From the sequence record OP380604.1: a stretch of DNA of 64,000 bases. The stretch is one strand, 5' to 3'. Shown in pieces: positions 1 through 64,000 of the stretch (positions are counted from its first letter, which is position 1; every line of letters starts with the position of its first letter). The notes under the pieces were generated by a model. The model saw nothing but the letters and a program-made list of their open reading frames with translations, had not been told where the DNA came from and searched no databases. Position numbers and translations under genes: made by a program.

Positions 1-69
1 GTAGCTCATTGGTAGAGCACTCCCCTGATAAGGGAGGGGTAGACAGTTCAACTCTGTCCACGGCTACCA
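1..69 (+). tRNA. tRNA-Ile(GAU), 5' end truncated by window
   Basis: D arm GCTC/GAGC, anticodon stem CTCCC/GGGAG with loop CTGATAA, T arm GACAG-TTCAACT-CTGTC, ends ACCA. Confidence 0.9.
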
Positions 70-94
70 AATTCAACAACAATGAGAGAATAAA

Positions 95-190
95 ATGAAT
101 CTAATAATCCCGGTATTGTTCTTGTGTGATAACGATCATCAAGACTGTCACCCAGATGGATGTTTTTATTGTTCGCATTATTATTTGTAG
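95..190 (+). CDS. 31-aa Cys/His-rich micropeptide (MNLIIPVLFLCDNDHQDCHPDGCFYCSHYYL)
   Basis: Read manually; GAGAG upstream of ATG; fills gap between tRNAs. Confidence 0.4.
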   Translation: MNLIIPVLFLCDNDHQDCHPDGCFYCSHYYL

Positions 191-197
191 TTTAAAC

Positions 198-272
198 GGT
201 GTATTAGTATAATGGCTATTATTCGTGACTGTCTATCACAAGATACGGGTTCGATTCCCGTATACACCGCCA
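198..272 (+). tRNA. tRNA-Asp(GUC)
   Basis: Acceptor GGTGTAT/ATACACC, loop CTGTCTA, T loop TTCGATT, GCCA. Confidence 0.92.
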
Positions 273-558
273 GATTTTCTGCCTAGCAGGAAAGAAAGAA
301 CTTACCCGACAAAAGTTTAGTTCTTAGTTCTTTGAATAGTTTGACTGGATTCACTTCTGCAAACACATACAAACTCGAAATCTACTATTAATGGATAGCA
401 CTCCTTTACTTCGGTACTTGGATGTGCGGCTGAGAGGGAACAGCATATAAAAGTAACGCGGGTTAGTCACCGCTCCCGTATGTGAATCCGAAGACTTGCG
501 ATAATCACTTGCAAATAGTGATTATTCTAATGTATACTTTCGAGTATCTATTAGAATC

Positions 559-634
559 GGGGGTTTAGCTCAGTTGGGAGAGCAACTGGTTTGCAACCAG
601 TAGGTCAAGGGTTCGAATCCCTTAACTTCCACCA
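559..634 (+). tRNA. tRNA-Ala(UGC)
   Basis: Cloverleaf, G3.U70, loop TTTGCAA, ACCA. Confidence 0.95.
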
Positions 635-641
635 AATTTAA

Positions 642-716
642 GCGGGATTAGCTCAGAGGTAGAGCGTCAGCCTTCCAAGCTGTTCGTCGCCGATTCGAAT
701 TCGGTATCCCGCTCCA
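642..716 (+). tRNA. tRNA-Gly(UCC)
   Basis: GCGGGAT/ATCCCGC, loop CTTCCAA, TCCA. Confidence 0.95.
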
Positions 717-722
717 GACATT

Positions 723-797
723 GTGCCGGTAGCCAAGTGGTAAGGCAAGTGATTGCAAATCACTTTATCGTCTGTTCAAATCAGATCCGGTACTCCA
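723..797 (+). tRNA. tRNA-Cys(GCA)
   Basis: GTGCCGG/CCGGTAC, loop TTGCAAA, U73, CCA. Confidence 0.93.
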
Positions 798-813
798 TAA
801 TTGAGGGTCAACG

Positions 814-909
814 ATGTTGATTAAATCGATTTTAAAGATGTATACTGATAACTGTTGGCGTTGTGGTTATTACGGCAGTAAATGCATTTGTGATAGTCCA
901 TACGCTTGA
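814..909 (+). CDS. 31-aa CxxC...CxC micropeptide (MLIKSILKMYTDNCWRCGYYGSKCICDSPYA)
   Basis: Read manually; GAGGG RBS at 803-807; four Cys in zinc-ribbon-like spacing. Confidence 0.45.
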   Translation: MLIKSILKMYTDNCWRCGYYGSKCICDSPYA

Positions 910-933
910 TCAAACAACATTGAGAAATAAGTT

Positions 934-1359
934 ATGAGCTTACCTAGTTATGCGCTGTTCATGAAGAACGGCGATTGTGTTGGGTCATGCTTTATCAACT
1001 GCGGTTGGTGGCATGATGAACCTCGCACACTGAAACAAATAATTCGTTATACCGAAACCGATGAATGTCCTATTGACTATGATAGCGTAATCGCGTATGG
1101 TGTTACGTATAGCAATGACTTAGAATTCGAGCTTCTGAAAGCAGAAGAAACGGAAGCTAAGTTAAAAGAGATCGCTGAAAATAAGCGTAAGCAAAGTTGG
1201 GAAGATTTACATCAGAAGATGATCGAACGGATGAAACCGATTGATCGAATGCTTCCTGAATTGATTGCTGCTGAAATATACGGAGTTCAGCCAATGAATG
1301 AACATGTTCCTAACGTTTTTTCGTTGAAGGTAGTTTACGGCGATGATATTTCTTGCTAA
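934..1359 (+). CDS. Hypothetical protein whose C-terminus resembles the T4 gp23 major capsid segment containing the Gol peptide
   Basis: RMLPELIAAEIYGVQPMNEHVPNVFSLKVVYG vs gp23 RAIPNLIAFDICGVQPMNSPTGQVFALRAVYG. Confidence 0.75.
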   Translation: MSLPSYALFMKNGDCVGSCFINCGWWHDEPRTLKQIIRYTETDECPIDYDSVIAYGVTYSNDLEFELLKAEETEAKLKEIAENKRKQSWEDLHQKMIERMKPIDRMLPELIAAEIYGVQPMNEHVPNVFSLKVVYGDDISC

Positions 1360-1543
1360 GATACGTTATATGAAAAGCGAATACATGGGTTCATCTAAAT
1401 CATTCGATACCATTAAACTGGTAGAAGCAGAAGATGCAGACGAGGCCGATAGCAAAGTTCGCGAATATTACAACGACAAAAGTTCAGATTATGGCACATA
1501 TTATTCTGTGCTGGATGTTTCGATTGAAGAACCGATTAGGTGA
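1343..1543 (+). CDS. Hypothetical protein
   Basis: 66-aa ORF tiling with neighbours. Confidence 0.65.
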   Translation: MIFLAKIRYMKSEYMGSSKSFDTIKLVEAEDADEADSKVREYYNDKSSDYGTYYSVLDVSIEEPIR

Positions 1544-1546
1544 ATT

Positions 1547-1735
1547 ATGAGTAAAGAAATTCGAATGAGGTTTACATTAAAAGAACTGAAACAAATGATT
1601 GAACTTGCGGAAACCAATAACACAACTCTCGTTGATGTTGGTTATACCCCGGGTAGTATCAGTTCTATGGTTAGAGCTAAACCTGTTGTTAAAGATGCCG
1701 AATTCGTAGACATTACCGATTACGATAGTTGGTAA
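1547..1735 (+). CDS. Hypothetical protein
   Basis: 62-aa ORF, AGGTG RBS. Confidence 0.7.
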   Translation: MSKEIRMRFTLKELKQMIELAETNNTTLVDVGYTPGSISSMVRAKPVVKDAEFVDITDYDSW

Positions 1736-1745
1736 AAATAATTAT

Positions 1746-1816
1746 AGGGGCGTAGCAAATCGGTTATGCGGCGGATTCCAAATCCGTTGAGGTGGGTTCG
1801 ACTCCTACCGCCCCTG
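1746..1816 (+). tRNA. tRNA-Trp(CCA), CCA end not encoded
   Basis: AGGGGCG/CGCCCCT, loop TTCCAAA, T loop TTCGACT. Confidence 0.9.
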
Positions 1817-1825
1817 CAAAATAAC

Positions 1826-1901
1826 GCGCCGTTAGCTTAGTCGGTAGAGCATCGGACTTTTAATCCGAGGGTCGGTGATTCGAGTTCACCACGGCGCACC
1901 A
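1826..1901 (+). tRNA. tRNA-Lys(UUU)
   Basis: GCGCCGT/ACGGCGC, loop CTTTTAA, ACCA. Confidence 0.95.
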
Positions 1902-2113
1902 AATAGTCGAGTCATGTTGTTAGTCATGACTAACAATGTGGCGACAGGCTATAAAAAAGCGATAGATTGAAGAAGGGGCGAATAACTTAAACGTTACTAT
2001 TGACTTCCTCGCGCTTCTGTTACTGCGGCTTATGAGCGGTGGTAATAGTTAAATCTCTTTACAACACCAAGTGTTGATTATTGCCTCGGTATCTGATACT
2101 CTGGATACCGTCT

Positions 2114-2188
2114 AGTGAATTAGCTCAGAGGTAGAGCAAGTGCTTCATACGCACTGGGTCACTGGTTCGAATCCAGTATTCACTACCA
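2114..2188 (+). tRNA. tRNA-Met(CAU), elongator type
   Basis: AGTGAAT/ATTCACT, loop TTCATAC, ACCA. Confidence 0.9.
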
Positions 2189-2230
2189 AATAATCGCGCT
2201 TAAACCGCTGATTCACGTTTAAGCCTTCTC

Positions 2231-2304
2231 GGGGACGTAGATAACTACACAATCGCAGGTCACTGGGATCTGAGATACGGGTGGAAATCCCGTCGTCTCC
2301 ACCA
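2231..2304 (+). ncRNA. tRNA-like RNA with Ala-type acceptor and non-canonical loops
   Basis: GGGGACG/CGTCTCC+ACCA (G3.U70), stems GAT/ATC, CAGGT/ATCTG, ACGGG/CCCGT; loops lack D-loop GG, U33 and TTC. Confidence 0.7.
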
Positions 2305-2308
2305 AATA

Positions 2309-2435
2309 TAAGTGCATTGCCCTAAACATCATTGGACGAGATAAGCCCTCGTATGGAGCCAACGAGCCGCAAGCTTGTAGCAATCAAAGGCTAGTCAGTG
2401 GGTACTACCTGACGGGGATCGCGACAGTGCATTTA
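2309..2435 (+). ncRNA. Putative multibranch structured RNA
   Basis: 11-bp closing stem 2309-2319/2425-2435; inner hairpins ACGAG/CTCGT and GTCAG/CTGAC; no ORF. Confidence 0.45.
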
Positions 2436-2444
2436 AATTTGGTA

Positions 2445-2451
2445 CTAAATA
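2445..2451 (+). promoter_or_regulatory. Putative T4-type late promoter (CTAAATA)
   Basis: Same heptamer recurs at 2899, 4690, 6777, 20924, 54084 just upstream of genes. Confidence 0.5.
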
Positions 2452-2475
2452 GACTTGCTATTAAAGGAGTTTATA

Positions 2476-2715
2476 ATGAGTAATGATTTAGACGCTCGCG
2501 CCAATCGTGGCTCGGGTAATCAATGCAGCAAAGCATGGTACGACGCTCCATTGTGGAAAAACGTTGGTCCACTTGCTAGAAAGAAAGCAGCGGAAGCCGC
2601 TGAAAAAGAAAAACAAAAAGATGTTTACTCTACTGCGGAAACATGCGATAATGTTCCTGTTGTTGAAGAAGACTTAAAAGCAAAACAAAGACGATTGTTT
2701 AGTTTCGCTTACTGA
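2476..2715 (+). CDS. Hypothetical protein (79 aa)
   Basis: AAGGAG RBS before ATG 2476; ends QRRLFSFAY. Confidence 0.7.
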   Translation: MSNDLDARANRGSGNQCSKAWYDAPLWKNVGPLARKKAAEAAEKEKQKDVYSTAETCDNVPVVEEDLKAKQRRLFSFAY

Positions 2716-2719
2716 CAGA

Positions 2720-2795
2720 TCTCCGTTCGTCTAGTGGACTAGGACACTGCCCTTTCACGGCGGTAACATGGATTCGAATTCCATACGGAGAACCA
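2720..2795 (+). tRNA. tRNA-Glu(UUC)
   Basis: TCTCCGT/ACGGAGA, loop CTTTCAC, ACCA. Confidence 0.95.
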
Positions 2796-2815
2796 AATTG
2801 ATTAGTGCGCTAAGA

Positions 2816-2888
2816 TGCGAGTTGGAGGAGAGGCCGTCCTCGCTGGGCTCATATCCCAGAGATCACCTGTTCGAATCAGGTACTCGCT
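2816..2888 (+). tRNA. Initiator-type tRNA-Met(CAU) embedded in a 14-bp flanking stem, no CCA
   Basis: 1:72 mismatch (T.T), GGG/CCC anticodon stem, loop CTCATAT; flanks 2802-2815/2889-2902 pair. Confidence 0.8.
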
Positions 2889-2914
2889 TCTTAGCGTACT
2901 AAATAAAGAATAAT

Positions 2915-3006
2915 GGATGTGCTGCAATGACGGTGGTATTGCACCAGACTGTAAATCTGGCCCCACAGGGTAAACATTGTAGGTTCGACTCCTACCGCAT
3001 CCACCA
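2915..3006 (+). tRNA. tRNA-Tyr(GUA)
   Basis: GGATGTG/CGCATCC, loop CTGTAAA, long variable arm, ACCA. Confidence 0.93.
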
Positions 3007-3012
3007 AATTTC

Positions 3013-3084
3013 GCCTCTATAGCTCAGTGGTAGAGCAACTGCCTTGTAAGCAGTAGGTCCTCGGTTCGAGTCCGAGTGGGGGCT
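3013..3084 (+). tRNA. tRNA-Thr(UGU), CCA not encoded
   Basis: GCCTCTA/TGGGGGC, loop CTTGTAA. Confidence 0.9.
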
Positions 3085-3168
3085 CAGTAAGAGGGATCCA
3101 GATGCCCCGTTTGCAGCATCTGGTATGTAACTCGTTACATAAATGCTTTCTTTCGAGTGATCATTTAT

Positions 3169-3244
3169 GTGACGGTAGTTCAGTTGGTAGAACTCCAGGT
3201 TGTGATCCTGGTAGTCACGGGTTCGAAGCCCGTCCGTCACCCCA
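3169..3244 (+). tRNA. tRNA-His(GUG)
   Basis: GTGACGG/CCGTCAC, loop TTGTGAT, C73, CCA; -1 base is T. Confidence 0.93.
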
Positions 3245-3249
3245 ATCAC

Positions 3250-3325
3250 GGGTCCTTAGCTCAGTTAGTAGAGCATATGCCTGAAGAGCATAGTGTCCTC
3301 GGTGCGATTCCGAGAGGGCCCACCA
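3250..3325 (+). tRNA. tRNA-Phe(GAA)
   Basis: GGGTCCT/AGGGCCC, loop CTGAAGA, T loop TGCGATT, ACCA. Confidence 0.9.
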
Positions 3326-3350
3326 GTTTAATCGCTTTGAAAGGTGAAAT

Positions 3351-3456
3351 CGCTAATGCTTTTAAGTGCAATGAGATAACTTCTCGAAAGTCGGGATATA
3401 GATTGCCCCGTCGGTATTGATTTCATGTAGAGTTCGATTCTCTACCTTAGCGTCCT
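3351..3456 (+). ncRNA. tRNA-like RNA with enlarged central domain
   Basis: CGCTAA/TTAGCG acceptor-like stem, T arm GTAGAG-TTCGATT-CTCTAC, ATGAGA/TTTCAT stem enclosing ~44 nt. Confidence 0.55.
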
Positions 3457-3472
3457 ATTATAAAAGAATATT

Positions 3473-3549
<77 letters not shown>

Positions 3550-3675
3550 GAGTTGCCTGTAAAGGCCCGTTAAAGAGAATGCTAACAATGTCCTAGGAAA
3601 CTTTGTTAGAAGTCCAGCTGAAAATTCCCTCTCCCGTTTTGAACGGTGATGCGATTTAAGGGGCGAGTGATTCAC

Positions 3676-3704
3676 TTGTGGATCATTTCAAAGTATTCTA
3701 ATAT
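3676..3704 (+). promoter_or_regulatory. Putative sigma70-like promoter with -10 in hairpin loop
   Basis: TTGTGG-N17-TAATAT; arms 3687-3699/3705-3717. Confidence 0.45.
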
Positions 3705-3835
3705 AGAGTTCTTTGAATTGATTCAAGCGTTGCATCGTTTGAATATGTGGAGTTACCTTAGTAGGCCGTAGAGATACGTTGTCCGAAAGATAAGACGATG
3801 ATCCACGTTAAACGTTCATATTCGTCCCAGTTTAT

Positions 3836-3911
3836 AGGGGATTCGCCTAGTTGGCCCAAGGCACCGGGTTTGATCCCGGTATCACAAGTTCGAATCTTGT
3901 ATCCCCCGCCA
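3836..3911 (+). tRNA. tRNA-Gln(UUG)-like with 6-nt anticodon loop
   Basis: AGGGGAT/ATCCCCC, CCGGG-TTTGAT-CCCGG, T loop TTCGAAT, GCCA. Confidence 0.75.
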
Positions 3912-3919
3912 AATTTAGC

Positions 3920-3948
3920 TTGCAAAGGCTAAAATGAGCTGCTATGAT
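3920..3948 (+). promoter_or_regulatory. sigma70-like promoter with -10 in hairpin loop
   Basis: TTGCAA-N17-TATGAT; arms GAGCTGC/GTAGCTC. Confidence 0.55.
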
Positions 3949-4050
3949 TCCCGTAGCTCGTTAAATTATCAAACGGGAAGGTGATGCGCGTATGTAGCCA
4001 GAACGTAATGTTCAAGAGTCATGACGACATAGAGCCGTGTCGAAGAATTT

Positions 4051-4142
4051 GGAAGCGTGGCAGAGTATGGCTTATTGCAACTGACTTGAAATCAGTCAGT
4101 CGAGAAATCGGCCCGTGGGTTCAAATCCTACCGCTTCCGCCA
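4051..4142 (+). tRNA. tRNA-Ser(UGA)
   Basis: GGAAGCG/CGCTTCC, loop CTTGAAA, long variable arm, GCCA. Confidence 0.95.
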
Positions 4143-4166
4143 AATCAAACAATAGAGAGTTATATT

Positions 4167-4388
4167 ATGAAAGCGACAAAACAAGATCTTGAACTAGCAT
4201 CCCGTTTCGCTGATAAAGCTGATTCATACGGTTTCGCTACTACTCAAGGTGATGCCAAATGTACCAATCAACAAATCGAAAAGCTGCTAAAGCTTGGACT
4301 GATTAAAGTTACTCGCGGTGTTCACTGCATTGGTCAGAAAGATTTTGGTGGTTTTGTTCGAAGAGGCACTCACTATTGCAAAGCTTAA
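4167..4388 (+). CDS. Hypothetical protein (73 aa)
   Basis: GAGAG RBS, ATG 4167 (longer ORF-track start overlaps tRNA-Ser). Confidence 0.7.
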   Translation: MKATKQDLELASRFADKADSYGFATTQGDAKCTNQQIEKLLKLGLIKVTRGVHCIGQKDFGGFVRRGTHYCKA

Positions 4389-4498
4389 AACGAGAGATCG
4401 AGGAAAATGTAAGAGCCTCGTTCGAGTTATCCGGCAAGCGTGTTACTGATTCTCAATGGGAACAGATTAAACGAGTTGCTGAATACATCAAAGAACAT

Positions 4499-4586
4499 GG
4501 AGAAATGACAGAGAGGCCGAACGTAGCGGATTGCTAATTCGTAGGCCCGCAAGGGTCCGTGGGTTCGAATCCCACTTTCTCCTCCA
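4499..4586 (+). tRNA. tRNA-Ser(GCU)
   Basis: GGAGAAA/TTTCTCC, loop TTGCTAA, long variable arm, CCA. Confidence 0.92.
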
Positions 4587-4588
4587 AT

Positions 4589-4666
4589 GCACCAATGATG
4601 GGAATTGGTCTACCTGGCTGATTTAGATTCAGTCGCTTCTCGGTTCGAATCCGAGTTGGTGCACCA
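4589..4666 (+). tRNA. tRNA-Leu(UAG) with short variable loop
   Basis: GCACCAA/TTGGTGC, loop TTTAGAT, variable loop only CGCTT, ACCA. Confidence 0.88.
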
Positions 4667-4689
4667 AATAAATTGGTAGCCGCATACGT

Positions 4690-4696
4690 CTAAATA
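4690..4696 (+). promoter_or_regulatory. Putative late promoter (CTAAATA) for the endonuclease
   Basis: 16 nt upstream of ATG 4713. Confidence 0.55.
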
Positions 4697-4712
4697 ATAC
4701 AAATAAAGTATT

Positions 4713-5441
4713 ATGGAGAACGTTATGGCTACTCATAGAAAACCGGAACAAATAGAAACTACCGATCTTTGTAAATATGGATGCGGAAATATCGCAAAAT
4801 ATAAAAGTGTTGGTGGGAATCTGATGTGTGAATGTTCGTCAAATAAATGTCCGGTTAATATAAAAAAGAATTCAGAAAAACTAAAAGCACTATATGATTC
4901 TGGTATGAGAAAATCCGGAGCGGAGCTGTATAAATCTCTTAGCCACGACATCAAAACTAGAATGTCGTGGAGTAAAGGATTAACAAAAGAAACCAATTCC
5001 GAACTGGAGAGACCAACTTTGGTTGGTAAACGGTTTGGTGCATCATTGTACGGCCACACAGAAGAATCAAAGCGCAAGATTTCCATAGCCAGAACGGAGT
5101 GGCTAAAGAAGACTGAAAACCGAACGAATCTTGGAAGATTCAAAAAGTCTTGGATGGAAGAAACATTTGAATCGTATCTAAATGAAAATAAAATTACGGG
5201 TTGGATAGCAGAGAAACACTTCTACTCTCCTGTTACAAAGAAAAATTATTATGTTGACTTTCTCTTTCAAGAAAAGATGCTTATATTAGAATTGGATGGA
5301 ACCCAACATAGAAAGTCTATAGAACATGATAAACAAAGAGACTTGTGGTTCAATAGTATTGGATACAAAGTTATAAGAGTTCCGGTTGACGAATTCAAAC
5401 GGAGATTTTTCTCCGGGGTTGGGTTTATCGATCTACTGTAA
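4713..5441 (+). CDS. Free-standing homing-type endonuclease: Cys-rich N-terminus, NUMOD3-like motif, DUF559/Vsr-like PD-(D/E)XK domain
   Basis: CKYGCG..CECSSNKCP; GHTEESKRKISIAR; YVDFLFQEKMLILELDGTQH..DKQRDLWFNSIGYKVIRV. Confidence 0.82.
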   Translation: MENVMATHRKPEQIETTDLCKYGCGNIAKYKSVGGNLMCECSSNKCPVNIKKNSEKLKALYDSGMRKSGAELYKSLSHDIKTRMSWSKGLTKETNSELERPTLVGKRFGASLYGHTEESKRKISIARTEWLKKTENRTNLGRFKKSWMEETFESYLNENKITGWIAEKHFYSPVTKKNYYVDFLFQEKMLILELDGTQHRKSIEHDKQRDLWFNSIGYKVIRVPVDEFKRRFFSGVGFIDLL

Positions 5442-5446
5442 TAAAT

Positions 5447-5471
5447 AAAAGGGAGCTTCGGCTCCCTTTTT
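5447..5471 (+). terminator. Intrinsic terminator
   Basis: AAAAGGGAGC-TTCG-GCTCCCTTTTT. Confidence 0.85.
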
Positions 5472-5486
5472 CATTAGGAGTATAAT

Positions 5487-5873
5487 ATGAGTTTCAAAGA
5501 GTTTAAAGGCGATACAAACTCAAGTGTTGGCGAACTAATTTCCAAGCTTCTGAAAAGCGTGGCATACGTTCATCACCAACACCTGACTACTACTATCTAT
5601 AGCCGTCACAAAGCGCTCCAAGCGTATTACGAAGAACTTCCAGAGCTGATTGATAGCTTTGCAGAATGCGCTATCGCTCGTGGATATGCTCAGAGTTTTA
5701 CAGCTACTCATGCGGAAGTTGAAGTTGAAATGATGATTGACAATTTCCTGCAAGAGTGTACTATGGTGCATGAGTATTTGGAGACTAAACGCCATTTCGA
5801 TCTGGTGAATACACTGGAAGATATCATGACGTTTTTGACTTCGATTAGATACAAATTGAATCTTAAAGGTTGA
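5487..5873 (+). CDS. Ferritin/Dps-like four-helix protein
   Basis: HHQHLTTTIYSRHKALQAYYEELPELIDSFAE motif typical of T4-like phage Dps-like proteins. Confidence 0.7.
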   Translation: MSFKEFKGDTNSSVGELISKLLKSVAYVHHQHLTTTIYSRHKALQAYYEELPELIDSFAECAIARGYAQSFTATHAEVEVEMMIDNFLQECTMVHEYLETKRHFDLVNTLEDIMTFLTSIRYKLNLKG

Positions 5874-5899
5874 CTATCATTAGGAACTGTGTAATAATG
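5870..5899 (+). promoter_or_regulatory. Early-type promoter with inverted repeat around -10
   Basis: TTGACT..TAATAAT; arms TAGGAACTGT/ATGGTTCCTA. Confidence 0.65.
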
Positions 5900-5913
5900 G
5901 TTCCTATAAACAT

Positions 5914-5988
5914 GGCCCCGTAGCTGGAGGGTTCAAGCTGGCAGCTCATAACTGCTTGATGTGGGTTCGATTCCCACCGGGGCCACCA
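5914..5988 (+). tRNA. tRNA-Ile2(CAU) (lysidine type)
   Basis: GGCCCCG/CGGGGCC acceptor and loop CTCATAA resemble enterobacterial ileX; ACCA. Confidence 0.8.
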
Positions 5989-6009
5989 AATTCATCTGAG
6001 GAAATAATC

Positions 6010-6216
6010 ATGTTTTATGTTGTAATTCGTTCATTCTTTGATATAGAATACGGTGGAGAATACAAAGAGTTCTATGCCGTTCGTACCGACAAAAAGGTTG
6101 CTGAATCCGTTGTTGCTCGCGCTAGTGCTGAGTATGCCGAGAAGGGATATAGTGAAAGCTACCGATTCTCGATAGAAGAACATACCGAAGAAAGTTTTGT
6201 GGATTTGGACATATAA
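6010..6216 (+). CDS. Hypothetical protein
   Basis: GAGG RBS, ATG 6010. Confidence 0.7.
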   Translation: MFYVVIRSFFDIEYGGEYKEFYAVRTDKKVAESVVARASAEYAEKGYSESYRFSIEEHTEESFVDLDI

Positions 6217-6527
6217 TGCATTATTACGACTTTGACAAACAGAAAAACATCCGGGTGTCTCAGTTTCAACGTCTTTATCTCGCACGTAAGTTCCATAACG
6301 GAGCTCGCGTTTGTCGTTACATCAACGAAATGCACCAACAAAACAGACTTGTTTATGTTGCGGAGTCGCCGTTTAACGCCGTAGAAGATAAAAAGATGTT
6401 GATTGCTTCTGTTAGTGAGTTCGCATTCAGGAGAGAACTAGCTAGACAGAAAGACGATTTCAACTTTAAAATGCACCAAGCTTTACATCAAGCTAACTGG
6501 GAATACGAACATGATTCTGATGATTGA
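6216..6527 (+). CDS. Hypothetical protein
   Basis: 103-aa ORF, TAATG coupling. Confidence 0.7.
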   Translation: MHYYDFDKQKNIRVSQFQRLYLARKFHNGARVCRYINEMHQQNRLVYVAESPFNAVEDKKMLIASVSEFAFRRELARQKDDFNFKMHQALHQANWEYEHDSDD

Positions 6528-6780
6528 AGGCTATAAAAAGAAAGTTGTTCATCACCGTTGGGAAATCATTGCATTTCTGAATCAAAAAGATATTGTGGAT
6601 GAGGATTACATCGAAGATTGTGCCGATGAAATTCGAGATATCATGAAAAGTGGTGCCGAATACTGTTATGGTGATTTTTGTCCGTATCACAGTGAAATCG
6701 GCGAGTCTCGTTATCTGATCGTTAGTGACGATCAAGACAAATTGGCAGAAATGATTGCTGATGCCAGAGAAGAGATCTAA
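6511..6780 (+). CDS. Hypothetical protein
   Basis: 89-aa ORF tiling with neighbours. Confidence 0.65.
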   Translation: MILMIEGYKKKVVHHRWEIIAFLNQKDIVDEDYIEDCADEIRDIMKSGAEYCYGDFCPYHSEIGESRYLIVSDDQDKLAEMIADAREEI

Positions 6781-6785
6781 ATAAT

Positions 6786-6870
6786 AGGTGTCAGTTGTAA
6801 GTCTCAATTGGAAGAGCTACTGGGCAGAAACCCAGTGGGGTGCGGGTTCGAGTCCTGCCTTCTGACGCCT
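6786..6870 (+). ncRNA. tRNA-like RNA with extended acceptor stem, 6-nt anticodon-position loop, no CCA
   Basis: AGGTGTCAG/CTGACGCCT, D arm CTC/GAG, ACTGGG-CAGAAA-CCCAGT, GCGGG-TTCGAGT-CCTGC; CTAAATA at 6777. Confidence 0.6.
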
Positions 6871-6886
6871 TTATTTGGAGATCTGT

Positions 6887-7048
6887 ATGGATTTTAAAAG
6901 TTTCATGTTGCTGGAGTTTGTTGAAAAACGAGGCGATGAATGGGTGGTTTTGAATCATGCTAAGACGAAAGTTCTTGGCACACACAAAACCAAAGAACAG
7001 GCAATAGATCAACTACAGGCTATTGAGATTGCAAAACATAAAGGCTAA
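6887..7048 (+). CDS. 53-aa putative head-packaged protein (MDFKSFMLLEFVEKRGDEWVVLNHAKTKVLGTHKTKEQAIDQLQAIEIAKHKG)
   Basis: Read manually; GGAG RBS; N-terminus like T4 capsid-targeting propeptides. Confidence 0.7.
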   Translation: MDFKSFMLLEFVEKRGDEWVVLNHAKTKVLGTHKTKEQAIDQLQAIEIAKHKG

Positions 7049-7103
7049 GATTAGTCATAAGGGACGGTTCTTTCATTGTTTTAACTAACGATGGAGAATC
7101 AAA

Positions 7104-7481
7104 ATGTCAAGAACGTTTAGAGTTAAGAACAAAGATGAAGTTAAGTACCTGATCGGTCACGACTTCTGGAAAGAGAACTGCAATGCATACCACCGCATAG
7201 GTAAGTACGATTTCTGGCGCTATCATATTCAGCAGGAGCGTATCAATATGGACGTTTATGAGGAATATGAGCGTGAGAAAAACCAGATCATCCGTGGTTA
7301 TGACTGTGAAGTGAGCAAAACTGGTAACTACTCCAACAAGAGTTGTCGAGAGTATGCCAATCTGGGTCGCGCCAAAGTTCGCGATCAACTGAAAAAGATC
7401 TCACTGGACAACCAAGATGTTGAGATCATCGACCGTAGAAAGTACGATGCTTGCGCTTTTCGCTGGTTCATTCAATGGTAA
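7104..7481 (+). CDS. Hypothetical protein
   Basis: 125-aa ORF, GGAG RBS. Confidence 0.75.
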   Translation: MSRTFRVKNKDEVKYLIGHDFWKENCNAYHRIGKYDFWRYHIQQERINMDVYEEYEREKNQIIRGYDCEVSKTGNYSNKSCREYANLGRAKVRDQLKKISLDNQDVEIIDRRKYDACAFRWFIQW

Positions 7482-7484
7482 ACA

Positions 7485-7509
7485 AAATCCCGCTTCGGCG
7501 GGATTTTTT
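7485..7509 (+). terminator. Intrinsic terminator (stem-loop/promoter cassette)
   Basis: ATCCCGC-TTCG-GCGGGATTTTTT. Confidence 0.85.
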
Positions 7510-7523
7510 ATTTCCAAAAAGTG

Positions 7524-7551
7524 TTGACACTCTTTTGTGACCTGATATGAT
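7524..7551 (+). promoter_or_regulatory. Early promoter with inverted repeat around -10
   Basis: TTGACA-N16-TATGAT; arms TGTGACC/GGTCACA. Confidence 0.8.
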
Positions 7552-7577
7552 GGTCACATAGAAACAGGAGGTTAATC

Positions 7578-7811
7578 ATGAGTAAAAATATAACTTTCAA
7601 TTCGGCAAGAGAGATTTTGCACTTTACCGCGACTGAGCTTAGTCAGTTTGAAACTATTACCGTGAAATTCGACGGCGAGCCGGAGTTATATAAGCGCAAT
7701 CGTGGACTAGAGTTGTATTATCAAGTTCACAAAAACCGAAAAGTTGTTGCGTTTACATGCGATTTCGGTAACTATGATTTGATTAAACTGTATGGAGAAG
7801 ATGGAAAATGA
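7578..7811 (+). CDS. Hypothetical protein
   Basis: 77 aa, GGAGG RBS. Confidence 0.75.
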   Translation: MSKNITFNSAREILHFTATELSQFETITVKFDGEPELYKRNRGLELYYQVHKNRKVVAFTCDFGNYDLIKLYGEDGK

Positions 7812-8086
7812 AAGTATTTGTAAAGAATCTGGAAGAGTTATTGACAATGAGCCTTGTCGGTGTTCGCATCGTTGATTGTATGGGCTCAATTTATGAGCGA
7901 AACGATGATGCCGGTCAACTGTTCGAAAACGTCTTTGGAGTTCGTCCATTCGTTTTCACCAAGAATATGTATCACGACTGCGGTTCTATCATGTCCGAGT
8001 ATGGCACAATGGTGGCAATCGTTGGACAACGCTTTATCAAGTTCTATGGTGCCGATAACCTGTTCATGGATGTGCAAGGTGATTGA
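7808..8086 (+). CDS. Hypothetical protein
   Basis: 92 aa, overlapping start/stop. Confidence 0.7.
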   Translation: MKVFVKNLEELLTMSLVGVRIVDCMGSIYERNDDAGQLFENVFGVRPFVFTKNMYHDCGSIMSEYGTMVAIVGQRFIKFYGADNLFMDVQGD

Positions 8087-8303
8087 TAACTCCGAACTTC
8101 ATATGATCAAGCGTATGATCGATGAAGATGAATTCCGCGGTGTCGTGAGCTGTCCCGACTGTAGCGGAATGGGCTTTGATGATCAATATTGCTGTACCAC
8201 TTGTTGGGGAACTGGCGGCGATTGTCACCGTTATGTTTCCAACATCGTGTCCGAAATGTACGATGAAATTAAACGTTTGAAAGAAAAGTGTGGTGAAAAA
8301 TGA
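8079..8303 (+). CDS. Small protein with DnaJ-type zinc-finger repeats
   Basis: CPDCSGMG and CTTCWGTG; GTG start inferred. Confidence 0.65.
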   Translation: MIDNSELHMIKRMIDEDEFRGVVSCPDCSGMGFDDQYCCTTCWGTGGDCHRYVSNIVSEMYDEIKRLKEKCGEK

Positions 8304-8542
8304 AAAAAGTTCTTGCTTTTGTGGCTCTGATGATGTTTAATAGCTCTGTGTTCGCCGTTCCTGGCATGATTACTTGCTGGTTTCAAAATGGCGGATATGT
8401 AAAGACACCCGACGGTATGTTGATTAACGGCATCCGTGCTAGTGATTTGAATAGAAATAACAACGGTTGGATGTTTATGTTCAATGAGCGGAAATACTTT
8501 GTCACAAATGCCACTTGTTCTGTTCTCTGGGATGTGAAATAA
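8300..8542 (+). CDS. Putative exported protein
   Basis: MKKVLAFVALMMFNSSVFA signal peptide. Confidence 0.7.
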   Translation: MKKVLAFVALMMFNSSVFAVPGMITCWFQNGGYVKTPDGMLINGIRASDLNRNNNGWMFMFNERKYFVTNATCSVLWDVK

Positions 8543-8745
8543 TGACACAATATGTCGTATCGATCTATTACATCGATCAGGCTTACGAAACGTACTATCA
8601 ACTTCCGAGCGAAAGTGGAGAGAAAATCCTTGCTAAGGATTTGATAGTTACCGACTTGAGTATTACCCGAGATTTTGTTGTGTTTAAGTATAACGGCAAG
8701 TCGTGTTATGTTGTCAACTGCAAACTAATTGCTAAGGAAATATGA
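8542..8745 (+). CDS. Hypothetical protein
   Basis: TAATG coupling. Confidence 0.65.
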   Translation: MTQYVVSIYYIDQAYETYYQLPSESGEKILAKDLIVTDLSITRDFVVFKYNGKSCYVVNCKLIAKEI

Positions 8746-9170
8746 TGAAAAAGATTATTCAAAATGTTATATTCGTATGTGCCATGCTGGCAGTCGGTGC
8801 TGTTAAAGCCGATACTCTGTATGAAGTAGAGACCTCTGGTCTGGTATTCAAAGATACTCTGAGTGTGGAAGTATTCAGCGATCCTGATTATCCAAACATC
8901 ACCTGCTATGTCAATCTGCCGTCTCGAACTCTGAGTTTCGAAGATCAGACTGATGTTGCCATGCAGTGTGTTTCTGCTCCGTTCGAATCTGGGGTTGAAT
9001 TGACGTCTCGCAAGAACGTATTCTCTCAGAAGAAAAGCTGGTTCTTCAAGAACATGGTGATCGACCGTGTGTATGACAAAGAGCATATGAACATGGTTTA
9101 TGTTAGCTACACCAAGAAAATGGACGGCGACAACGCTAGTTCTGCTATCACTGTGGTGCCTGTTCTGTAA
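8742..9170 (+). CDS. CreA-family exported protein
   Basis: Signal peptide; VEVFSDPDYPNITCYV, VF..K.SW.FK.M.IDRVYD, SAITVVP match CreA pattern. Confidence 0.75.
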   Translation: MMKKIIQNVIFVCAMLAVGAVKADTLYEVETSGLVFKDTLSVEVFSDPDYPNITCYVNLPSRTLSFEDQTDVAMQCVSAPFESGVELTSRKNVFSQKKSWFFKNMVIDRVYDKEHMNMVYVSYTKKMDGDNASSAITVVPVL

Positions 9171-9179
9171 GGGAATTCT

Positions 9180-9506
9180 ATGTTCCGTGTAATGTTTCTT
9201 GTGTTCGTCGTGCTGTTATCTGGGTGCGGTGAACCAGAAAAACCAATCGTAGTTCGAGAAGTAACAGCACAGGCGACAAGATATAAGCCACAAGAGTGGA
9301 GAGGTAAGTTCTACCAGGAAGCTCGCGTTGAGTTTGAATATAACGGGATTCTTGTTTACTCAATCGAAACCGGTAGCTGTACGATTGTACCCGAGTTCAA
9401 ACAAGAAACCGTTGTGTTGATGAAAGCTGTTTATTCGAGTGGAATCAAATACTACATCAAGGACGATTCATACCAAGCTAACTTTTTAGCAAAATATTGT
9501 TACTGA
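9180..9506 (+). CDS. Putative lipoprotein
   Basis: LLSGC lipobox after hydrophobic stretch. Confidence 0.7.
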   Translation: MFRVMFLVFVVLLSGCGEPEKPIVVREVTAQATRYKPQEWRGKFYQEARVEFEYNGILVYSIETGSCTIVPEFKQETVVLMKAVYSSGIKYYIKDDSYQANFLAKYCY

Positions 9507-9555
9507 TGTTTACTTGCCACGGAAGGCGAGTTAAAGTAACAGAAAAGAGGATTAA

Positions 9556-10155
9556 ATGGCGAAACTTTTTTTCACGCATAGTGCGATGAACGTGGGCAAG
9601 AGCACTCAATTACTGCAAGTGGCTTTCAACTACAACGAGAGAAATCAAAACGTTCTGCTGTACAAACCTGCGTTTGACACTAGAACAGAAGGTACGATTG
9701 GATCACGTATCGGTATCCAGCGTGAGTGTCGCTGTGTGCATGTTGACGAAAACATGTTTACAATGATCGAAAAAGAGAGTAAACTGTCCGATATCGCCTG
9801 TGTTCTTGTTGATGAAGCACAGTTCCTGACTGAAAAACAAGTGTGGGAACTGTCCGACGTTGTTGACAAGCTGGATATCCCTGTTATGTGCTACGGACTG
9901 CGTACCGATTTTCTCGGTAACTTGTTCCCTGGCTCTAGGGCATTACTTTCGATTTCAGATGAAATTAGACAACTGTCTGGTATCTGTGATTGTGGTAGAA
10001 AATCCTGTATGGTAGCTCGCGTTGATGATAACGGCAATGTTATCCGTCGAGGTGAACAAATTTGCATTGGGGCTGAACAACGTTACATTTCGTTCTGCCG
10101 CAAGTGCTGGAAAAACAAACTGTCCTATGATTGGGACAAATTCAAACAAACCTGA
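9556..10155 (+). CDS. tk: Thymidine kinase (type II)
   Basis: HSAMNVGKSTQLL P-loop, LVDEAQFL, CYGLRTDF, CDCG and CRKC zinc motifs. Confidence 0.97.
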   Translation: MAKLFFTHSAMNVGKSTQLLQVAFNYNERNQNVLLYKPAFDTRTEGTIGSRIGIQRECRCVHVDENMFTMIEKESKLSDIACVLVDEAQFLTEKQVWELSDVVDKLDIPVMCYGLRTDFLGNLFPGSRALLSISDEIRQLSGICDCGRKSCMVARVDDNGNVIRRGEQICIGAEQRYISFCRKCWKNKLSYDWDKFKQT

Positions 10156-10168
10156 AAGAGGTAATTCT

Positions 10169-11605
10169 GTGTCTAATTTTATGAATGCAATGGTACAAGC
10201 TCAAGCCCGCACTGCTAACGGTGCTGTCACTAACTACACCACTGGCGACAAGTGTCTGAATCTGTTTTCTCAGATTGGTTCCTCTCGCGGGAAAGATCTG
10301 ACCCAGATGTTTGTTGATGCTTATACCGAGTCTCCTGACTGGGCTGTTCGCATTCTGCAATGGGCTCGCGATATTCGCGGTGGTGCCGGTGAACGTGAAC
10401 AATTCATCCGCCTGCTGAAAGTCCTTGCGCATCGTCACCCTGTTGACGCCACCGTAGTTCTGATGAACACTCCTGAAATCGGTCGCTTCAAAGACGTGGT
10501 AGCAATGTTCAATTCTCCGATTCAGGACGCTGCTGTGGCTATCATGGTTGATGCAATCATGACCAAGCAAAACGGTCTTGCTGCAAAGTGGGCACCTCGG
10601 AAGGGCAAAGAAGCCGGTATTCTGGCCAAAGCTATGCGAATGACTGCTAAAGAATATCGTCACACTATCGTCCGTATGTCGAACACCGTTGAACAAAAGA
10701 TGTGTGCTCGTCAGTGGGACGGTATTGAGTTCGGTAAACTGCCGTCTGTTGCATCTGCTCGATATCAGAAAGCATTCCTGAAAAACGCGAACGAGCGTTA
10801 TGTTGCTTATCTTGAGTCTCTGAAAAAGGGTGAGGCTAAGATCAACGCTGCTGCGGTTTATCCGTATGACATGATCAAATCCCTGCGTACCGGTTCTTCT
10901 GTTGCTGCTGATGCACAATGGAAAGCACAACGCGACTGGATGGCTGGCTCCACTGAAAACGTAATCGCGATGGTTGACGTTTCTGGCTCTATGGGCACTC
11001 CGACCGCTGTTGCTGGCTTGTCTGCTATGGACATCGCGATTTCTCTGGGTCTGTACATCGGCGAACGCTCGCGCGGTGTGTTCAAGAACGAAGTGATTAC
11101 CTTCGATGATAATCCTGAGTTCTACAACATCAAAGCGAAAGGCGACGATCTGCAAAGCATGGTGAATCATCTGGGACGCGCTCCGTGGGGTGGCTCTACC
11201 AACTTTGCTGGTGCATTCAAGATCATTCTTGATCGCGCTGTACGCAATCGAGTTCCGCAAGAAGATATGCCGACTATGATGGTTGTCTTGTCTGACATGG
11301 AATTCAACGTTGCTGATGGTGGCTATAGTGGTTACTATCGTATGCGTGACCGTGAGCCTACCAACTTTGAGGTGATTCGTCAGACTTACCGCGACGCTGG
11401 TTACGAAATGCCGAAACTGGTGTTCTGGAATCTTTGCCCGCGTCCGACTAACAATCCGGTGACCAAAGATGATCAAGGCACTGCTCTTGTTTCTGGTTTT
11501 AGTCCCGCAATCATGGAGACAATCCTGAGTGCGAAAGAGTTTAACCCGATGCAAATCATGCTCGACAAGATCATGAGCGACCGTTACGTCGGTATCGACT
11601 TCTAA
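10169..11605 (+). CDS. DUF2828/UCP015417 helical (TROVE-like) domain plus vWA domain protein
   Basis: RDIRGGAGER, KWAPR, VEQKMCA..W..I.F.KLPS, VDVSGSM MIDAS, GSTNF, VLSDMEF, LVFWNL; GTG start with GAGG RBS. Confidence 0.88.
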   Translation: MSNFMNAMVQAQARTANGAVTNYTTGDKCLNLFSQIGSSRGKDLTQMFVDAYTESPDWAVRILQWARDIRGGAGEREQFIRLLKVLAHRHPVDATVVLMNTPEIGRFKDVVAMFNSPIQDAAVAIMVDAIMTKQNGLAAKWAPRKGKEAGILAKAMRMTAKEYRHTIVRMSNTVEQKMCARQWDGIEFGKLPSVASARYQKAFLKNANERYVAYLESLKKGEAKINAAAVYPYDMIKSLRTGSSVAADAQWKAQRDWMAGSTENVIAMVDVSGSMGTPTAVAGLSAMDIAISLGLYIGERSRGVFKNEVITFDDNPEFYNIKAKGDDLQSMVNHLGRAPWGGSTNFAGAFKIILDRAVRNRVPQEDMPTMMVVLSDMEFNVADGGYSGYYRMRDREPTNFEVIRQTYRDAGYEMPKLVFWNLCPRPTNNPVTKDDQGTALVSGFSPAIMETILSAKEFNPMQIMLDKIMSDRYVGIDF

Positions 11606-11632
11606 AAAAAGCCACCTTCGGGTGGCTTTTTT
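11605..11632 (+). terminator. Intrinsic terminator
   Basis: AAAAAGCCACC-TTCG-GGTGGCTTTTTT. Confidence 0.9.
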
Positions 11633-11633
11633 A

Positions 11634-11661
11634 TTGACAACTGATTTGGATATGAGATAAT
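11634..11661 (+). promoter_or_regulatory. Early promoter
   Basis: TTGACA-N16-GATAAT directly after terminator. Confidence 0.7.
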
Positions 11662-11684
11662 ACGAATCCAACTAGGAGAATGAT

Positions 11685-12098
11685 ATGTTCAAGAGTGAAG
11701 ATTGTAAGAAGATTGTGGCGAAAGTAGAAGAGTTGCGAATTGATTGGAATCAAAAAGTTTCTCAGTTTCACGATAAAGATAACATTCGGAAGTTGACAGG
11801 AAAATATTCAAATGTTAGTATGGATCTCGAAGATATGACGATTAGCGTCACGTATGAGACTGGCTGGGATGACGACTTCCACGTTTGTAGCATTGATGTT
11901 GCCGTTGATGACCGTGAGATTGATGATGTTCTGAAAGATATCGAGTCCGAGATTGCTCGTTCATTCCAGCATATCAAACAACGCGATGAAGACTATCGCG
12001 TTAAAAAAGAAAAATGGGACGCTAATCAGAAGCAACAACGTTTAGAGCAATACAAGCGGCTGCAAGCTGAGTTCGGTCAAATTTCAACTCCAATGTGA
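11685..12098 (+). CDS. Hypothetical protein
   Basis: 137 aa, GGAG RBS. Confidence 0.75.
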   Translation: MFKSEDCKKIVAKVEELRIDWNQKVSQFHDKDNIRKLTGKYSNVSMDLEDMTISVTYETGWDDDFHVCSIDVAVDDREIDDVLKDIESEIARSFQHIKQRDEDYRVKKEKWDANQKQQRLEQYKRLQAEFGQISTPM

Positions 12099-12107
12099 GA
12101 ATTAAAA

Positions 12108-12362
12108 ATGAGTTCGATTATTGAGTTTATCCTTGCTAACGTTAAGATGTATGGCGATGCAATGGCAAAAATCCACAATATGGAGTTTAAGGCCGATGAT
12201 GTTTCGTTTAATCTTATCAAGAATGAGATAGTGGTAAAATTTAATGCTAACGGCACGGATTTGGAACATAAGTTCGAAATGGATTTCTTCCGAAATCAAA
12301 CTAGCGTGTCTGCTTGGATAAAGCAAGTGGAAGATTTCGTCAAACAGGTCAACGGAGAATAA
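12108..12362 (+). CDS. Hypothetical protein
   Basis: 84 aa, tiling. Confidence 0.7.
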   Translation: MSSIIEFILANVKMYGDAMAKIHNMEFKADDVSFNLIKNEIVVKFNANGTDLEHKFEMDFFRNQTSVSAWIKQVEDFVKQVNGE

Positions 12363-12363
12363 A

Positions 12364-12633
12364 ATGCAGAATACAACAATGCTGATTTACAATATCAAGA
12401 CATTCAAACGCGCATTGGTAGAATATGCCAATCAGATCAAGCGTAACAACGATTCCAATTGGGAAGCGAACGACGCTATTATTGATGACGAAGGAAACGT
12501 TGAGTTCTGGATTCATTCGTATCAAGGCGAAGGTGATTTTTATCGTGCCACTTTGAATCTGAAACTGTTTGCCGATGACCGTGTTATCGAACATCATTTG
12601 GCAAACTGTAAATTGGAGATTGCTGGTAAATGA
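12364..12633 (+). CDS. Hypothetical protein
   Basis: 89 aa, GGAG RBS. Confidence 0.7.
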   Translation: MQNTTMLIYNIKTFKRALVEYANQIKRNNDSNWEANDAIIDDEGNVEFWIHSYQGEGDFYRATLNLKLFADDRVIEHHLANCKLEIAGK

Positions 12634-12836
12634 TATCGGAGAATCTATCTCGAATTCTTCGGACTATCGAGTGTATTGGATATGACGAAGTAAGTACCGA
12701 CCCTATGGATAGAAGTGATTTCATTACACAACACGATCACACCGAGCTGTTGAGGAGTGGATACTCTTTCCATATTAGACAGATCAAACAAAACGGATAT
12801 CACGTTTTCTTAGTGATGGCTCCGCGAAATGTTTGA
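12630..12836 (+). CDS. Hypothetical protein
   Basis: 68 aa, ATGA overlap. Confidence 0.65.
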   Translation: MISENLSRILRTIECIGYDEVSTDPMDRSDFITQHDHTELLRSGYSFHIRQIKQNGYHVFLVMAPRNV

Positions 12837-13173
12837 AATTCTGTATATTCTCATTCTCGGCCATTTTGTGGCCGATTATGTTCTGCAATCCGATAGTATT
12901 GCTCGTGGTAAGAATCCAATCAATTCTCCGCTCTATGGCGTGCATTGGTTCTACTGGCTAACTGCTCATAGTGCTACTCATGCGCTTGTGGTATACGTTG
13001 CAACCAAGAGCGTTTGGCTTAGTTTGGCAGAGCTTGTGAGTCATTGGATCATCGATTATGCTAAGTGCAACAGCAAGATTGGATTACATCAAGATCAAGC
13101 ACTTCATATTGTGTGTAAAATTTTGATCGCAATCGCGTATTTTTGCTTGACTGGTAATCCAGAGTCATTATAA
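12829..13173 (+). CDS. DUF3307 membrane protein
   Basis: LGHFVADYVLQ, LTAHSATH, SHWIIDYAK, DQALHI. Confidence 0.85.
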   Translation: MFEILYILILGHFVADYVLQSDSIARGKNPINSPLYGVHWFYWLTAHSATHALVVYVATKSVWLSLAELVSHWIIDYAKCNSKIGLHQDQALHIVCKILIAIAYFCLTGNPESL

Positions 13174-13201
13174 TGGTGACATTAACTAAGAGGAAGTTAT
13201 C

Positions 13202-13678
13202 ATGAGTATGAAATATCTGACTAAACTGCTGTTTCCTAATACCTATACTGCTATTGTCGAAGAAGGCAAGTGGCTTGGCATGGAAGCAAAGCGTAAAGAA
13301 CAAGAAGAACAGAAAGAGAAAGATCGTCTGTTGTCACTTTCATACAAACGTCCTCTTGGTATTCCCATGATCTCGTTCGACGGTGCTGGTAATGTTCGAG
13401 TTGTAGTAAACACGGAATACATGTATGATGGTGCCGTAACTCGTTCCGTTGATCTGATTTCAGGTGAGGAGTTTATTGACTTCACCACTCAGATTCGATA
13501 CAGTGAGGAGTTGGCGGGATTAATTGCACGTAATAAGATCGAGGATGTTTACGCGCTGATTCATCGCGGTAACGCCAAGATCATGAAAGTAAATCCGAAT
13601 CGGGAAACGTTGATTCGTTTGAAGTTCAAACTGGCAGTGAAAAATTTCAACGAAAAAGGTTTACCCTCTAAGAAATAA
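13202..13678 (+). CDS. Hypothetical protein
   Basis: 158 aa, GAGG RBS. Confidence 0.75.
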   Translation: MSMKYLTKLLFPNTYTAIVEEGKWLGMEAKRKEQEEQKEKDRLLSLSYKRPLGIPMISFDGAGNVRVVVNTEYMYDGAVTRSVDLISGEEFIDFTTQIRYSEELAGLIARNKIEDVYALIHRGNAKIMKVNPNRETLIRLKFKLAVKNFNEKGLPSKK

Positions 13679-13688
13679 GTGTTAAGAT
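13660..13688 (+). promoter_or_regulatory. Promoter for the tRNA-like RNA trio
   Basis: TTTACC-N17-TAAGAT ending ~7 nt before element A. Confidence 0.6.
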
Positions 13689-13691
13689 TGT

Positions 13692-13821
13692 TTTGTTGTC
13701 GCGATTAGTTCAGCGGGAGAGCGCCTCTGATCGCAGAGAAGTATCGGGACCGGTTCGATTCCGTTAAGTGTGGGCACATTGAGAAACGTCACTGGTTCGA
13801 ATCCAGTATCGCGACAACAAA
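13692..13821 (+). ncRNA. tRNA-scaffold RNA A (extended acceptor stem, large insert with second TTCGA loop, no CCA)
   Basis: TTTGTTGTCGCGAT/ATCGCGACAACAAA; D arm GTTC/GAGC; T arm ACTGG-TTCGAAT-CCAGT. Confidence 0.7.
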
Positions 13822-13958
13822 CAACATTATGCTGGCGGTTCGTCTAATTGGTAGGACACTGTAAAATTCATTCTGATAAGAATGTTTTCCGCAATAAATA
13901 CTCGCCTGTTAAGCCTGTAATCTGGGTTCGAGGCCCAGACCGCCAGCATAGTGTTGTT
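13820..13958 (+). ncRNA. tRNA-scaffold RNA B (20-bp terminal stem, ~60-nt insert, no CCA)
   Basis: AACAACATTATGCTGGCGGT/ACCGCCAGCATAGTGTTGTT; D arm GTCT/GGAC; T arm CTGGG-TTCGAGG-CCCAG. Confidence 0.7.
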
Positions 13959-13966
13959 AAAAATTT

Positions 13967-14088
13967 GGGGAAGTAGCTCAGTGGTAGAGCAGTAGTCGCA
14001 AAAAGCGGAATCTGATTAAGATTCTTTACCGCAAACCCTTGCAAAATCAAACTGTTGGTCGTGGGTTCGAATCCCACCTTCTCCGCCA
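13967..14088 (+). ncRNA. tRNA-scaffold RNA C (54-nt insert in anticodon loop, G3.U70, GCCA end)
   Basis: GGGGAAG/CTTCTCC, D arm GCTC/GAGC, GTAGT/ACTGT stem, T arm GTGGG-TTCGAAT-CCCAC. Confidence 0.78.
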
Positions 14089-14137
14089 ATATCTGTCATT
14101 AGTGATAGTGTATTAAAACCACCTGTAGGAAACAAAG

Positions 14138-14416
14138 ATGGAATTTCTAACTGAGAAAAAACTCCGCAATCTGACTACCGAACGTCTGAATGCACTGCGT
14201 AAAACTGTGTTGAAGTCTCGCGCTGCTGCACAATATCATGCAGATCAACAGGATTGTTCCGATGCAGATCGCGAACGCGCTCATAATCTGGCCGAGTATT
14301 ACGATTTGATCAAGTCTATCATGGAAGAGCGTGAGCACATCGAAAAACCAGCCAAAGACAAGTCTCGTCCTCGTCGCGACGGACGTAACGTAAAACGTTC
14401 TTGGGATAGTGAGTGA
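14138..14416 (+). CDS. Hypothetical basic protein
   Basis: 92 aa, AGGA RBS. Confidence 0.75.
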   Translation: MEFLTEKKLRNLTTERLNALRKTVLKSRAAAQYHADQQDCSDADRERAHNLAEYYDLIKSIMEEREHIEKPAKDKSRPRRDGRNVKRSWDSE

Positions 14417-14432
14417 TCAGTTAAGATAAATT

Positions 14433-14455
14433 AAGGCACCTTCGGGTGCCTTTTT
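14433..14455 (+). terminator. Intrinsic terminator
   Basis: AAGGCACC-TTCG-GGTGCCTTTTT. Confidence 0.9.
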
Positions 14456-14466
14456 CGTTTTGGTGC

Positions 14467-14494
14467 TTGACATGCCAATCTAACCTGCTATTAT
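14467..14494 (+). promoter_or_regulatory. Early promoter
   Basis: TTGACA-N16-TATTAT. Confidence 0.75.
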
Positions 14495-14522
14495 GGACAT
14501 ATCCAAACGAGAGGAACAAATC

Positions 14523-14777
14523 ATGACCTATATTCAAGAAGTTATCGCAACTCGTCCAGCGGACCACGAATTCAAATACATGCTGCTGAGTCGTATGAAA
14601 TCCGATTGTGAGTTCTTTCTAGGATACGGAAATCGTTCTGAATCTCGCCTGTGGGCTGGCAGTGTTGACGAACAAATCGAAAGCATGAAAGCTCTGTATA
14701 ACAGCTTCGAAACCAAGCCCGAGTGGATCACTATGCAGATGATCGAGGAATACGAAACTGATATGAAAGGGGAATAA
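14523..14777 (+). CDS. LPD11 (large polyvalent protein-associated domain 11)-like protein
   Basis: FKYMLLSRMKSDCEFFLGYG..RLWAGSVDEQIESMKALY..KPEWIT...IEEYE. Confidence 0.75.
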   Translation: MTYIQEVIATRPADHEFKYMLLSRMKSDCEFFLGYGNRSESRLWAGSVDEQIESMKALYNSFETKPEWITMQMIEEYETDMKGE

Positions 14778-14778
14778 C

Positions 14779-15174
14779 ATGGACGAAAAGAAAAAGCGTA
14801 TCAAGCAAATAGACAATCAATATCTGGATGTAGTTGGCGTCCGTAGAATTACCTACTGGACGCAAGTCATGAAGCTTCGTATGCCACGGGCGTTTGAACT
14901 TGATCGACTCATGATGATTCTGAAAGGCTACTATTCAGATTTCTCCGAGCAAGATGAAAGCTTTGTCCCAGTAACGATGATCGAGTTTCTGAAACACGAT
15001 AAACGACCATTCGGTAGTAAAGCAAAGTGGCAGTCTATCGCTTACAATCTTGGTTGGGACTACGGCCGTTGTCTATGTTTCGATCTACTGGATTTACCTG
15101 AATTTGTTGAACTAGAAGCCAAATCTCTGTATACTGGACTCATTGAAATTCTGGAGAATGAAAATGCACACTAA
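14779..15174 (+). CDS. Hypothetical protein
   Basis: 131 aa, tiling. Confidence 0.7.
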   Translation: MDEKKKRIKQIDNQYLDVVGVRRITYWTQVMKLRMPRAFELDRLMMILKGYYSDFSEQDESFVPVTMIEFLKHDKRPFGSKAKWQSIAYNLGWDYGRCLCFDLLDLPEFVELEAKSLYTGLIEILENENAH

Positions 15175-15730
15175 AGCAACCGATAGCATTGCCGAAATGC
15201 TGAAAGAAATTGGAGCAACGTTCCGTTATCGTGATGTTATCATGGGTACTGGTAACCCGAAGAACGTTTACGCTATTTCTAAGGTAGTGGAAAATCAAGA
15301 AGTCTATCACGTTTGCTTCTTTGATCTGGATGGAAAGTTCGATGGACGTTATTTGGGTCGAATTCCACTCTCGTTTCTGCGCACACTAGAGCACAACGAC
15401 ACGATTTTGGTAGACGTTGATGTTCCTAACGAAAGCAACTGTGATTGGATTCACATTCGAGTTTACGCGAATGATCGAGGAGTCAAAACCTATCGAACAC
15501 CAATTCGCAATCCTAGCGATAATAGCAAGTCCGTTCAAATCGCGAATGTTATAGGCACTACTGTATCACAAACAGTATTAAAATCGGACCTCGAAAAAGA
15601 AGAAAAGAAACTGGTTGAAATTGCTGCCAAATCATTCTATAATAAAATGGTAATCGAGACTCGCCTTGCAAGAGACGAACAACTGAAAACTCTAGCTGAC
15701 CTTCTTGGAGTAAAATATGTTTCTGAATGA
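15164..15730 (+). CDS. Hypothetical protein
   Basis: GGAG RBS, ATG 15164. Confidence 0.75.
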   Translation: MHTKATDSIAEMLKEIGATFRYRDVIMGTGNPKNVYAISKVVENQEVYHVCFFDLDGKFDGRYLGRIPLSFLRTLEHNDTILVDVDVPNESNCDWIHIRVYANDRGVKTYRTPIRNPSDNSKSVQIANVIGTTVSQTVLKSDLEKEEKKLVEIAAKSFYNKMVIETRLARDEQLKTLADLLGVKYVSE

Positions 15731-15944
15731 AATGTTACCAGAAAATGCACGTAACGGTCTTCGCATTCAAGGCAAACCGAAGTCAATGAGTGATCATGAT
15801 TTCAAAAATGCCCGTCGTGTTATGATGAACCTGATTAAACATCATGATATCATCATGCGACTGATTGAAGATGCGGCGTTTGATTGCAAAGACGAAACCG
15901 AACTAGCGGCACTGTCGCAAATTCACAGAGATCTAACTGTATGA
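15717..15944 (+). CDS. Hypothetical protein
   Basis: 75 aa, tiling. Confidence 0.65.
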   Translation: MFLNEMLPENARNGLRIQGKPKSMSDHDFKNARRVMMNLIKHHDIIMRLIEDAAFDCKDETELAALSQIHRDLTV

Positions 15945-16132
15945 TCATATTCGGTTGGATTGTCCTTGTCGTTATTGCTGTTGTTGTCTCGTTCGCTACC
16001 GCCTTTGGTACATATGCGCAACTTGCGTTGAGCGGCAAGATTGATATTGGAACTCTTATCCCAGTTGTAGCAAGCGGCGCACTTTGGTACGGTGTTTGCG
16101 TAAACTGCCCATTTATGTTAGTAATGAACTAA
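15941..16132 (+). CDS. Small membrane protein
   Basis: Two hydrophobic segments; ATGA overlap. Confidence 0.65.
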   Translation: MIIFGWIVLVVIAVVVSFATAFGTYAQLALSGKIDIGTLIPVVASGALWYGVCVNCPFMLVMN

Positions 16133-16142
16133 GGAAATAAAA

Positions 16143-16400
16143 ATGATTGATACTCGAATGAAAGTAGACGGCAAGTGGAATTTCAAGGTAGACAATGTTA
16201 TCTATCTTCTGCTGATGTTTCTAGGCTATTCATACATTTTCATGGATCTGTATGCTGGCTATGAAAACTATCAAGTGGAAGGCTCATTTGTAATCTCTGC
16301 TATGTCGTTCTTTGTGTTTCTGTGGATGATGGTAATCTCCCAGCGCCGTCATATTGATCGACTCTATGCGATGATCAAATCTCTGGAGAATCGGGGTTAA
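16143..16400 (+). CDS. Small membrane protein
   Basis: Two hydrophobic segments; AAGGA RBS. Confidence 0.7.
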   Translation: MIDTRMKVDGKWNFKVDNVIYLLLMFLGYSYIFMDLYAGYENYQVEGSFVISAMSFFVFLWMMVISQRRHIDRLYAMIKSLENRG

Positions 16401-16416
16401 TTCCCCGATTTTTATA

Positions 16417-16689
16417 ATGAATCTACTTAACTATTTCAAGCGCAAATCGAAACTCAAGAAGTATGATGTTACTGTTTGGGTTAAACGTCGCGATTTTATG
16501 AGTTGCATTGTTCTTATTGGTGAGATAAAATTCACTGTAGAATCCGATGTTGAGCCACATGCGGAGAAAATGCGAAATCATCAAGACGTTATTGATTGCA
16601 TTCAAGCAGATTTGAAACGTCGGAACAAAGACTCAGATAACTACTGGTTAGAAGAATATCACGAGGAAGTAAATGATCAAGGTAATTAA
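16417..16689 (+). CDS. Hypothetical protein
   Basis: 90 aa. Confidence 0.65.
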   Translation: MNLLNYFKRKSKLKKYDVTVWVKRRDFMSCIVLIGEIKFTVESDVEPHAEKMRNHQDVIDCIQADLKRRNKDSDNYWLEEYHEEVNDQGN

Positions 16690-17314
16690 AGCAAGTGCCG
16701 GTGCAGGCAAGACTAGCAAAGCTATTGAACTTGCGGTAGAAGAAGCGAAGAAAGGCAAGTATGTCGTCTTTTTGAACAACGAAGAAACCCAAGAAAGTAT
16801 CATTGGTAAAATCTCAGATATCGATACCGAATTTGGCGACGGTGAAATCGCTGTTGGTGAAGTTGACGGCGTAACTATGAGTGCCCTACAGGACGCGGTT
16901 CATAACGCTGTGGTAGAGCTTGGCAGAGAGCGTAAAATCGATGTTATAGTTCTGGACTTCTCCGGTTATGCAGATTTCAACGGCTCTGCAAATCGACTGC
17001 TGAAATTTATGTCTTACATCAAGAGGATTGAAGTAGTTCATGAAATCGATGTTATTTTCACTATACAAGTGATTAACAAGACCAAACGTGTAACTCGTCC
17101 GAAAGTTACCGAGATCTGGCAAGATCGTGAAGTCAAGTCGAAAGACGGTAAAACTCCGCCATGTTTCGATAACATCGATATGGTTTCAATCGACGTAACT
17201 AAGGCGAGTCCTATGCTGCCAAATCGCGATTCTCAGATTGTGATTTATCAGGATATGGAAGGTATCTACGTCGGTAAGTTTGTTGATTCCAAATATTACG
17301 GATGTAAAGCGTGA
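16673..17314 (+). CDS. RecA/DnaB-like P-loop NTPase
   Basis: ASAGAGKTS Walker A, VVFLNNEE, VIVLDFSG Walker B. Confidence 0.7.
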   Translation: MIKVIKASAGAGKTSKAIELAVEEAKKGKYVVFLNNEETQESIIGKISDIDTEFGDGEIAVGEVDGVTMSALQDAVHNAVVELGRERKIDVIVLDFSGYADFNGSANRLLKFMSYIKRIEVVHEIDVIFTIQVINKTKRVTRPKVTEIWQDREVKSKDGKTPPCFDNIDMVSIDVTKASPMLPNRDSQIVIYQDMEGIYVGKFVDSKYYGCKA

Positions 17315-17676
17315 TTCATAAGTGCCTTGACGATCCAAAAATGAATCTCATTAACTATATGTCGAGTGGAATAACAGGCTATACGTTTTTGGGATTCATA
17401 GAAATACAGAAAGATGATTATTGGGGCATCAAAGTTGGCGAACGGACGTTCGCCGCTTGTCATTTGCTCAACGAACGTTCAACATGGCCTGTTTCCGAAG
17501 AAGAAGGAAAAGAGCAAAAATTCATTGACAGCGGACACAATACCGTTCTATATTTCAAGGGAACCGATAACACAAGTTATCTAAAACGGTTTAAATCTAA
17601 AGATAGTGCAATCAAATGGTTTTATAAAACGAAAGTTTTTATTACCGATAACTCCTCTTGCTGGGTGAATAGCTAA
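17311..17676 (+). CDS. Hypothetical protein
   Basis: 121 aa, GTGA overlap. Confidence 0.7.
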   Translation: MIHKCLDDPKMNLINYMSSGITGYTFLGFIEIQKDDYWGIKVGERTFAACHLLNERSTWPVSEEEGKEQKFIDSGHNTVLYFKGTDNTSYLKRFKSKDSAIKWFYKTKVFITDNSSCWVNS

Positions 17677-18062
17677 TGAGAATAGAACGAATTCGAGACC
17701 ACGACGAATATTGCGACGTCGGAGAAGTAACTCATGATTATGTGGAAGTAAGCAAAGAAGAATTTGACAAGCTGCGAGATCTAGCGGAAGATCGCGATGT
17801 AACTGGGTTATGTTCGCCTCCGATTGAATTTCTTTACTCAAAGCGGCTTCATTCTGACGGATGCGAAATTCTTGGCAAAGCGTTTCTGTATGAGTCTGAG
17901 AAACGTCCAGGGGCGCCACGCGAAACAAATCAATATTTGAAGTTGACAGAAATGCCGAAACCTTATAAGCTGGTAACACTGATGAAAGACGATTTGACTT
18001 TGGAGCAACGTCGAGCGTATCGCGAAAGAGTTAAATCCGGTTATTACAAATCAAAAGGGTAA
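17676..18062 (+). CDS. Hypothetical protein
   Basis: 128 aa, TAATG coupling. Confidence 0.7.
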   Translation: MRIERIRDHDEYCDVGEVTHDYVEVSKEEFDKLRDLAEDRDVTGLCSPPIEFLYSKRLHSDGCEILGKAFLYESEKRPGAPRETNQYLKLTEMPKPYKLVTLMKDDLTLEQRRAYRERVKSGYYKSKG

Positions 18063-18065
18063 AAT

Positions 18066-18614
18066 ATGTTTTATCATAAGAGCAATATCAAAGACGTTCC
18101 TGTGGAGCTTGTGGAAATTCACCTCGCCGGTAAGCCGTTCGTTGATGAAGCGAATAACGTCAAGTTCAAAAATTTTGTTCGATACGGAGTGAGCAATGGT
18201 TCCGGAGTATATTCTCCGTTCTATCGTGCTGAATCCGAAGACGGTAAAACCGAGCTTACTTTCCGTCTGTTCGGTGCGTATGAAGTCGAGATTACTCGGG
18301 TATATAAGGATTCCAAAACTTATAGCGTAACTCGTCAACAAATGAAGCCTCTCGGTATTGTTCGCAAAGCAAGCTCCAACGGCTTGTTTGTTGAAAAAGC
18401 AGCATATCGGATCGGTGTCGGTGCTCCACTTGATATCGCCGATGAAGTTGAAAGTCGGAACGGGAAATGCAAAGTTCTGTTGATTACTTCCGATGCCGTT
18501 GTTCTGAGTGATGCTAAAGGTAAGACTATTCTTATCCGTAAGAACGACGAAGGCGCTATGGATGCACATGGAATCGGCTTTGTTGAGCTATGTGAGTCGG
18601 ATAACGAATTTTGA
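18066..18614 (+). CDS. Hypothetical protein
   Basis: 182 aa. Confidence 0.75.
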   Translation: MFYHKSNIKDVPVELVEIHLAGKPFVDEANNVKFKNFVRYGVSNGSGVYSPFYRAESEDGKTELTFRLFGAYEVEITRVYKDSKTYSVTRQQMKPLGIVRKASSNGLFVEKAAYRIGVGAPLDIADEVESRNGKCKVLLITSDAVVLSDAKGKTILIRKNDEGAMDAHGIGFVELCESDNEF

Positions 18615-18928
18615 TCGAGGGCCTTCGGGCCCTTTTGGAGCATAAAATGCATTACGAAACAAAACATTATCTAACGCATCCGGTATTGATAAATCGATTC
18701 GCCTACATTCTGCGAGTTCTGAATGACTTCTATGGCAAAACTAAGTCACAGAAGATCAGAGATACCGAGAGTTTCAAACAGTACAAACGCGACACCTATT
18801 GGCTGTTCACTAAGCTGTGTCCTGAGATCACACAAGATCCAAAGTCCGGTATGGTCGAAGAGTTCTGTTATGAAGGCGGCATGATCTCAATGAAAATTTT
18901 TGTGAGAATAGTTCCGAAAAAAGATTGA
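18611..18928 (+). CDS. Hypothetical protein (start uncertain)
   Basis: 105-aa ORF; hairpin at 5' end suggests later ATG. Confidence 0.6.
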   Translation: MIEGLRALLEHKMHYETKHYLTHPVLINRFAYILRVLNDFYGKTKSQKIRDTESFKQYKRDTYWLFTKLCPEITQDPKSGMVEEFCYEGGMISMKIFVRIVPKKD

Positions 18929-18952
18929 CACGAAATCCATAGCTGTTAATAT
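18925..18952 (+). promoter_or_regulatory. Early promoter
   Basis: TTGACA-N16-TAATAT, leader ACATCAAACGAAC-TGAGGA. Confidence 0.75.
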
Positions 18953-18982
18953 AGCTACATCAAACGAACTGAGGAATAAATC

Positions 18983-19180
18983 ATGATGACTACTGCTGAA
19001 CTGAAAGCAAAACGCGCCAAACGTGGATTCGGTATTGAGAAAGAAGTTTTGATCGAATCTCATGCATTCGCACAACGCGCACTGTCACAAGCTGTTATCA
19101 TGGAACACAAAGAAAATATGGATTTGTTCCGCAGTCATATCAAAGCATACGAAACTCGTATTAACGAAATCACACACTAA
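18983..19180 (+). CDS. Hypothetical protein
   Basis: 65 aa, GAGG RBS. Confidence 0.75.
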   Translation: MMTTAELKAKRAKRGFGIEKEVLIESHAFAQRALSQAVIMEHKENMDLFRSHIKAYETRINEITH

Positions 19181-19189
19181 GGAAATATC

Positions 19190-19807
19190 ATGGCTTATTA
19201 TCTGAAACATCAAGTAGCTCTCCCGAAAGTAGAATACAACTATATCCGACTGATTGACATGAAACCAGGAGAATCGATTTCAATCAAAGATCGTTCTTAT
19301 GTTCTTCTGAATATCGAACGAACTGGTACCAACGTTGAGCCAGTCTACAACCTAGAAGCGAGCGATGAACGTGTTTCTATGCGTATTGTCAACGGCAACG
19401 CTCTGATCACTCGGGTCAACAAAGTTAACTTTGGTATCACCAACGAAAGTATCGAAGTCGGCACAATGGGCTGGGTTAAGCGTGGCGGTTTCTACGCTCA
19501 CAAAGTACGGAAAGTGATGAATCCTGGTCTGATTACAGGTCGTGCTATCGTCGAAGGTGACATGATCGAACTGTACCGGAATAGCGGTACTCGGATCGAA
19601 GTTCTGAAAATGGGCGGTGAGCCTATGATCGACCCGATGACACAAGAATACATCCTGCTGAAAATTATCAGCAAAGACAACAGCAAAGATCAAGTTGTGT
19701 TCCACTCTGTCAAATCCGAAATGGATGATTGCAACCTGCAACGTGTTGCTGGTGATGTTGTCTATGTCAACAACTACATGGAATCAATTATTCCACATCG
19801 TCGTTGA
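19190..19807 (+). CDS. Hypothetical protein
   Basis: 205 aa, AAGGA RBS. Confidence 0.75.
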   Translation: MAYYLKHQVALPKVEYNYIRLIDMKPGESISIKDRSYVLLNIERTGTNVEPVYNLEASDERVSMRIVNGNALITRVNKVNFGITNESIEVGTMGWVKRGGFYAHKVRKVMNPGLITGRAIVEGDMIELYRNSGTRIEVLKMGGEPMIDPMTQEYILLKIISKDNSKDQVVFHSVKSEMDDCNLQRVAGDVVYVNNYMESIIPHRR

Positions 19808-19875
19808 TTTACATAGAAAGTTGAAGTACAATCTGGGCCTATCGAGTAAGGCCCTTTTTCATTTATGAGGATATC

Positions 19876-20778
19876 ATGATCAACATTATCAAAAACACCA
19901 CACAAGCTGCAATCATTGGCGATTGCGTAGGCGCATTCAACGAATTCAATTTCGGCACTAAAGGAAAGAAAAGACTGCGTAACGTAGATCTCGAACTCCT
20001 GAAAACAAAACGCGATGTTTTTAACAATCAATACGGTAACTTCACAGACGATACCACTTGTGCGCTGATCACCATGCGCAACTTCAAATATGGTGAGTTT
20101 GATGTTCCAGCTATTAAGCGCGATATGAAGCGTTGGATCGAGCGTGGTGCGTTTTCTTCCACTGGCGAGTGCTTTGATGTTGGTACAGGTACTGCCTATG
20201 CCATACTCAAGGACCAACCGGTAACAGACCCATCTAAAGGTGCCGGTAACGGCGCGCTCATGCGTATGTATCCAGTCGCGATTGCAACTTACGGTAGAAG
20301 TCCAGAAGATATCGAGCGAATCGTTAAATACATGACGGAGTTTACCCATCCGGTTCCGTTGTGTCTGCATTACTCTATGCTATATGTTCGTATCATGCAT
20401 CGGATATTCGACGGAGTAAACAAAAGGACGCTATCCAAAGAGTTTGGAGCGTATTTCGATGAAGACTCATGCTTGCCTACTGGCTACGTTAAGGACTCGC
20501 TCACAATCGCTTGGAGAGTGTTCCTAGAGTTCGAACACAAAGAGTATGGGATTTTTCTCATAGCAAACATGGGATTAGATAGCGACACAATCGCAAGTAT
20601 CTATGGATCAATGATTGGCGCATATACAACTGTCCAGAACAAAAGTCAAGAGTTTACTCCTTGGCTAGTAGAGAATATCAAACGACAAGATCTAGTTGAT
20701 AGTATTGTTAAAGAGTTCACTCACCGAGTTGTTTGTACAATGATTGATCATTTACCAAGTTATTTGCACAAAAGTTAA
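19876..20778 (+). CDS. ADP-ribosylglycohydrolase (ARH/DraG family)
   Basis: IIGDCVG, FTDDT, GAGNGALMRMYP, THP, GLDSDTIASIYGSMIGA. Confidence 0.92.
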   Translation: MINIIKNTTQAAIIGDCVGAFNEFNFGTKGKKRLRNVDLELLKTKRDVFNNQYGNFTDDTTCALITMRNFKYGEFDVPAIKRDMKRWIERGAFSSTGECFDVGTGTAYAILKDQPVTDPSKGAGNGALMRMYPVAIATYGRSPEDIERIVKYMTEFTHPVPLCLHYSMLYVRIMHRIFDGVNKRTLSKEFGAYFDEDSCLPTGYVKDSLTIAWRVFLEFEHKEYGIFLIANMGLDSDTIASIYGSMIGAYTTVQNKSQEFTPWLVENIKRQDLVDSIVKEFTHRVVCTMIDHLPSYLHKS

Positions 20779-20791
20779 TCAGTTGTAGGAA

Positions 20792-20924
20792 GTCGCGCCA
20801 GCGACTGCGAAGCTAACTCATTGATTACCTTAAGGAAGACAAAATAGATTCTCATTAAAGATCTATAAGAGATTTTATTTTGTCTTTTCTACTCTAGCGG
20901 CTTACGCCGCAGTGCTGGACGCAC
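20792..20924. repeat. Nested-palindrome intergenic element, copy 1
   Basis: Core AAGACAAAATAGATTCTC..GAGATTTTATTTTGTCTT shared with 63661-63795; outer arms CCAGCGACTGCG/CGCAGTGCTGG. Confidence 0.8.
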
Positions 20925-20930
20925 TAAATA
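20924..20930 (+). promoter_or_regulatory. Putative late promoter (CTAAATA)
   Basis: 33 nt upstream of the 1212-aa ART gene. Confidence 0.6.
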
Positions 20931-20963
20931 TAGTAAATTAAAGTTCACCAATGAGGAACATAA

Positions 20964-23900
20964 ATGTTAACAACCAAACAATTATTCGAACGTCAAGAAG
21001 AAGAGGAATACCAACGCTTCTTGGCAGAAAATACCATGTATGATGCCGCAAGCAAGGCAACATTTGTTGATGATGAAACCGCGATCATGAATGCTTTCAT
21101 GTTCAACTTCATCGGTATTCTTGGTAGTTTCAATGCCGCTCGCCAGATGAATCACCTGTCTAGCCTGCGCAAGTATGAGCGTTATTTCAAGAGTGACGGC
21201 CAGTTGATGTTAAAGAATATCGGAGACGATAACCATAACATTTCTCTGGTGTTGAAACTCATGGCTGATAAGAAAATGTTTATCAGTGACGCTAAGGTAA
21301 GCGAAATGACCCGCTTCCTAGTTAAGTGTAAAGCTGGTGTTATTAATACCGTTGATGATGATATCGTCCGTGGTTGGGTAGCAAACATCAAATCTACCGC
21401 GCTGATGAACTTGCATCCTAAGCTCCGTGAGCTGATGAATAAGTTCAAGACCGGAGCTATTAGTCTGATCGACACTTCCAAAGAGTTGCGTCGAGTCTTG
21501 AAGAAATTCCCAGAAGCGGGTGAAGATTTGTGGACAGTTAGTATGTATGTTAAGTATGCGCGCCTTGCTGGTGTAAATACCGTAACTGTCGGTACTGCTG
21601 CTGGTGCAGGTGTTACATCGAATGTAGGTGACGATGATGACGACGACAAGAACGATAACGTGGCACAAGTCCACGCTTCTCCTGACGTCAATGACGTTAC
21701 CGATGATGCTGCTCCGAGCGTCCAGGACGAGCCTGTAGCTGTTCCTGTTCAGCCAGACTATCTGACATATGATCATGAAGCGGGATTGCTCCAATTCATT
21801 TCCAGTCAGATTGAAAAGTGCGTTGATTCTGATACCGGTCTGAGAGGATTACAGGCAATGTCACAGTTGGCTTATCCTACTGTTAGCAATCAAGGACATA
21901 TGGTAACTGGATTCGAGTTTGATCTTACCGACGAAGAACAAGTTGAAATCCATAACAAGTGGCGCCAACGTTATGTGTACACTGTTACCCAGTTGACTGA
22001 AATCGGAAAACGAATCGCTGCATTCCTGTTTATGGATAATTCCACGGGTGTATACGCAATCGAAGAAGCGTTGGAATTGAAAAACGTTGAGTTTCTACGC
22101 AACAACATTTCATTCTTCCGTGGGCTAAAAGAAAAGTACGGCATTCTTGGCAATCAAATTCCGTATTCTGCTTATCAGACTATGGCAATGACTTTTGGCA
22201 ATATTAAGTCTGACCCAACTTGCTGGCTATTCGGATTTAATACTACCGACGTTGCTCTTGAGATTACAAGCGGAAAACTAGGCAAAGCCATGCTTGATCA
22301 TTACAAGGGAAACAACGGCGATAGTATCGTAATTGGTATTCTGGGATACATGCGTGAAATGTCTCCTACTATCCGTCAGATGTATTTCAATTGCCTGTTG
22401 GAAGTAATTTCAACTGCTTATGTCTATATGATGTCCTATTCTAGCTATCTATCGGATGCTTTCAAATCTCTGTTGTTTGACGGCTCATTTGCTGATATGA
22501 TTGGTTGGGATACAGTAACGAGTTACGTGCTGGAAAGATACAAGCAAGTATATCCTCCGTATAAATGGGATTCTTGGAACGCAAATAGCAAAGTTTCGCT
22601 GTGTCGTCATGGACTTGAGTTTCTTTTGACTCCCGCGAATAAAGCTAACGCCGATTTCTCTTTCATCAACGATCATTGGACTAAACTGTACGCACTCGAT
22701 GACGCGGATTTCGTTGATACAATCAAGCGAGTAAAAGACTCTTATAAGGGTTCCGTTGAATATCCACTAGAAAACATGGACGCGGCAGATGTTTCTATGA
22801 TTGCTAAGTGCGTTATTCGTGCTCTTGAACTTGGTATTATTTTCCCGAATCGTGTTAATGCTATGGCTTATAACATGGTACCGAGCATGAAGCAGCGAGT
22901 TAGAGACGCATTGGATGCATATATCACAAAAGATACCAGCGTGGGTTCTTCTTGGGAAGAACAAGAAAACGCTTTGATGTCCGCTGCTTTCATTCATGGC
23001 GAAAGCGACGTTGCTGCTGGTGCTGAATATGTTATCAATAAAATCAAGGGAACTCCAAACGCGGGTGCTAAGACTCGAATTTTCTTTATGTCGAATCGTG
23101 GTACAATGCCTGAATACAGACAAAAGATTTTCCTTGGTGGATACAGAGCACTAGGCAAAGATCTGGACATTTACGATCTTGGCATCAATAAAAACAGTAA
23201 GTATGATAATCTTTACTCCGCTTTCCTGAAATATTATGATTTTGAGGGAGAAGACGCGGTAGAATTCATGAAGCTTGAAGTTAAGAACGGATTTAAGTTC
23301 TTTAACGCCGAGAACGGTAAATCTATCAGTGTTCGTGATCATAAGCAAGGTATGCAACAAGCATTGGTAGACATTATGACTGACGCCGTAGAAACTGATC
23401 CTGCTATCACGGACATTTTCTTCGATAACTTGGAAACATATTATCGTGGTAAAGTGCGAGATCAATTGGCTGCAATCAAGTTTGTTTACGGACAAGTTCT
23501 TGAGGGTCCAATTAACTTGTTCGACAAGTTGGATCGTCGTCGTGTTAAGCAGATGTTTGAGTTTAACGAAATTAACCCAACTGAGTTGGTGAAACAAGCG
23601 AAGATCAAACTCGGCAAGAATGAGAAGTTCACCGATTATATCAAGCGTGTGGAAGCCGAAGCTGCGAAGGGTGACGGTGTTGTTCCAAAAGTTAAAGCAG
23701 TTGACGACAATATTACCAACGAACAGAAATACCTGATTGGTAAGCATTTGATCGATAACTATTACGCTGGTAAACACGGTAACGTTTATCCTCTAATTCT
23801 GCGTAGTATGACCGTGAGTTTCCCAGACGGTGAATTCAAAAAGTTCATGCAAGAACAGATCGACGCTGGTAAACTTGAACAAGTCGTTCCATGTTTCCAC

Positions 23901-24602
23901 GGAACCGGTGGTATCGCTGCTAACATGATCTTGCGTTACGGCTTCAAGATTATTCCTAGCAAGGATTCATCTGTTGTTGGACGTATGCTTGGTGACGGGA
24001 TTTACTTTAGTAACAAGATTGATAAGATCTTGCAATACGTTGGTAACTCCGGTTATGGACGTCAAGCTGGTACCCGTGGGTATGTTTTCGAAATGGAATC
24101 TATTCTGGGTCAGCCTATCAAGGATTATCGTTCTGCTGGTGTGCCTAATGCAACATCAAAATCAAACGTAATCAGTCCAGAATGGGCAGTGTTTAGTCCA
24201 GAAAAACAACTGCGAATTCTAAAATGCTATGAGGTTGAACTGAATCGATACGACAAGTTCAAAGCATATCAAGAGAAAATGAAGGGAACATTGGAAGAAA
24301 GTAAAACAATGAAGTTCGGTGAACTACTTACCGAAGCCAAGCGTTCCGGTGTTCAAGATTATATCGTGTATTCTTTCCGAGGCGGCGAATTGCCGAGATT
24401 GAAGAACGGACGTCTTGAGTACGTGGAACCCAAGAAAGTCGATTTCCCTTCTGGGATCAAAATCGAAGGTGGCAACGAGGATGACGGATACGTTCGTGTC
24501 TATATCCCAGCCAAGCGCACAGAGTACCGCGAGTATTCAGCGTGTAAGAAGCTGAAAGGCAAAGAGTTGAAAGACTATCTGAAACTCACCGAACAGCTAT
24601 AA
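20964..24602 (+). CDS. Large Alt-like, probably virion-packaged protein with C-terminal PARP-type (H-Y-E) ADP-ribosyltransferase domain
   Basis: FHGTG..ILRYGF (His 23898), GRMLGDGIYFS (Tyr 24003), SPEWAVF (Glu 24180); acidic linker. Confidence 0.8.
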   Translation: MLTTKQLFERQEEEEYQRFLAENTMYDAASKATFVDDETAIMNAFMFNFIGILGSFNAARQMNHLSSLRKYERYFKSDGQLMLKNIGDDNHNISLVLKLMADKKMFISDAKVSEMTRFLVKCKAGVINTVDDDIVRGWVANIKSTALMNLHPKLRELMNKFKTGAISLIDTSKELRRVLKKFPEAGEDLWTVSMYVKYARLAGVNTVTVGTAAGAGVTSNVGDDDDDDKNDNVAQVHASPDVNDVTDDAAPSVQDEPVAVPVQPDYLTYDHEAGLLQFISSQIEKCVDSDTGLRGLQAMSQLAYPTVSNQGHMVTGFEFDLTDEEQVEIHNKWRQRYVYTVTQLTEIGKRIAAFLFMDNSTGVYAIEEALELKNVEFLRNNISFFRGLKEKYGILGNQIPYSAYQTMAMTFGNIKSDPTCWLFGFNTTDVALEITSGKLGKAMLDHYKGNNGDSIVIGILGYMREMSPTIRQMYFNCLLEVISTAYVYMMSYSSYLSDAFKSLLFDGSFADMIGWDTVTSYVLERYKQVYPPYKWDSWNANSKVSLCRHGLEFLLTPANKANADFSFINDHWTKLYALDDADFVDTIKRVKDSYKGSVEYPLENMDAADVSMIAKCVIRALELGIIFPNRVNAMAYNMVPSMKQRVRDALDAYITKDTSVGSSWEEQENALMSAAFIHGESDVAAGAEYVINKIKGTPNAGAKTRIFFMSNRGTMPEYRQKIFLGGYRALGKDLDIYDLGINKNSKYDNLYSAFLKYYDFEGEDAVEFMKLEVKNGFKFFNAENGKSISVRDHKQGMQQALVDIMTDAVETDPAITDIFFDNLETYYRGKVRDQLAAIKFVYGQVLEGPINLFDKLDRRRVKQMFEFNEINPTELVKQAKIKLGKNEKFTDYIKRVEAEAAKGDGVVPKVKAVDDNITNEQKYLIGKHLIDNYYAGKHGNVYPLILRSMTVSFPDGEFKKFMQEQIDAGKLEQVVPCFHGTGGIAANMILRYGFKIIPSKDSSVVGRMLGDGIYFSNKIDKILQYVGNSGYGRQAGTRGYVFEMESILGQPIKDYRSAGVPNATSKSNVISPEWAVFSPEKQLRILKCYEVELNRYDKFKAYQEKMKGTLEESKTMKFGELLTEAKRSGVQDYIVYSFRGGELPRLKNGRLEYVEPKKVDFPSGIKIEGGNEDDGYVRVYIPAKRTEYREYSACKKLKGKELKDYLKLTEQL

Positions 24603-24606
24603 AAAT

Positions 24607-24632
24607 AAAAGGCACCTTCGGGTGCCTTTTTT
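24607..24632 (+). terminator. Intrinsic terminator
   Basis: AAAAGGCACC-TTCG-GGTGCCTTTTTT. Confidence 0.9.
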
Positions 24633-24633
24633 G

Positions 24634-24661
24634 TTGACAGCAAGGATCAGCCTGTTATGAT
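24634..24661 (+). promoter_or_regulatory. Early promoter
   Basis: TTGACA-N16-TATGAT, leader GTCCACATCGAAAC. Confidence 0.8.
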
Positions 24662-24715
24662 GTCCACATCGAAACAACGCGACTCGTCGCAAAACAAAAC
24701 ACTGAGGAAAACATC

Positions 24716-25018
24716 ATGGACATGGCAATTCAAGCACAATTCGACGCAATCGCAAAGCAGTTTAATGTGAATCGTGATGCTCTGGAGCGTATGACAAACG
24801 GTGTTGTATCTCGTATCAAATACTTCGGTATTGAGAAGTTCAAGAAACTCCCAGAAGCCGAACAACGTGTTATTCTTAGTGAAGCTGTTGCCCACTGGTT
24901 CCACGCTCAACAGAAGATCACCAACGATTATCTGATGAACAAGAACGGCTGCCGCGAAAAGCTGCAAAAGCAAGTCTGGAAAGAAATCCAGAAGCAGCAG
25001 AAAAAAGTTCAAAAATAA
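24716..25018 (+). CDS. Hypothetical protein
   Basis: 100 aa, TGAGG RBS. Confidence 0.75.
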   Translation: MDMAIQAQFDAIAKQFNVNRDALERMTNGVVSRIKYFGIEKFKKLPEAEQRVILSEAVAHWFHAQQKITNDYLMNKNGCREKLQKQVWKEIQKQQKKVQK

Positions 25019-25020
25019 GT

Positions 25021-25049
25021 TTGACATAAATCGGAGGCCATGTAATAAT
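25021..25049 (+). promoter_or_regulatory. Early promoter with inverted repeat around -10
   Basis: TTGACA..TAATAAT; arms GAGGCCAT/ATGGCCTC. Confidence 0.75.
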
Positions 25050-25089
25050 GGCCTCATTGAAACAAAGCAATCACTCTGAGGAAAACATC

Positions 25090-25443
25090 ATGAATCAAGC
25101 TCTGGTAGAACAAGTAAAATCCAAGATTGACCCGCGTCTGGTAGAGTATGTTCGAGTTAGATCGCGTAAATCTCTGGGCGAAGAAATCATGGAAGTGATC
25201 ATGGTTGGTGCTAAGATCGGTTGTTCTGATCTTGAGTTTTTCAACAATCGTTGGGCGCATTTCATGCTTCACGCCGGTGAAACCAAGTTCGAATCTCTTT
25301 GTGGTGATTGTAAGTGGAAATCTGGTGTTAAGTTTCCGGTTCTGCGGAAACAAAAGTCCCGTGAGTTGGCTTGTGACAAAATCGTGGACTTTGTTAATAA
25401 GAATGCACAGGCGTTTATTGACTGTTACAAACTAGAGGTATAA
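25090..25443 (+). CDS. Hypothetical protein
   Basis: TGAGG RBS, ATG 25090. Confidence 0.75.
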   Translation: MNQALVEQVKSKIDPRLVEYVRVRSRKSLGEEIMEVIMVGAKIGCSDLEFFNNRWAHFMLHAGETKFESLCGDCKWKSGVKFPVLRKQKSRELACDKIVDFVNKNAQAFIDCYKLEV

Positions 25444-25772
25444 TGACTACAATCGATATCATGGGAATCGTTGCGGCAGTTATTCTTGCCGCAATATTGT
25501 TAATGTGTGCTATCGTTGAGTTTGTCTCCTATCGTCGTATCAGAAAGAGTTGGGATATCATCCAACACAATCTTATGAAACATGGAGTACAGCTCAAAAA
25601 GGTACACAAAGTCCGTTTCGTGTTTACCAACGGCGAAAGAATCAGCCGAGATCTATATCCGTCTGAGGTAATGCTGTTCTGGCGAAAATGTGAATACGGA
25701 GAAAAGTTCGAAGAACACACCGTTCCTTTGAGCGATAAACCGGTTACGTCTGATCTATTCACTGTGAGGTAA
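25443..25772 (+). CDS. Membrane-anchored hypothetical protein
   Basis: N-terminal TM segment. Confidence 0.7.
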   Translation: MTTIDIMGIVAAVILAAILLMCAIVEFVSYRRIRKSWDIIQHNLMKHGVQLKKVHKVRFVFTNGERISRDLYPSEVMLFWRKCEYGEKFEEHTVPLSDKPVTSDLFTVR

Positions 25773-25776
25773 TAAA

Positions 25777-26154
25777 ATGGCTTATGTTGCCGCGATGATC
25801 ACAATTATTTTTGTTGCAATTATCGCTTTTGCTATCTGGATCTCAGACTTGATCAAAAAGCGTCGTAGCGAAAAAGCAACCAATCGACGTATTTGGATCA
25901 AACAACATTTCAATGAAATTGTTGATGCTTTCCAAAAGAAAGGAATCACTATTCGCCTTTATGACCACTACGGAATTCCAAAAGTGCCGACTGATAGCAC
26001 TCACGGATATGATTTCGTTAGTTCAGACGGAAAACAAACCAGAGTATTGACTATTCCTGAATTTTACGATATCCTGCAACAGGCAGAGAAATCCAACGAC
26101 GTTCATAAACTGATCTTTGGCAAGTATCTGTACAGGCAGTTTAATGTCAAGTAG
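25777..26154 (+). CDS. Membrane-anchored hypothetical protein
   Basis: N-terminal TM segment. Confidence 0.7.
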   Translation: MAYVAAMITIIFVAIIAFAIWISDLIKKRRSEKATNRRIWIKQHFNEIVDAFQKKGITIRLYDHYGIPKVPTDSTHGYDFVSSDGKQTRVLTIPEFYDILQQAEKSNDVHKLIFGKYLYRQFNVK

Positions 26155-26371
26155 GTATCAGGACATTAGTGCGCCCTCTAAGGAGGGCGTTTTGCGTAAC
26201 TTTGAGCTAATGCTACAGGGTCAAGATTTCAGCCAGAAATATATCCCTGTTTACGCAAGCACAGAAACAAAAATAATGAAAAATCCACTTGTAACTCCTC
26301 GTCCTGTTGTGATAAGATCCAATACATCAAGTGACATGAGAGACGAAGACGTATGGTGGCGAAAGGATTAA
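26144..26371 (+). CDS. Hypothetical protein
   Basis: 75 aa, tiling. Confidence 0.55.
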   Translation: MSSRYQDISAPSKEGVLRNFELMLQGQDFSQKYIPVYASTETKIMKNPLVTPRPVVIRSNTSSDMRDEDVWWRKD

Positions 26372-26489
26372 ATGCAATCTGGGTGTTACTGATTGTTCTT
26401 AACTTTGTGATCTGGGCCATGGTCGGAAGCAACGACTTTATGATCATGGTCTTCAAATCAATTTTACCTGTACTGGAGTGGCTTGAAAT

Positions 26490-26816
26490 ATGAAAAAGTT
26501 TGCCGTAATTGCTCTTGCATTCGCTCTGATGGGATGCGATACTGTAACAACTGAGACCACGAACGCATATCAAATGCCGAGTGGTCTGACAGGGTGTAAA
26601 GTGTTTTATCTGCGATCAAAATCGGATCAAAACCTGTATGTGACTCGTTGCCCTGAAACAACATCAACTCATTGGGATGTGAATCATGGCAAATCAAAAT
26701 CACATTACGATTCAACTGCCGATAACTATGATCCGAATGCTGAGACTTTGGAACAAGCAATCGAGCGACTGAACAAAAACTTGGCTGAACTCTATCAACA
26801 GAAGGCAATGCAATAA
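26490..26816 (+). CDS. Putative lipoprotein
   Basis: MKKFAVIALAFALMGC lipobox. Confidence 0.75.
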   Translation: MKKFAVIALAFALMGCDTVTTETTNAYQMPSGLTGCKVFYLRSKSDQNLYVTRCPETTSTHWDVNHGKSKSHYDSTADNYDPNAETLEQAIERLNKNLAELYQQKAMQ

Positions 26817-27175
26817 TGAACGTTATCGAAATTGGTGCCAAAGAATACGCGATTTTTATTTTGGTTTTGTTTTTCTTTTCAATCGTGTGTCGTATTATCT
26901 ATGTTAGGATTATGAACTATCTGGATCGCGATTCATTTTTGAATAAGCTCCCCGTTGTGAATAAGAATTTGCTCAAATATGGGATTCAAATTCATGAGCA
27001 AGAGAAAGATTTCGTTTTTCTTGGCTGGGGAAGAACTACTGGACCAATGTCAGTTAGTCAAGCAAAACGATTCATGCTTGCGCTCGGACGAGACGAAGAA
27101 CTTGTGGTAGATTACTACAAAGAAAGCTCAAGTGTAATTAAAAAGAGTGTTGATTTCTTTAAGGAAACAGAATGA
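26816..27175 (+). CDS. Membrane-anchored hypothetical protein
   Basis: N-terminal TM segment. Confidence 0.7.
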   Translation: MNVIEIGAKEYAIFILVLFFFSIVCRIIYVRIMNYLDRDSFLNKLPVVNKNLLKYGIQIHEQEKDFVFLGWGRTTGPMSVSQAKRFMLALGRDEELVVDYYKESSSVIKKSVDFFKETE

Positions 27176-28125
27176 AAACTTTGATGAAAACTGTATTCGG
27201 CTCGCACCTGTACGGGCTGAGTACCCCGACTTCGGATCGAGATTATAAAGGAATCTTTATCCCTACTCCCCGAGAAATCGTACTGGGTGGGAGAGAAGTC
27301 TACAACGAATCAACCGGCGGCAAAGGCAAGAATACCGTTGATGATATCGATACCGAAATGATGTCCTTGCGTCAGTTCTTGAGACTCGCAAGCAAGGGCG
27401 AAACTATGTGCATTGATATGTTGCATAGTAATCAACTACTGGAGACTTCCAAGCACTGGGAATATATCCACGAAAATCGATCGATGTTCTATACCACGAA
27501 AATGGATGCATTCTTGGGATACTGCCGAAAGCAAGCTACCAAGTACGGTGTCAAGGGTACTCGCTTAGCCGCTTTGGAACGAGTTATGGCAGTAGTCAAA
27601 GCAGTACCACAAGGCGAACGTGGCTACCGTCTGTTCAGCTTCGTTGGACGGCTTCCTATCGATGAATTCACGTTCCCCGGAGCGGAGATCTCTCGAACTG
27701 GCGAGCTTGTTAGCTTCTATGAAGTGCTGGGGCGCAAGTATCTGTATGGCATCAAGTTCACCGAGTTTGAACAACAGATCACGAAGATCTGGGAAGAATA
27801 CGGTGATCGCGCTAAGAAAGCGAAAGAAGAAGTCGGTGTGGACTGGAAAGCACTTTCTCATGCCGTCCGTGGTGGCGAGCAACTGCTTGAAATCTATCGG
27901 ACTGGTGATCTGAAATTCCCGTTGAAACATCGTGAATTTATTCTTGACATTAAGTTAGGAAAGCGTAGTTTGGTAGATGAAGTTAATCCTTATCTTGAAC
28001 AACTCATGAATGACGTGGAAGCGGAAATCGTTATTGCCAAGAAAAACGGTATGCGCGAATCCGTGGACAAGGAATTCTGGGATAATTTCCTTTATGCTGT
28101 TTATGTAGAGGAAATCAACAAATGA
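27172..28125 (+). CDS. Pol-beta-superfamily nucleotidyltransferase (RlaP / T4 NrdC.11-like)
   Basis: VFGSHLYGLSTPTSDRDYKGIF; WKALSHAVR..QLLEIY.TGDL.FPL. Confidence 0.85.
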   Translation: MKTLMKTVFGSHLYGLSTPTSDRDYKGIFIPTPREIVLGGREVYNESTGGKGKNTVDDIDTEMMSLRQFLRLASKGETMCIDMLHSNQLLETSKHWEYIHENRSMFYTTKMDAFLGYCRKQATKYGVKGTRLAALERVMAVVKAVPQGERGYRLFSFVGRLPIDEFTFPGAEISRTGELVSFYEVLGRKYLYGIKFTEFEQQITKIWEEYGDRAKKAKEEVGVDWKALSHAVRGGEQLLEIYRTGDLKFPLKHREFILDIKLGKRSLVDEVNPYLEQLMNDVEAEIVIAKKNGMRESVDKEFWDNFLYAVYVEEINK

Positions 28126-28361
28126 GCCAGGACGCACTTCATCAAGACGAATTGATCGAGCAACGAGAAAACTGGTATCATCGTGGTGACAATAGTCTGA
28201 CTAGATCTATTCGCATCCCGAAAACCCATAAAATCACGAAAAAAGAGTTGACATTGGAAGACATTAGTCTTATCATAAAAGCTCTTGATATCTCGATATC
28301 AGACAATCACCCGCTTTTTGAAAAAGCTAAACAACAAGGACTATTCGATGTATCCGTTTGA
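28122..28361 (+). CDS. Hypothetical protein
   Basis: 79 aa; ends QQGLFDVSV. Confidence 0.7.
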   Translation: MSQDALHQDELIEQRENWYHRGDNSLTRSIRIPKTHKITKKELTLEDISLIIKALDISISDNHPLFEKAKQQGLFDVSV

Positions 28362-28581
28362 AAATGGAGATCGGGTTGAAGTTGAACTCGTCTCCGGTAA
28401 AGTCGGCAACGTTCAAAAGTTTAAATGTACCGTTGTCGGTTTAGGAACCAATCATGAAATTCCATTTCTCGGTTACGGGTTTATTGTAAAAGTGGACCCG
28501 GGTCAAGACTGGGAAGATATCACCGGATTTGGCTCTGACTATACAATCTCGTATAGCCGTTATATGACGGAGTTACTGTAA
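28348..28581 (+). CDS. Hypothetical SH3-like protein
   Basis: AAGGA RBS, ATG 28348. Confidence 0.6.
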   Translation: MYPFENGDRVEVELVSGKVGNVQKFKCTVVGLGTNHEIPFLGYGFIVKVDPGQDWEDITGFGSDYTISYSRYMTELL

Positions 28582-28629
28582 GGACGATTGGTTTGATTTT
28601 CTTCATCGACCGTCAACTATAGTAACGAT

Positions 28630-28848
28630 ATGGATTTTTACGATAGTGTTTGCAATCTTCTGGAGCTAATGTATAATCAACATAAGTTCCTAGTCTTAAC
28701 GTTTCTTGTTATACCGTTAGCAATCGCGAAAAAGTTGTTGACAGTTGCAATCGAGCGACGTATACTGGAAACGTTAAGTAAACATGGTGACAACAAGATC
28801 TTAATCATAATGCTGATACTTGTTGTTGCTTTATTCTCAATCAACTAA
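28630..28848 (+). CDS. Small membrane protein
   Basis: Two hydrophobic segments. Confidence 0.55.
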   Translation: MDFYDSVCNLLELMYNQHKFLVLTFLVIPLAIAKKLLTVAIERRILETLSKHGDNKILIIMLILVVALFSIN

Positions 28849-28862
28849 GAGGTAATACCTTG

Positions 28863-29537
28863 ATGTCCAAAAACTTTATTCACAGTGTAATCATTGGCTT
28901 GGCCGTAGCTGCTGCATCTTTCGGCTGTACTCAAGCACAAGCTTCCGATCTGACCGAAGCTGCCGCTCAAGTTCAATTTGAAAAGATCTATGTAGAGCGC
29001 AACGTCTCTACCGATGTTTCCGAATACGGTGCTTCCGTTGCTCTGCCTGACTCCTACTTCCTGGAAGTCAAACACGACACTACCAAGCACACTGCCGGTA
29101 CTCTGGGCAAGACAATTCAGATCTCTGATGATTTTGCCTTTGTTCCTAGTGCTGAATACGGCATCTATGAAGGTGATGTGAATACCGATCATGAAACTTA
29201 CTTCCAGGGCATCGTTGAATACATGCCGTTCGCCAAACTGTATTCCTACGCTGGCGCTGGTTATAGCTTCATGAACGAAGGTCAAGACTATAGCAAGATC
29301 AAAGCTGGTGTGAGTTATGAAATTCACCCCGAAATGACTGTAGGCTATAACTTTACCCGTAAAACCCAACATGAACGTACCGATTTCTCTCTGGGTCTTC
29401 CGACTTCCAATGAACACGAAATCGCTATGACTCTGACTGGCGAGCTGTTCCAGCCCTATGTTAAACTGCGCCACACTGTAACTACCGGTGTTGGCTATGA
29501 TAACTCTGCTGTTGCTGGTATCGCACTGGTATTCTGA
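28863..29537 (+). CDS. Outer-membrane beta-barrel protein
   Basis: Signal peptide, amphipathic strands (YAGAGYSF, IKAGVSYEI, VGYNFT), C-terminal Phe (AGIALVF). Confidence 0.75.
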   Translation: MSKNFIHSVIIGLAVAAASFGCTQAQASDLTEAAAQVQFEKIYVERNVSTDVSEYGASVALPDSYFLEVKHDTTKHTAGTLGKTIQISDDFAFVPSAEYGIYEGDVNTDHETYFQGIVEYMPFAKLYSYAGAGYSFMNEGQDYSKIKAGVSYEIHPEMTVGYNFTRKTQHERTDFSLGLPTSNEHEIAMTLTGELFQPYVKLRHTVTTGVGYDNSAVAGIALVF

Positions 29538-29662
29538 TAACGTGAAGGGGTAGAAAATACCCCTCACAAAAAGCTTGTTTTGTGTCTAAAGATATGAGAC
29601 AATCTTTTTGTGATAAGAAATCACAAACAAAACACAATCAATCAATGAAGGGAGCCTTCAAA

Positions 29663-31108
29663 ATGAACGTATTTAAATCTAACCTGTGTACTTCCACCGA
29701 CTCTTACAAAATCACTCATCCATGGCAGTTCCCACAAGGCACTGACGCCGCGAGTTTCTATGCTGAACCCCGCGTCGATGATAACGTGATGTTGTCTGGT
29801 CTTCACTTTGTTGCGCGTGTCTTGGAGCAAGGCATTACCGTCGCTGACGTAACTCGCGCTAACATGCTTTACAAATCACATTTCGGTCGCGATGTATTCG
29901 CCTATGACATGTGGATGAAAATTGCAACTGAACGTGGTGGTAAGCTGCCGGTTAATATGTACGGTGTAAAAGACGGACAAGTTATCCCAGGTCGCAATGC
30001 AACTATGGTTGTTGAAACTTTCGGTCCTGAATTCAGCATTGGTGGGCATCTGGAAACTTTCCTGTTGCGTGGTCACTGGTATCCGAGTTCTGTTGCCACT
30101 CTGAGTTTCAAAATCAAGAAGCTTTGCAAAAAGTATCTTAAAGAAACCTCAGATCTGGAAGGTGCTGATTTTGACTTTGTTCTGAAAACTCGCCTGCACG
30201 ATTTTGGTGCTCGCGGCGCGACTTGCGAACAAGCAGCAAAACTGGGTGGCCTGGCGCACCTGATCAACTTTATCGGTACCGATACCGTTGAAGCTCTGAT
30301 TCTGGCACAAGATATCTACAATCTTGCCCATGATATCGCTGTTGGTATCAGTATTCCGGCGCGTGAGCATAGCACTACCATCTGCTACGGCGATGAAGGT
30401 ATTCTGACTCCCGAACAGGAAGATGAAGCATTCTGGAACAGCATTCGTCAATGGGGTGACGGTGTTTATGCTGTAGTTGCCGATTCTATTGACTACAAAT
30501 CTGCCGTTGATCGTCTGACTACCGGTGAATTCAAGCGTGAGATTCTAGCGCGTGGCGGTACTTGCGTGATTCGTCCTGACTCCGGTGACATGTTCGATAA
30601 TATCGGCTATGCTCTGGAGACTATCTCGAAAAACGTTGGTTTCACTGTGAATAGCAAAGGCTATAAAGTTCTGCATGGTAGCTACCGAGTAATCCAAGGT
30701 GACGGTCTGAGTTCTGATAAGGATATCGAAGCCTGCTTGAAGTTCATCAAAGAACTGGGTTATAGTGTTGAAAACGTTGCTTTCGGTATGGGTGGTGGTC
30801 TGTTGCAGAAGTGCGACCGTGACACTCAGAAGTGGGCTTACAAATGCTCTGCGATTCGCGTAAACGGTAAATGGCGTGGTGTTCGTAAGAACCCGAAAGA
30901 TGCAGCATGGAAAGCTTCTAAAGCTGGTCGTATGCGTCTTGTCAAGATCGACGGTGAATATAAGACTGTCAACGTACTGGACCCGCGATTTGCACAGTAT
31001 GAACACAGTAACGAATATGTTACTTATCTCATGGACGGTGTTTGCGCTCATAGCTACACCAAATCACTGTTTGATGAAGCTCGCGCACGTTCTGACGAAC
31101 AAGCGTAA
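29663..31108 (+). CDS. nadV: Nicotinamide phosphoribosyltransferase
   Basis: TDSYKITH, LHDFGARG, SIPAREHST, IRPDSGD, VIQGDG, FGMGGGLLQKCDRDTQKWAYK. Confidence 0.93.
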   Translation: MNVFKSNLCTSTDSYKITHPWQFPQGTDAASFYAEPRVDDNVMLSGLHFVARVLEQGITVADVTRANMLYKSHFGRDVFAYDMWMKIATERGGKLPVNMYGVKDGQVIPGRNATMVVETFGPEFSIGGHLETFLLRGHWYPSSVATLSFKIKKLCKKYLKETSDLEGADFDFVLKTRLHDFGARGATCEQAAKLGGLAHLINFIGTDTVEALILAQDIYNLAHDIAVGISIPAREHSTTICYGDEGILTPEQEDEAFWNSIRQWGDGVYAVVADSIDYKSAVDRLTTGEFKREILARGGTCVIRPDSGDMFDNIGYALETISKNVGFTVNSKGYKVLHGSYRVIQGDGLSSDKDIEACLKFIKELGYSVENVAFGMGGGLLQKCDRDTQKWAYKCSAIRVNGKWRGVRKNPKDAAWKASKAGRMRLVKIDGEYKTVNVLDPRFAQYEHSNEYVTYLMDGVCAHSYTKSLFDEARARSDEQA

Positions 31109-31112
31109 AAAT

Positions 31113-31138
31113 AAAAGCCACCTTCGGGTGGCTTTTTT
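31113..31138 (+). terminator. Intrinsic terminator
   Basis: AAAAGCCACC-TTCG-GGTGGCTTTTTT. Confidence 0.9.
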
Positions 31139-31139
31139 G

Positions 31140-31167
31140 TTGACACATGGTATGGACCTGATAATAT
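31140..31167 (+). promoter_or_regulatory. Early promoter
   Basis: TTGACA-N16-TAATAT, leader GCCACATCGAAAC. Confidence 0.8.
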
Positions 31168-31195
31168 AGCCACATCGAAACGTGAGGAACTAATC

Positions 31196-31519
31196 ATGAC
31201 CATAATCAACATCAACGAAACAATCAAAACTAATGACGGTATGAATGTAAAGCTGTGGGATCTGCGTGTTGAACGTGGAGACATCGTTGAATGTATGACA
31301 CCAGAAGGTCCTAGTGATGATTTTCAATGTCATATCGTTATGTATAGTGGTTTCATGATGGACGAATTCCGCTTGAATCATACCTTTATTGGTAAGATTG
31401 TTCATGCCGAAGATGATAGCTATTATATGAATGCTCATTCAGTTGCTACCAAGTTTCTGGAAAAGATTCTTGCTAAAGGTGAGATTGATATCAACAACTG
31501 GACTTGCGTTAAACGCTGA
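31196..31519 (+). CDS. Hypothetical protein
   Basis: 107 aa, GAGG RBS. Confidence 0.75.
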   Translation: MTIININETIKTNDGMNVKLWDLRVERGDIVECMTPEGPSDDFQCHIVMYSGFMMDEFRLNHTFIGKIVHAEDDSYYMNAHSVATKFLEKILAKGEIDINNWTCVKR

Positions 31520-31527
31520 GGTGTATT

Positions 31528-31794
31528 ATGAAAAAGTCATTCATGGAAATTGTTGTTGAGTCTCTTGCCAAAGAAGGCAAAACTTTCTCTGGCACTCATG
31601 TTTCACAAGACAAAGACGGCACTTTGAACTTCTTTACCGAGCGTCCAAAGCGTAAGTTGAAAACACACTTCTGGGATACCAAGTTCGGTAGCGTTGATTC
31701 TGTTGCTGGTGTTGAACTGCACGTAAGTTGGCACAAAAACGTAATTTCTTTGGATTCTTTTAATCATTATATTGCGCATCGTTCTGAACTCTGA
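31528..31794 (+). CDS. Hypothetical protein
   Basis: 88 aa, GAGG RBS. Confidence 0.7.
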   Translation: MKKSFMEIVVESLAKEGKTFSGTHVSQDKDGTLNFFTERPKRKLKTHFWDTKFGSVDSVAGVELHVSWHKNVISLDSFNHYIAHRSEL

Positions 31795-31828
31795 TACAAT
31801 CACTTTATCAAATCAAGAGGACGTTATC

Positions 31829-32014
31829 ATGAAATTTTACCCATTCGTATCCGCTGCTGGTATCTCTCGCGTTGACTATACCGTTTCTTATGCAACTGCG
31901 GAAGAAGCTGTTGATGCCGCTCGCAATATCATGATTGGCAATATGCGGAAGTGGAAACATTTCGGATACTACTCTGCTGGTAAAACTGTTGTGACCGGAG
32001 ATAGACTGATCTAA
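31829..32014 (+). CDS. Hypothetical protein
   Basis: GAGG RBS, ATG 31829. Confidence 0.65.
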   Translation: MKFYPFVSAAGISRVDYTVSYATAEEAVDAARNIMIGNMRKWKHFGYYSAGKTVVTGDRLI

Positions 32015-32295
32015 TGTATGAGAATAAACAGATCAAAACAGAAACAAAGGTAACGAGAATAAAGAATCGATACCATGTTAGACTGTTTGTGAATGACAAG
32101 CTCTATGATGAAATGGCTTGCGAGTTCAGATTGGATATCGGATTGTGTTGTCGTAAGATGATGCGATGGCTAGACAAACTGGGCTTCAATAGCGAACATG
32201 CAACTGCCGTTAGACGCCGTATGTGGGACAGTGAACGGTATAAACAAACCAGCGTTGGTAAACTATGGTATATAGGACTGAAAAATGCAAATTGA
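32014..32295 (+). CDS. Hypothetical protein
   Basis: 93 aa, TAATG coupling. Confidence 0.7.
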   Translation: MYENKQIKTETKVTRIKNRYHVRLFVNDKLYDEMACEFRLDIGLCCRKMMRWLDKLGFNSEHATAVRRRMWDSERYKQTSVGKLWYIGLKNAN

Positions 32296-32578
32296 TCTGA
32301 TGAAACTGTACCTACAACTGAAAGAGCGTCAAATGACTGCCGACTATCAGTTGCAAAGCATTCGTAAAATCGAGGTGGAGAAAGACGCTCATACAGTTAA
32401 TGGTAAACTGTCCCGCGAGGGCGTGAAGATCCTCAATCGATTGGACGATATTTACGCACATCGAATGAATGTAACTGTGCCAGAACTCGCACAAGCCAAG
32501 CGTGATTTTTACAACGCATCGCTTGAGCATATGGAATCCACTCTTACCATTTTGAAAGGACGAAAAAATGAAATCTGA
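32285..32578 (+). CDS. Hypothetical protein
   Basis: 97 aa. Confidence 0.7.
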   Translation: MQIDLMKLYLQLKERQMTADYQLQSIRKIEVEKDAHTVNGKLSREGVKILNRLDDIYAHRMNVTVPELAQAKRDFYNASLEHMESTLTILKGRKNEI

Positions 32579-32936
32579 TTTTGCCGACAAGTTCACAAGG
32601 CTGACTCGCGAACTGGCTTTCGAGTTGAAAGAAATGAACCTTATGCGTTGTGGCGCTGTAGACTTCGAAGAATTCGATGTTCAGTATCAAAAAGTGGTAG
32701 AGAAGTTCAACGAGATTCGCGAACTTCTACGGACTCTTCCGTGTCCTGATAATAACCAGTCTCTTACTACTTATCTAACTGGTATTAGTCAATATCTAGG
32801 TACTTATATACGTTGTGCCAAAAACAAAAATGGGTTCTATCAATACTTTGATAACATGGAAGACCCATATGAGCGTAGTATCCATTTATTCACTGAAATG
32901 GTCCGTTCTGCTGGTCGAAACTCAAAAGATTATTAA
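32568..32936 (+). CDS. Hypothetical protein
   Basis: 122 aa. Confidence 0.7.
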   Translation: MKSDFADKFTRLTRELAFELKEMNLMRCGAVDFEEFDVQYQKVVEKFNEIRELLRTLPCPDNNQSLTTYLTGISQYLGTYIRCAKNKNGFYQYFDNMEDPYERSIHLFTEMVRSAGRNSKDY

Positions 32937-32948
32937 TAAGGAAACAAG

Positions 32949-33401
32949 ATGAAAAAGTTTATGTCTGTTGTTGTTATTGCTCTTGCTGCTCTGTCCACAG
33001 GTTGTTCCCAACGTGTTGCTGATCTTACCGTAGCGTCTACCAAGAATATCAATCTTGATAACGGTAAGTTCGAATATGGAAATCGAGTAACTGGCACGGA
33101 TCAACGCGGTATTCTGTTTGGTATTCCTGTTGGTATTCCGGAAGTTAAGACTGCCGCTGATCGCGCAATTGAACAAGATCGATGCGCTGTTGGTCTAAAG
33201 GATGTCGTGGTTGATTATTCTTTCTTTAGCTTTTTCTTTGGCTTCATGCAATATGACGTAACCGGTAACTTGATTATCGATAAAAACGTTCCTGGTTGCA
33301 CCGAGTGGAAATATAAAGCACCTGACTTTGTAGAAGAGAAAAAGCAGGTTTACTCTCCGATTGGCAATCGTCACCGCTCCGGTGGAGATCTCGACGTTTA
33401 A
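32949..33401 (+). CDS. Putative lipoprotein
   Basis: ALSTGC lipobox. Confidence 0.75.
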   Translation: MKKFMSVVVIALAALSTGCSQRVADLTVASTKNINLDNGKFEYGNRVTGTDQRGILFGIPVGIPEVKTAADRAIEQDRCAVGLKDVVVDYSFFSFFFGFMQYDVTGNLIIDKNVPGCTEWKYKAPDFVEEKKQVYSPIGNRHRSGGDLDV

Positions 33402-33416
33402 AAAATCAAAAAGTAG

Positions 33417-33444
33417 TTGACCTTAGGTGTGGACATGTTATCAT
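33417..33444 (+). promoter_or_regulatory. Early promoter with perfect 10-bp inverted repeat across -10
   Basis: TTGACC-N16-TATCAT; TGTGGACATG-TTAT-CATGTCCACA. Confidence 0.8.
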
Positions 33445-33479
33445 GTCCACATCAAGACGAAACAACTGAGGAAAACATT

Positions 33480-33902
33480 ATGCTGCACTTCAATCTGGAC
33501 ACCAAAGTAATCTACCGCGACATTAAAGAAGCAATGGCCGCTCGTGAAGCAGATCGTACACATTACATCGTTTCACGCTGGGACTTCAAATCACTGGAGA
33601 ATGCCCAAGCTGTTGTCGATGAATTCGGAGGTCAAGGCCTTCTGGCTATCGACAAAGGCGAATGGGCAAGCCCTAGATTTGATGTAATCGAAATGCCGAA
33701 GGTAGGTGATGATGTCAGCATGACTTTCAACGGTGATTACTACCCGTGTGGTACCATCGTGAAAATCTCCGATAGTCTGAAAACTATCAAGACTTCAACT
33801 GGTCGTGTATTCTGGCGCAAAAAGTTGACTGGTCAGTGGTTGTACTCCAAGACGTTTACTCTTGTTGCTGGTATTCGCAGTGATATGAACCTAGAGTTCT
33901 AA
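33480..33902 (+). CDS. Hypothetical protein
   Basis: TGAGG RBS, ATG 33480. Confidence 0.75.
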   Translation: MLHFNLDTKVIYRDIKEAMAAREADRTHYIVSRWDFKSLENAQAVVDEFGGQGLLAIDKGEWASPRFDVIEMPKVGDDVSMTFNGDYYPCGTIVKISDSLKTIKTSTGRVFWRKKLTGQWLYSKTFTLVAGIRSDMNLEF

Positions 33903-33908
33903 AAAAGC

Positions 33909-33937
33909 TTGTAATCCAAATCGGTGCGATCTATAAT
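33909..33937 (+). promoter_or_regulatory. Early promoter with inverted repeat around -10
   Basis: TTGTAA-N17-TATAAT; arms GTGCGA/TCGCAC. Confidence 0.7.
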
Positions 33938-33970
33938 GTTCGCACTTTCAAATCAACTGAGGAATATACG

Positions 33971-34894
33971 ATGTACGGTTTTGCGTGTCAAATGGGTGAA
34001 GTTGTAAACGGCGAGTTCAAGCAATACAAAGATACCAAGTTTGGTACCGTTCGTGTCTGTGACATGGACAAACTTGGCGAGCAAGCTGCGATTGTCAAGC
34101 TCCGCGAAAAAGTCATGGCAAATCTTACCGCACTTAGCAATATGGTAAATCGTGTTGCAAAACTGCCGGATAATCAACGTCTGTTGCGCATCACCTCGGA
34201 CCTTTTGCCACTGTACGCGCATCCAAAGTATGCATCATATTATGACAGTTTCCGTGATCGCGTTATTCTTGTTCTTGGTATGATTGGCGACAAAGCAAAA
34301 CAAGCCGGTATTCGTCTGTCTATGCATCCTTCCCAGTATACTATTCTCAATAGTGATCGTCCTGACGTAGTTGACAACGCACTTTTGGATATGGAAATGC
34401 ATACGTTTATTCTCAAGCATTTGCTTGTTCCGAAAGGCGAGGGTATCATTAACATTCATCTTAACGGCAAAACTGACGTTCTTCCTGTTGATCGTATGGA
34501 CGATTGGATGAAATCCTATGTTACATTCGAGAACGACGAAAAAACTGGCAACTTGACCCGTACACTGGAAATTTGTGAACGTTACGGCTTTCCTGTTCTG
34601 CTCGACATTCATCACCACTATTGCAATCGCACCGACGGTGGTGTTCTGTTGACTGCTGATGACCCGTTGGTACAACGTGTTAAAGCTACCTGGAAAGATC
34701 GCCCGCGTCGTCCAAAAATTCATGTATCACAATCACGCGGCACCGAAAACTTCCGTGATATGTGTGCTCATAGCGACATTATCGATGATGCCAACGTTAT
34801 TGCCGCTGTTCGTACTTTCGAGCGAGATTTTGATATCATGGTAGAAGCAAAACACAAAAACGTTGCCAGTTCACGGCTGGCATTTTCTCTGTGA
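33971..34894 (+). CDS. uvsE: UV-damage endonuclease (UvsE/UVDE)
   Basis: LRITSDLLP, RLSMHPSQY, TFENDE, LLDIHHH, PKIHVSQ, AHSD, IMVEAKHK. Confidence 0.9.
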   Translation: MYGFACQMGEVVNGEFKQYKDTKFGTVRVCDMDKLGEQAAIVKLREKVMANLTALSNMVNRVAKLPDNQRLLRITSDLLPLYAHPKYASYYDSFRDRVILVLGMIGDKAKQAGIRLSMHPSQYTILNSDRPDVVDNALLDMEMHTFILKHLLVPKGEGIINIHLNGKTDVLPVDRMDDWMKSYVTFENDEKTGNLTRTLEICERYGFPVLLDIHHHYCNRTDGGVLLTADDPLVQRVKATWKDRPRRPKIHVSQSRGTENFRDMCAHSDIIDDANVIAAVRTFERDFDIMVEAKHKNVASSRLAFSL

Positions 34895-34900
34895 GATAAC

Positions 34901-35170
34901 ATGATCATTCATCAAAACGGCCGGTATTCGATTTGTGATACCGACAAATCAATATCAAGTTTAAACTGGACATTCTGTATTGACGGATTTCCAAAACAAT
35001 CATACGGGACAAAGGATTGTCCTAGTTTGAGTACAGCTATCAAGGACTATCGGAAACATTTAGTCCGAGAAATCGAACATTCAAAGAAAAAAGTTGAATA
35101 TCATGCCAAACGTGATAAGCTGTTAACTCAAGAGTTAAACGAACTGGAGAAGGAACATGACTTTAGCTAA
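34901..35170 (+). CDS. Hypothetical protein
   Basis: 89 aa. Confidence 0.7.
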   Translation: MIIHQNGRYSICDTDKSISSLNWTFCIDGFPKQSYGTKDCPSLSTAIKDYRKHLVREIEHSKKKVEYHAKRDKLLTQELNELEKEHDFS

Positions 35171-35609
35171 ACTGTACGCACTGGTAGCAACCGCTTTCGC
35201 GGAAACTAACGACAAAGGTGGCCGTCCCTATTTCGAACACTGCCTGGCAGTTATGAAGGGTCTGCCAGAGTGCGCCGATGAAGCTACCAAACAAGCCGCA
35301 TTGGCTCATGATATCATTGAAGATATCGAAGGTGGAAGAGATCTGTTGATCTCTAACGGAATGAGCCTAGAAGCTGTTCAACTTGTTCAAAATGTGAGTA
35401 AGATCAAGGGCGAAAGCATGGATTCTTACAAGCAACGAGTCAAGTCCGACATTCGTTCTGTCTACATCAAAATGAGCGATCTCCGACACAATAGCGATAT
35501 AAGACGTTTGAAGGGTGTTGGTCCGAAGGACATTATTCGCGCTATCGAGTATCAGGCTTTTTATCAAGAGCTGAAAGAATACGTTATCAACTATCATAAA
35601 GGTGTTTAA
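35157..35609 (+). CDS. Small HD-domain phosphohydrolase (SpoT/Mesh1-like)
   Basis: DKGGRPYFEHCLAV, AALAHDIIED, IKMSDLRHNSD. Confidence 0.85.
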   Translation: MTLAKLYALVATAFAETNDKGGRPYFEHCLAVMKGLPECADEATKQAALAHDIIEDIEGGRDLLISNGMSLEAVQLVQNVSKIKGESMDSYKQRVKSDIRSVYIKMSDLRHNSDIRRLKGVGPKDIIRAIEYQAFYQELKEYVINYHKGV

Positions 35610-35831
35610 ATGACAATCGTAATTGGCTGGCTTGTATTTCTGATCGTAACTTTGGTATTGGCAAACTCTCGCGGGCGTTCTGTGTTGGGATGGTTAATCA
35701 TCACCATTTTCCTGACCCCACTTTTCTCGATCATTCTGCTGCTGATTCTGCCGAATCTGCGCAAAGAGAAAGAAGAACAAAAACGCCATGACATGCTGAT
35801 GGCAGCGATGTTGGCATCCAAGAAAGACTGA
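35610..35831 (+). CDS. Small membrane protein
   Basis: RGRSVLGWLII two-TM pattern. Confidence 0.7.
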   Translation: MTIVIGWLVFLIVTLVLANSRGRSVLGWLIITIFLTPLFSIILLLILPNLRKEKEEQKRHDMLMAAMLASKKD

Positions 35832-35853
35832 TCCCGCTTCGGCGGGATTTTTT
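35831..35853 (+). terminator. Intrinsic terminator
   Basis: ATCCCGC-TTCG-GCGGGATTTTTT. Confidence 0.85.
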
Positions 35854-35873
35854 ATAAAAGTTTCAGAAAGTGC

Positions 35874-35901
35874 TTGCGCGATAATCCAATCCTGTTATTA
35901 T
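35874..35901 (+). promoter_or_regulatory. Early promoter
   Basis: TTGCGC-N16-TATTAT, leader GTCCACATCGAAAC. Confidence 0.75.
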
Positions 35902-35935
35902 GTCCACATCGAAACAAAACTCTGAGGAAATCATC

Positions 35936-37573
35936 ATGAAAAACGAACTGATCACTAAGCTGAAATCTCTGGGCGAAAACTGCACAAACAAAAGCAAAAA
36001 CGTGTACGCATACTTCTATCCGAACGAAGTACGAAACATGATTCGTGCCGAGCGAAAAATCAAGTTCAAAGTTGGTGAAACCAAGCACGAAGATACCTCA
36101 ATTCGTGTCAAGGGACAAACTAAAAATACCGCAGTTAGCGAAGATTGCGTAGAAGCCTGGAAAATGTCCCTGACTGGTTCTTCCGTCAATACCGATCACC
36201 AACTTCACCTGATGATGGAACACTGTGGTTTTGTTCGCGTGGACCGAAAAGAAAAGAATAGCACCGAGTGGTTCGAAGTCGCTGTTCCCGAAAGCATGGT
36301 AAAAGACGCATTCGACTACAATGTTAGTCCGGAACAAATGAACAAAATTGTTTCCGACTTTATCAGCGTAAAAATGAAGCGTATCGTTTTTCTTATCGAA
36401 AACATGATCGCTCCTGCTCCGGTTGCCAGTGTAAGCGTCATTGAAAAGCCCGTTTACATGAATCACTATGCCATCGAAATGATCGGATTGCGCGATTGGT
36501 ATAACTCCGAAGTTCGGATCAAGGATTTGACTTATGTCGATAGCGCGAAATCCAATCAGCCTTATGTCATGGACTTCGAAACTGCACACAAGATGATCTC
36601 CTATGCGGATCTTTGTAAGTATATGCAGCCGTCTGTCCTTGTTGTCGAAGCTGTGGAGTTTGTTTATACTCTAGTTAAAATGGGATATAATCCAGCAAAG
36701 ATTACTCTGGCAACTTCTTCTGATAAGAAGGCAAAAGAAATGCGTTCTATGTTGGTTGGAGTAATTTCTACAGATGCGATGAAAAACAAAGATAAACTGG
36801 GAGCAAAAATGAAATTTGATGTATGCTTGCAGAATCCTCCTTTTGCGGAAGATCTCAAGTTTGTGAATATAGGCTTAGAAGTGGCAGATCGCGTTGTTGC
36901 TATTCATCCGTGTAGCACAATCACAAACAGAAAGGAAGTTCGTCGTTCTAATGATGCCAAGGCATTTCTAACATATGTTTCCAAATATGACTGCTCATGG
37001 GAATATATCGGATTTGATTGTTTCTCTGCTGATATTTCGTCTCCGGTTGGAATTACCTATATCAATAAGCTCACGAAGTTGGATCGCGTTCGAGTTATTG
37101 CAAAACATGGAAAATACACAGCCGAAACGATAGATCAAGTAAACATGTACGGCGAATGGCTTCTTCCATTTTATAATATCACGTTCGCGGATAGCGTTGA
37201 TGATCATAAGTATATGAATGGAGATAACGAACCGGAATACAAAAATGGAAAATGGTTCGTATGTACTCTATGGAAACGATTTACAAATGCGGTAGTATCG
37301 GATTCAAGACTGACTAACAATAGCTGGTTATCTTGGGAATTTTCTACCAAGGAAGAGGCAGACAATTTCCTATCGTATACCAAAACACTCTTTTTTCGCT
37401 CATGTCTGGCAACGCTGAAAATGAACGGAAATCTACACCGAGGTGAGTTGAAATCCATTCCGTGGCTTGATTTCACCCAGTCTTGGGACGATGAAAAGTT
37501 GTTCAACCATTTTGGCATCACCGAAGAACAAAGAAATTCAATTCCGGTTGATTTTGCTGAATTGGTACGATAA
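35936..37573 (+). CDS. T5orf172/GIY-YIG-like N-terminal domain fused to catalytic and target-recognition half of an amino-DNA MTase (Eco57I-like)
   Basis: VYAYFY..FKVGETK..TEWFEV; KFDVCLQNPPF (36833); C-terminal EEADNFLSYTKT..IPWLDFTQSWDDEKLF..FGIT. Confidence 0.78.
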   Translation: MKNELITKLKSLGENCTNKSKNVYAYFYPNEVRNMIRAERKIKFKVGETKHEDTSIRVKGQTKNTAVSEDCVEAWKMSLTGSSVNTDHQLHLMMEHCGFVRVDRKEKNSTEWFEVAVPESMVKDAFDYNVSPEQMNKIVSDFISVKMKRIVFLIENMIAPAPVASVSVIEKPVYMNHYAIEMIGLRDWYNSEVRIKDLTYVDSAKSNQPYVMDFETAHKMISYADLCKYMQPSVLVVEAVEFVYTLVKMGYNPAKITLATSSDKKAKEMRSMLVGVISTDAMKNKDKLGAKMKFDVCLQNPPFAEDLKFVNIGLEVADRVVAIHPCSTITNRKEVRRSNDAKAFLTYVSKYDCSWEYIGFDCFSADISSPVGITYINKLTKLDRVRVIAKHGKYTAETIDQVNMYGEWLLPFYNITFADSVDDHKYMNGDNEPEYKNGKWFVCTLWKRFTNAVVSDSRLTNNSWLSWEFSTKEEADNFLSYTKTLFFRSCLATLKMNGNLHRGELKSIPWLDFTQSWDDEKLFNHFGITEEQRNSIPVDFAELVR

Positions 37574-37575
37574 TA

Positions 37576-37598
37576 TAAAGGGGCTGCGGCCCTTTTTC
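37576..37598 (+). terminator. Stem-loop/weak terminator between the two MTase halves
   Basis: AAAGGGGC-TGCG-GCCCTTTTT. Confidence 0.6.
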
Positions 37599-37611
37599 TT
37601 TGGAGATAATT

Positions 37612-38112
37612 ATGATAAAAGATGATGCGAGAACGTTTACTGGTCCAATCAGTCGTGATCGACAAAAGAAAACCGACGAAGTTTTTACTCCTATTCATAT
37701 CGTTGATCATATGATTGATATGGTATCGGACGTGGATAATCTCGGCGTTACCATGTTTGAGCCTGCTGCCGGCGACGGTAATTTTGTTGTTAGAGTTATC
37801 GAGCGTAAGATCAAGAAAGCCGGCGTAACTCGGTCCAACGCGATCCAAGCTGTTTCCGATGTTTATGCTTGCGAGTATATGCGAGATAACTGGGAAGCGA
37901 TTATAGCTCGAATTGGAGCGTTATTAGCTGAACTCAATCTAACCAGTGATTGGCAGACAGATGAAATCCGAGATATTGCGCTGAATAACATTGCGTATTG
38001 TAACACAATCGATCACACTGATATCAGCGAGGGTAGAAAGTATCCAGATTGGCTGTTAGAAGCTCGTGGTATAGCAAAGCAAAATTCTTTAGAAAATCTT
38101 TTCGATATTTGA
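37612..38112 (+). CDS. AdoMet-binding half of a split amino-DNA MTase
   Basis: TDEVFTP (motif X), FEPAAGDGNF (motif I), VYACEY, NIAYCNTI; ends SLENLFDI. Confidence 0.8.
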   Translation: MIKDDARTFTGPISRDRQKKTDEVFTPIHIVDHMIDMVSDVDNLGVTMFEPAAGDGNFVVRVIERKIKKAGVTRSNAIQAVSDVYACEYMRDNWEAIIARIGALLAELNLTSDWQTDEIRDIALNNIAYCNTIDHTDISEGRKYPDWLLEARGIAKQNSLENLFDI

Positions 38113-38140
38113 TTGACACTCGTGGACATCCTGATATGAT
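38113..38140 (+). promoter_or_regulatory. Early promoter with perfect 9-bp inverted repeat around -10
   Basis: TTGACA-N16-TATGAT; GTGGACATC/GATGTCCAC. Confidence 0.8.
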
Positions 38141-38262
38141 GTCCACATCAAGACGAAATCGGACAAACAAAATGAAAGTCGCATTCTTTATAATGATGAT
38201 GGGATTTGCAATAGCGTATGCCGAAGCCCTGTCAAGTGCTCTGAATCAACTTAATTGAGGAA

Positions 38263-38460
38263 ATGATTATGAATCTGCAAATCGTGAATGACCAAGTTAT
38301 GATGACTCTGCCGAACGGTGAAATCTCTGTTAGCTCTGCATCTGTTGAACAGGTAATGCAAATGGCCGAGTATGCTAAGGTAAAGTGGTACCAGTTCTGG
38401 CGTCGTCGTCAAACTGTGATTGTGATTCACGGGTCCGAATTCGTCAAATTTAAAATCTAA
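38263..38460 (+). CDS. Hypothetical protein
   Basis: 65 aa, GAGG RBS. Confidence 0.7.
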   Translation: MIMNLQIVNDQVMMTLPNGEISVSSASVEQVMQMAEYAKVKWYQFWRRRQTVIVIHGSEFVKFKI

Positions 38461-38469
38461 GGAGTTATC

Positions 38470-38811
38470 ATGGCAACGTATCGTGTTTCAACTGAGGGCG
38501 ATTGTGAAGGTCGCTCCGTTCGTCAGCTTGGTGTTTATAGCGGAGAGATCAAGCGGATTGTAAGTCTTCTGCTATTGCAGGGAAAGAATCCGTATTACAC
38601 CTATACTTTTCAACCGGTAGAGATCCTCAATGCGGATCATATGAAAGAAGCTAACGGAGTAAAAGTTACCAAATCTTTTGGTGAATCCTATCGGGTTGTT
38701 GTTGACGAAAGCGCAAATCGAGATCATAATCTACTGGAAGAAGTTAAGAAGAGTCTTCGTGGACTTAGTCCTGAACATATTCGAGTTTTGAAGGAGCATT
38801 TGAATGCTTGA
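38470..38811 (+). CDS. Hypothetical protein
   Basis: 113 aa, AGGAG RBS. Confidence 0.75.
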   Translation: MATYRVSTEGDCEGRSVRQLGVYSGEIKRIVSLLLLQGKNPYYTYTFQPVEILNADHMKEANGVKVTKSFGESYRVVVDESANRDHNLLEEVKKSLRGLSPEHIRVLKEHLNA

Positions 38812-38970
38812 TTCTTTTGTGTCAATTGTTCACTGGATTATGGAAAACTGGGCATATATTGCATTGACACTCCTGGGTTTCTGTGTTGGAATAATCATTC
38901 TACTTATCGCCGTGATTGGCACAATCGCTGATATCGGTTCATCTGTAATTAAAAACGTAAGAGGTTAATA

Positions 38971-39474
38971 ATGAGTAAACATCCGTCTATCCCAACCGCT
39001 GTTCGTACCGAGATCAAGAAATTCGCTAATATCGTGTTTCTGTCTATGGTACAACATCGAGCCGTTACTCCGAAGATTCTGATAGATGAACTCGAACGGA
39101 ACAAATCTTTTGTGGATTATCTGCGTCGCAATCGCGGCCTGTTGCAAGTTCCAACCGGTGCTAACGGCAATCAAGTAGACAAGCGCCCGCGTTGGCATGC
39201 TATCATCCGCGATCTGCTGAAATCATCTAGTCCGATTGCGATCAAAATGTATGCTCGCCATAATATTCACCATGACGGCAAAGCATGGGTTAGCAAGAAT
39301 GAAGAGAAGCCTCAAGATCTGAACGACTTCGCGGAAGCAGTCAAGAAAGCAGAAAGCAATCTGCCAGAAAAGACTCAAGAAAAGAAGCCGGAATATACTA
39401 CTCGTATGGTAAGAGATTGCCTTGTTGTGACCGTTCCCGCTGGTATGAAAGTTCTTGTGGAGACTGCAAAATGA
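38971..39474 (+). CDS. Hypothetical protein
   Basis: 167 aa, GAGG RBS. Confidence 0.75.
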   Translation: MSKHPSIPTAVRTEIKKFANIVFLSMVQHRAVTPKILIDELERNKSFVDYLRRNRGLLQVPTGANGNQVDKRPRWHAIIRDLLKSSSPIAIKMYARHNIHHDGKAWVSKNEEKPQDLNDFAEAVKKAESNLPEKTQEKKPEYTTRMVRDCLVVTVPAGMKVLVETAK

Positions 39475-39830
39475 AAACTAAAATGAGCGTAAAAGCTGCC
39501 GTTTCTAAGTTTGCGATTCAAGAGGTAAAAAGTATTCCTTACCTCAAGTTTAGCAACAACGATATTACCGACGAATTGCGTTCCAACTTGGAGTTCAACA
39601 AACACCTGAACATGTTTGATCGCAAGGACGACAAGACCAACGAAACTTCGAAAACTCGCTGGATTGAGACTTGGGAGCGCAATGTCCGAGAAGTGTTCAA
39701 ACAGACGGATGCAAATATCAAGTATATGCTGGAAACTCATGGCATTGTATTTGGTAACTACATTCATAACGGTAAGAAAATCAATTCCTGGCACTATGAT
39801 CCAAAAGTTTTGAAATCTTCCAAAAAGTGA
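39471..39830 (+). CDS. Hypothetical protein
   Basis: GGAG RBS, ATG 39471. Confidence 0.7.
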   Translation: MKTKMSVKAAVSKFAIQEVKSIPYLKFSNNDITDELRSNLEFNKHLNMFDRKDDKTNETSKTRWIETWERNVREVFKQTDANIKYMLETHGIVFGNYIHNGKKINSWHYDPKVLKSSKK

Positions 39831-39858
39831 TTGACTGTGTGGCTTGTTACTGTATAAT
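39831..39858 (+). promoter_or_regulatory. Early promoter with 12-bp inverted repeat across -10
   Basis: TTGACT-N16-TATAAT; TGTGGCTTGTTA/TAATGAGCCACA. Confidence 0.85.
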
Positions 39859-39893
39859 GAGCCACATCAAGACAACAACGAGAGAAAATCATC

Positions 39894-40157
39894 ATGTTTA
39901 ATCCGAATAACATTCGCAACGCTCTGTTTGTTTCTACTAACTCTGGTGCCAAAGCCGCTGTGATTGACTGGACCGGTTGTGGTCGCACCCACGCGCATCA
40001 AGAAGTGGTGATGTTTCTGAAAGAAAACGGCTACACAATCGAGCAAGTTGATAATCATCTGGGTTATCTGACTGTTCGTAAAGACGGTAAAATGTCTTTC
40101 TTTGATTACAACGCTAATCCAAAAGACCGCGAGATTGTTATTCTGGAGGACATGTAA
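39894..40157 (+). CDS. Hypothetical protein
   Basis: 87 aa. Confidence 0.75.
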   Translation: MFNPNNIRNALFVSTNSGAKAAVIDWTGCGRTHAHQEVVMFLKENGYTIEQVDNHLGYLTVRKDGKMSFFDYNANPKDREIVILEDM

Positions 40158-40345
40158 TGAGTATTCGTTTGGCAAAAGATAATACCAAGATCAACGCTAT
40201 TTCAGATCGTGAGCGTATCCTGCGCCGCACGTTCAAGATGTATATCCGCAAGGGTAAGTACGAACAAAGCGAGTTCCACGACTTCTGTAAATTCGCTAAG
40301 GGCAAGTCCGAATACAAACTTCTGTCCGAACTGGGGATTATGTGA
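40157..40345 (+). CDS. Hypothetical protein
   Basis: 62 aa, TAATG coupling. Confidence 0.7.
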   Translation: MSIRLAKDNTKINAISDRERILRRTFKMYIRKGKYEQSEFHDFCKFAKGKSEYKLLSELGIM

Positions 40346-40905
40346 TGCGCCTTAAATCTGAAATGGATGCCAAGCTGTTTAAAAAGTTCACCGGACGCAA
40401 ACCGATTCAAGACGATTTGGAGCGCGTGAACTGTAAACAAGCTGGTAAGATGGGTCATACTCATTGTGGCTGGAATCACCGAGCACACCGTCCGATGTAC
40501 GAAGACAGTCACGAAAACCTGTTTGTTGATCTACAACGGCATTGTGGTGCGTCTGAATATCATGGCAAGTGGATCTACACTTTCAATACTATGTTTCCTC
40601 TGGATGCAGTGATGCATAACATCGAGGAGATCAGGAAATATGCCGCAGTAGTAAAACGTGAAAGCTTTGATTTCTATGCGTATTCTCTGACTAAAGCGCG
40701 TGGTATTGAAGGTGAGTTTGTTGTCGCAACTGCGGAGTTTACCATCGTTGCTGAAGGCGATTGGGAAGCAAAAGAAAAGTTCGATAAAATCGTTGACATA
40801 CTGGTGAAAGCTGATAAACTGGACCTGTATTCAAAGCTGTGTATCGAGAAAGACATGGTAGTGCATCTGAGTCAAGACGCACTCAAAACATTCAAATTTA
40901 TCTGA
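40342..40905 (+). CDS. Hypothetical protein
   Basis: 187 aa; QDDLERVNCKQAGKMGH.HCGW Cys/His motif. Confidence 0.75.
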   Translation: MMRLKSEMDAKLFKKFTGRKPIQDDLERVNCKQAGKMGHTHCGWNHRAHRPMYEDSHENLFVDLQRHCGASEYHGKWIYTFNTMFPLDAVMHNIEEIRKYAAVVKRESFDFYAYSLTKARGIEGEFVVATAEFTIVAEGDWEAKEKFDKIVDILVKADKLDLYSKLCIEKDMVVHLSQDALKTFKFI

Positions 40906-40913
40906 GGTGAAAA

Positions 40914-41336
40914 ATGACTGTAAAAACTTCTTATCGTGGTATGGTACGTGTTAACAACGTAAAATCTAAACATCATGGCGCTGTTGCCAAAATGGAAGAC
41001 TATACTTGGCGAGATGGTGTTTGTTCCGGTGTTCTGCGCATCGACGGCAAACGTGTTTATCTGAGTATCAAGTCGCTGGACGAGATTACCGATACCGAAG
41101 CCAAGCAAATCATGAGTGATATTGGTGTTGGTGTCAAACAAGGTAAACTGACTTCTATTGTTCAGATTACCAAAGCTGACGGTCAAAGCGTGTTTATGAG
41201 TCCGATGACCGACAAGCAGGCTATGGAAGTAGCGCGTGAGCACAAGATCAAGAATCCTACCGAAACCGTTTCTATTTGGAAACTGAGCGGTCACATTGCT
41301 AATCCGCGTATCATCGCCGATTTCGTTACTGCGTAA
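40914..41336 (+). CDS. Hypothetical protein
   Basis: 140 aa, GAGG RBS. Confidence 0.75.
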   Translation: MTVKTSYRGMVRVNNVKSKHHGAVAKMEDYTWRDGVCSGVLRIDGKRVYLSIKSLDEITDTEAKQIMSDIGVGVKQGKLTSIVQITKADGQSVFMSPMTDKQAMEVAREHKIKNPTETVSIWKLSGHIANPRIIADFVTA

Positions 41337-41364
41337 TTTGCTAATGGGCACTTTAATTAGTGTC

Positions 41365-41429
41365 CATTGTCGAAAAAAGTAGTTGACCGACAAAATCATC
41401 CTGTTAATATATCCACATCGAAAACAAAC
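41365..41429 (+). repeat. 65-bp stem-loop/promoter cassette, copy 1 (copy 2 at 41965-42029)
   Basis: 64/65 identical; TTGACC-N16-TAATAT. Confidence 0.9.
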
Positions 41430-41449
41430 CCCAAAATGAGGTAATCAAA

Positions 41450-41932
41450 ATGCAAGTTTCTCCAAAATATAAGAAAGGTACCGTTCTTGTTTGTACCCAC
41501 GGTAAATTCCAGGGTCTAATTGGCGAAGTCGAAACCAGCACGATCACCAACAGCAATACATTCTGCTATAAGATTGTGAACATTCATGCCCGAGTAGTTG
41601 AAAACGGCAAATCCATGTATGTTCCTGTTAAGTTCGTCGGTGCATACAAAAGCTCAAGCGGCAAACCCGCCGAAACACATGTAATTGAAGCCACGAAAGA
41701 AAATGTCGAGCGGTATTCCCATTTCAACGCAAACACAATGCTTCCTTGTGGCGAAAAGGTAGAATATCCTTTTGCTGGAGCTATCTCCAAAACACCAGTC
41801 GAGCCGGTTAATCTCGGTGGCAATAACAGCGTTATTTTTATCACAAAAACTGGAAAAGAGATGGATTTCCTGACTCTGATGGATCGTCTTGCCGATGTCG
41901 GTAGAATTGAAGTTACCGCTGTCATTCGCTAA
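41450..41932 (+). CDS. Hypothetical KOW/SH3-like protein, paralog of 42043-42681
   Basis: KYKKGTVLVCTHGKFQGLIGEV vs KHKVGTLVMVTAGKFAGVFGKV. Confidence 0.75.
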   Translation: MQVSPKYKKGTVLVCTHGKFQGLIGEVETSTITNSNTFCYKIVNIHARVVENGKSMYVPVKFVGAYKSSSGKPAETHVIEATKENVERYSHFNANTMLPCGEKVEYPFAGAISKTPVEPVNLGGNNSVIFITKTGKEMDFLTLMDRLADVGRIEVTAVIR

Positions 41933-41964
41933 AAGATTTGCTAATGTGCGTTAGAAATAGCGCA

Positions 41965-42029
41965 CATTGTCGAAAAAAGTAGTTGACAGACAAAATCATC
42001 CTGTTAATATATCCACATCGAAAACAAAC
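41965..42029 (+). repeat. 65-bp stem-loop/promoter cassette, copy 2
   Basis: TTGACA-N16-TAATAT; 600 bp from copy 1. Confidence 0.9.
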
Positions 42030-42042
42030 TGAGAGATTAAAA

Positions 42043-42681
42043 ATGCAAAACGTAAATCACAAACACAAAGTTGGCACTCTGGTTATGGTAACTGCTGGTA
42101 AGTTTGCTGGCGTGTTTGGTAAAGTTACCGGGCTGGGTAAATCCAAAGGTAACACTCCTGGCACTATCGACAAAGTATATCCTACTTATACTATCGGTGC
42201 GATGTGGTATATGGATTCAACTGGCTGCTATCGTCGTCTTGCTATTCGTCGTCCGAACTCTTATGTTTCTGTTGGCTACATTGTGTCAAAGACTCTGAAC
42301 AACTTGGGTGAAACTCAGATTACCGAAGTCATGAATCTGGATATCATTCGTAGTGGTGCGTTTACTCCGAAAGTAGAGAATTTCACTGGTGGCGCAATCG
42401 AGTTCTCTAAGAGCTTCCCATATATCGGTCATGAATTCCCTATGGCTAATGTGAAAATGGAAGTCGTTGCTCCGGTCGCCGTTAAACCGGTAGAACATAT
42501 CAAAATTGAAACCAAGATCGCACAAGCTTCTGGTTTCGATGCTTCCGAGTTCTACGTTGAAAACAACGGCAAAATGGTACCAGCTACCGAAGAGACCATT
42601 CGTGAAATCATGAAAACTCTCCGTGTTACCGAAGTTCCGGTGTTTGCCAAGAAAGTTGTAAGCGTGTTTGATTTGATCTAA
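42043..42681 (+). CDS. Hypothetical KOW/SH3-like protein, paralog of 41450-41932
   Basis: GAGAG RBS, ATG 42043. Confidence 0.75.
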   Translation: MQNVNHKHKVGTLVMVTAGKFAGVFGKVTGLGKSKGNTPGTIDKVYPTYTIGAMWYMDSTGCYRRLAIRRPNSYVSVGYIVSKTLNNLGETQITEVMNLDIIRSGAFTPKVENFTGGAIEFSKSFPYIGHEFPMANVKMEVVAPVAVKPVEHIKIETKIAQASGFDASEFYVENNGKMVPATEETIREIMKTLRVTEVPVFAKKVVSVFDLI

Positions 42682-42737
42682 GTGTTGCTGATGGGCACTC
42701 TAACGAGTGCTCATTGTCAAAAACAAGAGGAATCATC

Positions 42738-43325
42738 ATGTTAGTTACAAAGAAATCACAAATCCAGTATGAAAAGATATTGTATGCTATTTCTGTTGTG
42801 AGAAAGAATGAACGATTGGTAGCGTCTTGTGTATCCGGTAAAGTTGTTGCGATTCATGAAAGAAAAGCCACTATTCAAATAGTTGGTACTGGTAGCTTTC
42901 GAGAAATATTCTACGGTGATTTTAATATCACCATGGAAGGAGCTCATTATCAGCCACATAACGTCAATCGTGTGTTCAACACCGAACATGAGGCGATGGC
43001 ATATACAAATCGACTCAATAACATGGAGTTGACCAAGTATGAATCTGTTTTGCTTCATATGGATTCAACGGTAGAACTCAAATATGCGGTGTTCTATCAT
43101 AACGAAATCAGACAGATGCCTATTGAAATTAGGGATCATAAAGTGTATAGTAACAATACTAGAGAAACGCGAGAGATCGACGGTAAGACTTGGTATTGCG
43201 ATCATACCGAAACTCGGCATTATTTTAAAAGAACTGACAACGGCAATGAATGTGATGTATCGGATGCCGGAGTTAAAATCTTTTTTGACCCGCATAAAGC
43301 AATTGACTTTTATATTGGGAAATAA
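42738..43325 (+). CDS. Hypothetical protein
   Basis: GAGG RBS, ATG 42738. Confidence 0.75.
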   Translation: MLVTKKSQIQYEKILYAISVVRKNERLVASCVSGKVVAIHERKATIQIVGTGSFREIFYGDFNITMEGAHYQPHNVNRVFNTEHEAMAYTNRLNNMELTKYESVLLHMDSTVELKYAVFYHNEIRQMPIEIRDHKVYSNNTRETREIDGKTWYCDHTETRHYFKRTDNGNECDVSDAGVKIFFDPHKAIDFYIGK

Positions 43326-43327
43326 GT

Positions 43328-43789
43328 ATGCAAGGGCGTAGACTGAGAAGGGTACGCCCGGCAAAAGTTCTGAAAATCAATCAAGAAATTCAACGAATTA
43401 ATGATTGTATCGCAGAAAGCCACCGAATTCTGAACAGCGTGGAACGAACTGTTTTGCCGGGTGACTGGGCTAACGGAAGAATAAAAGATAACTTTTGTTA
43501 TAATACGTGGCGAACTGTTGGATGCTTGAATCTGTCGGATCATTTTCTCGTTCGTTATATGGAGCGAGTTCGAAACTACAAGTTTGATGAAGAACAGATT
43601 AAACTAGAATATGGCTATTATTGTCCTACTGATAGTGATATGATGAAAATCCGTTGGGCTAATCGTCATGGTATGTTCACCGATAGACTACAAAATGAGA
43701 TTCGGGAATATGTTAAAAATCCTCCCGATGACGTTCGAATCATTCGCCAAGATGATCGAGTTATCACACTTCTTACATTTGAGGAATGA
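43328..43789 (+). CDS. Hypothetical protein
   Basis: 153 aa. Confidence 0.7.
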   Translation: MQGRRLRRVRPAKVLKINQEIQRINDCIAESHRILNSVERTVLPGDWANGRIKDNFCYNTWRTVGCLNLSDHFLVRYMERVRNYKFDEEQIKLEYGYYCPTDSDMMKIRWANRHGMFTDRLQNEIREYVKNPPDDVRIIRQDDRVITLLTFEE

Positions 43790-44106
43790 TTATGAAATAT
43801 TATTTTAGGGATGAACAATACGATATCAGTGATAGCACATATCATGGTCCTGTTCCTCGTGGTGCTTATGCTGTTGCGTTTGCTACTAAACGTCAACGAA
43901 TCAGCCATAGGTGGGGTTCGCCTGAATACAAATATTCGGATCACTGGGTAGTTCTGAGAAGTGTTTATTCTCATGAGACTTCCGATTTTGATAACATTTA
44001 CATGTGGCAAATCGTCCAAGTATTTGGTGAAACTGAACTCGAAATCGCAAAAAATTTCAAAAATACATTGACTGATGTGGCAAAAGAGATTACCATAGTC
44101 AAATAA
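43786..44106 (+). CDS. Hypothetical protein
   Basis: 106 aa. Confidence 0.7.
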   Translation: MIMKYYFRDEQYDISDSTYHGPVPRGAYAVAFATKRQRISHRWGSPEYKYSDHWVVLRSVYSHETSDFDNIYMWQIVQVFGETELEIAKNFKNTLTDVAKEITIVK

Positions 44107-44128
44107 TCAACCAACAAAGAGAATTATC

Positions 44129-44662
44129 ATGAAAACGACTTTACTTGCAATGCTGCTCGGCTTCTCTTGTGTAGCGAATGCCGCTCCCGCTGAAAACTTC
44201 ACCCAACTGACCATGGACGAAGTTCAAGCACAACTATCAACAAAACATAGTGCCAATGTTTGTACTATCGATTTTCAAGGAGAAGCTGGTCCAGAACAAC
44301 TCGGAATCGGTGTGAATCTAAAATCAAACACTGTTGTTATGATTGGATATATGCTCGAAGGACAACAAGCCGTTATGCCTATGTTCTCCGCGATGGGCAA
44401 AGATACTGCCGTTGAGTTTGCGCGTCAAATCAAACTCGTTGCCGCTGGTGATGTTGCTGAACTTGTTGACGATCAATTTTATCAGCACGAATACAAATCT
44501 TCCAACGGTGTAACCGCAAGCGTCGAAAAATACGCTACCAAAGAAGTTTATATCGGTGTTCAAGACGACACATCTTTGATTGGTGGCTATGCCGTTGATA
44601 TCAAAGATATGAGTTCCATGGTTGCTGATTGCGTATCAACTGCAACGACTTATCTGAACTAA
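44129..44662 (+). CDS. Putative exported protein
   Basis: MKTTLLAMLLGFSCVANA signal peptide. Confidence 0.75.
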   Translation: MKTTLLAMLLGFSCVANAAPAENFTQLTMDEVQAQLSTKHSANVCTIDFQGEAGPEQLGIGVNLKSNTVVMIGYMLEGQQAVMPMFSAMGKDTAVEFARQIKLVAAGDVAELVDDQFYQHEYKSSNGVTASVEKYATKEVYIGVQDDTSLIGGYAVDIKDMSSMVADCVSTATTYLN

Positions 44663-44779
44663 TAGTGGGAGGCGGGACCCACTAACGGTAGCTCTTTTCT
44701 TACACTAACTTTTAACTTAAATTAATTGTTTGTGCTAGGTGAATGGGGGCATTCTTAGAGCTATCGTTAGTGGGTCGCG
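44663..44779 (+). other. Intergenic 20-bp long-range stem with an alternative local hairpin
   Basis: 44676-44695 pairs 44757-44776; CCCACTA can instead pair TAGTGGG at 44663. Confidence 0.7.
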
Positions 44780-44786
44780 AAACAAA

Positions 44787-45110
44787 ATGAAAAAATTGAT
44801 TATTCTTGCTTTGTTTTCTATGAGTGCAAATGCCGCTCATATCGAGTGCCAGACTTTTGTTAAACATGACAAAGAAAGCCGTACCCTGATTTCGTATGCA
44901 ACTGTTGGCACCAAATCTGGTGTAGCTGTTACTGATTATGGTACCGACCCGTTTAATCCGGTTGATCCGACTCATGTATTCTTTGAAATGAGTAAAGAAG
45001 AGATCGCAGGCAAAGCCGGTCAAGATGTTGTGTTGAAAAATGATCGCGTTATGGTAGAACTTGATAACGTGAATTTCCGTAGTTTCGCTAACTGTGTAGG
45101 TGCAAAATGA
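44787..45110 (+). CDS. Putative exported protein
   Basis: MKKLIILALFSMSANA signal peptide. Confidence 0.75.
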   Translation: MKKLIILALFSMSANAAHIECQTFVKHDKESRTLISYATVGTKSGVAVTDYGTDPFNPVDPTHVFFEMSKEEIAGKAGQDVVLKNDRVMVELDNVNFRSFANCVGAK

Positions 45111-45649
45111 AACGTTTGATTATTCTCGCTGGACTTATGTTGACTGGTTGCGCTTCTATGCCGTCCGATCAGTATGATATCGACGCTCAACACCAACAGG
45201 TAGCTTATCTCAAGCAATTGGAAGAGCAAGACAAGCAACTGGCTATCAATCTGCAAGAGCGCGAGATTCGCAACAAACAAGAAGCTGAGTATAAAGCTTG
45301 GGCAGTAGAAGATCAAAAGCGAATCGATGACAATATTGCCAAGCAAGAAGCCGAATCATTCTCATATAACATCGGTCGCGGTCTTGGAATTACCAGTAAG
45401 TGTGCTCAAGCGCGTATGAGCAACAATGCTTATTACAACGTGTTCCGCACTCGAATGATTGAAGAAGCGAAGAAGAATCCGAACTATGATGCCGCTAAAG
45501 TTCAAGTTGGATTCGAGGAAGGAGTTGCGATTGGTTCTAATCTAATGCATACCAATCCTTATATGATGCTGCAAGGCTGCTCTCAGATGAATGCCGCGGT
45601 AGAACAAGATCAAAGCGTGAATCAGTCAAAAGTTTCGGATTTTCGATAA
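45107..45649 (+). CDS. Putative lipoprotein
   Basis: MLTGC lipobox. Confidence 0.75.
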   Translation: MKRLIILAGLMLTGCASMPSDQYDIDAQHQQVAYLKQLEEQDKQLAINLQEREIRNKQEAEYKAWAVEDQKRIDDNIAKQEAESFSYNIGRGLGITSKCAQARMSNNAYYNVFRTRMIEEAKKNPNYDAAKVQVGFEEGVAIGSNLMHTNPYMMLQGCSQMNAAVEQDQSVNQSKVSDFR

Positions 45650-45713
45650 AAAGTTGTTGACGACTGTTGGTAATCCATAGATAATGACTCCACTTTCTGA
45701 TGAGGAGATTGTT

Positions 45714-45950
45714 ATGAAATATGTGTTTACTGTTGTTGTTCCGACTGCACGTTACATCGATATCACCGCTGATTTCAAACTGTCTATGGCAGGTGCAATC
45801 ATGAACGTTGAGCCGATTCGTTCTAAAGTAGGACATGTTATTGGTTACAACGCGATTCACACAATCGACGGTGATTTCAAGAAAGGGTGCACCTTCGAAA
45901 ATAAACTGAAAATGCTTGGCTATCATTACGTTATCAGAAAAGTAGATTAA
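45714..45950 (+). CDS. Hypothetical protein
   Basis: GAGGAG RBS, ATG 45714. Confidence 0.7.
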   Translation: MKYVFTVVVPTARYIDITADFKLSMAGAIMNVEPIRSKVGHVIGYNAIHTIDGDFKKGCTFENKLKMLGYHYVIRKVD

Positions 45951-46064
45951 AAATGGGTGGGGCTTGTCCCCACTTTCTTAGAATTCTGTCAAGAGGATTA
46001 AGAAAGTGGAAACGCTTATTCAAATGTTTATCATGTTTTTGTGTGTAATATTTCTGGGGTTCAA

Positions 46065-46391
46065 ATGAAAAAATCTGTTATTGCTGTTATGATGATTGCT
46101 GGCCTGTGTGTTGTTGAATCTGCTAATGCTGCTATTAGTATGAGTCGTCCTATGACTATCAGCCGACCGATGACTGTATCGCGCCCTGTTAGTGCTCCGG
46201 TGTCTCGTCCTGCTACTGTGAGCAATGCAGCCGTTCACACCAACACTGCTTCTAACGTAGTAACTACTATGATGCTCATGAATGCTATGCAGAATGGAAC
46301 TGCGGATCAAGTAGAAGACGGCACCAATGAAGACGAGGTAATCTGTGATGAATCCGTTCTGCCTGAAGAATGTGACGAATCTCTGGAGTAA
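46065..46391 (+). CDS. Exported low-complexity protein with SRP(M/V) repeats
   Basis: Signal peptide; SRPMTISRPMTVSRPVSAPVSRP. Confidence 0.65.
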   Translation: MKKSVIAVMMIAGLCVVESANAAISMSRPMTISRPMTVSRPVSAPVSRPATVSNAAVHTNTASNVVTTMMLMNAMQNGTADQVEDGTNEDEVICDESVLPEECDESLE

Positions 46392-46881
46392 TCTTGCAAT
46401 CGCGTTGGCAGTAACATCTGCCAACGCTGCTATTGTGAGTGATCAAGAGTTCTATTCAAGACTAAACGCCGGTAATAAGGAAGTCGTTGCTTGTTCTGGT
46501 GTAGGTGTAAATCAGTTTTATACAATCTCTTTTTATATCAAAGATCATACGACTGTTATGGAGGTAACTGAGAATTTCAATAAGAAAGTTTGGTTCCAGT
46601 TGCCTAAGCGAGAGGATCATGATCGATTTGTTAATTTCATGAAACGTTCTGATTCTATTGTTACCGAGTCCAGATTTAAATCAGCTAACATACAAGTTGG
46701 CAGAATGAAGATCAAGAACTCTCGGCTTGGTGTTAGAACTTCAAAGCAAAACATAATCTTTGATATGAATAGCGACGGCGACTTTACTACGCTTGTTATC
46801 AAGAAAGACAAGATTGGTGAACTAATCCAATGTGTAAAAAATGTGGATCACGCTAGAAAAATGCTTGACGTAGAATATTGA
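46345..46881 (+). CDS. Putative exported protein (start uncertain)
   Basis: ALAVTSANA signal-like stretch. Confidence 0.6.
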   Translation: MMNPFCLKNVTNLWSNLAIALAVTSANAAIVSDQEFYSRLNAGNKEVVACSGVGVNQFYTISFYIKDHTTVMEVTENFNKKVWFQLPKREDHDRFVNFMKRSDSIVTESRFKSANIQVGRMKIKNSRLGVRTSKQNIIFDMNSDGDFTTLVIKKDKIGELIQCVKNVDHARKMLDVEY

Positions 46882-46892
46882 TATGATAATAT
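46865..46892 (+). promoter_or_regulatory. Early promoter with inverted repeat across -10
   Basis: TTGACG-N16-TAATAT; GTAGAATATT/AATATATCTAC. Confidence 0.7.
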
Positions 46893-46922
46893 ATCTACAT
46901 CAAACGAAACGAGGAATACACC

Positions 46923-47147
46923 ATGTTGGCTCAAATCTCTGCTATCAACGCTGTTCAATATATCAACTTGGATCTGTCTAATCAGAATGATATGGAAGTT
47001 CATATGAAAAACGGAAAGGTTTTCATTGTATCACAGCGAGAAGATGAAGACTATGGCACGGTGTATAGTGTTAATGATGAAATTGGTGTTGGTATGGAGT
47101 CTGTTACTTTCTCTGATATCGTTGGCTATATCAAAGCGGAGGCTTAA
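46923..47147 (+). CDS. Hypothetical protein
   Basis: 74 aa, GAGG RBS. Confidence 0.7.
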   Translation: MLAQISAINAVQYINLDLSNQNDMEVHMKNGKVFIVSQREDEDYGTVYSVNDEIGVGMESVTFSDIVGYIKAEA

Positions 47148-47149
47148 TA

Positions 47150-48028
47150 ATGAAAGAAGGTCGTAAATTAGTATTCAAAGATAAGAAATTCAAGAACTTT
47201 CTTATCCGCATGGAACAAAATCTGTTCTGCGAAAACGTGACTGTGGACGGTCAAACTCGTACCCGAATCCTTGAGGGTAACTTGTTCTCTAGTACAAATC
47301 TCGTTCGCATTGGTTCCGCATTCATTCGGATGTTCGGATCTCATACCGCGTTTACCAAGTCTATGTACAATAATAACGACGGCAAATATCGTCCGTTCGA
47401 AAAACTTGGTGCAATGTGGCCCGGTCTACAAACTGCGGGTTGGCAGTATCGAGTAATTTCTCCAAAACAAATCGCGCTCTATTTCAAGTGTGAAGTTCCA
47501 AGAAAGTTGCTCGAATCTAAAATCGGCAAACACTTCTCTATGGAAAACTGGAGTTTTCGAGACGGTGAAACTGGTATGCGCGTGTGGCATTGCGACCCGT
47601 TCGAATACAAGTGCCGTGTCATTATTCCGGTTCCCGAGTCAAAAGTTGGCGAAGATTATCTACCGCGTACCGATAAGAAGTCTATTGGACACGATATCAT
47701 GTACAAAGATACTCGGAAAGAAAACGCAAAAACATTGGACGAAATGAGCAAGAAAGAAGATGTTCGTCAAGATGTTTTTGATATCGACCTCGAAAAAGTG
47801 TTGCCAGGATTTGCTGAACTCCAGAAGCTGGATCGTGTTCGCTCGAATAAAGCCGTTAATGTGAAAACTGCCAAACAACTGGTAGCACAAGCGCAAGCGC
47901 AACTGGACATGGCTATAGCTGAACAACAACAAGCAGACGCGGAATATCATGAAGTGATGTTGACTTTGCAACCGAAAATCACTATCATGACTCAGATCCT
48001 AGACAAATATAGCTTTAAGGAAGCGTAA
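47150..48028 (+). CDS. Hypothetical protein with C-terminal coiled coil (paralog family)
   Basis: LFCENVTVDGQT shared with 48028 ORF. Confidence 0.78.
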   Translation: MKEGRKLVFKDKKFKNFLIRMEQNLFCENVTVDGQTRTRILEGNLFSSTNLVRIGSAFIRMFGSHTAFTKSMYNNNDGKYRPFEKLGAMWPGLQTAGWQYRVISPKQIALYFKCEVPRKLLESKIGKHFSMENWSFRDGETGMRVWHCDPFEYKCRVIIPVPESKVGEDYLPRTDKKSIGHDIMYKDTRKENAKTLDEMSKKEDVRQDVFDIDLEKVLPGFAELQKLDRVRSNKAVNVKTAKQLVAQAQAQLDMAIAEQQQADAEYHEVMLTLQPKITIMTQILDKYSFKEA

Positions 48029-48807
48029 TGAGTAGTCAAGTAAAATCTAATCGGAATAAGATGAAATCGGAGATCAAGGTACACAATGCTTGTCGGGCGA
48101 TTCTGAATCACATCTTTTTCAAAAACGTTACCGTTGACGGCAAAACAATTCGCGTGTACAATCATTATACCGCGGATCATGTGAGAAAAGCTGATCGACT
48201 CGACAAAGACGATAACGTAAAACAAAAGTTTAACATTGCTATTGGTGGAGAATCGGTAGTGTGGGACTCCGCTTCTGTTATGCGAAACATCAATCAGTTT
48301 ACGTCGTTTGCTTGTATTCGTATGGTAATCCGATCTAAAACTATCTCTCATATGGCAGAATCAAATCTTGTTAAGCTGGGATATGCCGAGATCGTTAACG
48401 GTGTTGTTCAAATCGAGTCCAAGATCTTTTTGTCTCCCGATAGAAAGACTCTCAAGCCGCTGCCCATGATGCCGTATCTCAAGCAAGAAAACAAAGTTTT
48501 GGTTGCCGCAGATCTGGTGAAACCCTTCAAGAAGGAAGAAACTGTGAAACAAGAACAAACAATTACCTCAGCTCGCCCTCCGGTTAGCGAAAACGAAATG
48601 AAACGCCAATACTTAATTCAAGTGAATCGTTTCCTCGAACTGAACTATGGCTCCAAGTTTGATCGCATTCGTCTACTGGAAGAAAAGCAACGAAATGTGG
48701 ATCAAGAAATTGCAAAGCTCCAATCCGAACGTGCCAAGTATGAAAAAGAATCAAAAGCACTTGCGGAAGAAATCAACAACGTTCGCGAAAGCCTGCTAAC
48801 ATTCTAA
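48028..48807 (+). CDS. Hypothetical protein with C-terminal coiled coil (paralog family)
   Basis: IFFKNVTVDGKT. Confidence 0.78.
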   Translation: MSSQVKSNRNKMKSEIKVHNACRAILNHIFFKNVTVDGKTIRVYNHYTADHVRKADRLDKDDNVKQKFNIAIGGESVVWDSASVMRNINQFTSFACIRMVIRSKTISHMAESNLVKLGYAEIVNGVVQIESKIFLSPDRKTLKPLPMMPYLKQENKVLVAADLVKPFKKEETVKQEQTITSARPPVSENEMKRQYLIQVNRFLELNYGSKFDRIRLLEEKQRNVDQEIAKLQSERAKYEKESKALAEEINNVRESLLTF

Positions 48808-48810
48808 TTG

Positions 48811-48839
48811 TTTACAAAACACGGAAACGGTGATATCCT
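48811..48839 (+). promoter_or_regulatory. Promoter with 12-bp inverted repeat across -10
   Basis: TTTACA-N17-TATCCT; AAACGGTGATAT/ATATCACTGTTT. Confidence 0.7.
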
Positions 48840-48869
48840 TATATCACTGTTTTCATTATTGGAAAGAAC

Positions 48870-50069
48870 ATGCGCAAACAAGTAGAAAAAACAAGAGACT
48901 TAGATGGCAATTTGATTTATCGCAATGAGCGATATGCCAACGAAGATAATCCATGGGACCACTGGCAGCAAATGCCACACTATGAGCCGAAAGATATCAT
49001 CGACGCTTATGCCGAGATTGAATTCGAGTTCGATAATAACGATGATGTTGCCGAGTTTTCTAAGCTCGCAGACTTGCCGTTAAGCGACAAGACAAAGAGC
49101 ATTTGGTGGCCGAAGAAGGGACCAGACGATTACTCCGTGATTCGTTATGTATCCGATTACACCGATTTGAATCAACCAAAATATCCGATTTACATCGTAT
49201 CGAAATCCCGTTGGGAAAAGCGATTGACATCCGATAGCTTGGTGCGTATGAAAGTCAAGCATTATATCGTTGTAGAAGAGTCTCAATTCGAAGAATATAA
49301 CAGCCGCGTTGATCATGAATACGTGACTGTTATTATTCTTGATCAGAAATACCTTGACGAATACGATACTTTTGATAATCTCGGTAACACTCGGAGCAAA
49401 GGTCCAGGCGCTGCTCGCAACTTTGCTTGGGAACACTCTATGAAAATGGGGTTCAAGCGTCACTGGGTAATGGACGATAACCAGCAGCACTTCTTCCGTC
49501 TTGACGGAAACAAGCGTATAATCGTTAATAGCGGTGCAATCTTCCGTGCCATGGAAGACCACGTTGATCGTTATGAAAACGTCTATATCGCTGGTCCACA
49601 TTATCGATTCTTTGCTGTACCGAAAGAGTCACTGCCACCGTTTGTTCAAAACTGTCGGATTTATAGCACTCTGCTTATTCTGAACGATATTCCATATCGT
49701 TGGAGAGGTCGCTACAACGAAGATACCGATTTGAGCCTGCGTGTTCTGAAAGACGGCCATTGCACGATTCAATATAACGCTTTCCTGACTGGCAAGCTTG
49801 TGACTCAAGCTATGGCAGGTGGCAACACCGAAGCGTTCTATTCAAAAGAAGGCACTCTGCCTAAGTCGCAAATGATCGTGGACATGCATCCAGACGTCGC
49901 CAGATTGCAGTGGATGAACGGTCGCTGGCACCACTGGGTAGACTATGCGCCTTATCGTTCTAATCGTCTGAAACTGAAAAATGTTATTCCAGAAGGTTGC
50001 AATGAATACGGAATGATGCTAACATCTATCAAAGCGTCCGAACAAGACGCCAACGACGAGGAAGAATAA
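48870..50069 (+). CDS. TAGT/GREB1-like (GT-A fold) glycosyltransferase, probable DNA-base modifier
   Basis: YPIYIVSKSRW, YIVVEESQ, AARNFAWEHS, HWVMDDN, WRGRYNEDTDLSLRVLKDG, GGNT, RWHHWVDY. Confidence 0.82.
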   Translation: MRKQVEKTRDLDGNLIYRNERYANEDNPWDHWQQMPHYEPKDIIDAYAEIEFEFDNNDDVAEFSKLADLPLSDKTKSIWWPKKGPDDYSVIRYVSDYTDLNQPKYPIYIVSKSRWEKRLTSDSLVRMKVKHYIVVEESQFEEYNSRVDHEYVTVIILDQKYLDEYDTFDNLGNTRSKGPGAARNFAWEHSMKMGFKRHWVMDDNQQHFFRLDGNKRIIVNSGAIFRAMEDHVDRYENVYIAGPHYRFFAVPKESLPPFVQNCRIYSTLLILNDIPYRWRGRYNEDTDLSLRVLKDGHCTIQYNAFLTGKLVTQAMAGGNTEAFYSKEGTLPKSQMIVDMHPDVARLQWMNGRWHHWVDYAPYRSNRLKLKNVIPEGCNEYGMMLTSIKASEQDANDEEE

Positions 50070-50269
50070 TGGCATATGTTAACCCAGATGCCGCACCGGA
50101 ACACGTAATCGAGAAAATGAAAAGTGGCAAACGGACGATTAAAGTCCGTTTTGCTTCCAAAGAAAAGTTCGATGCGTTTGTTAAACAAACCGGATTGGCA
50201 ATTGACAAAAACACCAAACATGTGAAGTTCCCACAACATCCTGGACTTGCATCATTGTTTGACATTTGA
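50069..50269 (+). CDS. 66-aa protein resembling the N-terminal domain of the TAGT gene; ends ASLFDI
   Basis: IKVRFASKEKFDAFVKQTGLAIDKNTKHVKFP vs IEFEFDNNDDVAEFSKLADLPLSDKTKSIWWP. Confidence 0.72.
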   Translation: MAYVNPDAAPEHVIEKMKSGKRTIKVRFASKEKFDAFVKQTGLAIDKNTKHVKFPQHPGLASLFDI

Positions 50270-50297
50270 GGGCTTCGGCCCTCTTATAGGAGATATC

Positions 50298-50993
50298 ATG
50301 AACGAAAAACGGAAGCTAGTTGCTCGCAATCAGTGGTACAAATTTCTGAATATTGCTTGCGAAACTCACACTAAGCCAGCTGGTACCAAAGTCGAAATCG
50401 ACTCTATGAAGTTCCGCAAAAACATCAGACTCTATACAGAAAATATGATTGGCTCTAAGGTGTATAACAAAGCACATTTGAACGAACTGTTCGGTGCGTA
50501 TATTGTTGACAATCGAATCCCAGAGTTGATTGGTGTCAATGTAACGAAACTTGGCGAAGGCATAGTTGTTAACATCGTTGAGTTTGAATTCAGTCGTGGT
50601 AGTCAATCTATCATAGATGAAATGTTCATCAAAATGAAAGAATTCTCTCCGTTCGCTGCAAAGCGTACCGAATATGGATTCAAAATGAACGTTCGTATTC
50701 CTGAACGCAAAATCGATCTGCTACAAAAAGCTCCTAAGCAACAGAAACCGGAGATCATTGCTAAAGTGGAAAAAGATATAAAAGAAGTTTCTACCGATAT
50801 ATTGAAACTCCAAATCAAACAATTGGAAGCTGAGATCAAGCGCCGACATATCATAGAACTCGATGCAATGATGAATGATTACATCGTGGAACGTGATAAG
50901 CTGGTAAAAATGAACATCGCTATTATGAAGATAGCAAAAGAATACGGCATGGATCGCGAGTATGGAGAACGTCTGAGCACTCATGCACTTTGA
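50298..50993 (+). CDS. Hypothetical protein with C-terminal coiled coil
   Basis: AGGAG RBS, ATG 50298; MNEKRKLV like MKEGRKLV of 47150 ORF. Confidence 0.75.
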   Translation: MNEKRKLVARNQWYKFLNIACETHTKPAGTKVEIDSMKFRKNIRLYTENMIGSKVYNKAHLNELFGAYIVDNRIPELIGVNVTKLGEGIVVNIVEFEFSRGSQSIIDEMFIKMKEFSPFAAKRTEYGFKMNVRIPERKIDLLQKAPKQQKPEIIAKVEKDIKEVSTDILKLQIKQLEAEIKRRHIIELDAMMNDYIVERDKLVKMNIAIMKIAKEYGMDREYGERLSTHAL

Positions 50994-52230
50994 TTATATG
51001 ATTGCAAACCCGCCATATAGTGCGGGTTTGCACGTTGACTTTGTTAACTTAGGTGTAAAGAAATGTGATGTTACTATCGCTGTGCATCCGTCTGGACCTT
51101 TTATTAACAGAAAGCCAACGCGACAAACAAAACGAGTTGCCGAACTACTCGACAACATGAAAACATATACAACAAGTGTTCATCTGTTTGACGGCAATGC
51201 GGTATTCAAAGCTGGGTTTCTGACTCCGCTTAGTATAACCGTTATTGACAAAACAATGAAAGCTGGTCTGATTAATGTGTCGGGCTACTATGATGCTAGA
51301 CTGCCTATCAATCGTCTGAATATGATTGGAGATTGGTGTGTTAAACTGTATGACAGATTTCCAATGCAGTCTATAGCGCACCATGCCTGCTCTGGTGAAG
51401 TTATTGGCGCGAGTCACTACGTCACTATAGCAAGTGTTAGAGGACATCCGCCAGAAGCTGGCAAACGCTTTAATTCAGACTTCTTTACCATGTTCCCAGT
51501 TGACTACGTTCCAACTACAGAAATGCCTAAACGTGGCACTAATTTCGCATTCAAGACGTTAGAAGAAGCAGAGAATTTTATTGCGTATCTGAAAACGGAT
51601 TTCGCAAGATTTATGCTTTCTCTGTATAAGATGAATGTTCACCTAGATAGTGGCGAGCTACATGCAATTCCATGGGTAGACATGACTAAGCGTTGGACAG
51701 ATGACGAGCTATTCGAAAAATTCGATATGCTTGATATCAGATCTAGGGTTCCAGAAGTAATCGAAGATTACTATGGCGGTAAGCGCCACAAAACGCAAGT
51801 CGTTGGTGATACCAGGATGTTTACCGATAAGATTGATAGAGATCGTCAGAAGAAAACTGCCGAGTTTTTCACTCCGATTGAACTCGTAAATCAGATGTTG
51901 GATCATACCGACATAGATGATCCGGATTCCAGTTCGACTTTCTTTGAGCCCTCATGCGGTGACGGTAACATACTAGAAGGCATCGTGAAACGTATGCTGG
52001 AAGCGGGCCAGAACGCTGGTACAATCGTTTCTCGTATATACGCTTGTGAGTATATGCTGGACAATAGAAACGCTGCCATAGAGCGATTGGCGAAGCTTTT
52101 GGGAGAGGAATACCGAACTCAAATTGAAAATCAAATCGCTTATTGCAACACATTAGACGAGACTGACACCAGCGACGGTAGAAAGTATCCAGATTGGCTT
52201 AAAGATACGAAGTGGACGCTTGACATATGA
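50983..52230 (+). CDS. Amino-DNA methyltransferase with catalytic-TRD-AdoMet (permuted) motif order
   Basis: FDYMIANPPY at N-terminus (51007); TAEFFTP and FFEPSCGDGN (51943) near C-terminus. Confidence 0.85.
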   Translation: MHFDYMIANPPYSAGLHVDFVNLGVKKCDVTIAVHPSGPFINRKPTRQTKRVAELLDNMKTYTTSVHLFDGNAVFKAGFLTPLSITVIDKTMKAGLINVSGYYDARLPINRLNMIGDWCVKLYDRFPMQSIAHHACSGEVIGASHYVTIASVRGHPPEAGKRFNSDFFTMFPVDYVPTTEMPKRGTNFAFKTLEEAENFIAYLKTDFARFMLSLYKMNVHLDSGELHAIPWVDMTKRWTDDELFEKFDMLDIRSRVPEVIEDYYGGKRHKTQVVGDTRMFTDKIDRDRQKKTAEFFTPIELVNQMLDHTDIDDPDSSSTFFEPSCGDGNILEGIVKRMLEAGQNAGTIVSRIYACEYMLDNRNAAIERLAKLLGEEYRTQIENQIAYCNTLDETDTSDGRKYPDWLKDTKWTLDI

Positions 52231-52718
52231 AAAAATGCCGTGTATTGTTTCTCGATGTTGACGGCGTATTCCATAGCGATAGTAGTTACTTGAAATACGG
52301 ACAAATGGTAGACATAGGAGCTGTAAAGCTTTTATCCAAACTAATCGTTGACTACAATTTGAAAGTGGTATACAGTAGCACTTGGAGACTTGGCTGCGAT
52401 TTGCAGATGGTGAAGGATCAACTTGCTATGGCAGGATTCCCTCCCGATTGCTTGCATGAGGATTTCAAAACAAGAGATCTTGTTGGTGAGAATCGCGGCG
52501 AGTTGATTCAAGAGTGGCTGAACAAACACCAAGAATGTGAAAATTATGTGATTGTTGACGATGACGACGATATGTTGGAGTCACAAAAGCAAAATTTCAT
52601 TCACGTTGATAGTGTGAACGGATTCACAGCTAAGGACTATTATCGTGCTCGTTCTGTGTTTGACGGCTATACAACAACACAATGCAGAGAGCATAAAAAT
52701 TGTGGAAAAATCAGTTGA
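52227..52718 (+). CDS. HAD-superfamily phosphatase (Swiss-army-knife RNA-repair-like)
   Basis: LFLDVDGV, VYSSTWR, RGELIQEWL, YVIVDDDDDML. Confidence 0.85.
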   Translation: MKKCRVLFLDVDGVFHSDSSYLKYGQMVDIGAVKLLSKLIVDYNLKVVYSSTWRLGCDLQMVKDQLAMAGFPPDCLHEDFKTRDLVGENRGELIQEWLNKHQECENYVIVDDDDDMLESQKQNFIHVDSVNGFTAKDYYRARSVFDGYTTTQCREHKNCGKIS

Positions 52719-52896
52719 CAACAGTTTGAGTCCAGATATACTGGAACAACTTAAAGCGTATCTGAAACAAAAGCTGGAAATCTCTATGAGTGCATTTAAT
52801 GGCAAACTCCAAGTAGAAGTCCAGCTTGATGGCGAAGTAATCGCAAAAGATTCAGAATACATCTGTGATATCGTAGGTGAAAAGGACAACTGGTAA
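52702..52896 (+). CDS. Small protein, paralog of 52877-53086 (start uncertain)
   Basis: YLKQKLEISM..VQLDGEVIAKDSEYI vs YLKSNLDISM..IKLNGNEIASATEYL. Confidence 0.55.
   Translation: MEKSVDNSLSPDILEQLKAYLKQKLEISMSAFNGKLQVEVQLDGEVIAKDSEYICDIVGEKDNW
52715..52742 (+). promoter_or_regulatory. Early promoter with short inverted repeat across -10
   Basis: TTGACA-N16-TATACT; TCCAG/CTGGA. Confidence 0.65.
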
Positions 52897-53086
52897 AATG
52901 AGCAAAATGATTACTATCAGCGAAGAAGAGTTGGAACAGAAGATCGAAGACAAGGTAGAAGAATACCTGAAATCAAATCTCGATATTTCAATGAATCGCC
53001 GTCACGGTTATTATAACGATGTGACATTGGAAATCAGTATCAAACTGAACGGCAACGAAATCGCAAGTGCAACTGAATATCTGTGA
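52877..53086 (+). CDS. Small protein, paralog of upstream ORF
   Basis: 69 aa. Confidence 0.7.
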   Translation: MKRTTGKMSKMITISEEELEQKIEDKVEEYLKSNLDISMNRRHGYYNDVTLEISIKLNGNEIASATEYL

Positions 53087-53093
53087 GGTTAAT

Positions 53094-53429
53094 ATGACTG
53101 TACAAATGAAAAAAGAAAAAGCATACGAAATCACCGTATCTACCGACGAACGCCGCTCGGCTGTGTTCTGCTACTCCACTAGTGAGTCTTTGGGTTTAGA
53201 ACTATCTAAAGGAAAGGGTTGGTACGGTGGTAACGGCGCTTGCTACTCTGGTGCAAAAGATGTTCTGACATTCGATATCGACGGTGAAGAATTCAGCTTC
53301 CTCGTTAAAGATCGGATCACAGTCATTCGCAAGCGCGAAGACTACGAAACCAAAATCAACAACGAGAAGAAAGCTGCCGCACTCGCTAAACTGAGCGACG
53401 AAGAAAAGAAAATTCTTGGTCTGATTTGA
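53094..53429 (+). CDS. Hypothetical protein
   Basis: GAGG RBS; ends AALAKLSDEEKKILGLI. Confidence 0.75.
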   Translation: MTVQMKKEKAYEITVSTDERRSAVFCYSTSESLGLELSKGKGWYGGNGACYSGAKDVLTFDIDGEEFSFLVKDRITVIRKREDYETKINNEKKAAALAKLSDEEKKILGLI

Positions 53430-53457
53430 TTGACAACTGGTCCCGTTCATGTAGAAT
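53430..53457 (+). promoter_or_regulatory. Early promoter with 10-bp inverted repeat across -10
   Basis: TTGACA-N16-TAGAAT; GGTCCCGTTC/GAATGGGACC. Confidence 0.8.
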
Positions 53458-53486
53458 GGGACCTATCTTATTAAGAGGAATACATT

Positions 53487-53768
53487 ATGTTTTATGCAAT
53501 GCGTCACAAAGAAAAGCATCATCTTTGGATGGGTATCTCTATTTCATCAAACGATGGCGAGTTCTGCAACTCCATTACCGCTGAGTTTGAGTTCGTTAGT
53601 TCAGTTCCGTTTATCTCTACAGATCGCGGTATCTTCGAAGATGTGATTGCTGGCGTAATTCGTACCGAGTGGTATAACTCCAGTCCCGATAATCCGGAGT
53701 TGACGAAATACGATGTCAAACAAAAAATCATGAATCAGTATGAACTGGTAGAACTGGGAGTTCTGTAA
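53487..53768 (+). CDS. Hypothetical protein
   Basis: 93 aa, GAGG RBS. Confidence 0.75.
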   Translation: MFYAMRHKEKHHLWMGISISSNDGEFCNSITAEFEFVSSVPFISTDRGIFEDVIAGVIRTEWYNSSPDNPELTKYDVKQKIMNQYELVELGVL

Positions 53769-54083
53769 TGTCAACTTTAATCGCTACTGTTTCCCTGATT
53801 GCAATCTTTTATTGTATCATGCATGAAGACAGGACAATCCGTTTTCTGGTTGCTATGTTTGTTATGGTAATCATCATCACAATGGGAATGGGAATCAACG
53901 ATCTGAGTTTAACACAATGCAAATAATCATTAGCGATCAAGCGGTGGAAGTCATTGTTGTATCATTGCTTGCTGTTTGTTTTATATTCGGCAATGGATTT
54001 ACTCGTGGTTTTTCTGTTGCTATCGTTCTAATGGTTTATTTGAGTCAAATCGGAGTGTTATAACGTAACAAATCGATTCTCTT

Positions 54084-54090
54084 CTAAATA
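54084..54090 (+). promoter_or_regulatory. Putative late promoter (CTAAATA)
   Basis: Upstream of 54110 and 54351 genes. Confidence 0.55.
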
Positions 54091-54109
54091 CAGTTTTAGG
54101 AGAACAAAA

Positions 54110-54367
54110 ATGAATCAAGATGAAGAATTGAAAAAAGTGTTGGCTGGGTTCGATATCAAGTTTTTCCAAAAGCTGTGTTGTACTCTGTGGCAACTATTGC
54201 TAGGAACTCTGTTATTCGCTGCTGGTCAAGCTTGGATTACCGATACTTTTATTGAAAGTGACGGTCCGTTTGCGATGTATTTTGGCGCTGTTATTGTTGT
54301 TTTTATTGTAGTGGATATCATGCTACGTAAACGAATCAAGAGGGATAAAGATGAAATCACTGGCTGA
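54110..54367 (+). CDS. Small membrane protein
   Basis: Two TM segments, AGGAG RBS. Confidence 0.7.
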   Translation: MNQDEELKKVLAGFDIKFFQKLCCTLWQLLLGTLLFAAGQAWITDTFIESDGPFAMYFGAVIVVFIVVDIMLRKRIKRDKDEITG

Positions 54368-54911
54368 TTTTCTAGCCGAGTCTCATATGCCCGGCGATGA
54401 ACAACTAGAAAAGGATCAAAAGAAGCCTGTTTATAGCAAAAATCAAGTTGTTGAATTGACTAAAGAACAGGAGTTCGAACTCTCAAAGAGATCTAAATTG
54501 GCTACCAAGATGAAAGTTGGGGTCTATGATTTCATGAGTTCGATTCATGCGCAGGCACGTGCAGCACAACGCCGAAATGATGTTACGCCAGAAGACTGGA
54601 AAGCATTTTATCGGAAGATTGCTCATTATGTCGAAGATGAAAAGATTAGAAACGGACAATTCATGTTTCATTCTAAGAGCATGGATATCAGCGTCGCTGG
54701 GCGTGTTCGTAATCGTCAGATAGAGATCGCTACTGTTTATCCTAAGGGAACAGGTGGATTTCAGTCTAAGAAGCGCACGGAAATGGGACAGAAACAAGCT
54801 ATTTTCGAAAGCGTGGATGATTTTTATGAAAGAGTTGAATCCGCTGATTGGATCGAAGAAGCTGAAAACGTGTTGGGAGAAAGCTTGACTGATGTTGTAT
54901 TCGTAAAATAA
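54351..54911 (+). CDS. Putative internal head protein
   Basis: N-terminus MKSLADFLAES resembles T4 capsid-targeting propeptide. Confidence 0.6.
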   Translation: MKSLADFLAESHMPGDEQLEKDQKKPVYSKNQVVELTKEQEFELSKRSKLATKMKVGVYDFMSSIHAQARAAQRRNDVTPEDWKAFYRKIAHYVEDEKIRNGQFMFHSKSMDISVAGRVRNRQIEIATVYPKGTGGFQSKKRTEMGQKQAIFESVDDFYERVESADWIEEAENVLGESLTDVVFVK

Positions 54912-54934
54912 AAGGCACCTTCGGGTGCTTTTTT
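54908..54934 (+). terminator. Intrinsic terminator
   Basis: AAAAGGCACC-TTCG-GGTGCTTTTTT. Confidence 0.85.
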
Positions 54935-54945
54935 CGTTTTAGTGC

Positions 54946-54973
54946 TTGCAAACTGGAATCAGCCTGTTATTAT
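54946..54973 (+). promoter_or_regulatory. Early promoter
   Basis: TTGCAA-N16-TATTAT. Confidence 0.7.
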
Positions 54974-54999
54974 ATCCATATTGAAACGAGGAGATAATC

Positions 55000-55188
55000 A
55001 TGAACAATCAAGAAATCATTGCGCTGTGTCTGACATTGGTAAACGCAGTATACGGACTCGGTGTAGTTTGTTTCTTGGAAATCTGGGACGAAGGGCAGAC
55101 AATGAAGCGATTTATTGTTGGTTTGAGTGCCATGATTCCGTTCATTGCATTGTCTTATTTTCTGTTGAACTACTGTGAGATTATCTAA
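55000..55188 (+). CDS. Small membrane protein
   Basis: 62 aa, GAGGAG RBS. Confidence 0.7.
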   Translation: MNNQEIIALCLTLVNAVYGLGVVCFLEIWDEGQTMKRFIVGLSAMIPFIALSYFLLNYCEII

Positions 55189-55427
55189 TGAGCTATTGGC
55201 AAGAAACTAAAGATCACGTAAACAAGATCATGCTGGCGACTTTCTTCAAACATCGTCCTTTGGTAGATCCTGTGTCTGCTATCTACAACAACAATCTGCC
55301 GGGTGCTATGGACAAAGTAATGCGCCATGTTATGGTCTATGGCTACGACGAAAGTATTAGTGAACATGTGGAAGCTGTTCGAGAAGCCTGTAAGGTACTT
55401 GACACTAAGGGGTTTCTCGGTGAGTAA
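55188..55427 (+). CDS. Hypothetical protein
   Basis: 79 aa, TAATG coupling. Confidence 0.7.
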   Translation: MSYWQETKDHVNKIMLATFFKHRPLVDPVSAIYNNNLPGAMDKVMRHVMVYGYDESISEHVEAVREACKVLDTKGFLGE

Positions 55428-55653
55428 ACTTGACGAGTGTGTAAAGAAACTGGAAGTTGGTACTCCGTTCTGCGAAGTATACGGATTTCATGTTGCTCGT
55501 TTTGTTTGCAAGACTAAGCCGGTGCGGAGTGAAGACGGCGCTTGGACTTGGACTGGTACTTATGTCCATGACGAAGTACGAGAAGGACAAGAATGTGAAT
55601 TCTTGATCCGTGAGGGATACGAACACTACGGTCCAAAAGTTTATTTGGATTAA
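55420..55653 (+). CDS. Hypothetical protein
   Basis: GTG start inferred from overlap. Confidence 0.6.
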   Translation: MSKLDECVKKLEVGTPFCEVYGFHVARFVCKTKPVRSEDGAWTWTGTYVHDEVREGQECEFLIREGYEHYGPKVYLD

Positions 55654-55666
55654 TTGAAGAAAGTGC

Positions 55667-55694
55667 TTGCACTGGTGGCTATATCTGTTATTAT
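55667..55694 (+). promoter_or_regulatory. Early promoter with perfect 9-bp inverted repeat around -10
   Basis: TTGCAC-N16-TATTAT; GTGGCTATA/TATAGCCAC. Confidence 0.8.
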
Positions 55695-55728
55695 AGCCAC
55701 ATCGAAACAAAACATTGAGGAAAACATC

Positions 55729-55905
55729 ATGCAAAACAAAGTCGCTATCCAAGTTCTGGAAGAACAAATCAAATATCTGCAAAATATGATCGAATCCTCT
55801 TATGAAGGCGAGTGGACTCCTGCCGGTGCAGATCAACGCGCTATCTGGGAAAAAGAAATCGAAAGTATTTTGCATTCTATCTATGTTCTGGAGACTAACG
55901 TATGA
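55729..55905 (+). CDS. Hypothetical protein
   Basis: TGAGG RBS, ATG 55729. Confidence 0.7.
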   Translation: MQNKVAIQVLEEQIKYLQNMIESSYEGEWTPAGADQRAIWEKEIESILHSIYVLETNV

Positions 55906-56207
55906 CTAACAAACAGTTGATGGTCAAAGCTATTAAGAAATTGATGACCAAAGAAGGGATCGAATATCTTCACGTTGAGATTGAAACGATTACCGTGACA
56001 TTTGGCAACAAGATTAAGCTTTCGGTACGTGTCCGAGATCATGAGCAATCCGAACGGTTGGCTAAACTGTTCCGAGATCAAACCAACTTTAGTTGTAGTT
56101 CTACGTCCAGCTTTAAGAAACATGCATGTACAAAGGTAACAACTATTTTCTATGATGAAAAAGAATTGAAAATAGCTACTGACTTTTGGGAGGATTTGTG
56201 CTGTTAA
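55902..56207 (+). CDS. Hypothetical protein
   Basis: 101 aa. Confidence 0.7.
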   Translation: MTNKQLMVKAIKKLMTKEGIEYLHVEIETITVTFGNKIKLSVRVRDHEQSERLAKLFRDQTNFSCSSTSSFKKHACTKVTTIFYDEKELKIATDFWEDLCC

Positions 56208-56461
56208 CTGATATCATGTTCAAAATGTCGCAACGCCGCAAAGAAGAGTTGGCAAAGCGATTGAAAGAACTTGGCTTTACTTTCGAGAAATACCGGGATT
56301 GTGTTGTGCTTGAGTTCGCTGGTGTGTCATACTGGGTTACACCACATCCGGTTAAGTTTGTGGTAACTAGCAATGAAGATCAACGTTCGTTTGAGTTCTA
56401 TCACGTTCGAAATGTTGTTAGTTTTCTTAACACCCTAAAAGAAATGAACAATGATCTATGA
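56198..56461 (+). CDS. Hypothetical protein (start uncertain)
   Basis: GGAGG RBS before GTG 56198. Confidence 0.6.
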   Translation: MLLTDIMFKMSQRRKEELAKRLKELGFTFEKYRDCVVLEFAGVSYWVTPHPVKFVVTSNEDQRSFEFYHVRNVVSFLNTLKEMNNDL

Positions 56462-56591
56462 AAGTTGTGATTAGACTCTTGATTGCATTTATTGCCGCTT
56501 ATGGTGTATTCTTTGCAAGCCCGGAGCAAATGCGGGCGCTGTTTGCTCTGATTATTTGTGTTAATGCTGTTAACTGTTGGATGAATTGATT

Positions 56592-57521
56592 ATGATTGAA
56601 CTCTGGAAAATTAACGAAAACGGCTGTATCGAAGCTTTGCAAGCTTTTCATTTTTACAATCCAGCTGGAAGAGATATTTTTATCAATCAAGGTGATATCG
56701 GCGCCAAAATCGAAAACATCGTGGAAATGCCAAAGACAACTGAGAAATTCTGGGTTGGAAAGGGCACAGTTTTCAGTAATCATTTTTTGTCTGGAAAACT
56801 CAGAGAATGTTATATTGGTGAAAACTGCCATATAGGTGCTCGTTCTCGCATTGATGACGGTGTTATCATTATGGATAACGTTTATATTGATGATAACGTT
56901 ACGATTAAGCGCGATGTTGTAATCGGAGAAAACGTCAGAATCGGATATAATACCTCAATCTATGAGCGTTGTCGAATTCGAAATAATGTTCGGATTTCTC
57001 CGTCCTGTACTATTGGATCCGGAGCGGAAATTCGTCAATATGCTAAACTGTTTGACGGTGTTAAAGTTCGAAACTCCATGATTGGTGAACACTGCGAAAT
57101 CAAACGAAGTGTTCATATTTTCGAATCCCATATCGGCAATCTTAGCGTAATCGAACAATATGCGGTGTTGGCCGCTGTTCATTGTTGCGAAGGTACAAAG
57201 ATTGGAGAGTGTGTTAAACTGTTCAAGATCAATCTGCCGTCATATGCGAATTTGAACGTTGGCGATCATTTTATGCTTTCCGGGTGTGGTAAGCGCAGTC
57301 GCAATGTTCTGTTTTTCACTCACAACAACAAAGTTATGGTAAGTGCTGGCTGTCAAGTTGGTATTACCGTAGATCACTTCAAAAAGCGGATTGCTGGTGC
57401 GCACGGCACTACCGACGAAAGCGCGAAGATCTACAAGCAGATGATGCCTGTTATTAACGCGATTGTCAAGGATTTGTGGTGTAAGATTATTAAGAAAAAA
57501 ATTCGAAATTTCTTTTCTTAA
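56592..57521 (+). CDS. Left-handed beta-helix (hexapeptide repeat) protein
   Basis: Runs of [IV]G[ED]N.. hexapeptides (IGENCH IGARSR IDDGVI). Confidence 0.82.
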   Translation: MIELWKINENGCIEALQAFHFYNPAGRDIFINQGDIGAKIENIVEMPKTTEKFWVGKGTVFSNHFLSGKLRECYIGENCHIGARSRIDDGVIIMDNVYIDDNVTIKRDVVIGENVRIGYNTSIYERCRIRNNVRISPSCTIGSGAEIRQYAKLFDGVKVRNSMIGEHCEIKRSVHIFESHIGNLSVIEQYAVLAAVHCCEGTKIGECVKLFKINLPSYANLNVGDHFMLSGCGKRSRNVLFFTHNNKVMVSAGCQVGITVDHFKKRIAGAHGTTDESAKIYKQMMPVINAIVKDLWCKIIKKKIRNFFS

Positions 57522-57524
57522 TGC

Positions 57525-57552
57525 TTGATGATGTGGCTCGTTACTGTATAAT
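57525..57552 (+). promoter_or_regulatory. Early promoter with ~15-bp inverted repeat across -10
   Basis: TTGATG-N16-TATAAT; TGATGTGGCTCGTTA/TAATGAGCCACATCA. Confidence 0.8.
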
Positions 57553-57584
57553 GAGCCACATCAAGACAACAAAGAGAAAGTATC

Positions 57585-57839
57585 ATGACCAAAGAAATCG
57601 ATCAAGTTATCATCTACTCTTATGAAGCTGTTGTGGATCAAGATGAAAACGATGAGGATGTTTTGGAAGAACACTATGGTGTAAAAGCAACTGGTATTGC
57701 CGAAGAAGTTTTTGGTCAAGAGATTTTCGAAGATTTCGAAGATAGTATTGTAGATGCACACGAAACCGCACAACAAATCGCCGATGCATGTGATATCGAA
57801 ATCACTTGGGAATGTTACAAACCGGGTTGGGCTAAATGA
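57585..57839 (+). CDS. Hypothetical acidic protein
   Basis: 84 aa. Confidence 0.7.
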   Translation: MTKEIDQVIIYSYEAVVDQDENDEDVLEEHYGVKATGIAEEVFGQEIFEDFEDSIVDAHETAQQIADACDIEITWECYKPGWAK

Positions 57840-58114
57840 TATTCGAGATCATTAAAGAAAGAAAATGCGAAAAACTGGTTGCTTTCTTTAAATCGTTGGG
57901 ATACAATGGTTACAGATCGATAGCGTTTCCTAGCAACTCTGTTTATATCAGAATGCCAGTATCGAAAATGATAGTTGTTTATACCAAAGTTTTCGGTTAC
58001 ACTGTTCATTATTACAATGACGTTACTGATAACATGGAGCCAACTATCTTCGAAGACGCGGATCTGGAATTCATCGAAAGCATTATCAAATCAATCGAAA
58101 ACTATGAGGATTAA
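57836..58114 (+). CDS. Hypothetical protein
   Basis: 92 aa. Confidence 0.7.
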   Translation: MIFEIIKERKCEKLVAFFKSLGYNGYRSIAFPSNSVYIRMPVSKMIVVYTKVFGYTVHYYNDVTDNMEPTIFEDADLEFIESIIKSIENYED

Positions 58115-58117
58115 ATC

Positions 58118-58531
58118 ATGAAAAAAGTAAGCGTTAAGAATCTGAAAGCCGGTAAGACTGTTTATTATGTAAGCGCACTTGGCGAAAACTCTTTTGTTAC
58201 CAAGTATCTGATTACCGGTCGTCCTGTTCATCATACATATGTTGATGGCTCAAAATCCGATTCTCTGTTTGTTCCGTGTCGTATGGTATACAGCAACGGT
58301 GAAATTCAAGCCATCAATGATGCACTGCGATCCTTGAACAGTTTCAGTCTGCTGGATTGCAATGTAGAGCGCCAGAACGGGTATAACAAACATCGTGCAT
58401 TCTACAACAAGCGTACCGCGGATCGTTACTGTGAACTGTGCAAGCAAACCGGTATCAAGTTTGAATCTAATATGTCGTGGGACTGGGAAATGGATTACCC
58501 GCTCGAAATGGACGATTATTACGAAGATTGA
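58118..58531 (+). CDS. Hypothetical protein
   Basis: 137 aa, GAGG RBS. Confidence 0.75.
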   Translation: MKKVSVKNLKAGKTVYYVSALGENSFVTKYLITGRPVHHTYVDGSKSDSLFVPCRMVYSNGEIQAINDALRSLNSFSLLDCNVERQNGYNKHRAFYNKRTADRYCELCKQTGIKFESNMSWDWEMDYPLEMDDYYED

Positions 58532-58543
58532 TTTAAAAAGTTG

Positions 58544-58572
58544 TTGACTAACGCCAAGAGACATGCGATAAT
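58544..58572 (+). promoter_or_regulatory. Early promoter with 8-bp inverted repeat across -10
   Basis: TTGACT-N17-GATAAT; AGAGACAT/ATGTCTCT. Confidence 0.75.
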
Positions 58573-58604
58573 GTCTCTATCAAATAACGAATGAGGAATA
58601 CATC

Positions 58605-58949
58605 ATGCACTTTGTTACCGTAAACGCTGTTATTAATGCTCGTGGTATCTATAACGCAACTCGCGCAAACATGGTGAGTAGCCCTAATGTGCAAAATCTG
58701 ATTGCTCTGTTTGACGGCAAAGAGATTGAAATCAAAGTGTATGGTGTTAACAATTTCTGTTTCTCAGTCACAGAAAAAATGATTCGTGACGCCTGGGAAA
58801 CTTATGAAGCCGATAACTTCCGTCTTAACGACAATGTTATCGATCAACTGGTGAATCACTTCTGTGGTTCTAATCTAAGCTGCTCTCTCCCAGCTTTTAA
58901 CATCGAAAACTATCTGGATGTTATGGGAGAATATAAAAGGAATGTTTAA
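58605..58949 (+). CDS. Hypothetical protein
   Basis: 114 aa, TGAGG RBS. Confidence 0.75.
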   Translation: MHFVTVNAVINARGIYNATRANMVSSPNVQNLIALFDGKEIEIKVYGVNNFCFSVTEKMIRDAWETYEADNFRLNDNVIDQLVNHFCGSNLSCSLPAFNIENYLDVMGEYKRNV

Positions 58950-59894
58950 ATGAATCAATTCAAAATGGGTATTACTGGTGTTGCTGCTCTGGTCGCAATC
59001 ATTATCGGCTCCAACTGCTTTACTATCGTTGACGCCGGTACTACTAAAGTCGGTACACTGCTGGGTGAAGTTCAAGATCGTCCGCTGGAAGAAGGTCTGC
59101 ACTTTGTAAACCCGTTTATGGGATTTGATACTTTCGATACACGGAACAACAAGTTTGTTAAAGAAAACTTGCTGATCCCGACTAAAGACCGTTTCAACAG
59201 TACCGCCAACGTTACCGTGTTGTATCGTGTAGACAACTCCAAGACCCCGTTCATCAAAAAGAACTACGGTACTATGGAAATGTTTGTTGATAAGGCAATG
59301 TCTCAGTTCCTGACTAGCATTATCAAAGACGAAGGCCGTAAAATTGCTGACTCTCGTGGTCTGGCTGATAGCTTCAACGTAACCGCGATGCAAGAGAATA
59401 CCAAGCGTCGTCTGCAAGAAGCACTGACTGGTACTGGTATCACTCTGCAAGAAGTTCTGGTACAAGATGTAACTTTCGATCCGCGAATTCAGAATCAAAT
59501 TCTGCAAACTCAAGATCGAATCCAGAAGGAAGAAGCTGAGAAATCCCAGTTGCGAATCGCTACCACTGCCGCACAGACTACCGAAGCAACTGCTAAGGGT
59601 CAAGCTGCCGCAGATAAAGCGAAGTATGAGGCAGATGCATATAAAACTTTCGTTCAAGCCAAAGCTTATGCTGATGGTGTAAAACAGAAAGCTGATGCAG
59701 ATCGTTATATGGCTGAACAAACCGCGATTGGTAACGCCAAATTGGCATCTTCTCTGACTCCTCAGATCATCGAGTTGAAGCGTCTGGAAGTTGAAATGAA
59801 GAAAGCTGGTACCGGTTGGAACGGTCAAGTACCTGCAAACTTCACTATGATGGGCAACGGTCAAGCTCCGCTGTTCCTGAAACAAATGCAGTAA
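58950..59894 (+). CDS. SPFH/band-7/prohibitin-family membrane protein
   Basis: N-terminal TM, FTIVDAGTTKV..LGEV..PLEEGLHFVNPF, GITLQEVLVQDVTF, Ala/Glu coiled coil. Confidence 0.92.
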   Translation: MNQFKMGITGVAALVAIIIGSNCFTIVDAGTTKVGTLLGEVQDRPLEEGLHFVNPFMGFDTFDTRNNKFVKENLLIPTKDRFNSTANVTVLYRVDNSKTPFIKKNYGTMEMFVDKAMSQFLTSIIKDEGRKIADSRGLADSFNVTAMQENTKRRLQEALTGTGITLQEVLVQDVTFDPRIQNQILQTQDRIQKEEAEKSQLRIATTAAQTTEATAKGQAAADKAKYEADAYKTFVQAKAYADGVKQKADADRYMAEQTAIGNAKLASSLTPQIIELKRLEVEMKKAGTGWNGQVPANFTMMGNGQAPLFLKQMQ

Positions 59895-59899
59895 TCAAT

Positions 59900-59925
59900 A
59901 GAGGGCGAAAGCCCTCTTTTCTTTT
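59900..59925 (+). terminator. Intrinsic terminator
   Basis: AGAGGGC-GAAA-GCCCTCTTTTCTTTT. Confidence 0.85.
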
Positions 59926-59935
59926 AAGGAGAAAT

Positions 59936-60244
59936 ATGTTGACTAAAATCAAAAGTTTAATTTCGTTTTGTTTCTTCTATGTTCTGATGAATGTTGCTTT
60001 GTTCGTGGATAGAAATATCGTTCGGTGTGGTATCTATCGTGATAAGTTCGAATCGTTTGTGGTGCAATCGATCACAAAAAGTCGGATCAAGCGTTATCGC
60101 GGGTTTGATAGTGCTGATGATGTTTATCAAGCTTATGCTGATGCACTACCGGATGCAAATCCAGCGGATCTAGCTGAACAAATCAAAACCAACATTGATA
60201 GCGCCCAACTCAGACATTTGCTGAAACTAGCAACAAAGAAATGA
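59936..60244 (+). CDS. Hypothetical protein
   Basis: AAGGAG RBS, ATG 59936. Confidence 0.7.
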   Translation: MLTKIKSLISFCFFYVLMNVALFVDRNIVRCGIYRDKFESFVVQSITKSRIKRYRGFDSADDVYQAYADALPDANPADLAEQIKTNIDSAQLRHLLKLATKK

Positions 60245-60245
60245 T

Positions 60246-60270
60246 GATCCGCCTTCGGGCGGATTTTTAT
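60246..60270 (+). terminator. Intrinsic terminator
   Basis: ATCCGCC-TTCG-GGCGGATTTTT. Confidence 0.85.
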
Positions 60271-60283
60271 TTCCAAAAAGTTG

Positions 60284-60311
60284 TTGACGTTTGGGATCTA
60301 CCTGATATTAT
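60284..60311 (+). promoter_or_regulatory. Early promoter
   Basis: TTGACG-N16-TATTAT. Confidence 0.75.
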
Positions 60312-60354
60312 GTCCTCATTGAAGCCAATCAACGAATTCAACTGAGGAAACATC

Positions 60355-61236
60355 ATGACTTTGAATCTGAAAGATCAAGCAATCGCAGCACTCAAAGCCC
60401 GGGTAGAAATCGAAGTTAAAAAAGCCAACGATCTGTTCGGTGTTGACCTCGTGATTGGTAAGAATCTGGCAGTAAAGTTCACTCTCCGCGCTCGTTCTGC
60501 TGGTCGAGCAATGATGCAAGGCTACAGCTTCAACCGCAAGTATGAACTGAATTTCAACGTTAACATGATGATCATGAGCGAGAAAGCTTGGTGGCATCTG
60601 CTTGACGAAACCGTAAGCCACGAAGTTGCTCACATTGTTGATTATGTACAACGCGGCAAAAGCGGACACGACGCTCGTTGGAAATACATTCACAAAATGT
60701 TGGGCGGCAGCGGTAACACTTACCACGATCTGGAAGTTCCTGTTAATCAGCACGTTTACGGTGTTGCCGGTCAAAAAGTTGTTGTTACTAAAAAAGTTCA
60801 CGATAACATCCAGAAAGGTCATGTTTATCGTACTCGGAAAGGCAATCACCCAATCAAGCCGTTCGACTATGTGGGTCCGCAAGATAAATCCATGCTGACT
60901 TATGTGCCGACTCGCAAGGGTGAAGCTACTCCTACTGTTACCGTTGTTACTCAGAAGGTAGAAGTCAAGCAAAACAAAGTCGAAATCAAAGTTCCTGCTA
61001 AAGTTGTTGGTAAGAAAGTAGCTGCCCAAGTTGTTGATACTGGCGACGGCAAAAAGCGTTATGCTGCTCCGAGTGGTGAAATTGTTCGCCATCGTCCGTC
61101 TAAACTTGCAAACACTATCTGGATGGAAGGTATTCAAGATCGCGCCAAGTTTATCGCTGAATATGAAGCGCGTGGCGGTAAAAGTGCAAGTTCCGCTTTC
61201 CATAGCACTTTCGCTTGGTACGTCGGTAAAAAATGA
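60355..61236 (+). CDS. SprT-like zinc metalloprotease with basic C-terminal extension
   Basis: AGRA, TVSHEVAHIV, GHDARWKYIHKMLG. Confidence 0.88.
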   Translation: MTLNLKDQAIAALKARVEIEVKKANDLFGVDLVIGKNLAVKFTLRARSAGRAMMQGYSFNRKYELNFNVNMMIMSEKAWWHLLDETVSHEVAHIVDYVQRGKSGHDARWKYIHKMLGGSGNTYHDLEVPVNQHVYGVAGQKVVVTKKVHDNIQKGHVYRTRKGNHPIKPFDYVGPQDKSMLTYVPTRKGEATPTVTVVTQKVEVKQNKVEIKVPAKVVGKKVAAQVVDTGDGKKRYAAPSGEIVRHRPSKLANTIWMEGIQDRAKFIAEYEARGGKSASSAFHSTFAWYVGKK

Positions 61237-61265
61237 TTGACGATATGATGGGAGTATGAAATAAT
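61237..61265 (+). promoter_or_regulatory. Early promoter with 11-bp inverted repeat across -10
   Basis: TTGACG-N17-AATAAT; GATGGGAGTAT/ATGCTCCCATC. Confidence 0.75.
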
Positions 61266-61289
61266 GCTCCCATCTTAAAGGAGATTGTT

Positions 61290-61526
61290 ATGAAGGGTCA
61301 ACGTCGAGTATTTTGTTGGAAACGAAATCACATTGATTTAACTGAACTGAGAGACGCGATACACTGGCACTTGAAAATGCAATCCAGTATCGGTTTCCGC
61401 GAAGAGGATTATTTCCTTGAGTCAGTATATAGGCATATAGTTGCCGGTGGCGAAGATGTCATGGAGTTCGCTATAGAGCGTGGCCATGAAGCTTGGTTGA
61501 AAGATTTTATGGAGTGTATGAAATGA
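61290..61526 (+). CDS. Hypothetical protein
   Basis: 78 aa, AAGGAG RBS. Confidence 0.7.
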   Translation: MKGQRRVFCWKRNHIDLTELRDAIHWHLKMQSSIGFREEDYFLESVYRHIVAGGEDVMEFAIERGHEAWLKDFMECMK

Positions 61527-62113
61527 AAATTCTTATTACTGATGTGGACAAAGCCCGCATCAATCGCGCAAAAGCTGATGCCATGAAATTGCTCGGTGTG
61601 TTTGAAGCCAAAGATCGCGTTAATGCGATGGCTATCATTGACTATATGACAAAGCAATGGACTATGGCTATCCGTCAAAGCAACACTACCGTTAATCTGC
61701 AACTAGCGGATCAACGCGGATTGTCGGATGAAACTATTCACGAAATCGCCATGCTACAAGCGTATCGCGAACGGCACCTCCAATCGATTGAGAATGATTA
61801 TCGGACACTGGAACACTATGCGCCTAGTACCGAGAAAGCTTTGATTCGAGAGTCTAACGACAAATACCTTGCGGAGAAGCTTGCTTGGATTCGTCATATT
61901 GAATTCCAATTGCAAGAGAAATGGGGATTTGAGCTTAACGCTAGCCATCATGTATACAACGTGCCACACTGCACTTGTCCGAAACATCGTGCTGGTGACC
62001 CATTCTATCGAACTGACCGCAACTGTCCGATGCACAATAGTAGAATGAACGCACTGGTAAAAACTTTTTTCGAAAAAATTGAAAAAAGCTATTGCATTCC
62101 AATGCTGGACTGA
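61523..62113 (+). CDS. Hypothetical protein with C-terminal Cys/His cluster
   Basis: HCTCPKH..NCPMH; ATG 61523. Confidence 0.75.
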   Translation: MKILITDVDKARINRAKADAMKLLGVFEAKDRVNAMAIIDYMTKQWTMAIRQSNTTVNLQLADQRGLSDETIHEIAMLQAYRERHLQSIENDYRTLEHYAPSTEKALIRESNDKYLAEKLAWIRHIEFQLQEKWGFELNASHHVYNVPHCTCPKHRAGDPFYRTDRNCPMHNSRMNALVKTFFEKIEKSYCIPMLD

Positions 62114-62119
62114 TATTAT
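62092..62119 (+). promoter_or_regulatory. Early promoter
   Basis: TTGCAT-N16-TATTAT, leader GCCACATCGAAAC. Confidence 0.75.
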
Positions 62120-62154
62120 AGCCACATCGAAACGAAACATATGAGGAATAAATC

Positions 62155-62535
62155 ATGAAAGCAGCAATCGAGCAAATGATCAAAGAAATGAACGAGTTCG
62201 GTGAACATCAATATTTTGACATCATTATTCCTGATATGCGCAAGCGTTATACGGAAGAACACGTTGCTACTTTCTTGGAGCACAACTTGAACCGCAACGT
62301 GTATAGCGTTGAGTACGGTAAAAAGAATGCTCGCGTTGTTCGATCTGACTGGAATGGTAGCTCTCGGAGTGTTGTTTGGTTCGTCGATATGACAACCGGT
62401 GATATTCTTAAAGCTAACGGCTGGAAAGCTGCTTCTAAGTATGTTCGCGGTAACGTAAGCAACTGGAAAGCTGCCATGCATCCAGCTAGTGCTCAAAGCG
62501 TATTCGGTTTTATTGCTATTCGGGACGGTCGCTAA
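62155..62535 (+). CDS. Hypothetical protein
   Basis: 126 aa; SVVWFVDMTTGDILKANGWKAA motif common in phage early proteins. Confidence 0.75.
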   Translation: MKAAIEQMIKEMNEFGEHQYFDIIIPDMRKRYTEEHVATFLEHNLNRNVYSVEYGKKNARVVRSDWNGSSRSVVWFVDMTTGDILKANGWKAASKYVRGNVSNWKAAMHPASAQSVFGFIAIRDGR

Positions 62536-62762
62536 TGAAAGCACGTATTAAAGATTTCGGTGTAGGCGTCAATGCCTACACTTCTTCCGACGAAAGTGAT
62601 GAACTGTTTGAACTCGTTGGTATTCACGGTTTGCATGTATTATTCTATCACGCGGAACAAAAGACTGTTTTTGATGTGGAAGAACTTGAAAACGGTTATA
62701 GCTTTGAGTTAAACTGTATCCTGTTTGAAGATATCCCTGCTAAATTTATCGAACTGATCTGA
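62535..62762 (+). CDS. Hypothetical protein
   Basis: 75 aa, TAATG coupling. Confidence 0.7.
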   Translation: MKARIKDFGVGVNAYTSSDESDELFELVGIHGLHVLFYHAEQKTVFDVEELENGYSFELNCILFEDIPAKFIELI

Positions 62763-62769
62763 GGTTGTT

Positions 62770-63150
62770 ATGTTTATCAAAAAAGAAGATATGAAAGCGT
62801 CCATGGCTGTTTACATGAATATGATCAAAGATGGTCATATTGAAGGCGTGAAAGTCAAAGAGATCTACACTATCCCCGTGATGATCAAGAAAACCGCGTA
62901 TGAACTGGACATGAAGATTGTTGGTGGTGTTCCATTTTGCGCTGGCGTTGTTCGAGAGATCAAAGTTCCGAATGTGAACTTCGAGCGTGAACTGATTGGC
63001 TATGACGTTGTTGTGGTAGCTAAACAGAAACCGGTAAAGCATGATTTTCGTATGACCGAAGGTTGCATTATGAAAACCTCCGATATGTTGAAAGCGTATG
63101 TATACGCGAAACAAAATATGCCGAAAAAGGTCGAAAAACACTTGCACTGA
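62770..63150 (+). CDS. Hypothetical protein
   Basis: 126 aa, GAGG RBS. Confidence 0.75.
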   Translation: MFIKKEDMKASMAVYMNMIKDGHIEGVKVKEIYTIPVMIKKTAYELDMKIVGGVPFCAGVVREIKVPNVNFERELIGYDVVVVAKQKPVKHDFRMTEGCIMKTSDMLKAYVYAKQNMPKKVEKHLH

Positions 63151-63164
63151 TTTCAATTAAACCC

Positions 63165-63185
63165 AAGGCCCTTCGGGGCCTTTTT
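63165..63185 (+). terminator. Intrinsic terminator
   Basis: AAGGCCC-TTCG-GGGCCTTTTT. Confidence 0.85.
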
Positions 63186-63199
63186 CGTATGGAGAAAAA

Positions 63200-63661
63200 A
63201 TGAAAATTAAAATTGTTAATATGTCTATGTTCAAGGCATACAAAGATCGTCCGGAAATGACTGCGAATCAGGTAATCGAGTTATATCACGCCTACGTGTG
63301 TGGAACGACTTTGGACGCAATGCTTGATGTAGACAGTGGAGACGTATCGGTATATCTAGGAAATGATTTGGTAGTCGTTCCAATGCGTTTTGTGCAAATG
63401 CCGTTTTATGTTACACCTGATAAATTCAATGACGACTTTATATCTAGCGGTTGTATTGTCAATCTAGGTAAAACGGTTAACATCGTAATGAGTTCAGATA
63501 GAACACCACAAGGTATCAAGAACACACTACAGTGGGCTAGTCCGAACTGTGATGTTACCCGAGATAGTCATATGAAAACTGATCGTGGTAACTGGTATCG
63601 AATCGAACTGAATTTTGAACGTGGTGAGATTGAGTTATCACCTACCGTACTACGTTACTAA
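63200..63661 (+). CDS. Hypothetical protein
   Basis: 153 aa, GGAG RBS. Confidence 0.75.
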   Translation: MKIKIVNMSMFKAYKDRPEMTANQVIELYHAYVCGTTLDAMLDVDSGDVSVYLGNDLVVVPMRFVQMPFYVTPDKFNDDFISSGCIVNLGKTVNIVMSSDRTPQGIKNTLQWASPNCDVTRDSHMKTDRGNWYRIELNFERGEIELSPTVLRY

Positions 63662-63795
63662 TCGAAGATTGCGGCGTTAGCCGCTAACTCGTTGAATAGT
63701 AAGAAGAAGACAATTTAGATTCTCATATAAGATATATAAGAGATTTTATTTTGTCTTTTTGTAACATCTAGCTCGCTACGCTCGCAATCTTCGAT
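63661..63795. repeat. Nested-palindrome intergenic element, copy 2
   Basis: Perfect 13-bp terminal IR ATCGAAGATTGCG/CGCAATCTTCGAT; core shared with 20792-20924. Confidence 0.8.
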
Positions 63796-63805
63796 GAAAA
63801 AAGTA

Positions 63806-63833
63806 TTGACATCTGATTTAAGAAGAGTATTAT
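63806..63833 (+). promoter_or_regulatory. Early promoter
   Basis: TTGACA-N16-TATTAT. Confidence 0.7.
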
Positions 63834-63858
63834 GGCGTTATCAACTTGAGGACACACT

Positions 63859-64000
63859 ATGAACTACCTGAAACGTCTTATGAATCGTATGAAGTACAAG
63901 CCGATGATCAAAATCAATGCTTATGCTATGCAGATCCATACCGCTTCTGGTGCTTCTGTGTGTACTCCTGACGGTATTGCTATTAAGAAAAAAAAAAAAA
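63859..64000 (+). CDS. Hypothetical protein, 3' truncated
   Basis: GAGG RBS, open to window end. Confidence 0.55.
   Translation, partial: MNYLKRLMNRMKYKPMIKINAYAMQIHTASGASVCTPDGIAIKKKKK

Follow-up and report, generated by a model that had tools for sequence, protein, structure and literature searches.

We analysed a 64,000-nucleotide stretch of record OP380604.1 (the window), whose sequence has 100% identity with that of the T4-like Aeromonas phage avDM12-TAAL (Straboviridae). The gene at 10169–11605 (+ strand) encodes a 478-residue protein in which Pfam finds DUF7788, a vWA domain (E = 2.6e-51), DUF2828 (4.8e-31) and VWA_2 (1.1e-5), and in PHROGs the product falls in phrog_850, 'RNA-binding protein' (2.3e-165). 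The Pfam matches agree with an earlier annotation made from the letters alone (the sequence-only reading), which had placed a DUF2828-vWA gene here. The ATG at 10169 lines up with residue 1 in 30 homologues.

The AF2 model of this protein (pLDDT 85, pTM 0.85), together with structure matches, shows helical repeats at residues ~9–255 that form a Ro60-like ring and a vWA domain at residues ~260–460 that closes the ring and carries the MIDAS motif DVSGSM. The DxSxS residues of this motif (D270, S272 and S274) are invariant in 31 sequences. In Foldseek the best seven PDB matches of the model are all Ro60 (TM 0.60–0.64, with E = 4e-8 at TM 0.63), and VIA-align of residues 9–458 with Ro60 gave a Z of 23 with 400–408 residues aligned. 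The likeness to Ro60 suggested by the sequence-only reading is therefore borne out over the full length of the protein. By structure, the VIA-align Z was 23.1 for 2i91, 16.4 for the Ro60 of phage phiLo and 14.4 for D. radiodurans Rsr. Only Ro60 chains matched over the full length; other structures covered just the vWA domain with Z of 9.6 or less. No Pfam match to TROVE (PF05731) was found in the protein at E ≤ 0.01, and in a profile search against PDB sequences phiLo Ro60 was reached at E = 0.72 over the vWA region only. Similarly, hhalign against phiLo Ro60, a true TROVE protein, gave 86% probability for query-profile columns 274–460 (residues 265–453), which is the vWA half only, and aligned the VDVSGSM of the DUF2828 protein with phiLo Ro60. 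Together, these data indicate that, as modelled, the gene product is a distant, phage-type member of the Ro60 structural class.

The gap at 13679–14137 contains three conserved tRNA-like RNAs, A, B and C. RNAs B and C start 2.2–2.4 kb downstream of the DUF2828 gene, both on the + strand, with seven small ORFs between. The trio (13692–14088), which the earlier annotation had also put about 2 kb downstream of the gene, is kept in seven Aeh1-like phages with 89% column identity, and compensatory changes across these phages are found in the T stems, the acceptor extension of A and the insert hairpins. The arrangement of the gene and same-strand RNAs is kept in 13 records; inside the Aeh1 group this co-occurrence is plain synteny. 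RNA A (13692–13821, +) has a 13-bp terminal stem, a short-looped 'anticodon' hairpin, two T-arm hairpins and no CCA, and scores 32.8 bits against the Rfam tRNA model, above its gathering score of 29. RNA B (13829–13949, +) is an un-permuted tRNA-like RNA with a terminal stem of 10–14 bp, a D arm (13842–13857, +), a T arm (13922–13938, +) and no CCA. Its fold z-score is −4.96 and its T stem covaries across the seven phages; the tRNA model gives it 13.6 bits, below the gathering score. RNA C (13967–14088, +), likewise un-permuted, has a 7-bp acceptor stem with G3-U70, a discriminator G, an encoded CCA, a D arm, an anticodon stem of 4–5 bp and a T arm, and scores 54.3 bits (RF00005) with a 53-nt insertion in the anticodon loop. 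In the Rfam tRNA alignment, A and C both have an insertion of 53–55 nt instead of the anticodon loop. The long stems without CCA described in the sequence-only reading are thus present in A and B (13–14 bp); the lack of CCA does not apply to C, which has a normal 7-bp acceptor stem plus GCCA.

In B and C the place of the anticodon loop is taken by a module that we call the handle: a hairpin of 5 bp closed by a UGAYAA loop, with UUU[U/A]CCGCAA after it. The handle of B (13869–13894, +) is CAUUC-UGAUAA-GAAUG and then UUUUCCGCAA; that of C (14008–14034, +) is GAAUC-UGAUUAA-GAUUC and then UUUACCGCAA, and its helix undergoes a compensatory change from GAAUC/GAUUC to GAUUC/GAAUC in phiAS5 and phiWae14. 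Both have the same design, a helix of 5–7 bp with free, covarying sequence, with CNGCAA 2–4 nt after one strand (in UUUUCCGCAA and UUUACCGCAA) and UG directly after the other (in UGAUAA and UGAUUAA). The motif in B, C and relatives is U(U/A)(C/A)CNGCAA, and both the loop and the motif of B's handle vary, as they do in the wider family (loops UGUCAA and UGACGA; motifs AUUCCUGCAA and UAUUCCGCAA). A canonical 7-nt anticodon loop with U33 is absent from A, B and C, the loop of B's handle hairpin being 6 nt. Closed-hairpin handles also occur at loci L012 (11895–12018 and 12025–12140) and L041 (4278–4391), and in L012 a permuted copy lies directly beside the closed-hairpin copies. In most phages the corresponding RNAs have a YrlA-like permuted topology, and B and C are their un-permuted counterparts with the handle closed as a hairpin. 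As these un-permuted forms show, either circular permutation is open to one and the same RNA, which argues that the handle and the tRNA elbow are the two functional ends. We found no CNGCAA handle in A, which is only a candidate member of the DUF2828 system. The earlier proposal that a long 5′/3′ stem is common to the partner RNAs, attached through the acceptor side in a new topology, does not hold, since the shared feature is the handle and this sits at the anticodon-arm position in B and C.

Elsewhere in the window, ARAGORN and Rfam (47 bits) find a tRNA(CAU) at 2802–2902 with a 14-bp leader/trailer duplex around it, and a weak tRNA-like fold with a 6-nt loop lies at 6786–6870 (22 bits with a tRNA model built here). 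Both had been described as tRNA-like; the first is a tRNA in a long duplex and the second is a weak fold. The handle is absent from both. Pfam also confirmed genes for RlaP (27172–28125), HD (35157–35609), HAD_SAK_2 (52227–52718) and SPFH (58950–59894), which the sequence-only reading had recognised and joined to the system as a dispersed RNA-repair toolkit. The genes are 15–47 kb distant and nothing was found connecting them to the DUF2828 system, which leaves the toolkit without support.

Outside the window, the module of helix, CNGCAA and UG adjoins DUF2828 genes in most of 77 other phage loci, where the handle usually forms the terminal stem of a tRNA mimic with YrlA-like circular permutation. 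In an alignment of 17 DUF2828-adjacent RNAs the terminal stem is 97.5% paired, with both sides changing in five of its seven pairs, and the T stem is 100% paired. The covariation score was 0.554 compared with 0.157 for shuffles (0 of 500 reached it) and 0.15 or less for slid partners. The covariance model R2 gave same-strand matches adjoining DUF2828 with E < 0.01 in at least 34 of 80 loci, and weaker matches at consistent positions in ~14 more. Since the training set of R2 consisted of DUF2828-adjacent sequences, it is partly circular that the best R2 match in a genome adjoins the gene. A pattern independent of the model (7-bp stem, CNGCAA and UG) on the gene strand within 1.5 kb was found 28 times compared with 2.8 expected from the opposite strand (Poisson P = 6e-19). 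The handle is low in information content, and a loose version of this pattern shows hardly any enrichment, at 0.55 per kb close to the gene compared with 0.31–0.35 per kb. The co-occurrence with DUF2828 that the earlier annotation proposed to check for long-stem RNAs is thus seen with handle RNAs; the long stem is not what they share. In lineages outside model building, R2 scored 57 bits in Felixounavirus warpig and 42 bits in mycobacteriophage DyoEdafos, directly 3′ of its 'Ro-like RNA binding protein' gene, and handle RNAs were also found in Campylobacter CP81 and Listeria LP-124. The negative controls T4 and Thermus phiLo have no DUF2828 and gave no convincing R2 match. These data place B and C in a family of RNAs with genomic linkage to DUF2828 genes in phages that differ widely.

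DUF2828 lies within or beside tRNA arrays in 37 of the 80 loci, on the same strand every time. This would be expected if the handle were a processing or stability signal of phage tRNA operons, such as a nuclease entry site or punctuation hairpin, with its proximity to DUF2828 incidental and the protein unrelated. The dispersal of additional handle RNAs over tRNA regions, up to ~45 kb from the DUF2828 gene in jumbo phages, and the head-to-tail packing of A, B and C, which resembles a tRNA precursor, also fit this explanation. However, the handle RNAs of DyoEdafos are directly 3′ of the gene with no tRNA genes annotated within the 9.4-kb stretch examined, and mini forms lacking a tRNA body occur right at DUF2828 gene ends. 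The same handle is the defining feature of Dictyostelium Class I RNAs, which are stable, abundant and cytoplasmic (PMC7919456), and the protein has the fold of an RNA-binding ring. We consider a processing signal unlikely.

We rank below this, at a low probability, the idea that the gene-adjacent handle is mainly a cis-acting translational operator through which the protein represses itself via its own leader, with B and C as by-products or titrating decoys. In many loci (L083, L074, L036, L028 and CP81) the 3′ strand of the handle helix and UGAUAA lead straight into an AAGGA Shine-Dalgarno sequence and the DUF2828 ATG, and L059 has a minimal handle hairpin at exactly the same leader position. 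By contrast, the RNAs are downstream of the gene in the L027 group, L037, L060 and DyoEdafos and 2 kb away in this window, and an operator does not need tandem copies with elaborate covarying tRNA-like bodies. Control of this kind would also be compatible with, rather than exclusive of, a particle. Finally, it is very improbable that B and C are decoding tRNAs with short spliced introns. In favour of this are the canonical acceptor stem of C, its D and T arms, encoded CCA and 54 bits in Rfam, the intron solutions of ARAGORN -i (tRNA-Val with a 47-nt intron) and the PX29 annotation as tRNA-Leu (joined). Against it, a 7-nt loop with U33 is not restored by any excision (CGCACAA being the proposed Val loop), the ARAGORN solutions for C disagree (Val-CAC here and in Aeh1, Leu in PX29), and the assigned identity shifts among close relatives (Val, Leu, Ala, 'OTHER'). 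Conservation is highest in the 'intron', which belongs to a family also found without a tRNA body, and no short-intron splicing system is known in bacteria.

We therefore think it probable that the DUF2828 protein forms a Ro60-class ring with B and C most likely as its Y-RNA-like partners, the handle being the inferred protein-binding site. The phage Ro-like RNP of the sequence-only reading thus finds support for the ring fold and for B and C, and is not supported for RNA A, 2802–2902 or 6786–6870, which lack the handle. Each partner RNA consists of a constant handle, the putative protein-binding site, and a variable body, which in B and C is a nearly full tRNA shape with acceptor stem, D arm, T arm and anticodon stem. 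In most phages the two ends of the RNA form the handle helix, with the acceptor stem closed or deleted; the acceptor stem holds the ends in the Aeh1-like Aeromonas phages and in two metagenomic lineages, where a closed handle hairpin replaces the anticodon loop. By analogy with Ro60 and Y RNA, the RNA may act as a gate to the ring or may link it to a factor that recognises tRNA, and the particle could handle transcripts of the phage's own tRNA operons or counter host defence. Repair of tRNA after ribotoxin attack, as proposed in the sequence-only reading, is not among the roles that these results support.

These results point to a widespread viral counterpart of the Ro60/Y-RNA particle, of which we found no description in the literature. 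DUF2828 is among the commoner uncharacterised phage proteins (710 of ~50,700 phage records), and the protein search gave more than 7,800 clusters. With an RNA partner family defined, the protein would become a testable particle, the Ro60/Y-RNA principle would reach a second viral branch that is far larger, and many odd phage annotations as 'tRNA-OTHER' or intron-tRNA would be explained. There would also be a molecular lead for the anti-Ppl activity reported in a probable relative, and the Class I RNAs of social amoebae would gain a concrete candidate class of partner. A broader and distinctly tentative possibility is that the handle serves as the recognition element for every Ro-like ring of the DUF2828 type, from phages of Gram-negative, Gram-positive and actinobacterial hosts to eukaryotes. 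Dictyostelium Class I RNAs would then be Y-like RNAs of a DUF2828 protein, and the tRNA-shaped bodies in phages would let the particle capture or mislead host factors that recognise tRNA, including defence nucleases.

As a comparison, Ro60/Rsr is also a helical-repeat ring closed by a vWA/MIDAS domain, but its TROVE sequence signature is undetectable in the DUF2828 protein. As with Y RNAs (YrlA/YrlB; Yrl1/Yrl2 of phiLo), there are one or several small same-strand RNA genes within a few kb, at least one of which mimics tRNA (T arm, D arm and acceptor-like stem); the protein-proximal helix of the mimic lies on its anticodon side, and a short conserved motif is 3′ of that helix's 5′ strand. The motif itself differs, being CNGCAA with a 3′ UG rather than the Y-RNA GNCGAAN0-1G or GGUCCGA. 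The GNCGAAN0-1G motif is near the 5′ end of YrlA (PMC4201824) and was not found in the handle RNAs, and scores with Rfam YrlA (RF02553) were 15.4–22.4 bits in the window and 18.1 in L012, short of the gathering score of 69. In B, C and relatives the tRNA-like module is joined to the putative protein-binding helix via the anticodon side, as in YrlA. By contrast, B and C end at the acceptor stem (with CCA in C), whereas YrlA ends in the protein-binding helix and its acceptor stem is loop-closed; relatives in other phages have the YrlA-type topology, and we found no description of an un-permuted form for Y RNAs in the literature. The genomic tie between DUF2828 and handle RNAs is evidence of the kind by which bacterial Y RNAs were defined. 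The search of Chen et al. (2014; PMC4201824) covered TROVE-annotated genomes only. The stable RNAs C and D of T4 (species 1 and 2) are likewise small RNAs of unknown role in a T4-type tRNA cluster, and T4 rnaC has a T arm and terminal stem, but T4 has neither a DUF2828 gene nor a handle RNA.

Bas63 gp130 is described as Ro60-like by structure, with tRNA genes immediately downstream, and as countering the Ppl defence system (PMC11482910, a preprint using PhageMaP); the latter is the only published phenotype that we found for a probable relative of the DUF2828 protein. We liken the two by description and gene position: Bas63 is a Felixounavirus, and Felixounaviruses carry a DUF2828 homologue with 40% identity directly upstream of tRNA genes. 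The authors identified no RNAs and guessed that some tRNAs neighbouring gp130 are Y RNAs (PMC11482910). In a sister phage of Bas63 we find candidate RNAs that are unannotated and lie between tRNA genes (L089, 7741–7821 and 7907–8046). Dictyostelid Class I RNAs are eukaryotic RNAs of 42–65 nt reported to be unique to Dictyostelia, and their known binder is an RRM protein (PMC7919456). Unlike the phage RNAs, they have no tRNA body. As in the phage RNAs, a 6-bp covarying helix joins their ends and is followed by CCUUACAGCAA, with CUG(U) at the end (PMC7919456). One example, GUUGAC-CUUACAGCAA...GUCAAC-UG, has the design of the phage handle and a nearly identical motif.

The window is identical (100%) to Aeromonas phage avDM12-TAAL, a T4-like member of the Straboviridae near Ah1 and Aeh1, and has about 20 tRNA genes arrayed at its start (1-5988). 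The gene at 10169-11605, directly preceded by the thymidine kinase gene tk (9556-10155), encodes a 478-aa protein with the Pfam domains DUF2828 and DUF7788 and a weak VWA_2 match. Seven small ORFs follow, and then, 5' of an rI.1-like gene, a gap of 459 nt (13679-14137) with three structured RNAs in tandem, A, B, and C. The DUF2828-vWA gene and its neighboring tRNA-like RNAs, recognized earlier from the sequence, were thus confirmed. Because tk and rI.1 adjoin each other in T4, according to a note in the Aeh1 record, the whole block from DUF2828 to the RNAs counts as an insertion with respect to T4. The order of the block is conserved in 13 Aeromonas phage records. Conservation in the RNA gap (89% column identity) exceeds that of the region overall (81-89% identity), and several stems in the gap show compensatory changes. 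BLAST searches with the trio beyond the Aeh1 group matched only T arms of tRNAs. Two matching sequencing runs, both from wastewater, were dominated by contigs of relatives and by other tRNAs and are silent on expression and RNA ends.

To compare the protein with Ro60, as the sequence-only reading had suggested, we used an AlphaFold2 model built with 31 homologues as input, which was confident (pLDDT 85, pTM 0.85). The seven best Foldseek matches in the PDB were all Ro60, aligned over the full length (TM 0.60-0.64, E 4e-8 to 1e-6), and the best non-Ro60 matches covered vWA domains only, with a TM of about 0.2. With VIA-align, Xenopus Ro60 scored Z 23 over about 405 residues (rmsd 3.7 Å), the Ro60 of phage phiLo Z 16, and D. 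radiodurans Rsr and human Ro60 Z 14, as against 9.6 or less for the best non-Ro60 structures. The MIDAS motif is invariant among homologues. At the sequence level, alignment with a true TROVE protein is confined to the vWA half, and the protein thus has a Ro60-like fold in the model but cannot be shown to belong to Pfam TROVE. The PHROGs label for its family is "RNA-binding protein", and mycobacteriophage homologues are annotated "Ro-like RNA binding protein". This family is very large, with more than 7,800 proteins matched, and DUF2828 occurs in 710 phage records, including Felixounavirus, mycobacteriophages, and phages of Listeria, Staphylococcus, Campylobacter, Enterococcus, Bacillus, and Vibrio.

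RNA C (13967-14088) is tRNA-like in its standard acceptor stem, its D and T arms, and GCCA, with 53 nt in place of the anticodon loop. In RNA B (13829-13949), D and T arms accompany a long terminal stem, and the insertion is comparable to that of RNA C. Both insertions carry one common element, here called the handle, which consists of a 5-bp hairpin with a loop starting with UG (UGAUAA, UGAUUAA, UGUCAA, or UGAGAA) and, 3' of the hairpin, the motif UUU(U/A)CCGCAA with the variants UUUACAGCAA, UUUACGGCAA, and AUUCCUGCAA. The stem covaries, with GAAUC/GAUUC replaced by GAUUC/GAAUC in phiAS5. We considered whether B and C are intron-containing tRNAs and rejected this, since no excision restores a canonical anticodon loop and the identities assigned by gene callers are inconsistent among sister phages. 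No Rfam family covers the handle RNAs. RNA A (13692-13821) is a conserved structure with two T arms and without the handle, which was sought there, in the tRNA-like RNAs at 2802-2902 and 6786-6870, and in the rest of the window, and was present in B and C only. The Ro-like RNP proposed from the sequence is supported as regards the protein and RNAs B and C, and not supported as regards RNA A, 2802-2902, and 6786-6870.

To find the module beside other DUF2828 genes, 80 viral loci with homologues, mostly of 44-48% identity, were fetched (L numbers; coordinates are within each locus). DUF2828 lies within or adjoins a tRNA array in 37 of them, in every case on the same strand. With a generic tRNA covariance model, insertion-bearing tRNA-like RNAs were found to adjoin the gene in two contigs unrelated to each other (L012 11895-12018 and 12025-12140; L041 4278-4391), and these insertions hold the same hairpin with UAUUCAGCA or UUUACAGCG. 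Many other loci have orphan T arms at most about 100 nt from the gene, and these share one architecture. It runs from AAAG, helix strand X, (U)U(A/C)CNGCAA, and an A-rich spacer through the 3' strand of the anticodon stem, the T arm, and an acceptor hairpin that is either loop-closed or deleted, to the D arm, the 5' strand of the anticodon stem, an A-rich spacer, strand Y, and UGAUAA. Often, strand Y is followed immediately by the Shine-Dalgarno sequence and the DUF2828 start codon. This architecture is a circular permutation of RNAs B and C, the hairpin Y-UGAYAA-X-UUUCCGCAA being equivalent to a terminal stem X-UUUCCGCAA...Y-UGAYAA, and in L012 the permuted and un-permuted forms are adjacent. 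In an alignment of 17 sequences the terminal helix is 97.5% paired, with both sides changed at 5/7 pairs, the T stem is 100% paired, and the anticodon and acceptor stems covary; the covariation score was 0.554 (shuffles, 0.157; slid partners, no more than 0.15). The acceptor stem is missing from some members and the whole tRNA body from "mini" members, and the constant part of the family is the handle.

At three loci (L059 9920-9990, L028 9948-9998, and L083 9960-9995) the 3' strand of the handle helix with its UGAUAA directly adjoins the Shine-Dalgarno sequence and ATG of DUF2828, or else that place is taken by a minimal handle hairpin. This suggests translational autoregulation by the protein. 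Several loci (L074 3140-3245, L069 9386-9491, L025 147-293, and others) have a second conserved RNA 5' of the permuted tRNA mimic. It has the same handle, UACAGCAA, on a different body with AACCUUUCYGGAGGGGAAAG and AAAAACUCGCCAAAA, and may be a second partner of the YrlB kind.

Matches to a covariance model built on the permuted form adjoin the gene in at least 34 of the 80 loci at E<0.01, with weaker ones at consistent positions in about 14 more. Because this model was trained on DUF2828-adjacent sequences, we added a model-free pattern (7-bp stem, CNGCAA, UG). A loose version was too unspecific and a strict one was used instead. Within 1.5 kb of the gene it gave 28 matches on the gene strand and 3 on the other strand, with 2.8 expected (P about 6e-19), and its density near the gene is 10 times that on the opposite strand and about 5 times that on the same strand farther away. 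Handle RNAs were also seen in four lineages outside the training set: among tRNA genes just 3' of the gene in Felixounavirus warpig; as three RNAs directly 3' of the "Ro-like" gene in mycobacteriophage DyoEdafos, where the 9.4-kb stretch examined has no tRNA gene annotated; just 5' of the gene in Campylobacter CP81; and as three RNAs just 5' of the gene in Listeria LP-124, where RtcB lies 1.3 kb downstream. T4 and Thermus phiLo, from which the protein is absent, gave no convincing covariance-model match, the single T4 match (29.8 bits) straddling two adjacent tRNA genes. In Ah1 and PX29, more handle RNAs occur at the start of the tRNA array (L007 6-128; L009 29-106 and 221-344), a position just 5' of the window's first base. 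That the protein binds the handle RNAs is an inference, as is the function of the DUF2828 system.

LP-124 also has a ROOL RNA match of 87 bits (gathering score 99) among tRNAs about 1 kb 5' of DUF2828 (L092 2471-3022). In the window, 2231-2304 (+) is an unannotated tRNA-like RNA with the acceptor GGGGACG/CGUCUCC, G3-U70, A73, and CCA, an acceptor end that looks alanine-type and tmRNA-like. It has the T loop UGGAAAU, a stunted D arm, a tRNA model score of 32 bits, and a weak Rfam tmRNA match. The tRNA at 3836-3911 (+) has a 6-nt anticodon loop, UUUGAU (ARAGORN anticodon "tg"). Since Ah1, Aeh1, and PX29 have a normal tRNA-Gln(UUG) as its counterpart, it has a 1-nt deletion or a sequencing error. 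At 2802-2902 (+), where the fold z-score is -6, a 14-bp leader/trailer duplex stacked on the acceptor stem encloses a tRNA(CAU). The gene for this tRNA is conserved among Ah1, Aeh1, and PX29, and the duplex may be a double-strand-specific processing site. The intergenic tRNA-like fold at 6786-6870 (+) scores only 22 bits with the tRNA model; its terminal stem is 8 bp long, and besides a T arm it has an "anticodon" loop of 6 nt, CAGAAA.

The idea that distant RlaP, HD, HAD-SAK, and SPFH genes form a repair toolkit with this system was not supported. The HAD gene lies in a three-gene run (48870-52718) with a TET-associated glycosyltransferase gene and a weak N6-methylase-like gene (the HAD match is HAD_SAK_2), which suggests a DNA-modification cluster rather than RNA repair. 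An RNA ligase was sought in Ah1, where an Rnl1-type enzyme was found about 100 kb from the gene and RtcB was not, a situation ordinary for T4-like phages. Elsewhere in the window, the sole Pfam signal of a 1212-aa protein (20964-24602, +) is a weak match to the PARP catalytic domain at residues 955-1027, and 29582-31108 and 33971-34894 encode a nicotinamide phosphoribosyltransferase of the NAMPT type and a UvdE UV endonuclease.

The handle design is shared by dictyostelid Class I RNAs, for example GUUGAC-CUUACAGCAA...GUCAAC-UG (PMC7919456 and supplement). The same handle is seen in candidates from Arabidopsis, UGUUUUC-AUUACAGCAA...GAAAAC-UG, and from Capsaspora, which the authors dismissed (PMC7919456, supplementary table). 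Plants encode DUF2828 proteins, such as T31B5.30, named in the note of the Aeh1 record; Atlas and AlphaFold-DB searches for eukaryotic DUF2828 gave only viral clusters or masked organisms and confirmed no such protein in Dictyostelium. Among phages, the Ro60-like gp130 of Bas63, encoded 5' of tRNAs, is reported in a preprint to counter the Ppl defence system, and its authors speculate that some of these tRNAs are Y RNAs (PMC11482910). Bas63 is a Felixounavirus, and Felixounaviruses have DUF2828 exactly where gp130 sits; by position, gp130 is a probable relative. Our literature search found no paper naming DUF2828 in a Ro60/Y-RNA context, and the search by Chen et al. covered TROVE-annotated genomes only (PMC4201824). 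As a comparison, the Ro60 proteins of bacteria and of some phages have tRNA mimics of the YrlA type as partners, with genes on the same strand no more than a few kb away and a short motif beside the terminal helix (PMC4201824; PMC12135203). Unlike these, the DUF2828 protein has no TROVE sequence signature, and its handle RNAs have a different motif and do not score with Rfam YrlA, but in logic and topology the DUF2828 system matches Ro60 and its Y RNAs.

What the first reader, a model, noticed from the sequence alone, without database searches (positions are those of the whole stretch)
13660..14088. Promoter-driven trio of tRNA-scaffolded RNAs whose anticodon loop is replaced by a conserved, covarying UCUGAU hairpin insert
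Seen: three adjacent elements (A 13692-13821, B 13820-13958, C 13967-14088), 7 kb from the main tRNA array and behind their own TTTACC-N17-TAAGAT promoter. Each keeps an acceptor stem, D arm and TTCGA T arm but carries a 54-65 nt insert where the anticodon loop belongs. The B and C inserts are homologous: TCTGAT-AAGAATGTTTTCCGCAA (13872-13894) vs TCTGATTAAGATTCTTTACCGCAA (14011-14034), 20/24 identical. Both fold into a 6-bp hairpin with two compensatory changes (C-G to G-C, T-A to A-T). A has the same TCTGAT in CTCTG-ATCG-CAGAG plus a second TTCGATT loop. A and B lack CCA and have acceptor stems extended by 7 and 13 bp; C ends GCCA and has G3.U70. Known: T4 makes tRNA-ended stable RNAs of unknown function (species 1/2), and phage tRNAs counter anticodon-nuclease defences. 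Inference: a family of tRNA-mimic RNAs that display a protein-binding hairpin on a tRNA body, e.g. decoys for anticodon nucleases or tRNA-modifying toxins, or guides/scaffolds for a phage RNP. The inserts are too short for self-splicing introns.
Basis: partly seen in the sequence, partly recalled or inferred. Interest (0 to 1): 0.88.

Follow-up and report, generated by a model that had tools for sequence, protein, structure and literature searches.

The report
Phage tRNA-shaped RNAs carrying a conserved hairpin cassette
Two of the three odd tRNA-like genes in this Aeromonas phage belong to a previously undescribed, phage-wide family in which a conserved ~42-nt hairpin cassette is built into a tRNA body next to (or instead of) the anticodon arm, most likely making a non-decoding tRNA mimic rather than an ordinary tRNA.

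Summary
The trio is real and conserved in all seven Aeh1-like Aeromonas T4-type phages. B and C share a ~42-nt cassette: A-run, 6-8 bp hairpin with apical UCUG/AGA, then a CNGCA box. A covariance model and pattern scans find the cassette in more than 60 tRNA-shaped genes on unrelated uncultivated phage contigs. It is absent from Rfam, from the literature I could search, and from bona fide cellular genomes. The hairpin covaries strongly. The cassette sits at the hinge between position 26 and the anticodon stem, fills the anticodon loop (C), or replaces the whole anticodon arm.

All 21 genes of one tRNA-body lineage, found blind to the cassette, carry it, while their anticodon triplet is hypervariable. 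These genes often duplicate a canonical tRNA in the same array, as B does for tRNA-Asn.

Element A is a different thing: a double-T-arm tRNA-like RNA.

A structurally Ro60-like protein (DUF2828+vWA) is encoded 2 kb upstream and near many cassette genes. It is generally syntenic with phage tRNA arrays, and only 2 of 80 independent Ro60-like loci carry the cassette.

Best reading: a retained protein-recognition arm on a tRNA chassis, giving a non-decoding mimic (0.45). Main rival: a new small intervening sequence (0.2).

The parts
13659..13688 (+).
   Evidence: Sequence. GGTTTAC is invariant and the -10 is TAAGAT/TAATAT/GAAGAT in 7 phages. Not listed by the sigma-70 scan (8/12). The same GTTTACA-N17-TAnnnT layout recurs in array intergenic DNA.
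13692..13821 (+). Element A: double-T-arm tRNA-like RNA. 13-bp terminal stem (13693-13705/13808-13820), D arm 13708-13722, 5-bp hairpin with tetraloop 13725-13738, inner domain 13744-13782 containing T-like arm 13749-13765, true T arm 13791-13807. No CCA.
   Evidence: Rfam tRNA 32.8 bits. RNAalifold structure. Compensatory pairs in every helix across 7 phages. Not hit by cassette model R1. Parts annotated as tRNA-OTHER / tRNA-Ala in PX29 / phiWae14. One of 19 nested double-T-arm genes among 127 pattern hits in phage contigs.
13820..13958 (+). Element B: tRNA-shaped RNA closed by a 20-bp terminal stem (13820-13839/13939-13958), D arm 13842-13857, cassette, degenerate anticodon arm (13901-13917, loop CUGUUAA 13906-13912), T arm 13922-13938. 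No CCA.
   Evidence: MFE -56.4 kcal/mol, z = -6.9. Terminal stem intact in all 7 phages apart from an alignment gap at its outermost pairs in three; T stem covaries. The insert plus anticodon-like region is the most conserved part of the trio. The D arm and the 'UC' at positions 8-9 match the 'group 1' body lineage.
13856..13897 (+). Cassette copy in B (A-run 13863-13866, hairpin 13869-13884, U-run 13885-13888, CCGCAA 13889-13894)
   Evidence: R1 49.0 bits, E = 3.7e-9. Hairpin invariant in 7 phages; A-run/U-run pairing mostly kept.
13967..14088 (+). Element C: tRNA with acceptor stem 13967-13973/14078-14084, D arm 13976-13990, anticodon stem 13992-13996/14051-14055, a 54-nt 'loop' holding the cassette, T arm 14061-14077, and encoded GCCA 14085-14088
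   Evidence: Rfam tRNA 54.3 bits. Annotated tRNA-Val(CAC) in Aeh1 and two-piece tRNA-Leu in PX29. No 7-nt U33 loop can be recovered. T stem and the 27-43 pair covary.
13995..14037 (+). Cassette copy in C (A-run 14000-14004, hairpin 14008-14024, UUUACCGCAA 14025-14034)
   Evidence: R1 46.5 bits, E = 1.7e-8. A-U to U-A swap in the phiWae14/phiAS5 hairpin.
10127..11602 (+). Ro60-like protein gene (DUF2828 helical domain + DUF7788/vWA). Candidate, unproven, partner.
   Evidence: Pfam and PHROG 850 'RNA-binding protein'. AF2 pLDDT 86. Foldseek top 7 PDB hits are all Ro60, E ~1e-8, TM ~0.58, including phage phiLo Ro60. Found in flanks of 13 cassette loci, but only 2/80 independent DUF2828 loci carry the cassette.
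14138..14452 (+). Downstream rI.1-like ORF (14138-14416) and terminator-like hairpin (14433-14452), the likely end of the transcription unit
   Evidence: Aeh1 annotation rI.1. PHROG 9405. Terminator scan.

Best explanation
B and C are members of a phage-specific family of non-decoding tRNA mimics. A tRNA chassis (acceptor stem, D arm, T arm, often an encoded CCA) carries a conserved ~42-nt cassette. The cassette consists of a 5' A-run, a 6-8 bp hairpin whose apical U-C-U/A-G-A pairs and closing G..A are nearly fixed, a U-run that pairs back to the A-run, and a single-stranded CNGCA box. It projects from the hinge between position 26 and the anticodon stem.

Inferred mechanism. The trio is transcribed early, from its own GTTTAC-type promoter and/or by read-through. 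The tRNA-like fold gives stability and, for C, RNase P / CCA-type end processing. The cassette stays in the mature RNA as a sequence-specific docking arm for a protein. The anticodon arm, where present, displays a chosen anticodon next to that arm. The RNA would therefore act in the conflict over tRNAs, as a bait, decoy or repair platform for enzymes that recognise anticodon stem-loops, and not in decoding. The best, though weak, candidate partner is the Ro60-like protein encoded 2 kb upstream.

What is shown: the family, its structure and covariation, its placement, its constitutive presence, anticodon hypervariability, frequent redundancy with canonical tRNAs, and restriction to phages. What is inferred: retention in the mature RNA, protein binding, and the biological role. 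Element A is a separate, conserved double-T-arm tRNA-like RNA co-transcribed with B and C.
For: (1) The family is real. The strict pattern hits only B and C in the window (0 expected) and, after filtering, about 35 unrelated tRNA-shaped genes in IMG/VR. Model R1 recovers more than 60 copies at 34-52 bits.
(2) The RNA structure is under selection. The unforced pair 16-29 is U-A 22 / A-U 16 / C-G 8 with 0 unpaired; the covariation score is 0.365 against 0.113 shuffled (0/500) and at most 0.127 when slid. A previously forced pair covaries in the pattern-blind set (UCUG/AGA to CCUG/AGG).
(3) Scaffold-only members (L078, L109, L094, L034) have acceptor stem, covarying D-like hairpin, cassette, T arm and NCCA but no anticodon arm. 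In them the cassette is the payload, and no deletion turns them into tRNAs.
(4) All 21 genes of one body lineage, retrieved by their 5' half alone, carry the cassette; there are no cassette-free alleles.
(5) In that lineage the anticodon triplet varies (GUC, GUU, UUC, UCU, UCG, GCC) while the loop flanks, stem, body and often the discriminator stay fixed.
(6) In 23 of 38 loci with at least 10 canonical tRNAs, a canonical tRNA with the same anticodon is present. avDM12 and Aeh1 have their own tRNA-Asn besides B.
(7) B has a 20-bp closed terminal stem and no CCA, and its cassette plus anticodon-like region is the most conserved stretch of the trio.
(8) C has no recoverable U33 anticodon loop.
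(9) The surroundings are RNA/tRNA-related: a Ro60-like protein, RNase H-like and YqeY-like proteins, and a weak sub-threshold match to a calcineurin-type phosphoesterase recur near cassette genes.
Against: There are no expression or end-mapping data, so retention is inferred. Many members are otherwise perfect tRNAs with canonical U33/A37 loops and encoded CCA, and in 4 of 5 two-nucleotide cases the stem is completed by bases upstream of the cassette, which is intron-like. No partner protein is identified: only 2 of 80 Ro60-like loci carry the cassette, and Ro60-like genes lie next to tRNA arrays anyway (33 of 80). Redundancy of 61% is suggestive, not decisive, because arrays hold many anticodons. 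Cassette-like units also occur outside tRNA bodies, which fits a processing signal or a selfish repeat equally well.
Confidence: 0.45

Rival explanations
1. The cassette is a new class of small (40-55 nt) tRNA intervening sequence. It interrupts the 5' strand of the anticodon stem, is recognised through its conserved hairpin by a protein endonuclease (phage or host), and is excised. The exons are then joined by a phage RNA ligase / end-healing system to give ordinary decoding tRNAs. B and C would be degenerate or specialised derivatives.
For: Members span at least 12 anticodons with canonical loops, 4-5 nt variable loops, 7-bp acceptor stems and encoded CCA, and lie inside tRNA arrays. Split stems occur: CG|AGA, CG|AGC, CG|UCA and CC|UCC are completed by the bases right after position 26. 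L048's 21-tRNA array lacks a canonical tRNA-Tyr while its cassette gene has a GUA loop. There is a precedent for 'enigmatic', highly conserved introns in Lak megaphage tRNAs (PMC6784885). A weak, sub-threshold phosphoesterase match recurs near cassette genes. T4-type phages carry RNA ligases and PNK (general knowledge).
Against: Scaffold-only members have nothing left to splice into a tRNA. There is no presence/absence polymorphism in 21 orthologues. The anticodon is hypervariable on a fixed body and discriminator, unlike working tRNAs. Duplication of a canonical anticodon is frequent. B has a closed 20-bp stem and no CCA; C gives no canonical loop. The split-stem statistic is weak overall (13/21 against up to 10/21 in shifted controls). 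Distances from the cassette core to the putative splice sites vary, and no bulge-helix-bulge motif is evident.
Confidence: 0.2
2. The cassette RNAs are the Y-RNA equivalents of the phage's Ro60-like (DUF2828+vWA) protein. The cassette helix is the Ro60-binding site and the tRNA body is the effector or tether module, as in bacterial YrlA. Together they form an RNP for RNA quality control or repair, or for hijacking host PNPase.
For: ORF 10127-11602 has a Ro60 fold: all top Foldseek hits are Ro60, including phage phiLo Ro60. Y RNAs are encoded next to Ro60 genes, include tRNA-like modules, and occur in phages (PMC4201824, PMC12135203). A DUF2828 gene lies within the fetched flank of 13 cassette loci: ~100 nt away in L086, ~450 nt in L101, 1.3 kb in L048, 1.8 kb in L090, and 2 kb in the window. 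A and B have the long 5'/3' terminal stems typical of Y RNAs.
Against: Only 2 of 80 independently sampled DUF2828 loci (+-10 kb) have a cassette. DUF2828 is generally beside tRNA arrays (33 of 80 with at least 3 tRNAs), which explains the one-sided co-localisation. The closest non-Aeromonas relative (L017, 64% identical protein, same synteny) has no trio. The YrlA model scores 15.4 against a gathering score of 69, on a spurious B-T-arm/C-D-arm junction. The arm order is not permuted as in YrlA, and there is no GNCGAAN0-1G motif (sequence).
Confidence: 0.15
3. The cassette is a self-contained punctuation or selfish element of phage tRNA arrays. It would be an RNA processing signal (nuclease entry site) or a small mobile palindromic repeat that spreads by recombination among tRNA genes and spacers. 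The tRNA-embedded copies would be tolerated insertions with no function of their own.
For: Cassette or half-cassette units occur between genes and in tandem without tRNA bodies (L228; L215 8732-8778). (U/A)ACAGCAAA boxes follow CCA ends in several contigs. There are several copies per genome. Homing-type HNH endonuclease ORFs recur nearby. The cassette sits at slightly different positions in different bodies.
Against: It is constitutively present and sequence-conserved in all orthologues of a body lineage. Scaffold-only RNAs with covarying helices and encoded CCA argue for selection on the whole RNA. The CAGCAA box is not enriched on the transcribed strand of the window (5 observed, 5.2 expected). 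B's cassette is invariant across four diverged phage lineages.
Confidence: 0.12
4. The trio are decaying tRNA pseudogenes with random insertions.
For: The Aeh1 genome paper lists three 'pseudo' tRNAs (PMC1524935). ARAGORN rejects all three. B's anticodon stem is degenerate.
Against: The trio is conserved at 88-99% identity across three genera, with compensatory changes in nearly every helix. The cassette is shared with unrelated phages and covaries.
Confidence: 0.03

Closest known systems
Bacterial/phage Y RNAs of the YrlA type (Rfam RF02553) with Ro60/Rsr
   Same: A non-coding RNA that combines a tRNA-like module (acceptor, D and T arms; substrates of tRNA enzymes) with a separate helix, at the anticodon-arm position, that binds a protein. 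It is encoded near a Ro60-type gene and is known in phages (PMC4201824, PMC12135203).
   Different: YrlA is circularly permuted (T arm before D arm; ends in the Ro60-binding stem) and carries a GNCGAAN0-1G strand. Here the tRNA order is normal, the ends are in the acceptor stem, the cassette sequence is unrelated, many members keep a full anticodon arm and CCA, the Rfam score is far below threshold, and the Ro60-like gene is a distant DUF2828-type homologue whose loci mostly lack the cassette.
'Enigmatic' conserved tRNA introns of Lak megaphages (Devoto et al. 2019, PMC6784885)
   Same: Phage tRNA genes interrupted by short, highly conserved, non-group-I sequences with no Rfam match. They begin with a small hairpin followed by an A-rich linker. 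Element A resembles them in having a nested T arm.
   Different: Lak inserts are 80-115 nt, sit at the canonical 37/38 position, and contain their own mini tRNA (acceptor stem plus T arm). The B/C cassette is ~42 nt, has no tRNA-like part, lies 5' of the anticodon loop, and also exists on scaffolds without an anticodon arm.
T4 stable RNAs species 1 and 2 (rnaC, rnaD)
   Same: Small stable RNAs of unknown function encoded with the tRNAs of a T4-type phage. rnaC ends in an acceptor stem plus T arm, preceded by an A-run and a hairpin (PMC3014915).
   Different: There is no cassette hit in the T4 region and no sequence similarity beyond the T arm. The genomic position differs: in T4 they directly follow tRNA-Arg, whereas here the trio lies 7.7 kb from the array, before rI.1.
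tmRNA tRNA-like domain
   Same: The scaffold-only members have an acceptor stem, T arm, D-analogue and CCA, with the anticodon arm replaced by another RNA element.
   Different: There is no mRNA-like ORF and there are no pseudoknots; the RNAs are ~95-140 nt. The G3.U70 alanine identity pair is present only in avDM12/Ah1 C. There is no Rfam tmRNA hit.
Phage tRNAs that escape or neutralise anticodon-nuclease defences (T5 tRNA-Lys vs PARIS, tRNA-Tyr vs retron PtuAB, mycobacteriophage tRNAs; from my own knowledge of the 2023-2024 literature)
   Same: Phage-encoded tRNA-shaped RNAs whose anticodon arm is altered in the context of tRNA-targeting immunity. This fits the variable anticodon and the duplication of canonical tRNAs seen here.
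   Different: Those are normal-sized, decoding-competent tRNAs with point changes. Here a 42-nt structured arm is added or the anticodon arm is missing, and no link to any defence system has been shown.
Archaeal non-canonical (bulge-helix-bulge) tRNA introns
   Same: Short protein-spliced introns that can lie at positions such as 26/27-30/31 in the anticodon stem.
   Different: No BHB motif is evident at the boundaries. The conserved interior hairpin is unlike BHB introns, whose interiors are not conserved. No splicing endonuclease homologue was seen, and the host is bacterial.

Membership tests
tRNA (Rfam RF00005 / ARAGORN) | Cloverleaf scoring above the Rfam gathering score (29 bits) | tested here: inconclusive
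   C 54.3 and A 32.8 pass only by skipping 53-55 nt; B 13.6 fails. ARAGORN calls none of them.
tRNA (Rfam RF00005 / ARAGORN) | 7-nt anticodon loop with U33 and purine 37 on a 5-bp stem | tested here: not met
   A has a 4-nt loop. C has a 54-nt loop with no recoverable U33 heptaloop. B has CUGUUAA on a 3/5 (contiguous) or 4/5 (split) stem.
tRNA (Rfam RF00005 / ARAGORN) | Free 3' NCCA end and aminoacylation | not testable with these tools
   C encodes GCCA. A and B have no CCA, and their ends are buried in 13- and 20-bp duplexes. Charging needs acid-gel assays.
YrlA / Y RNA | Match to Rfam RF02553 at gathering score (69 bits) | tested here: not met
   The best hit is 15.4 bits, spanning the B T arm and the C D arm, which is the adjacency artefact the YrlA authors warn about.
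YrlA / Y RNA | Permuted tRNA-like domain (T arm 5' of D arm) with the 5'/3' ends forming the Ro60-binding stem | tested here: not met
   All three have the normal order D arm then T arm. A and B do have long 5'/3' terminal stems, but these extend the acceptor stem.
YrlA / Y RNA | GNCGAAN0-1G (CGAA) Ro60-binding strand | tested here: not met
   The only CGAA occurrences in 13692-14088 are the T loops (GTTCGAA), read directly from the sequence.
YrlA / Y RNA | Encoded adjacent to a Ro60/TROVE gene | tested here: inconclusive
   A Ro60-fold protein gene lies 2.1 kb upstream with five ORFs between. Co-localisation is seen in 13 cassette loci, but only 2/80 in the reverse test, and there is general synteny with tRNA arrays.
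YrlA / Y RNA | Physical binding to Ro60 | not testable with these tools
   Needs EMSA or co-IP.
Group I intron in tRNA | A ribozyme core of at least ~200 nt (P3-P9), located in the anticodon loop | tested here: not met
   The inserts are 41-55 nt, and there is no Rfam intron hit even at E<=10.
Lak-type phage tRNA intron | 80-115 nt insert at 37/38 containing a mini tRNA (acceptor stem plus T arm) | tested here: not met
   B and C have no nested T arm and a different position. A has a nested T-like arm, but it lies after a tetraloop hairpin and not at 37/38.
Archaeal BHB intron | Bulge-helix-bulge at both exon-intron boundaries | tested here: inconclusive
   By inspection the putative 5' boundary lies inside a helix in L024 and the boundaries are variable. 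No dedicated BHB search was run.
T4 rnaC/rnaD | Sequence or structure homology to T4 species 1/2 RNAs | tested here: not met
   The cassette model has no hit in T4 68-76 kb. Only the generic T arm is shared.
New cassette family defined here (model R1) | A-run + covarying hairpin with apical UCU/AGA + CNGCA box, inside a tRNA-shaped gene | tested here: met
   B 49.0 bits and C 46.5 bits; A is not hit.

The most novel reading that the evidence does not exclude
Phages carry a class of 'anticodon-display' RNAs: a constant tRNA chassis, a conserved protein-docking cassette at the D/anticodon hinge, and a rapidly switchable anticodon triplet. These RNAs shadow the phage's own canonical tRNAs. They would serve as baits, decoys or repair platforms against host anticodon nucleases and other tRNA-targeting defences, possibly as the RNA subunit of an RNP built on the Ro60-like protein that sits next to phage tRNA arrays.
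Probability: 0.25. Interest if true: 0.9.

Novelty: new variant of a known kind. Interest (0 to 1): 0.8.

Why it matters
Phage tRNA arrays are increasingly seen as weapons in the conflict over host tRNAs. A conserved, structured RNA cassette grafted onto tRNA bodies in many unrelated large phages adds a component to that picture that I could not find described. It is absent from Rfam and from the searchable literature, and has been mis-annotated as tRNA-Val, tRNA-Leu-with-intron or 'pseudo'.

If the cassette is retained, these are natural tRNA-scaffolded RNAs with a swappable anticodon. That is a new form of tRNA mimicry and a ready handle for finding the protein that reads it. If it is removed, it is a new, ribozyme-free intron class in bacterial viruses. 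Either outcome is directly testable in a cultured system (Aeh1 or avDM12 on Aeromonas hydrophila).

The side observation that a Ro60-fold protein family (DUF2828) is habitually encoded beside phage tRNA arrays gives a concrete entry point to the function of that very large uncharacterised family.

Tried and rejected
1. BLAST-level searches of GenBank phages found only the Aeh1-like Aeromonas group. Queries with two non-Aeromonas cassette genes found nothing.
2. An exact-core DNA search and a flanking-protein (rI.1-like) search in IMG/VR returned only the same four isolate genomes.
3. The DUF2828 protein has no sequence-level PDB match to Ro60; the link needed AF2 plus Foldseek.
4. In-silico splicing followed by ARAGORN does not discriminate: many different deletions all give 'tRNAs'.
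5. The split-stem statistic is weak once shifted controls and non-independence are considered.
6. The idea that CAGCAA is a general processing box was rejected for this window: there is no plus-strand enrichment, and the minus-strand excess looks like coding bias.
7. The idea that B supplies a missing tRNA-Asn was rejected, because a canonical (long-variable-arm) tRNA-Asn exists.
8. Homology to T4 rnaC/rnaD was rejected.
9. The cassette as a hammerhead or other known ribozyme was rejected: the loop is variable and there is no Rfam hit.
10. The cassette's TTTAC(A/C) as a functional -35 was considered and dropped, because no -10 follows at the right spacing (by inspection).
11. Seven Acidobacteriaceae and a few other hits in the genome scan were not cassette matches under R1.
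Full report
**Source and context.** The window is the last 64 kb of Aeromonas phage avDM12-TAAL (OP380604, 100% identity), an Aeh1-like T4-type phage. All genes run on the + strand. A 20-tRNA array occupies 1-5988. The finding lies 7.7 kb further on, in the 459-nt gap between ORF 13202-13678 and an rI.1-like ORF 14138-14416, which is followed by a terminator-like hairpin at 14433-14452.

**Observation.** Three tRNA-shaped elements are present exactly as described.
- Rfam's tRNA model passes C (54.3 bits) and A (32.8 bits) only by skipping 53-55 nt. B fails at 13.6 bits. ARAGORN calls none of the three.
- The same trio occurs in Ah1, Aeh1, PX29, AsFcp_1/2/4, phiWae14 and phiAS5 at 88-99% identity.
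- Pieces of it have been annotated inconsistently: tRNA-Val(CAC) of 122 nt in Aeh1, a two-piece tRNA-Leu plus 'tRNA-OTHER' in PX29, and tRNA-Ala in phiWae14. The Aeh1 genome paper lists 'Val CAC' and three 'pseudo' tRNAs (PMC1524935).
- Nearly every helix carries compensatory changes across the seven phages, so these are selected RNAs and not decaying pseudogenes.
- The promoter TTTACC-N17-TAAGAT exists and its GTTTAC is invariant. It falls below the generic sigma-70 scan threshold. The same GTTTACA-N17-TAnnnT design recurs in the array's intergenic DNA, and Aeh1-type phages are reported to use T4-like early promoters.

**Anatomy, corrected.**
- C keeps all four arms, including a 5-bp anticodon stem (13992-13996/14051-14055), but its 'loop' is 54 nt and no U33 heptaloop can be recovered. 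It ends in an encoded GCCA. G3.U70 is found only in avDM12/Ah1.
- B is closed by a 20-bp duplex and has no CCA. After the D arm come the insert, then a degenerate anticodon arm whose loop CUGUUAA is an Asn loop, then the T arm.
- A is different. After the D arm there is a 5-bp hairpin with a tetraloop where the anticodon stem belongs. A 39-nt branched domain containing a second, covarying T-like arm follows, then the true T arm, all closed by a 13-bp terminal stem. In Aeh1 A's hairpin is CCUC-UAGCC-GAGG, so its 'UCUGAU' is coincidental.

**The B/C insert is a widespread cassette.** A pattern distilled from B and C (TCTG-N3-5-AGA-N9-GCAA-N20-45-GGTTCGA) matches only B and C in the window, with 0 expected by chance. 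After filtering for hairpin complementarity, T stem and acceptor pairing, about 35 non-Aeromonas loci remained, all of them tRNA-shaped genes.

An alignment of 46 distinct cassettes (A3) shows strong covariation at pairs the pattern did not force:
- Pair 16-29 is U-A 22, A-U 16, C-G 8, and is never unpaired.
- Pair 14-31 uses four pair types.
- The covariation score is 0.365 against 0.113 in shuffles (0/500) and at most 0.127 in slid registers.

A covariance model (R1) scores B at 49.0 bits and C at 46.5 bits. It does not hit A. It recovers more than 60 copies across the held loci.

A later search blind to the cassette, using only the 5' half of one tRNA body, returned 21 distinct genes. All of them carry the cassette. 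They show covariation at a formerly forced pair (UCUG/AGA to CCUG/AGG), and only CAGCA of the 3' box is invariant.

The cassette has no Rfam match even at E<=10. I found no description of it in the literature. In one genome per 185,579 prokaryotic species, true R1 hits occur only on two contigs that look like mis-binned large phages.

**Where the cassette sits.** In members with a clear anticodon arm, the cassette lies between position 26 and the anticodon stem. Sometimes it is 1-2 nt inside the stem, so that the first pairs are made by bases upstream of it: CG|AGA, CG|AGC, CG|UCA, CC|UCC, which is 4 of the 5 two-nucleotide cases. The overall split-stem statistic is weak once shifted controls are applied. 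In C-type genes the cassette follows a complete 5' stem strand. In a further subgroup (L078, L109, L094, L034) there is no anticodon arm at all: an acceptor stem, a D-like hairpin that covaries between contigs, the cassette, an A-rich linker, the T arm, the acceptor strand and NCCA. On one 163-kb contig, cassette and half-cassette units also occur in tandem between genes and in front of lone T-arm hairpins.

**Retained arm or intron?**

*For an intervening sequence:* many members are otherwise perfect tRNAs inside arrays; the split stems look intron-like; one 21-tRNA array lacks a canonical Tyr while its cassette gene has a GUA loop; and there is the Lak megaphage precedent of 'enigmatic' conserved tRNA introns. 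Those, however, are 80-115 nt, sit at 37/38 and contain a mini tRNA, so they are a different element.

*For retention:*
- Scaffold-only members exist.
- There are no cassette-free alleles among 21 orthologues.
- On that constant chassis the anticodon triplet is hypervariable (GUC, GUU, UUC, UCU, UCG, GCC) without matching changes elsewhere.
- In 23 of 38 loci with at least 10 canonical tRNAs, a canonical tRNA with the same anticodon is present. This matches the window, where B shadows a canonical tRNA-Asn that sits in the array just upstream of the window.
- B's ends are buried in a 20-bp duplex, and B's cassette plus anticodon-like region is the most conserved part of the trio.

I therefore favour a retained, sequence-specifically recognised arm on a non-decoding tRNA mimic (0.45) over a new small intron (0.2).

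**The Ro60 lead.** ORF 10127-11602, 2.1 kb upstream, is DUF2828 + DUF7788/vWA, and PHROG 850 calls it 'RNA-binding protein'. It has no sequence match to solved structures. An AF2 model (pLDDT 86) has Ro60 as its seven best PDB matches (E ~1e-8, TM ~0.58), including the Ro60 of Thermus phage phiLo.

Y RNAs are encoded next to Ro60 genes, carry tRNA-like modules and occur in phages (PMC4201824, PMC12135203). A DUF2828 gene lies in the fetched flank of 13 cassette loci, as close as ~100 nt (L086) and ~450 nt (L101).

The reverse test fails. Of 80 DUF2828 loci sampled independently (+-10 kb, 1.27 Mb), only 2 have a cassette, while 33 have at least 3 tRNAs (383 tRNAs in all). The Ro60-like gene is therefore generally syntenic with phage tRNA arrays, which is interesting in itself, and that explains most of the co-localisation. 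The nearest non-Aeromonas relative keeps the synteny but lacks the trio. YrlA's defining features (permuted arm order, CGAA strand, Rfam score) are not met. I keep 'Y-RNA-like partner of the Ro60-like protein' as a specific sub-hypothesis at 0.15.

Other recurrent neighbours are an RNase H-like PF04308 protein, a YqeY/GatB-like protein, homing-type HNH endonucleases, and a protein with a weak, sub-threshold match to calcineurin-type phosphoesterases. This looks like a tRNA/RNA-maintenance neighbourhood but does not single out a partner.

**Element A.** Its hallmark is two T-arm motifs ~38 nt apart inside one acceptor stem. Of the 127 hits, 19 are nested inside one acceptor stem plus D arm. They include Lak-type cases and whole tRNAs nested in another tRNA's anticodon loop. 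A is thus a conserved member of a loose class of nested or duplicated tRNA-like genes. It is co-transcribed with B and C but is not a cassette family member.

**Comparison and novelty.** Functionally, the closest analogues are YrlA-type Y RNAs and the tmRNA tRNA-like domain: a tRNA top half with another RNA element at the anticodon position. Among gene interruptions, the closest are the Lak introns. As phage biology, the closest are T4 species 1/2 RNAs, which have no cassette hit, and the anticodon-nuclease-evading phage tRNAs. The trio is a member of none of these. I class it as a new variant of a known kind (tRNA-scaffolded non-coding RNA, or interrupted tRNA gene). It is a new RNA family with wide distribution in uncultivated large phages and one cultured clade.

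**Limits.** I had no transcript data. Many contigs are related, so counts are not independent events. Retention, protein binding and any defence-related role are inferences.

Noticed in passing
window 10127-11602; loci L135-L214: The very large DUF2828+vWA family (over 7,900 hits) has a Ro60 fold. In phage contigs it is habitually encoded next to tRNA arrays: 33 of 80 loci have at least 3 tRNAs within 10 kb, and there are 383 tRNAs in 1.27 Mb. This suggests a tRNA-related role for an uncharacterised family.
   Followed up: partly
L215 8965-9047 (OP380604 166964-167046, just upstream of the window); Aeh1 111227-111311: The phage's canonical tRNA-Asn(GUU) is 83-85 nt long and has a long, class-II-like variable arm (GGGUAAUAACCCUAU), which is unusual for tRNA-Asn.
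   Followed up: no
window 3836-3911: ARAGORN reports a 'tRNA-???' with a two-base anticodon (tg). Rfam scores it 47.6 bits as tRNA. It is missing from the GenBank annotation of this record.
   Followed up: no
L265, L242, L290; L347, L293: In uncultivated phage contigs, complete tRNAs are nested inside the anticodon loop of another tRNA. Lak-type hairpin + mini-tRNA inserts occur in tRNA-Tyr/Thr outside Lak phages. Excision by RNase P and a 3' tRNA-processing nuclease would leave ligatable ends; this is speculation.
   Followed up: partly
L228 4380-5120 (-), contig CAYRBL010000001 (163 kb, binned as Bacteroides): Tandem cassette and half-cassette units, some without any tRNA body, lie directly beside a tmRNA gene (4011-4384). 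The contig looks like a large phage.
   Followed up: partly
L223/L225, contig JBBACR010000001 (425,361 bp): A contig deposited as a 'Candidatus Pacearchaeota' MAG has the same length as IMG/VR viral contig 3300035208_004923. It carries a 20-tRNA bacterial-type array with cassette genes and is probably a mis-binned jumbo phage.
   Followed up: no
L215 8640-8900 (avDM12 166.6-166.9 kb), conserved in Aeh1 L216 ~11500: Three GTTTACA-N17-TAnnnT early-promoter look-alikes lie in a 575-nt unannotated gap. Two are followed by GTTCAGCAA(T/C) boxes, and one overlaps a weak, scaffold-free cassette-like hit (R1 17.6 bits).
   Followed up: partly
window 4725-5438: A DUF559/HNH homing-endonuclease-like ORF sits inside the tRNA array. 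HNH endonuclease ORFs are also among the most frequent neighbours of cassette genes elsewhere.
   Followed up: no
cassette loci L022, L034, L044, L094, L132, L211 and others: A gene trio recurs near tRNA arrays of one phage clade: a protein with a weak, sub-threshold phosphoesterase match, the Ro60-like DUF2828 protein, and an RNase H-like PF04308 protein. A YqeY/GatB-like protein recurs in another clade.
   Followed up: partly
window, whole: CAGCAA is strongly strand-biased: 11 on the + strand and 44 on the - strand, against ~15 expected. This presumably reflects a coding bias for TTGCTG in + strand genes.
   Followed up: no
window 13997-14007 and 14041-14047 (element C) and orthologues: A direct repeat flanking C's cassette changes in parallel between lineages: CGCAAAA...UGCAAAA in avDM12 against CGAAAAA...CGAAAUC in phiWae14. 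This hints at alternative pairings with the GCG/UCG at 14005-14007, or at gene conversion.
   Followed up: no
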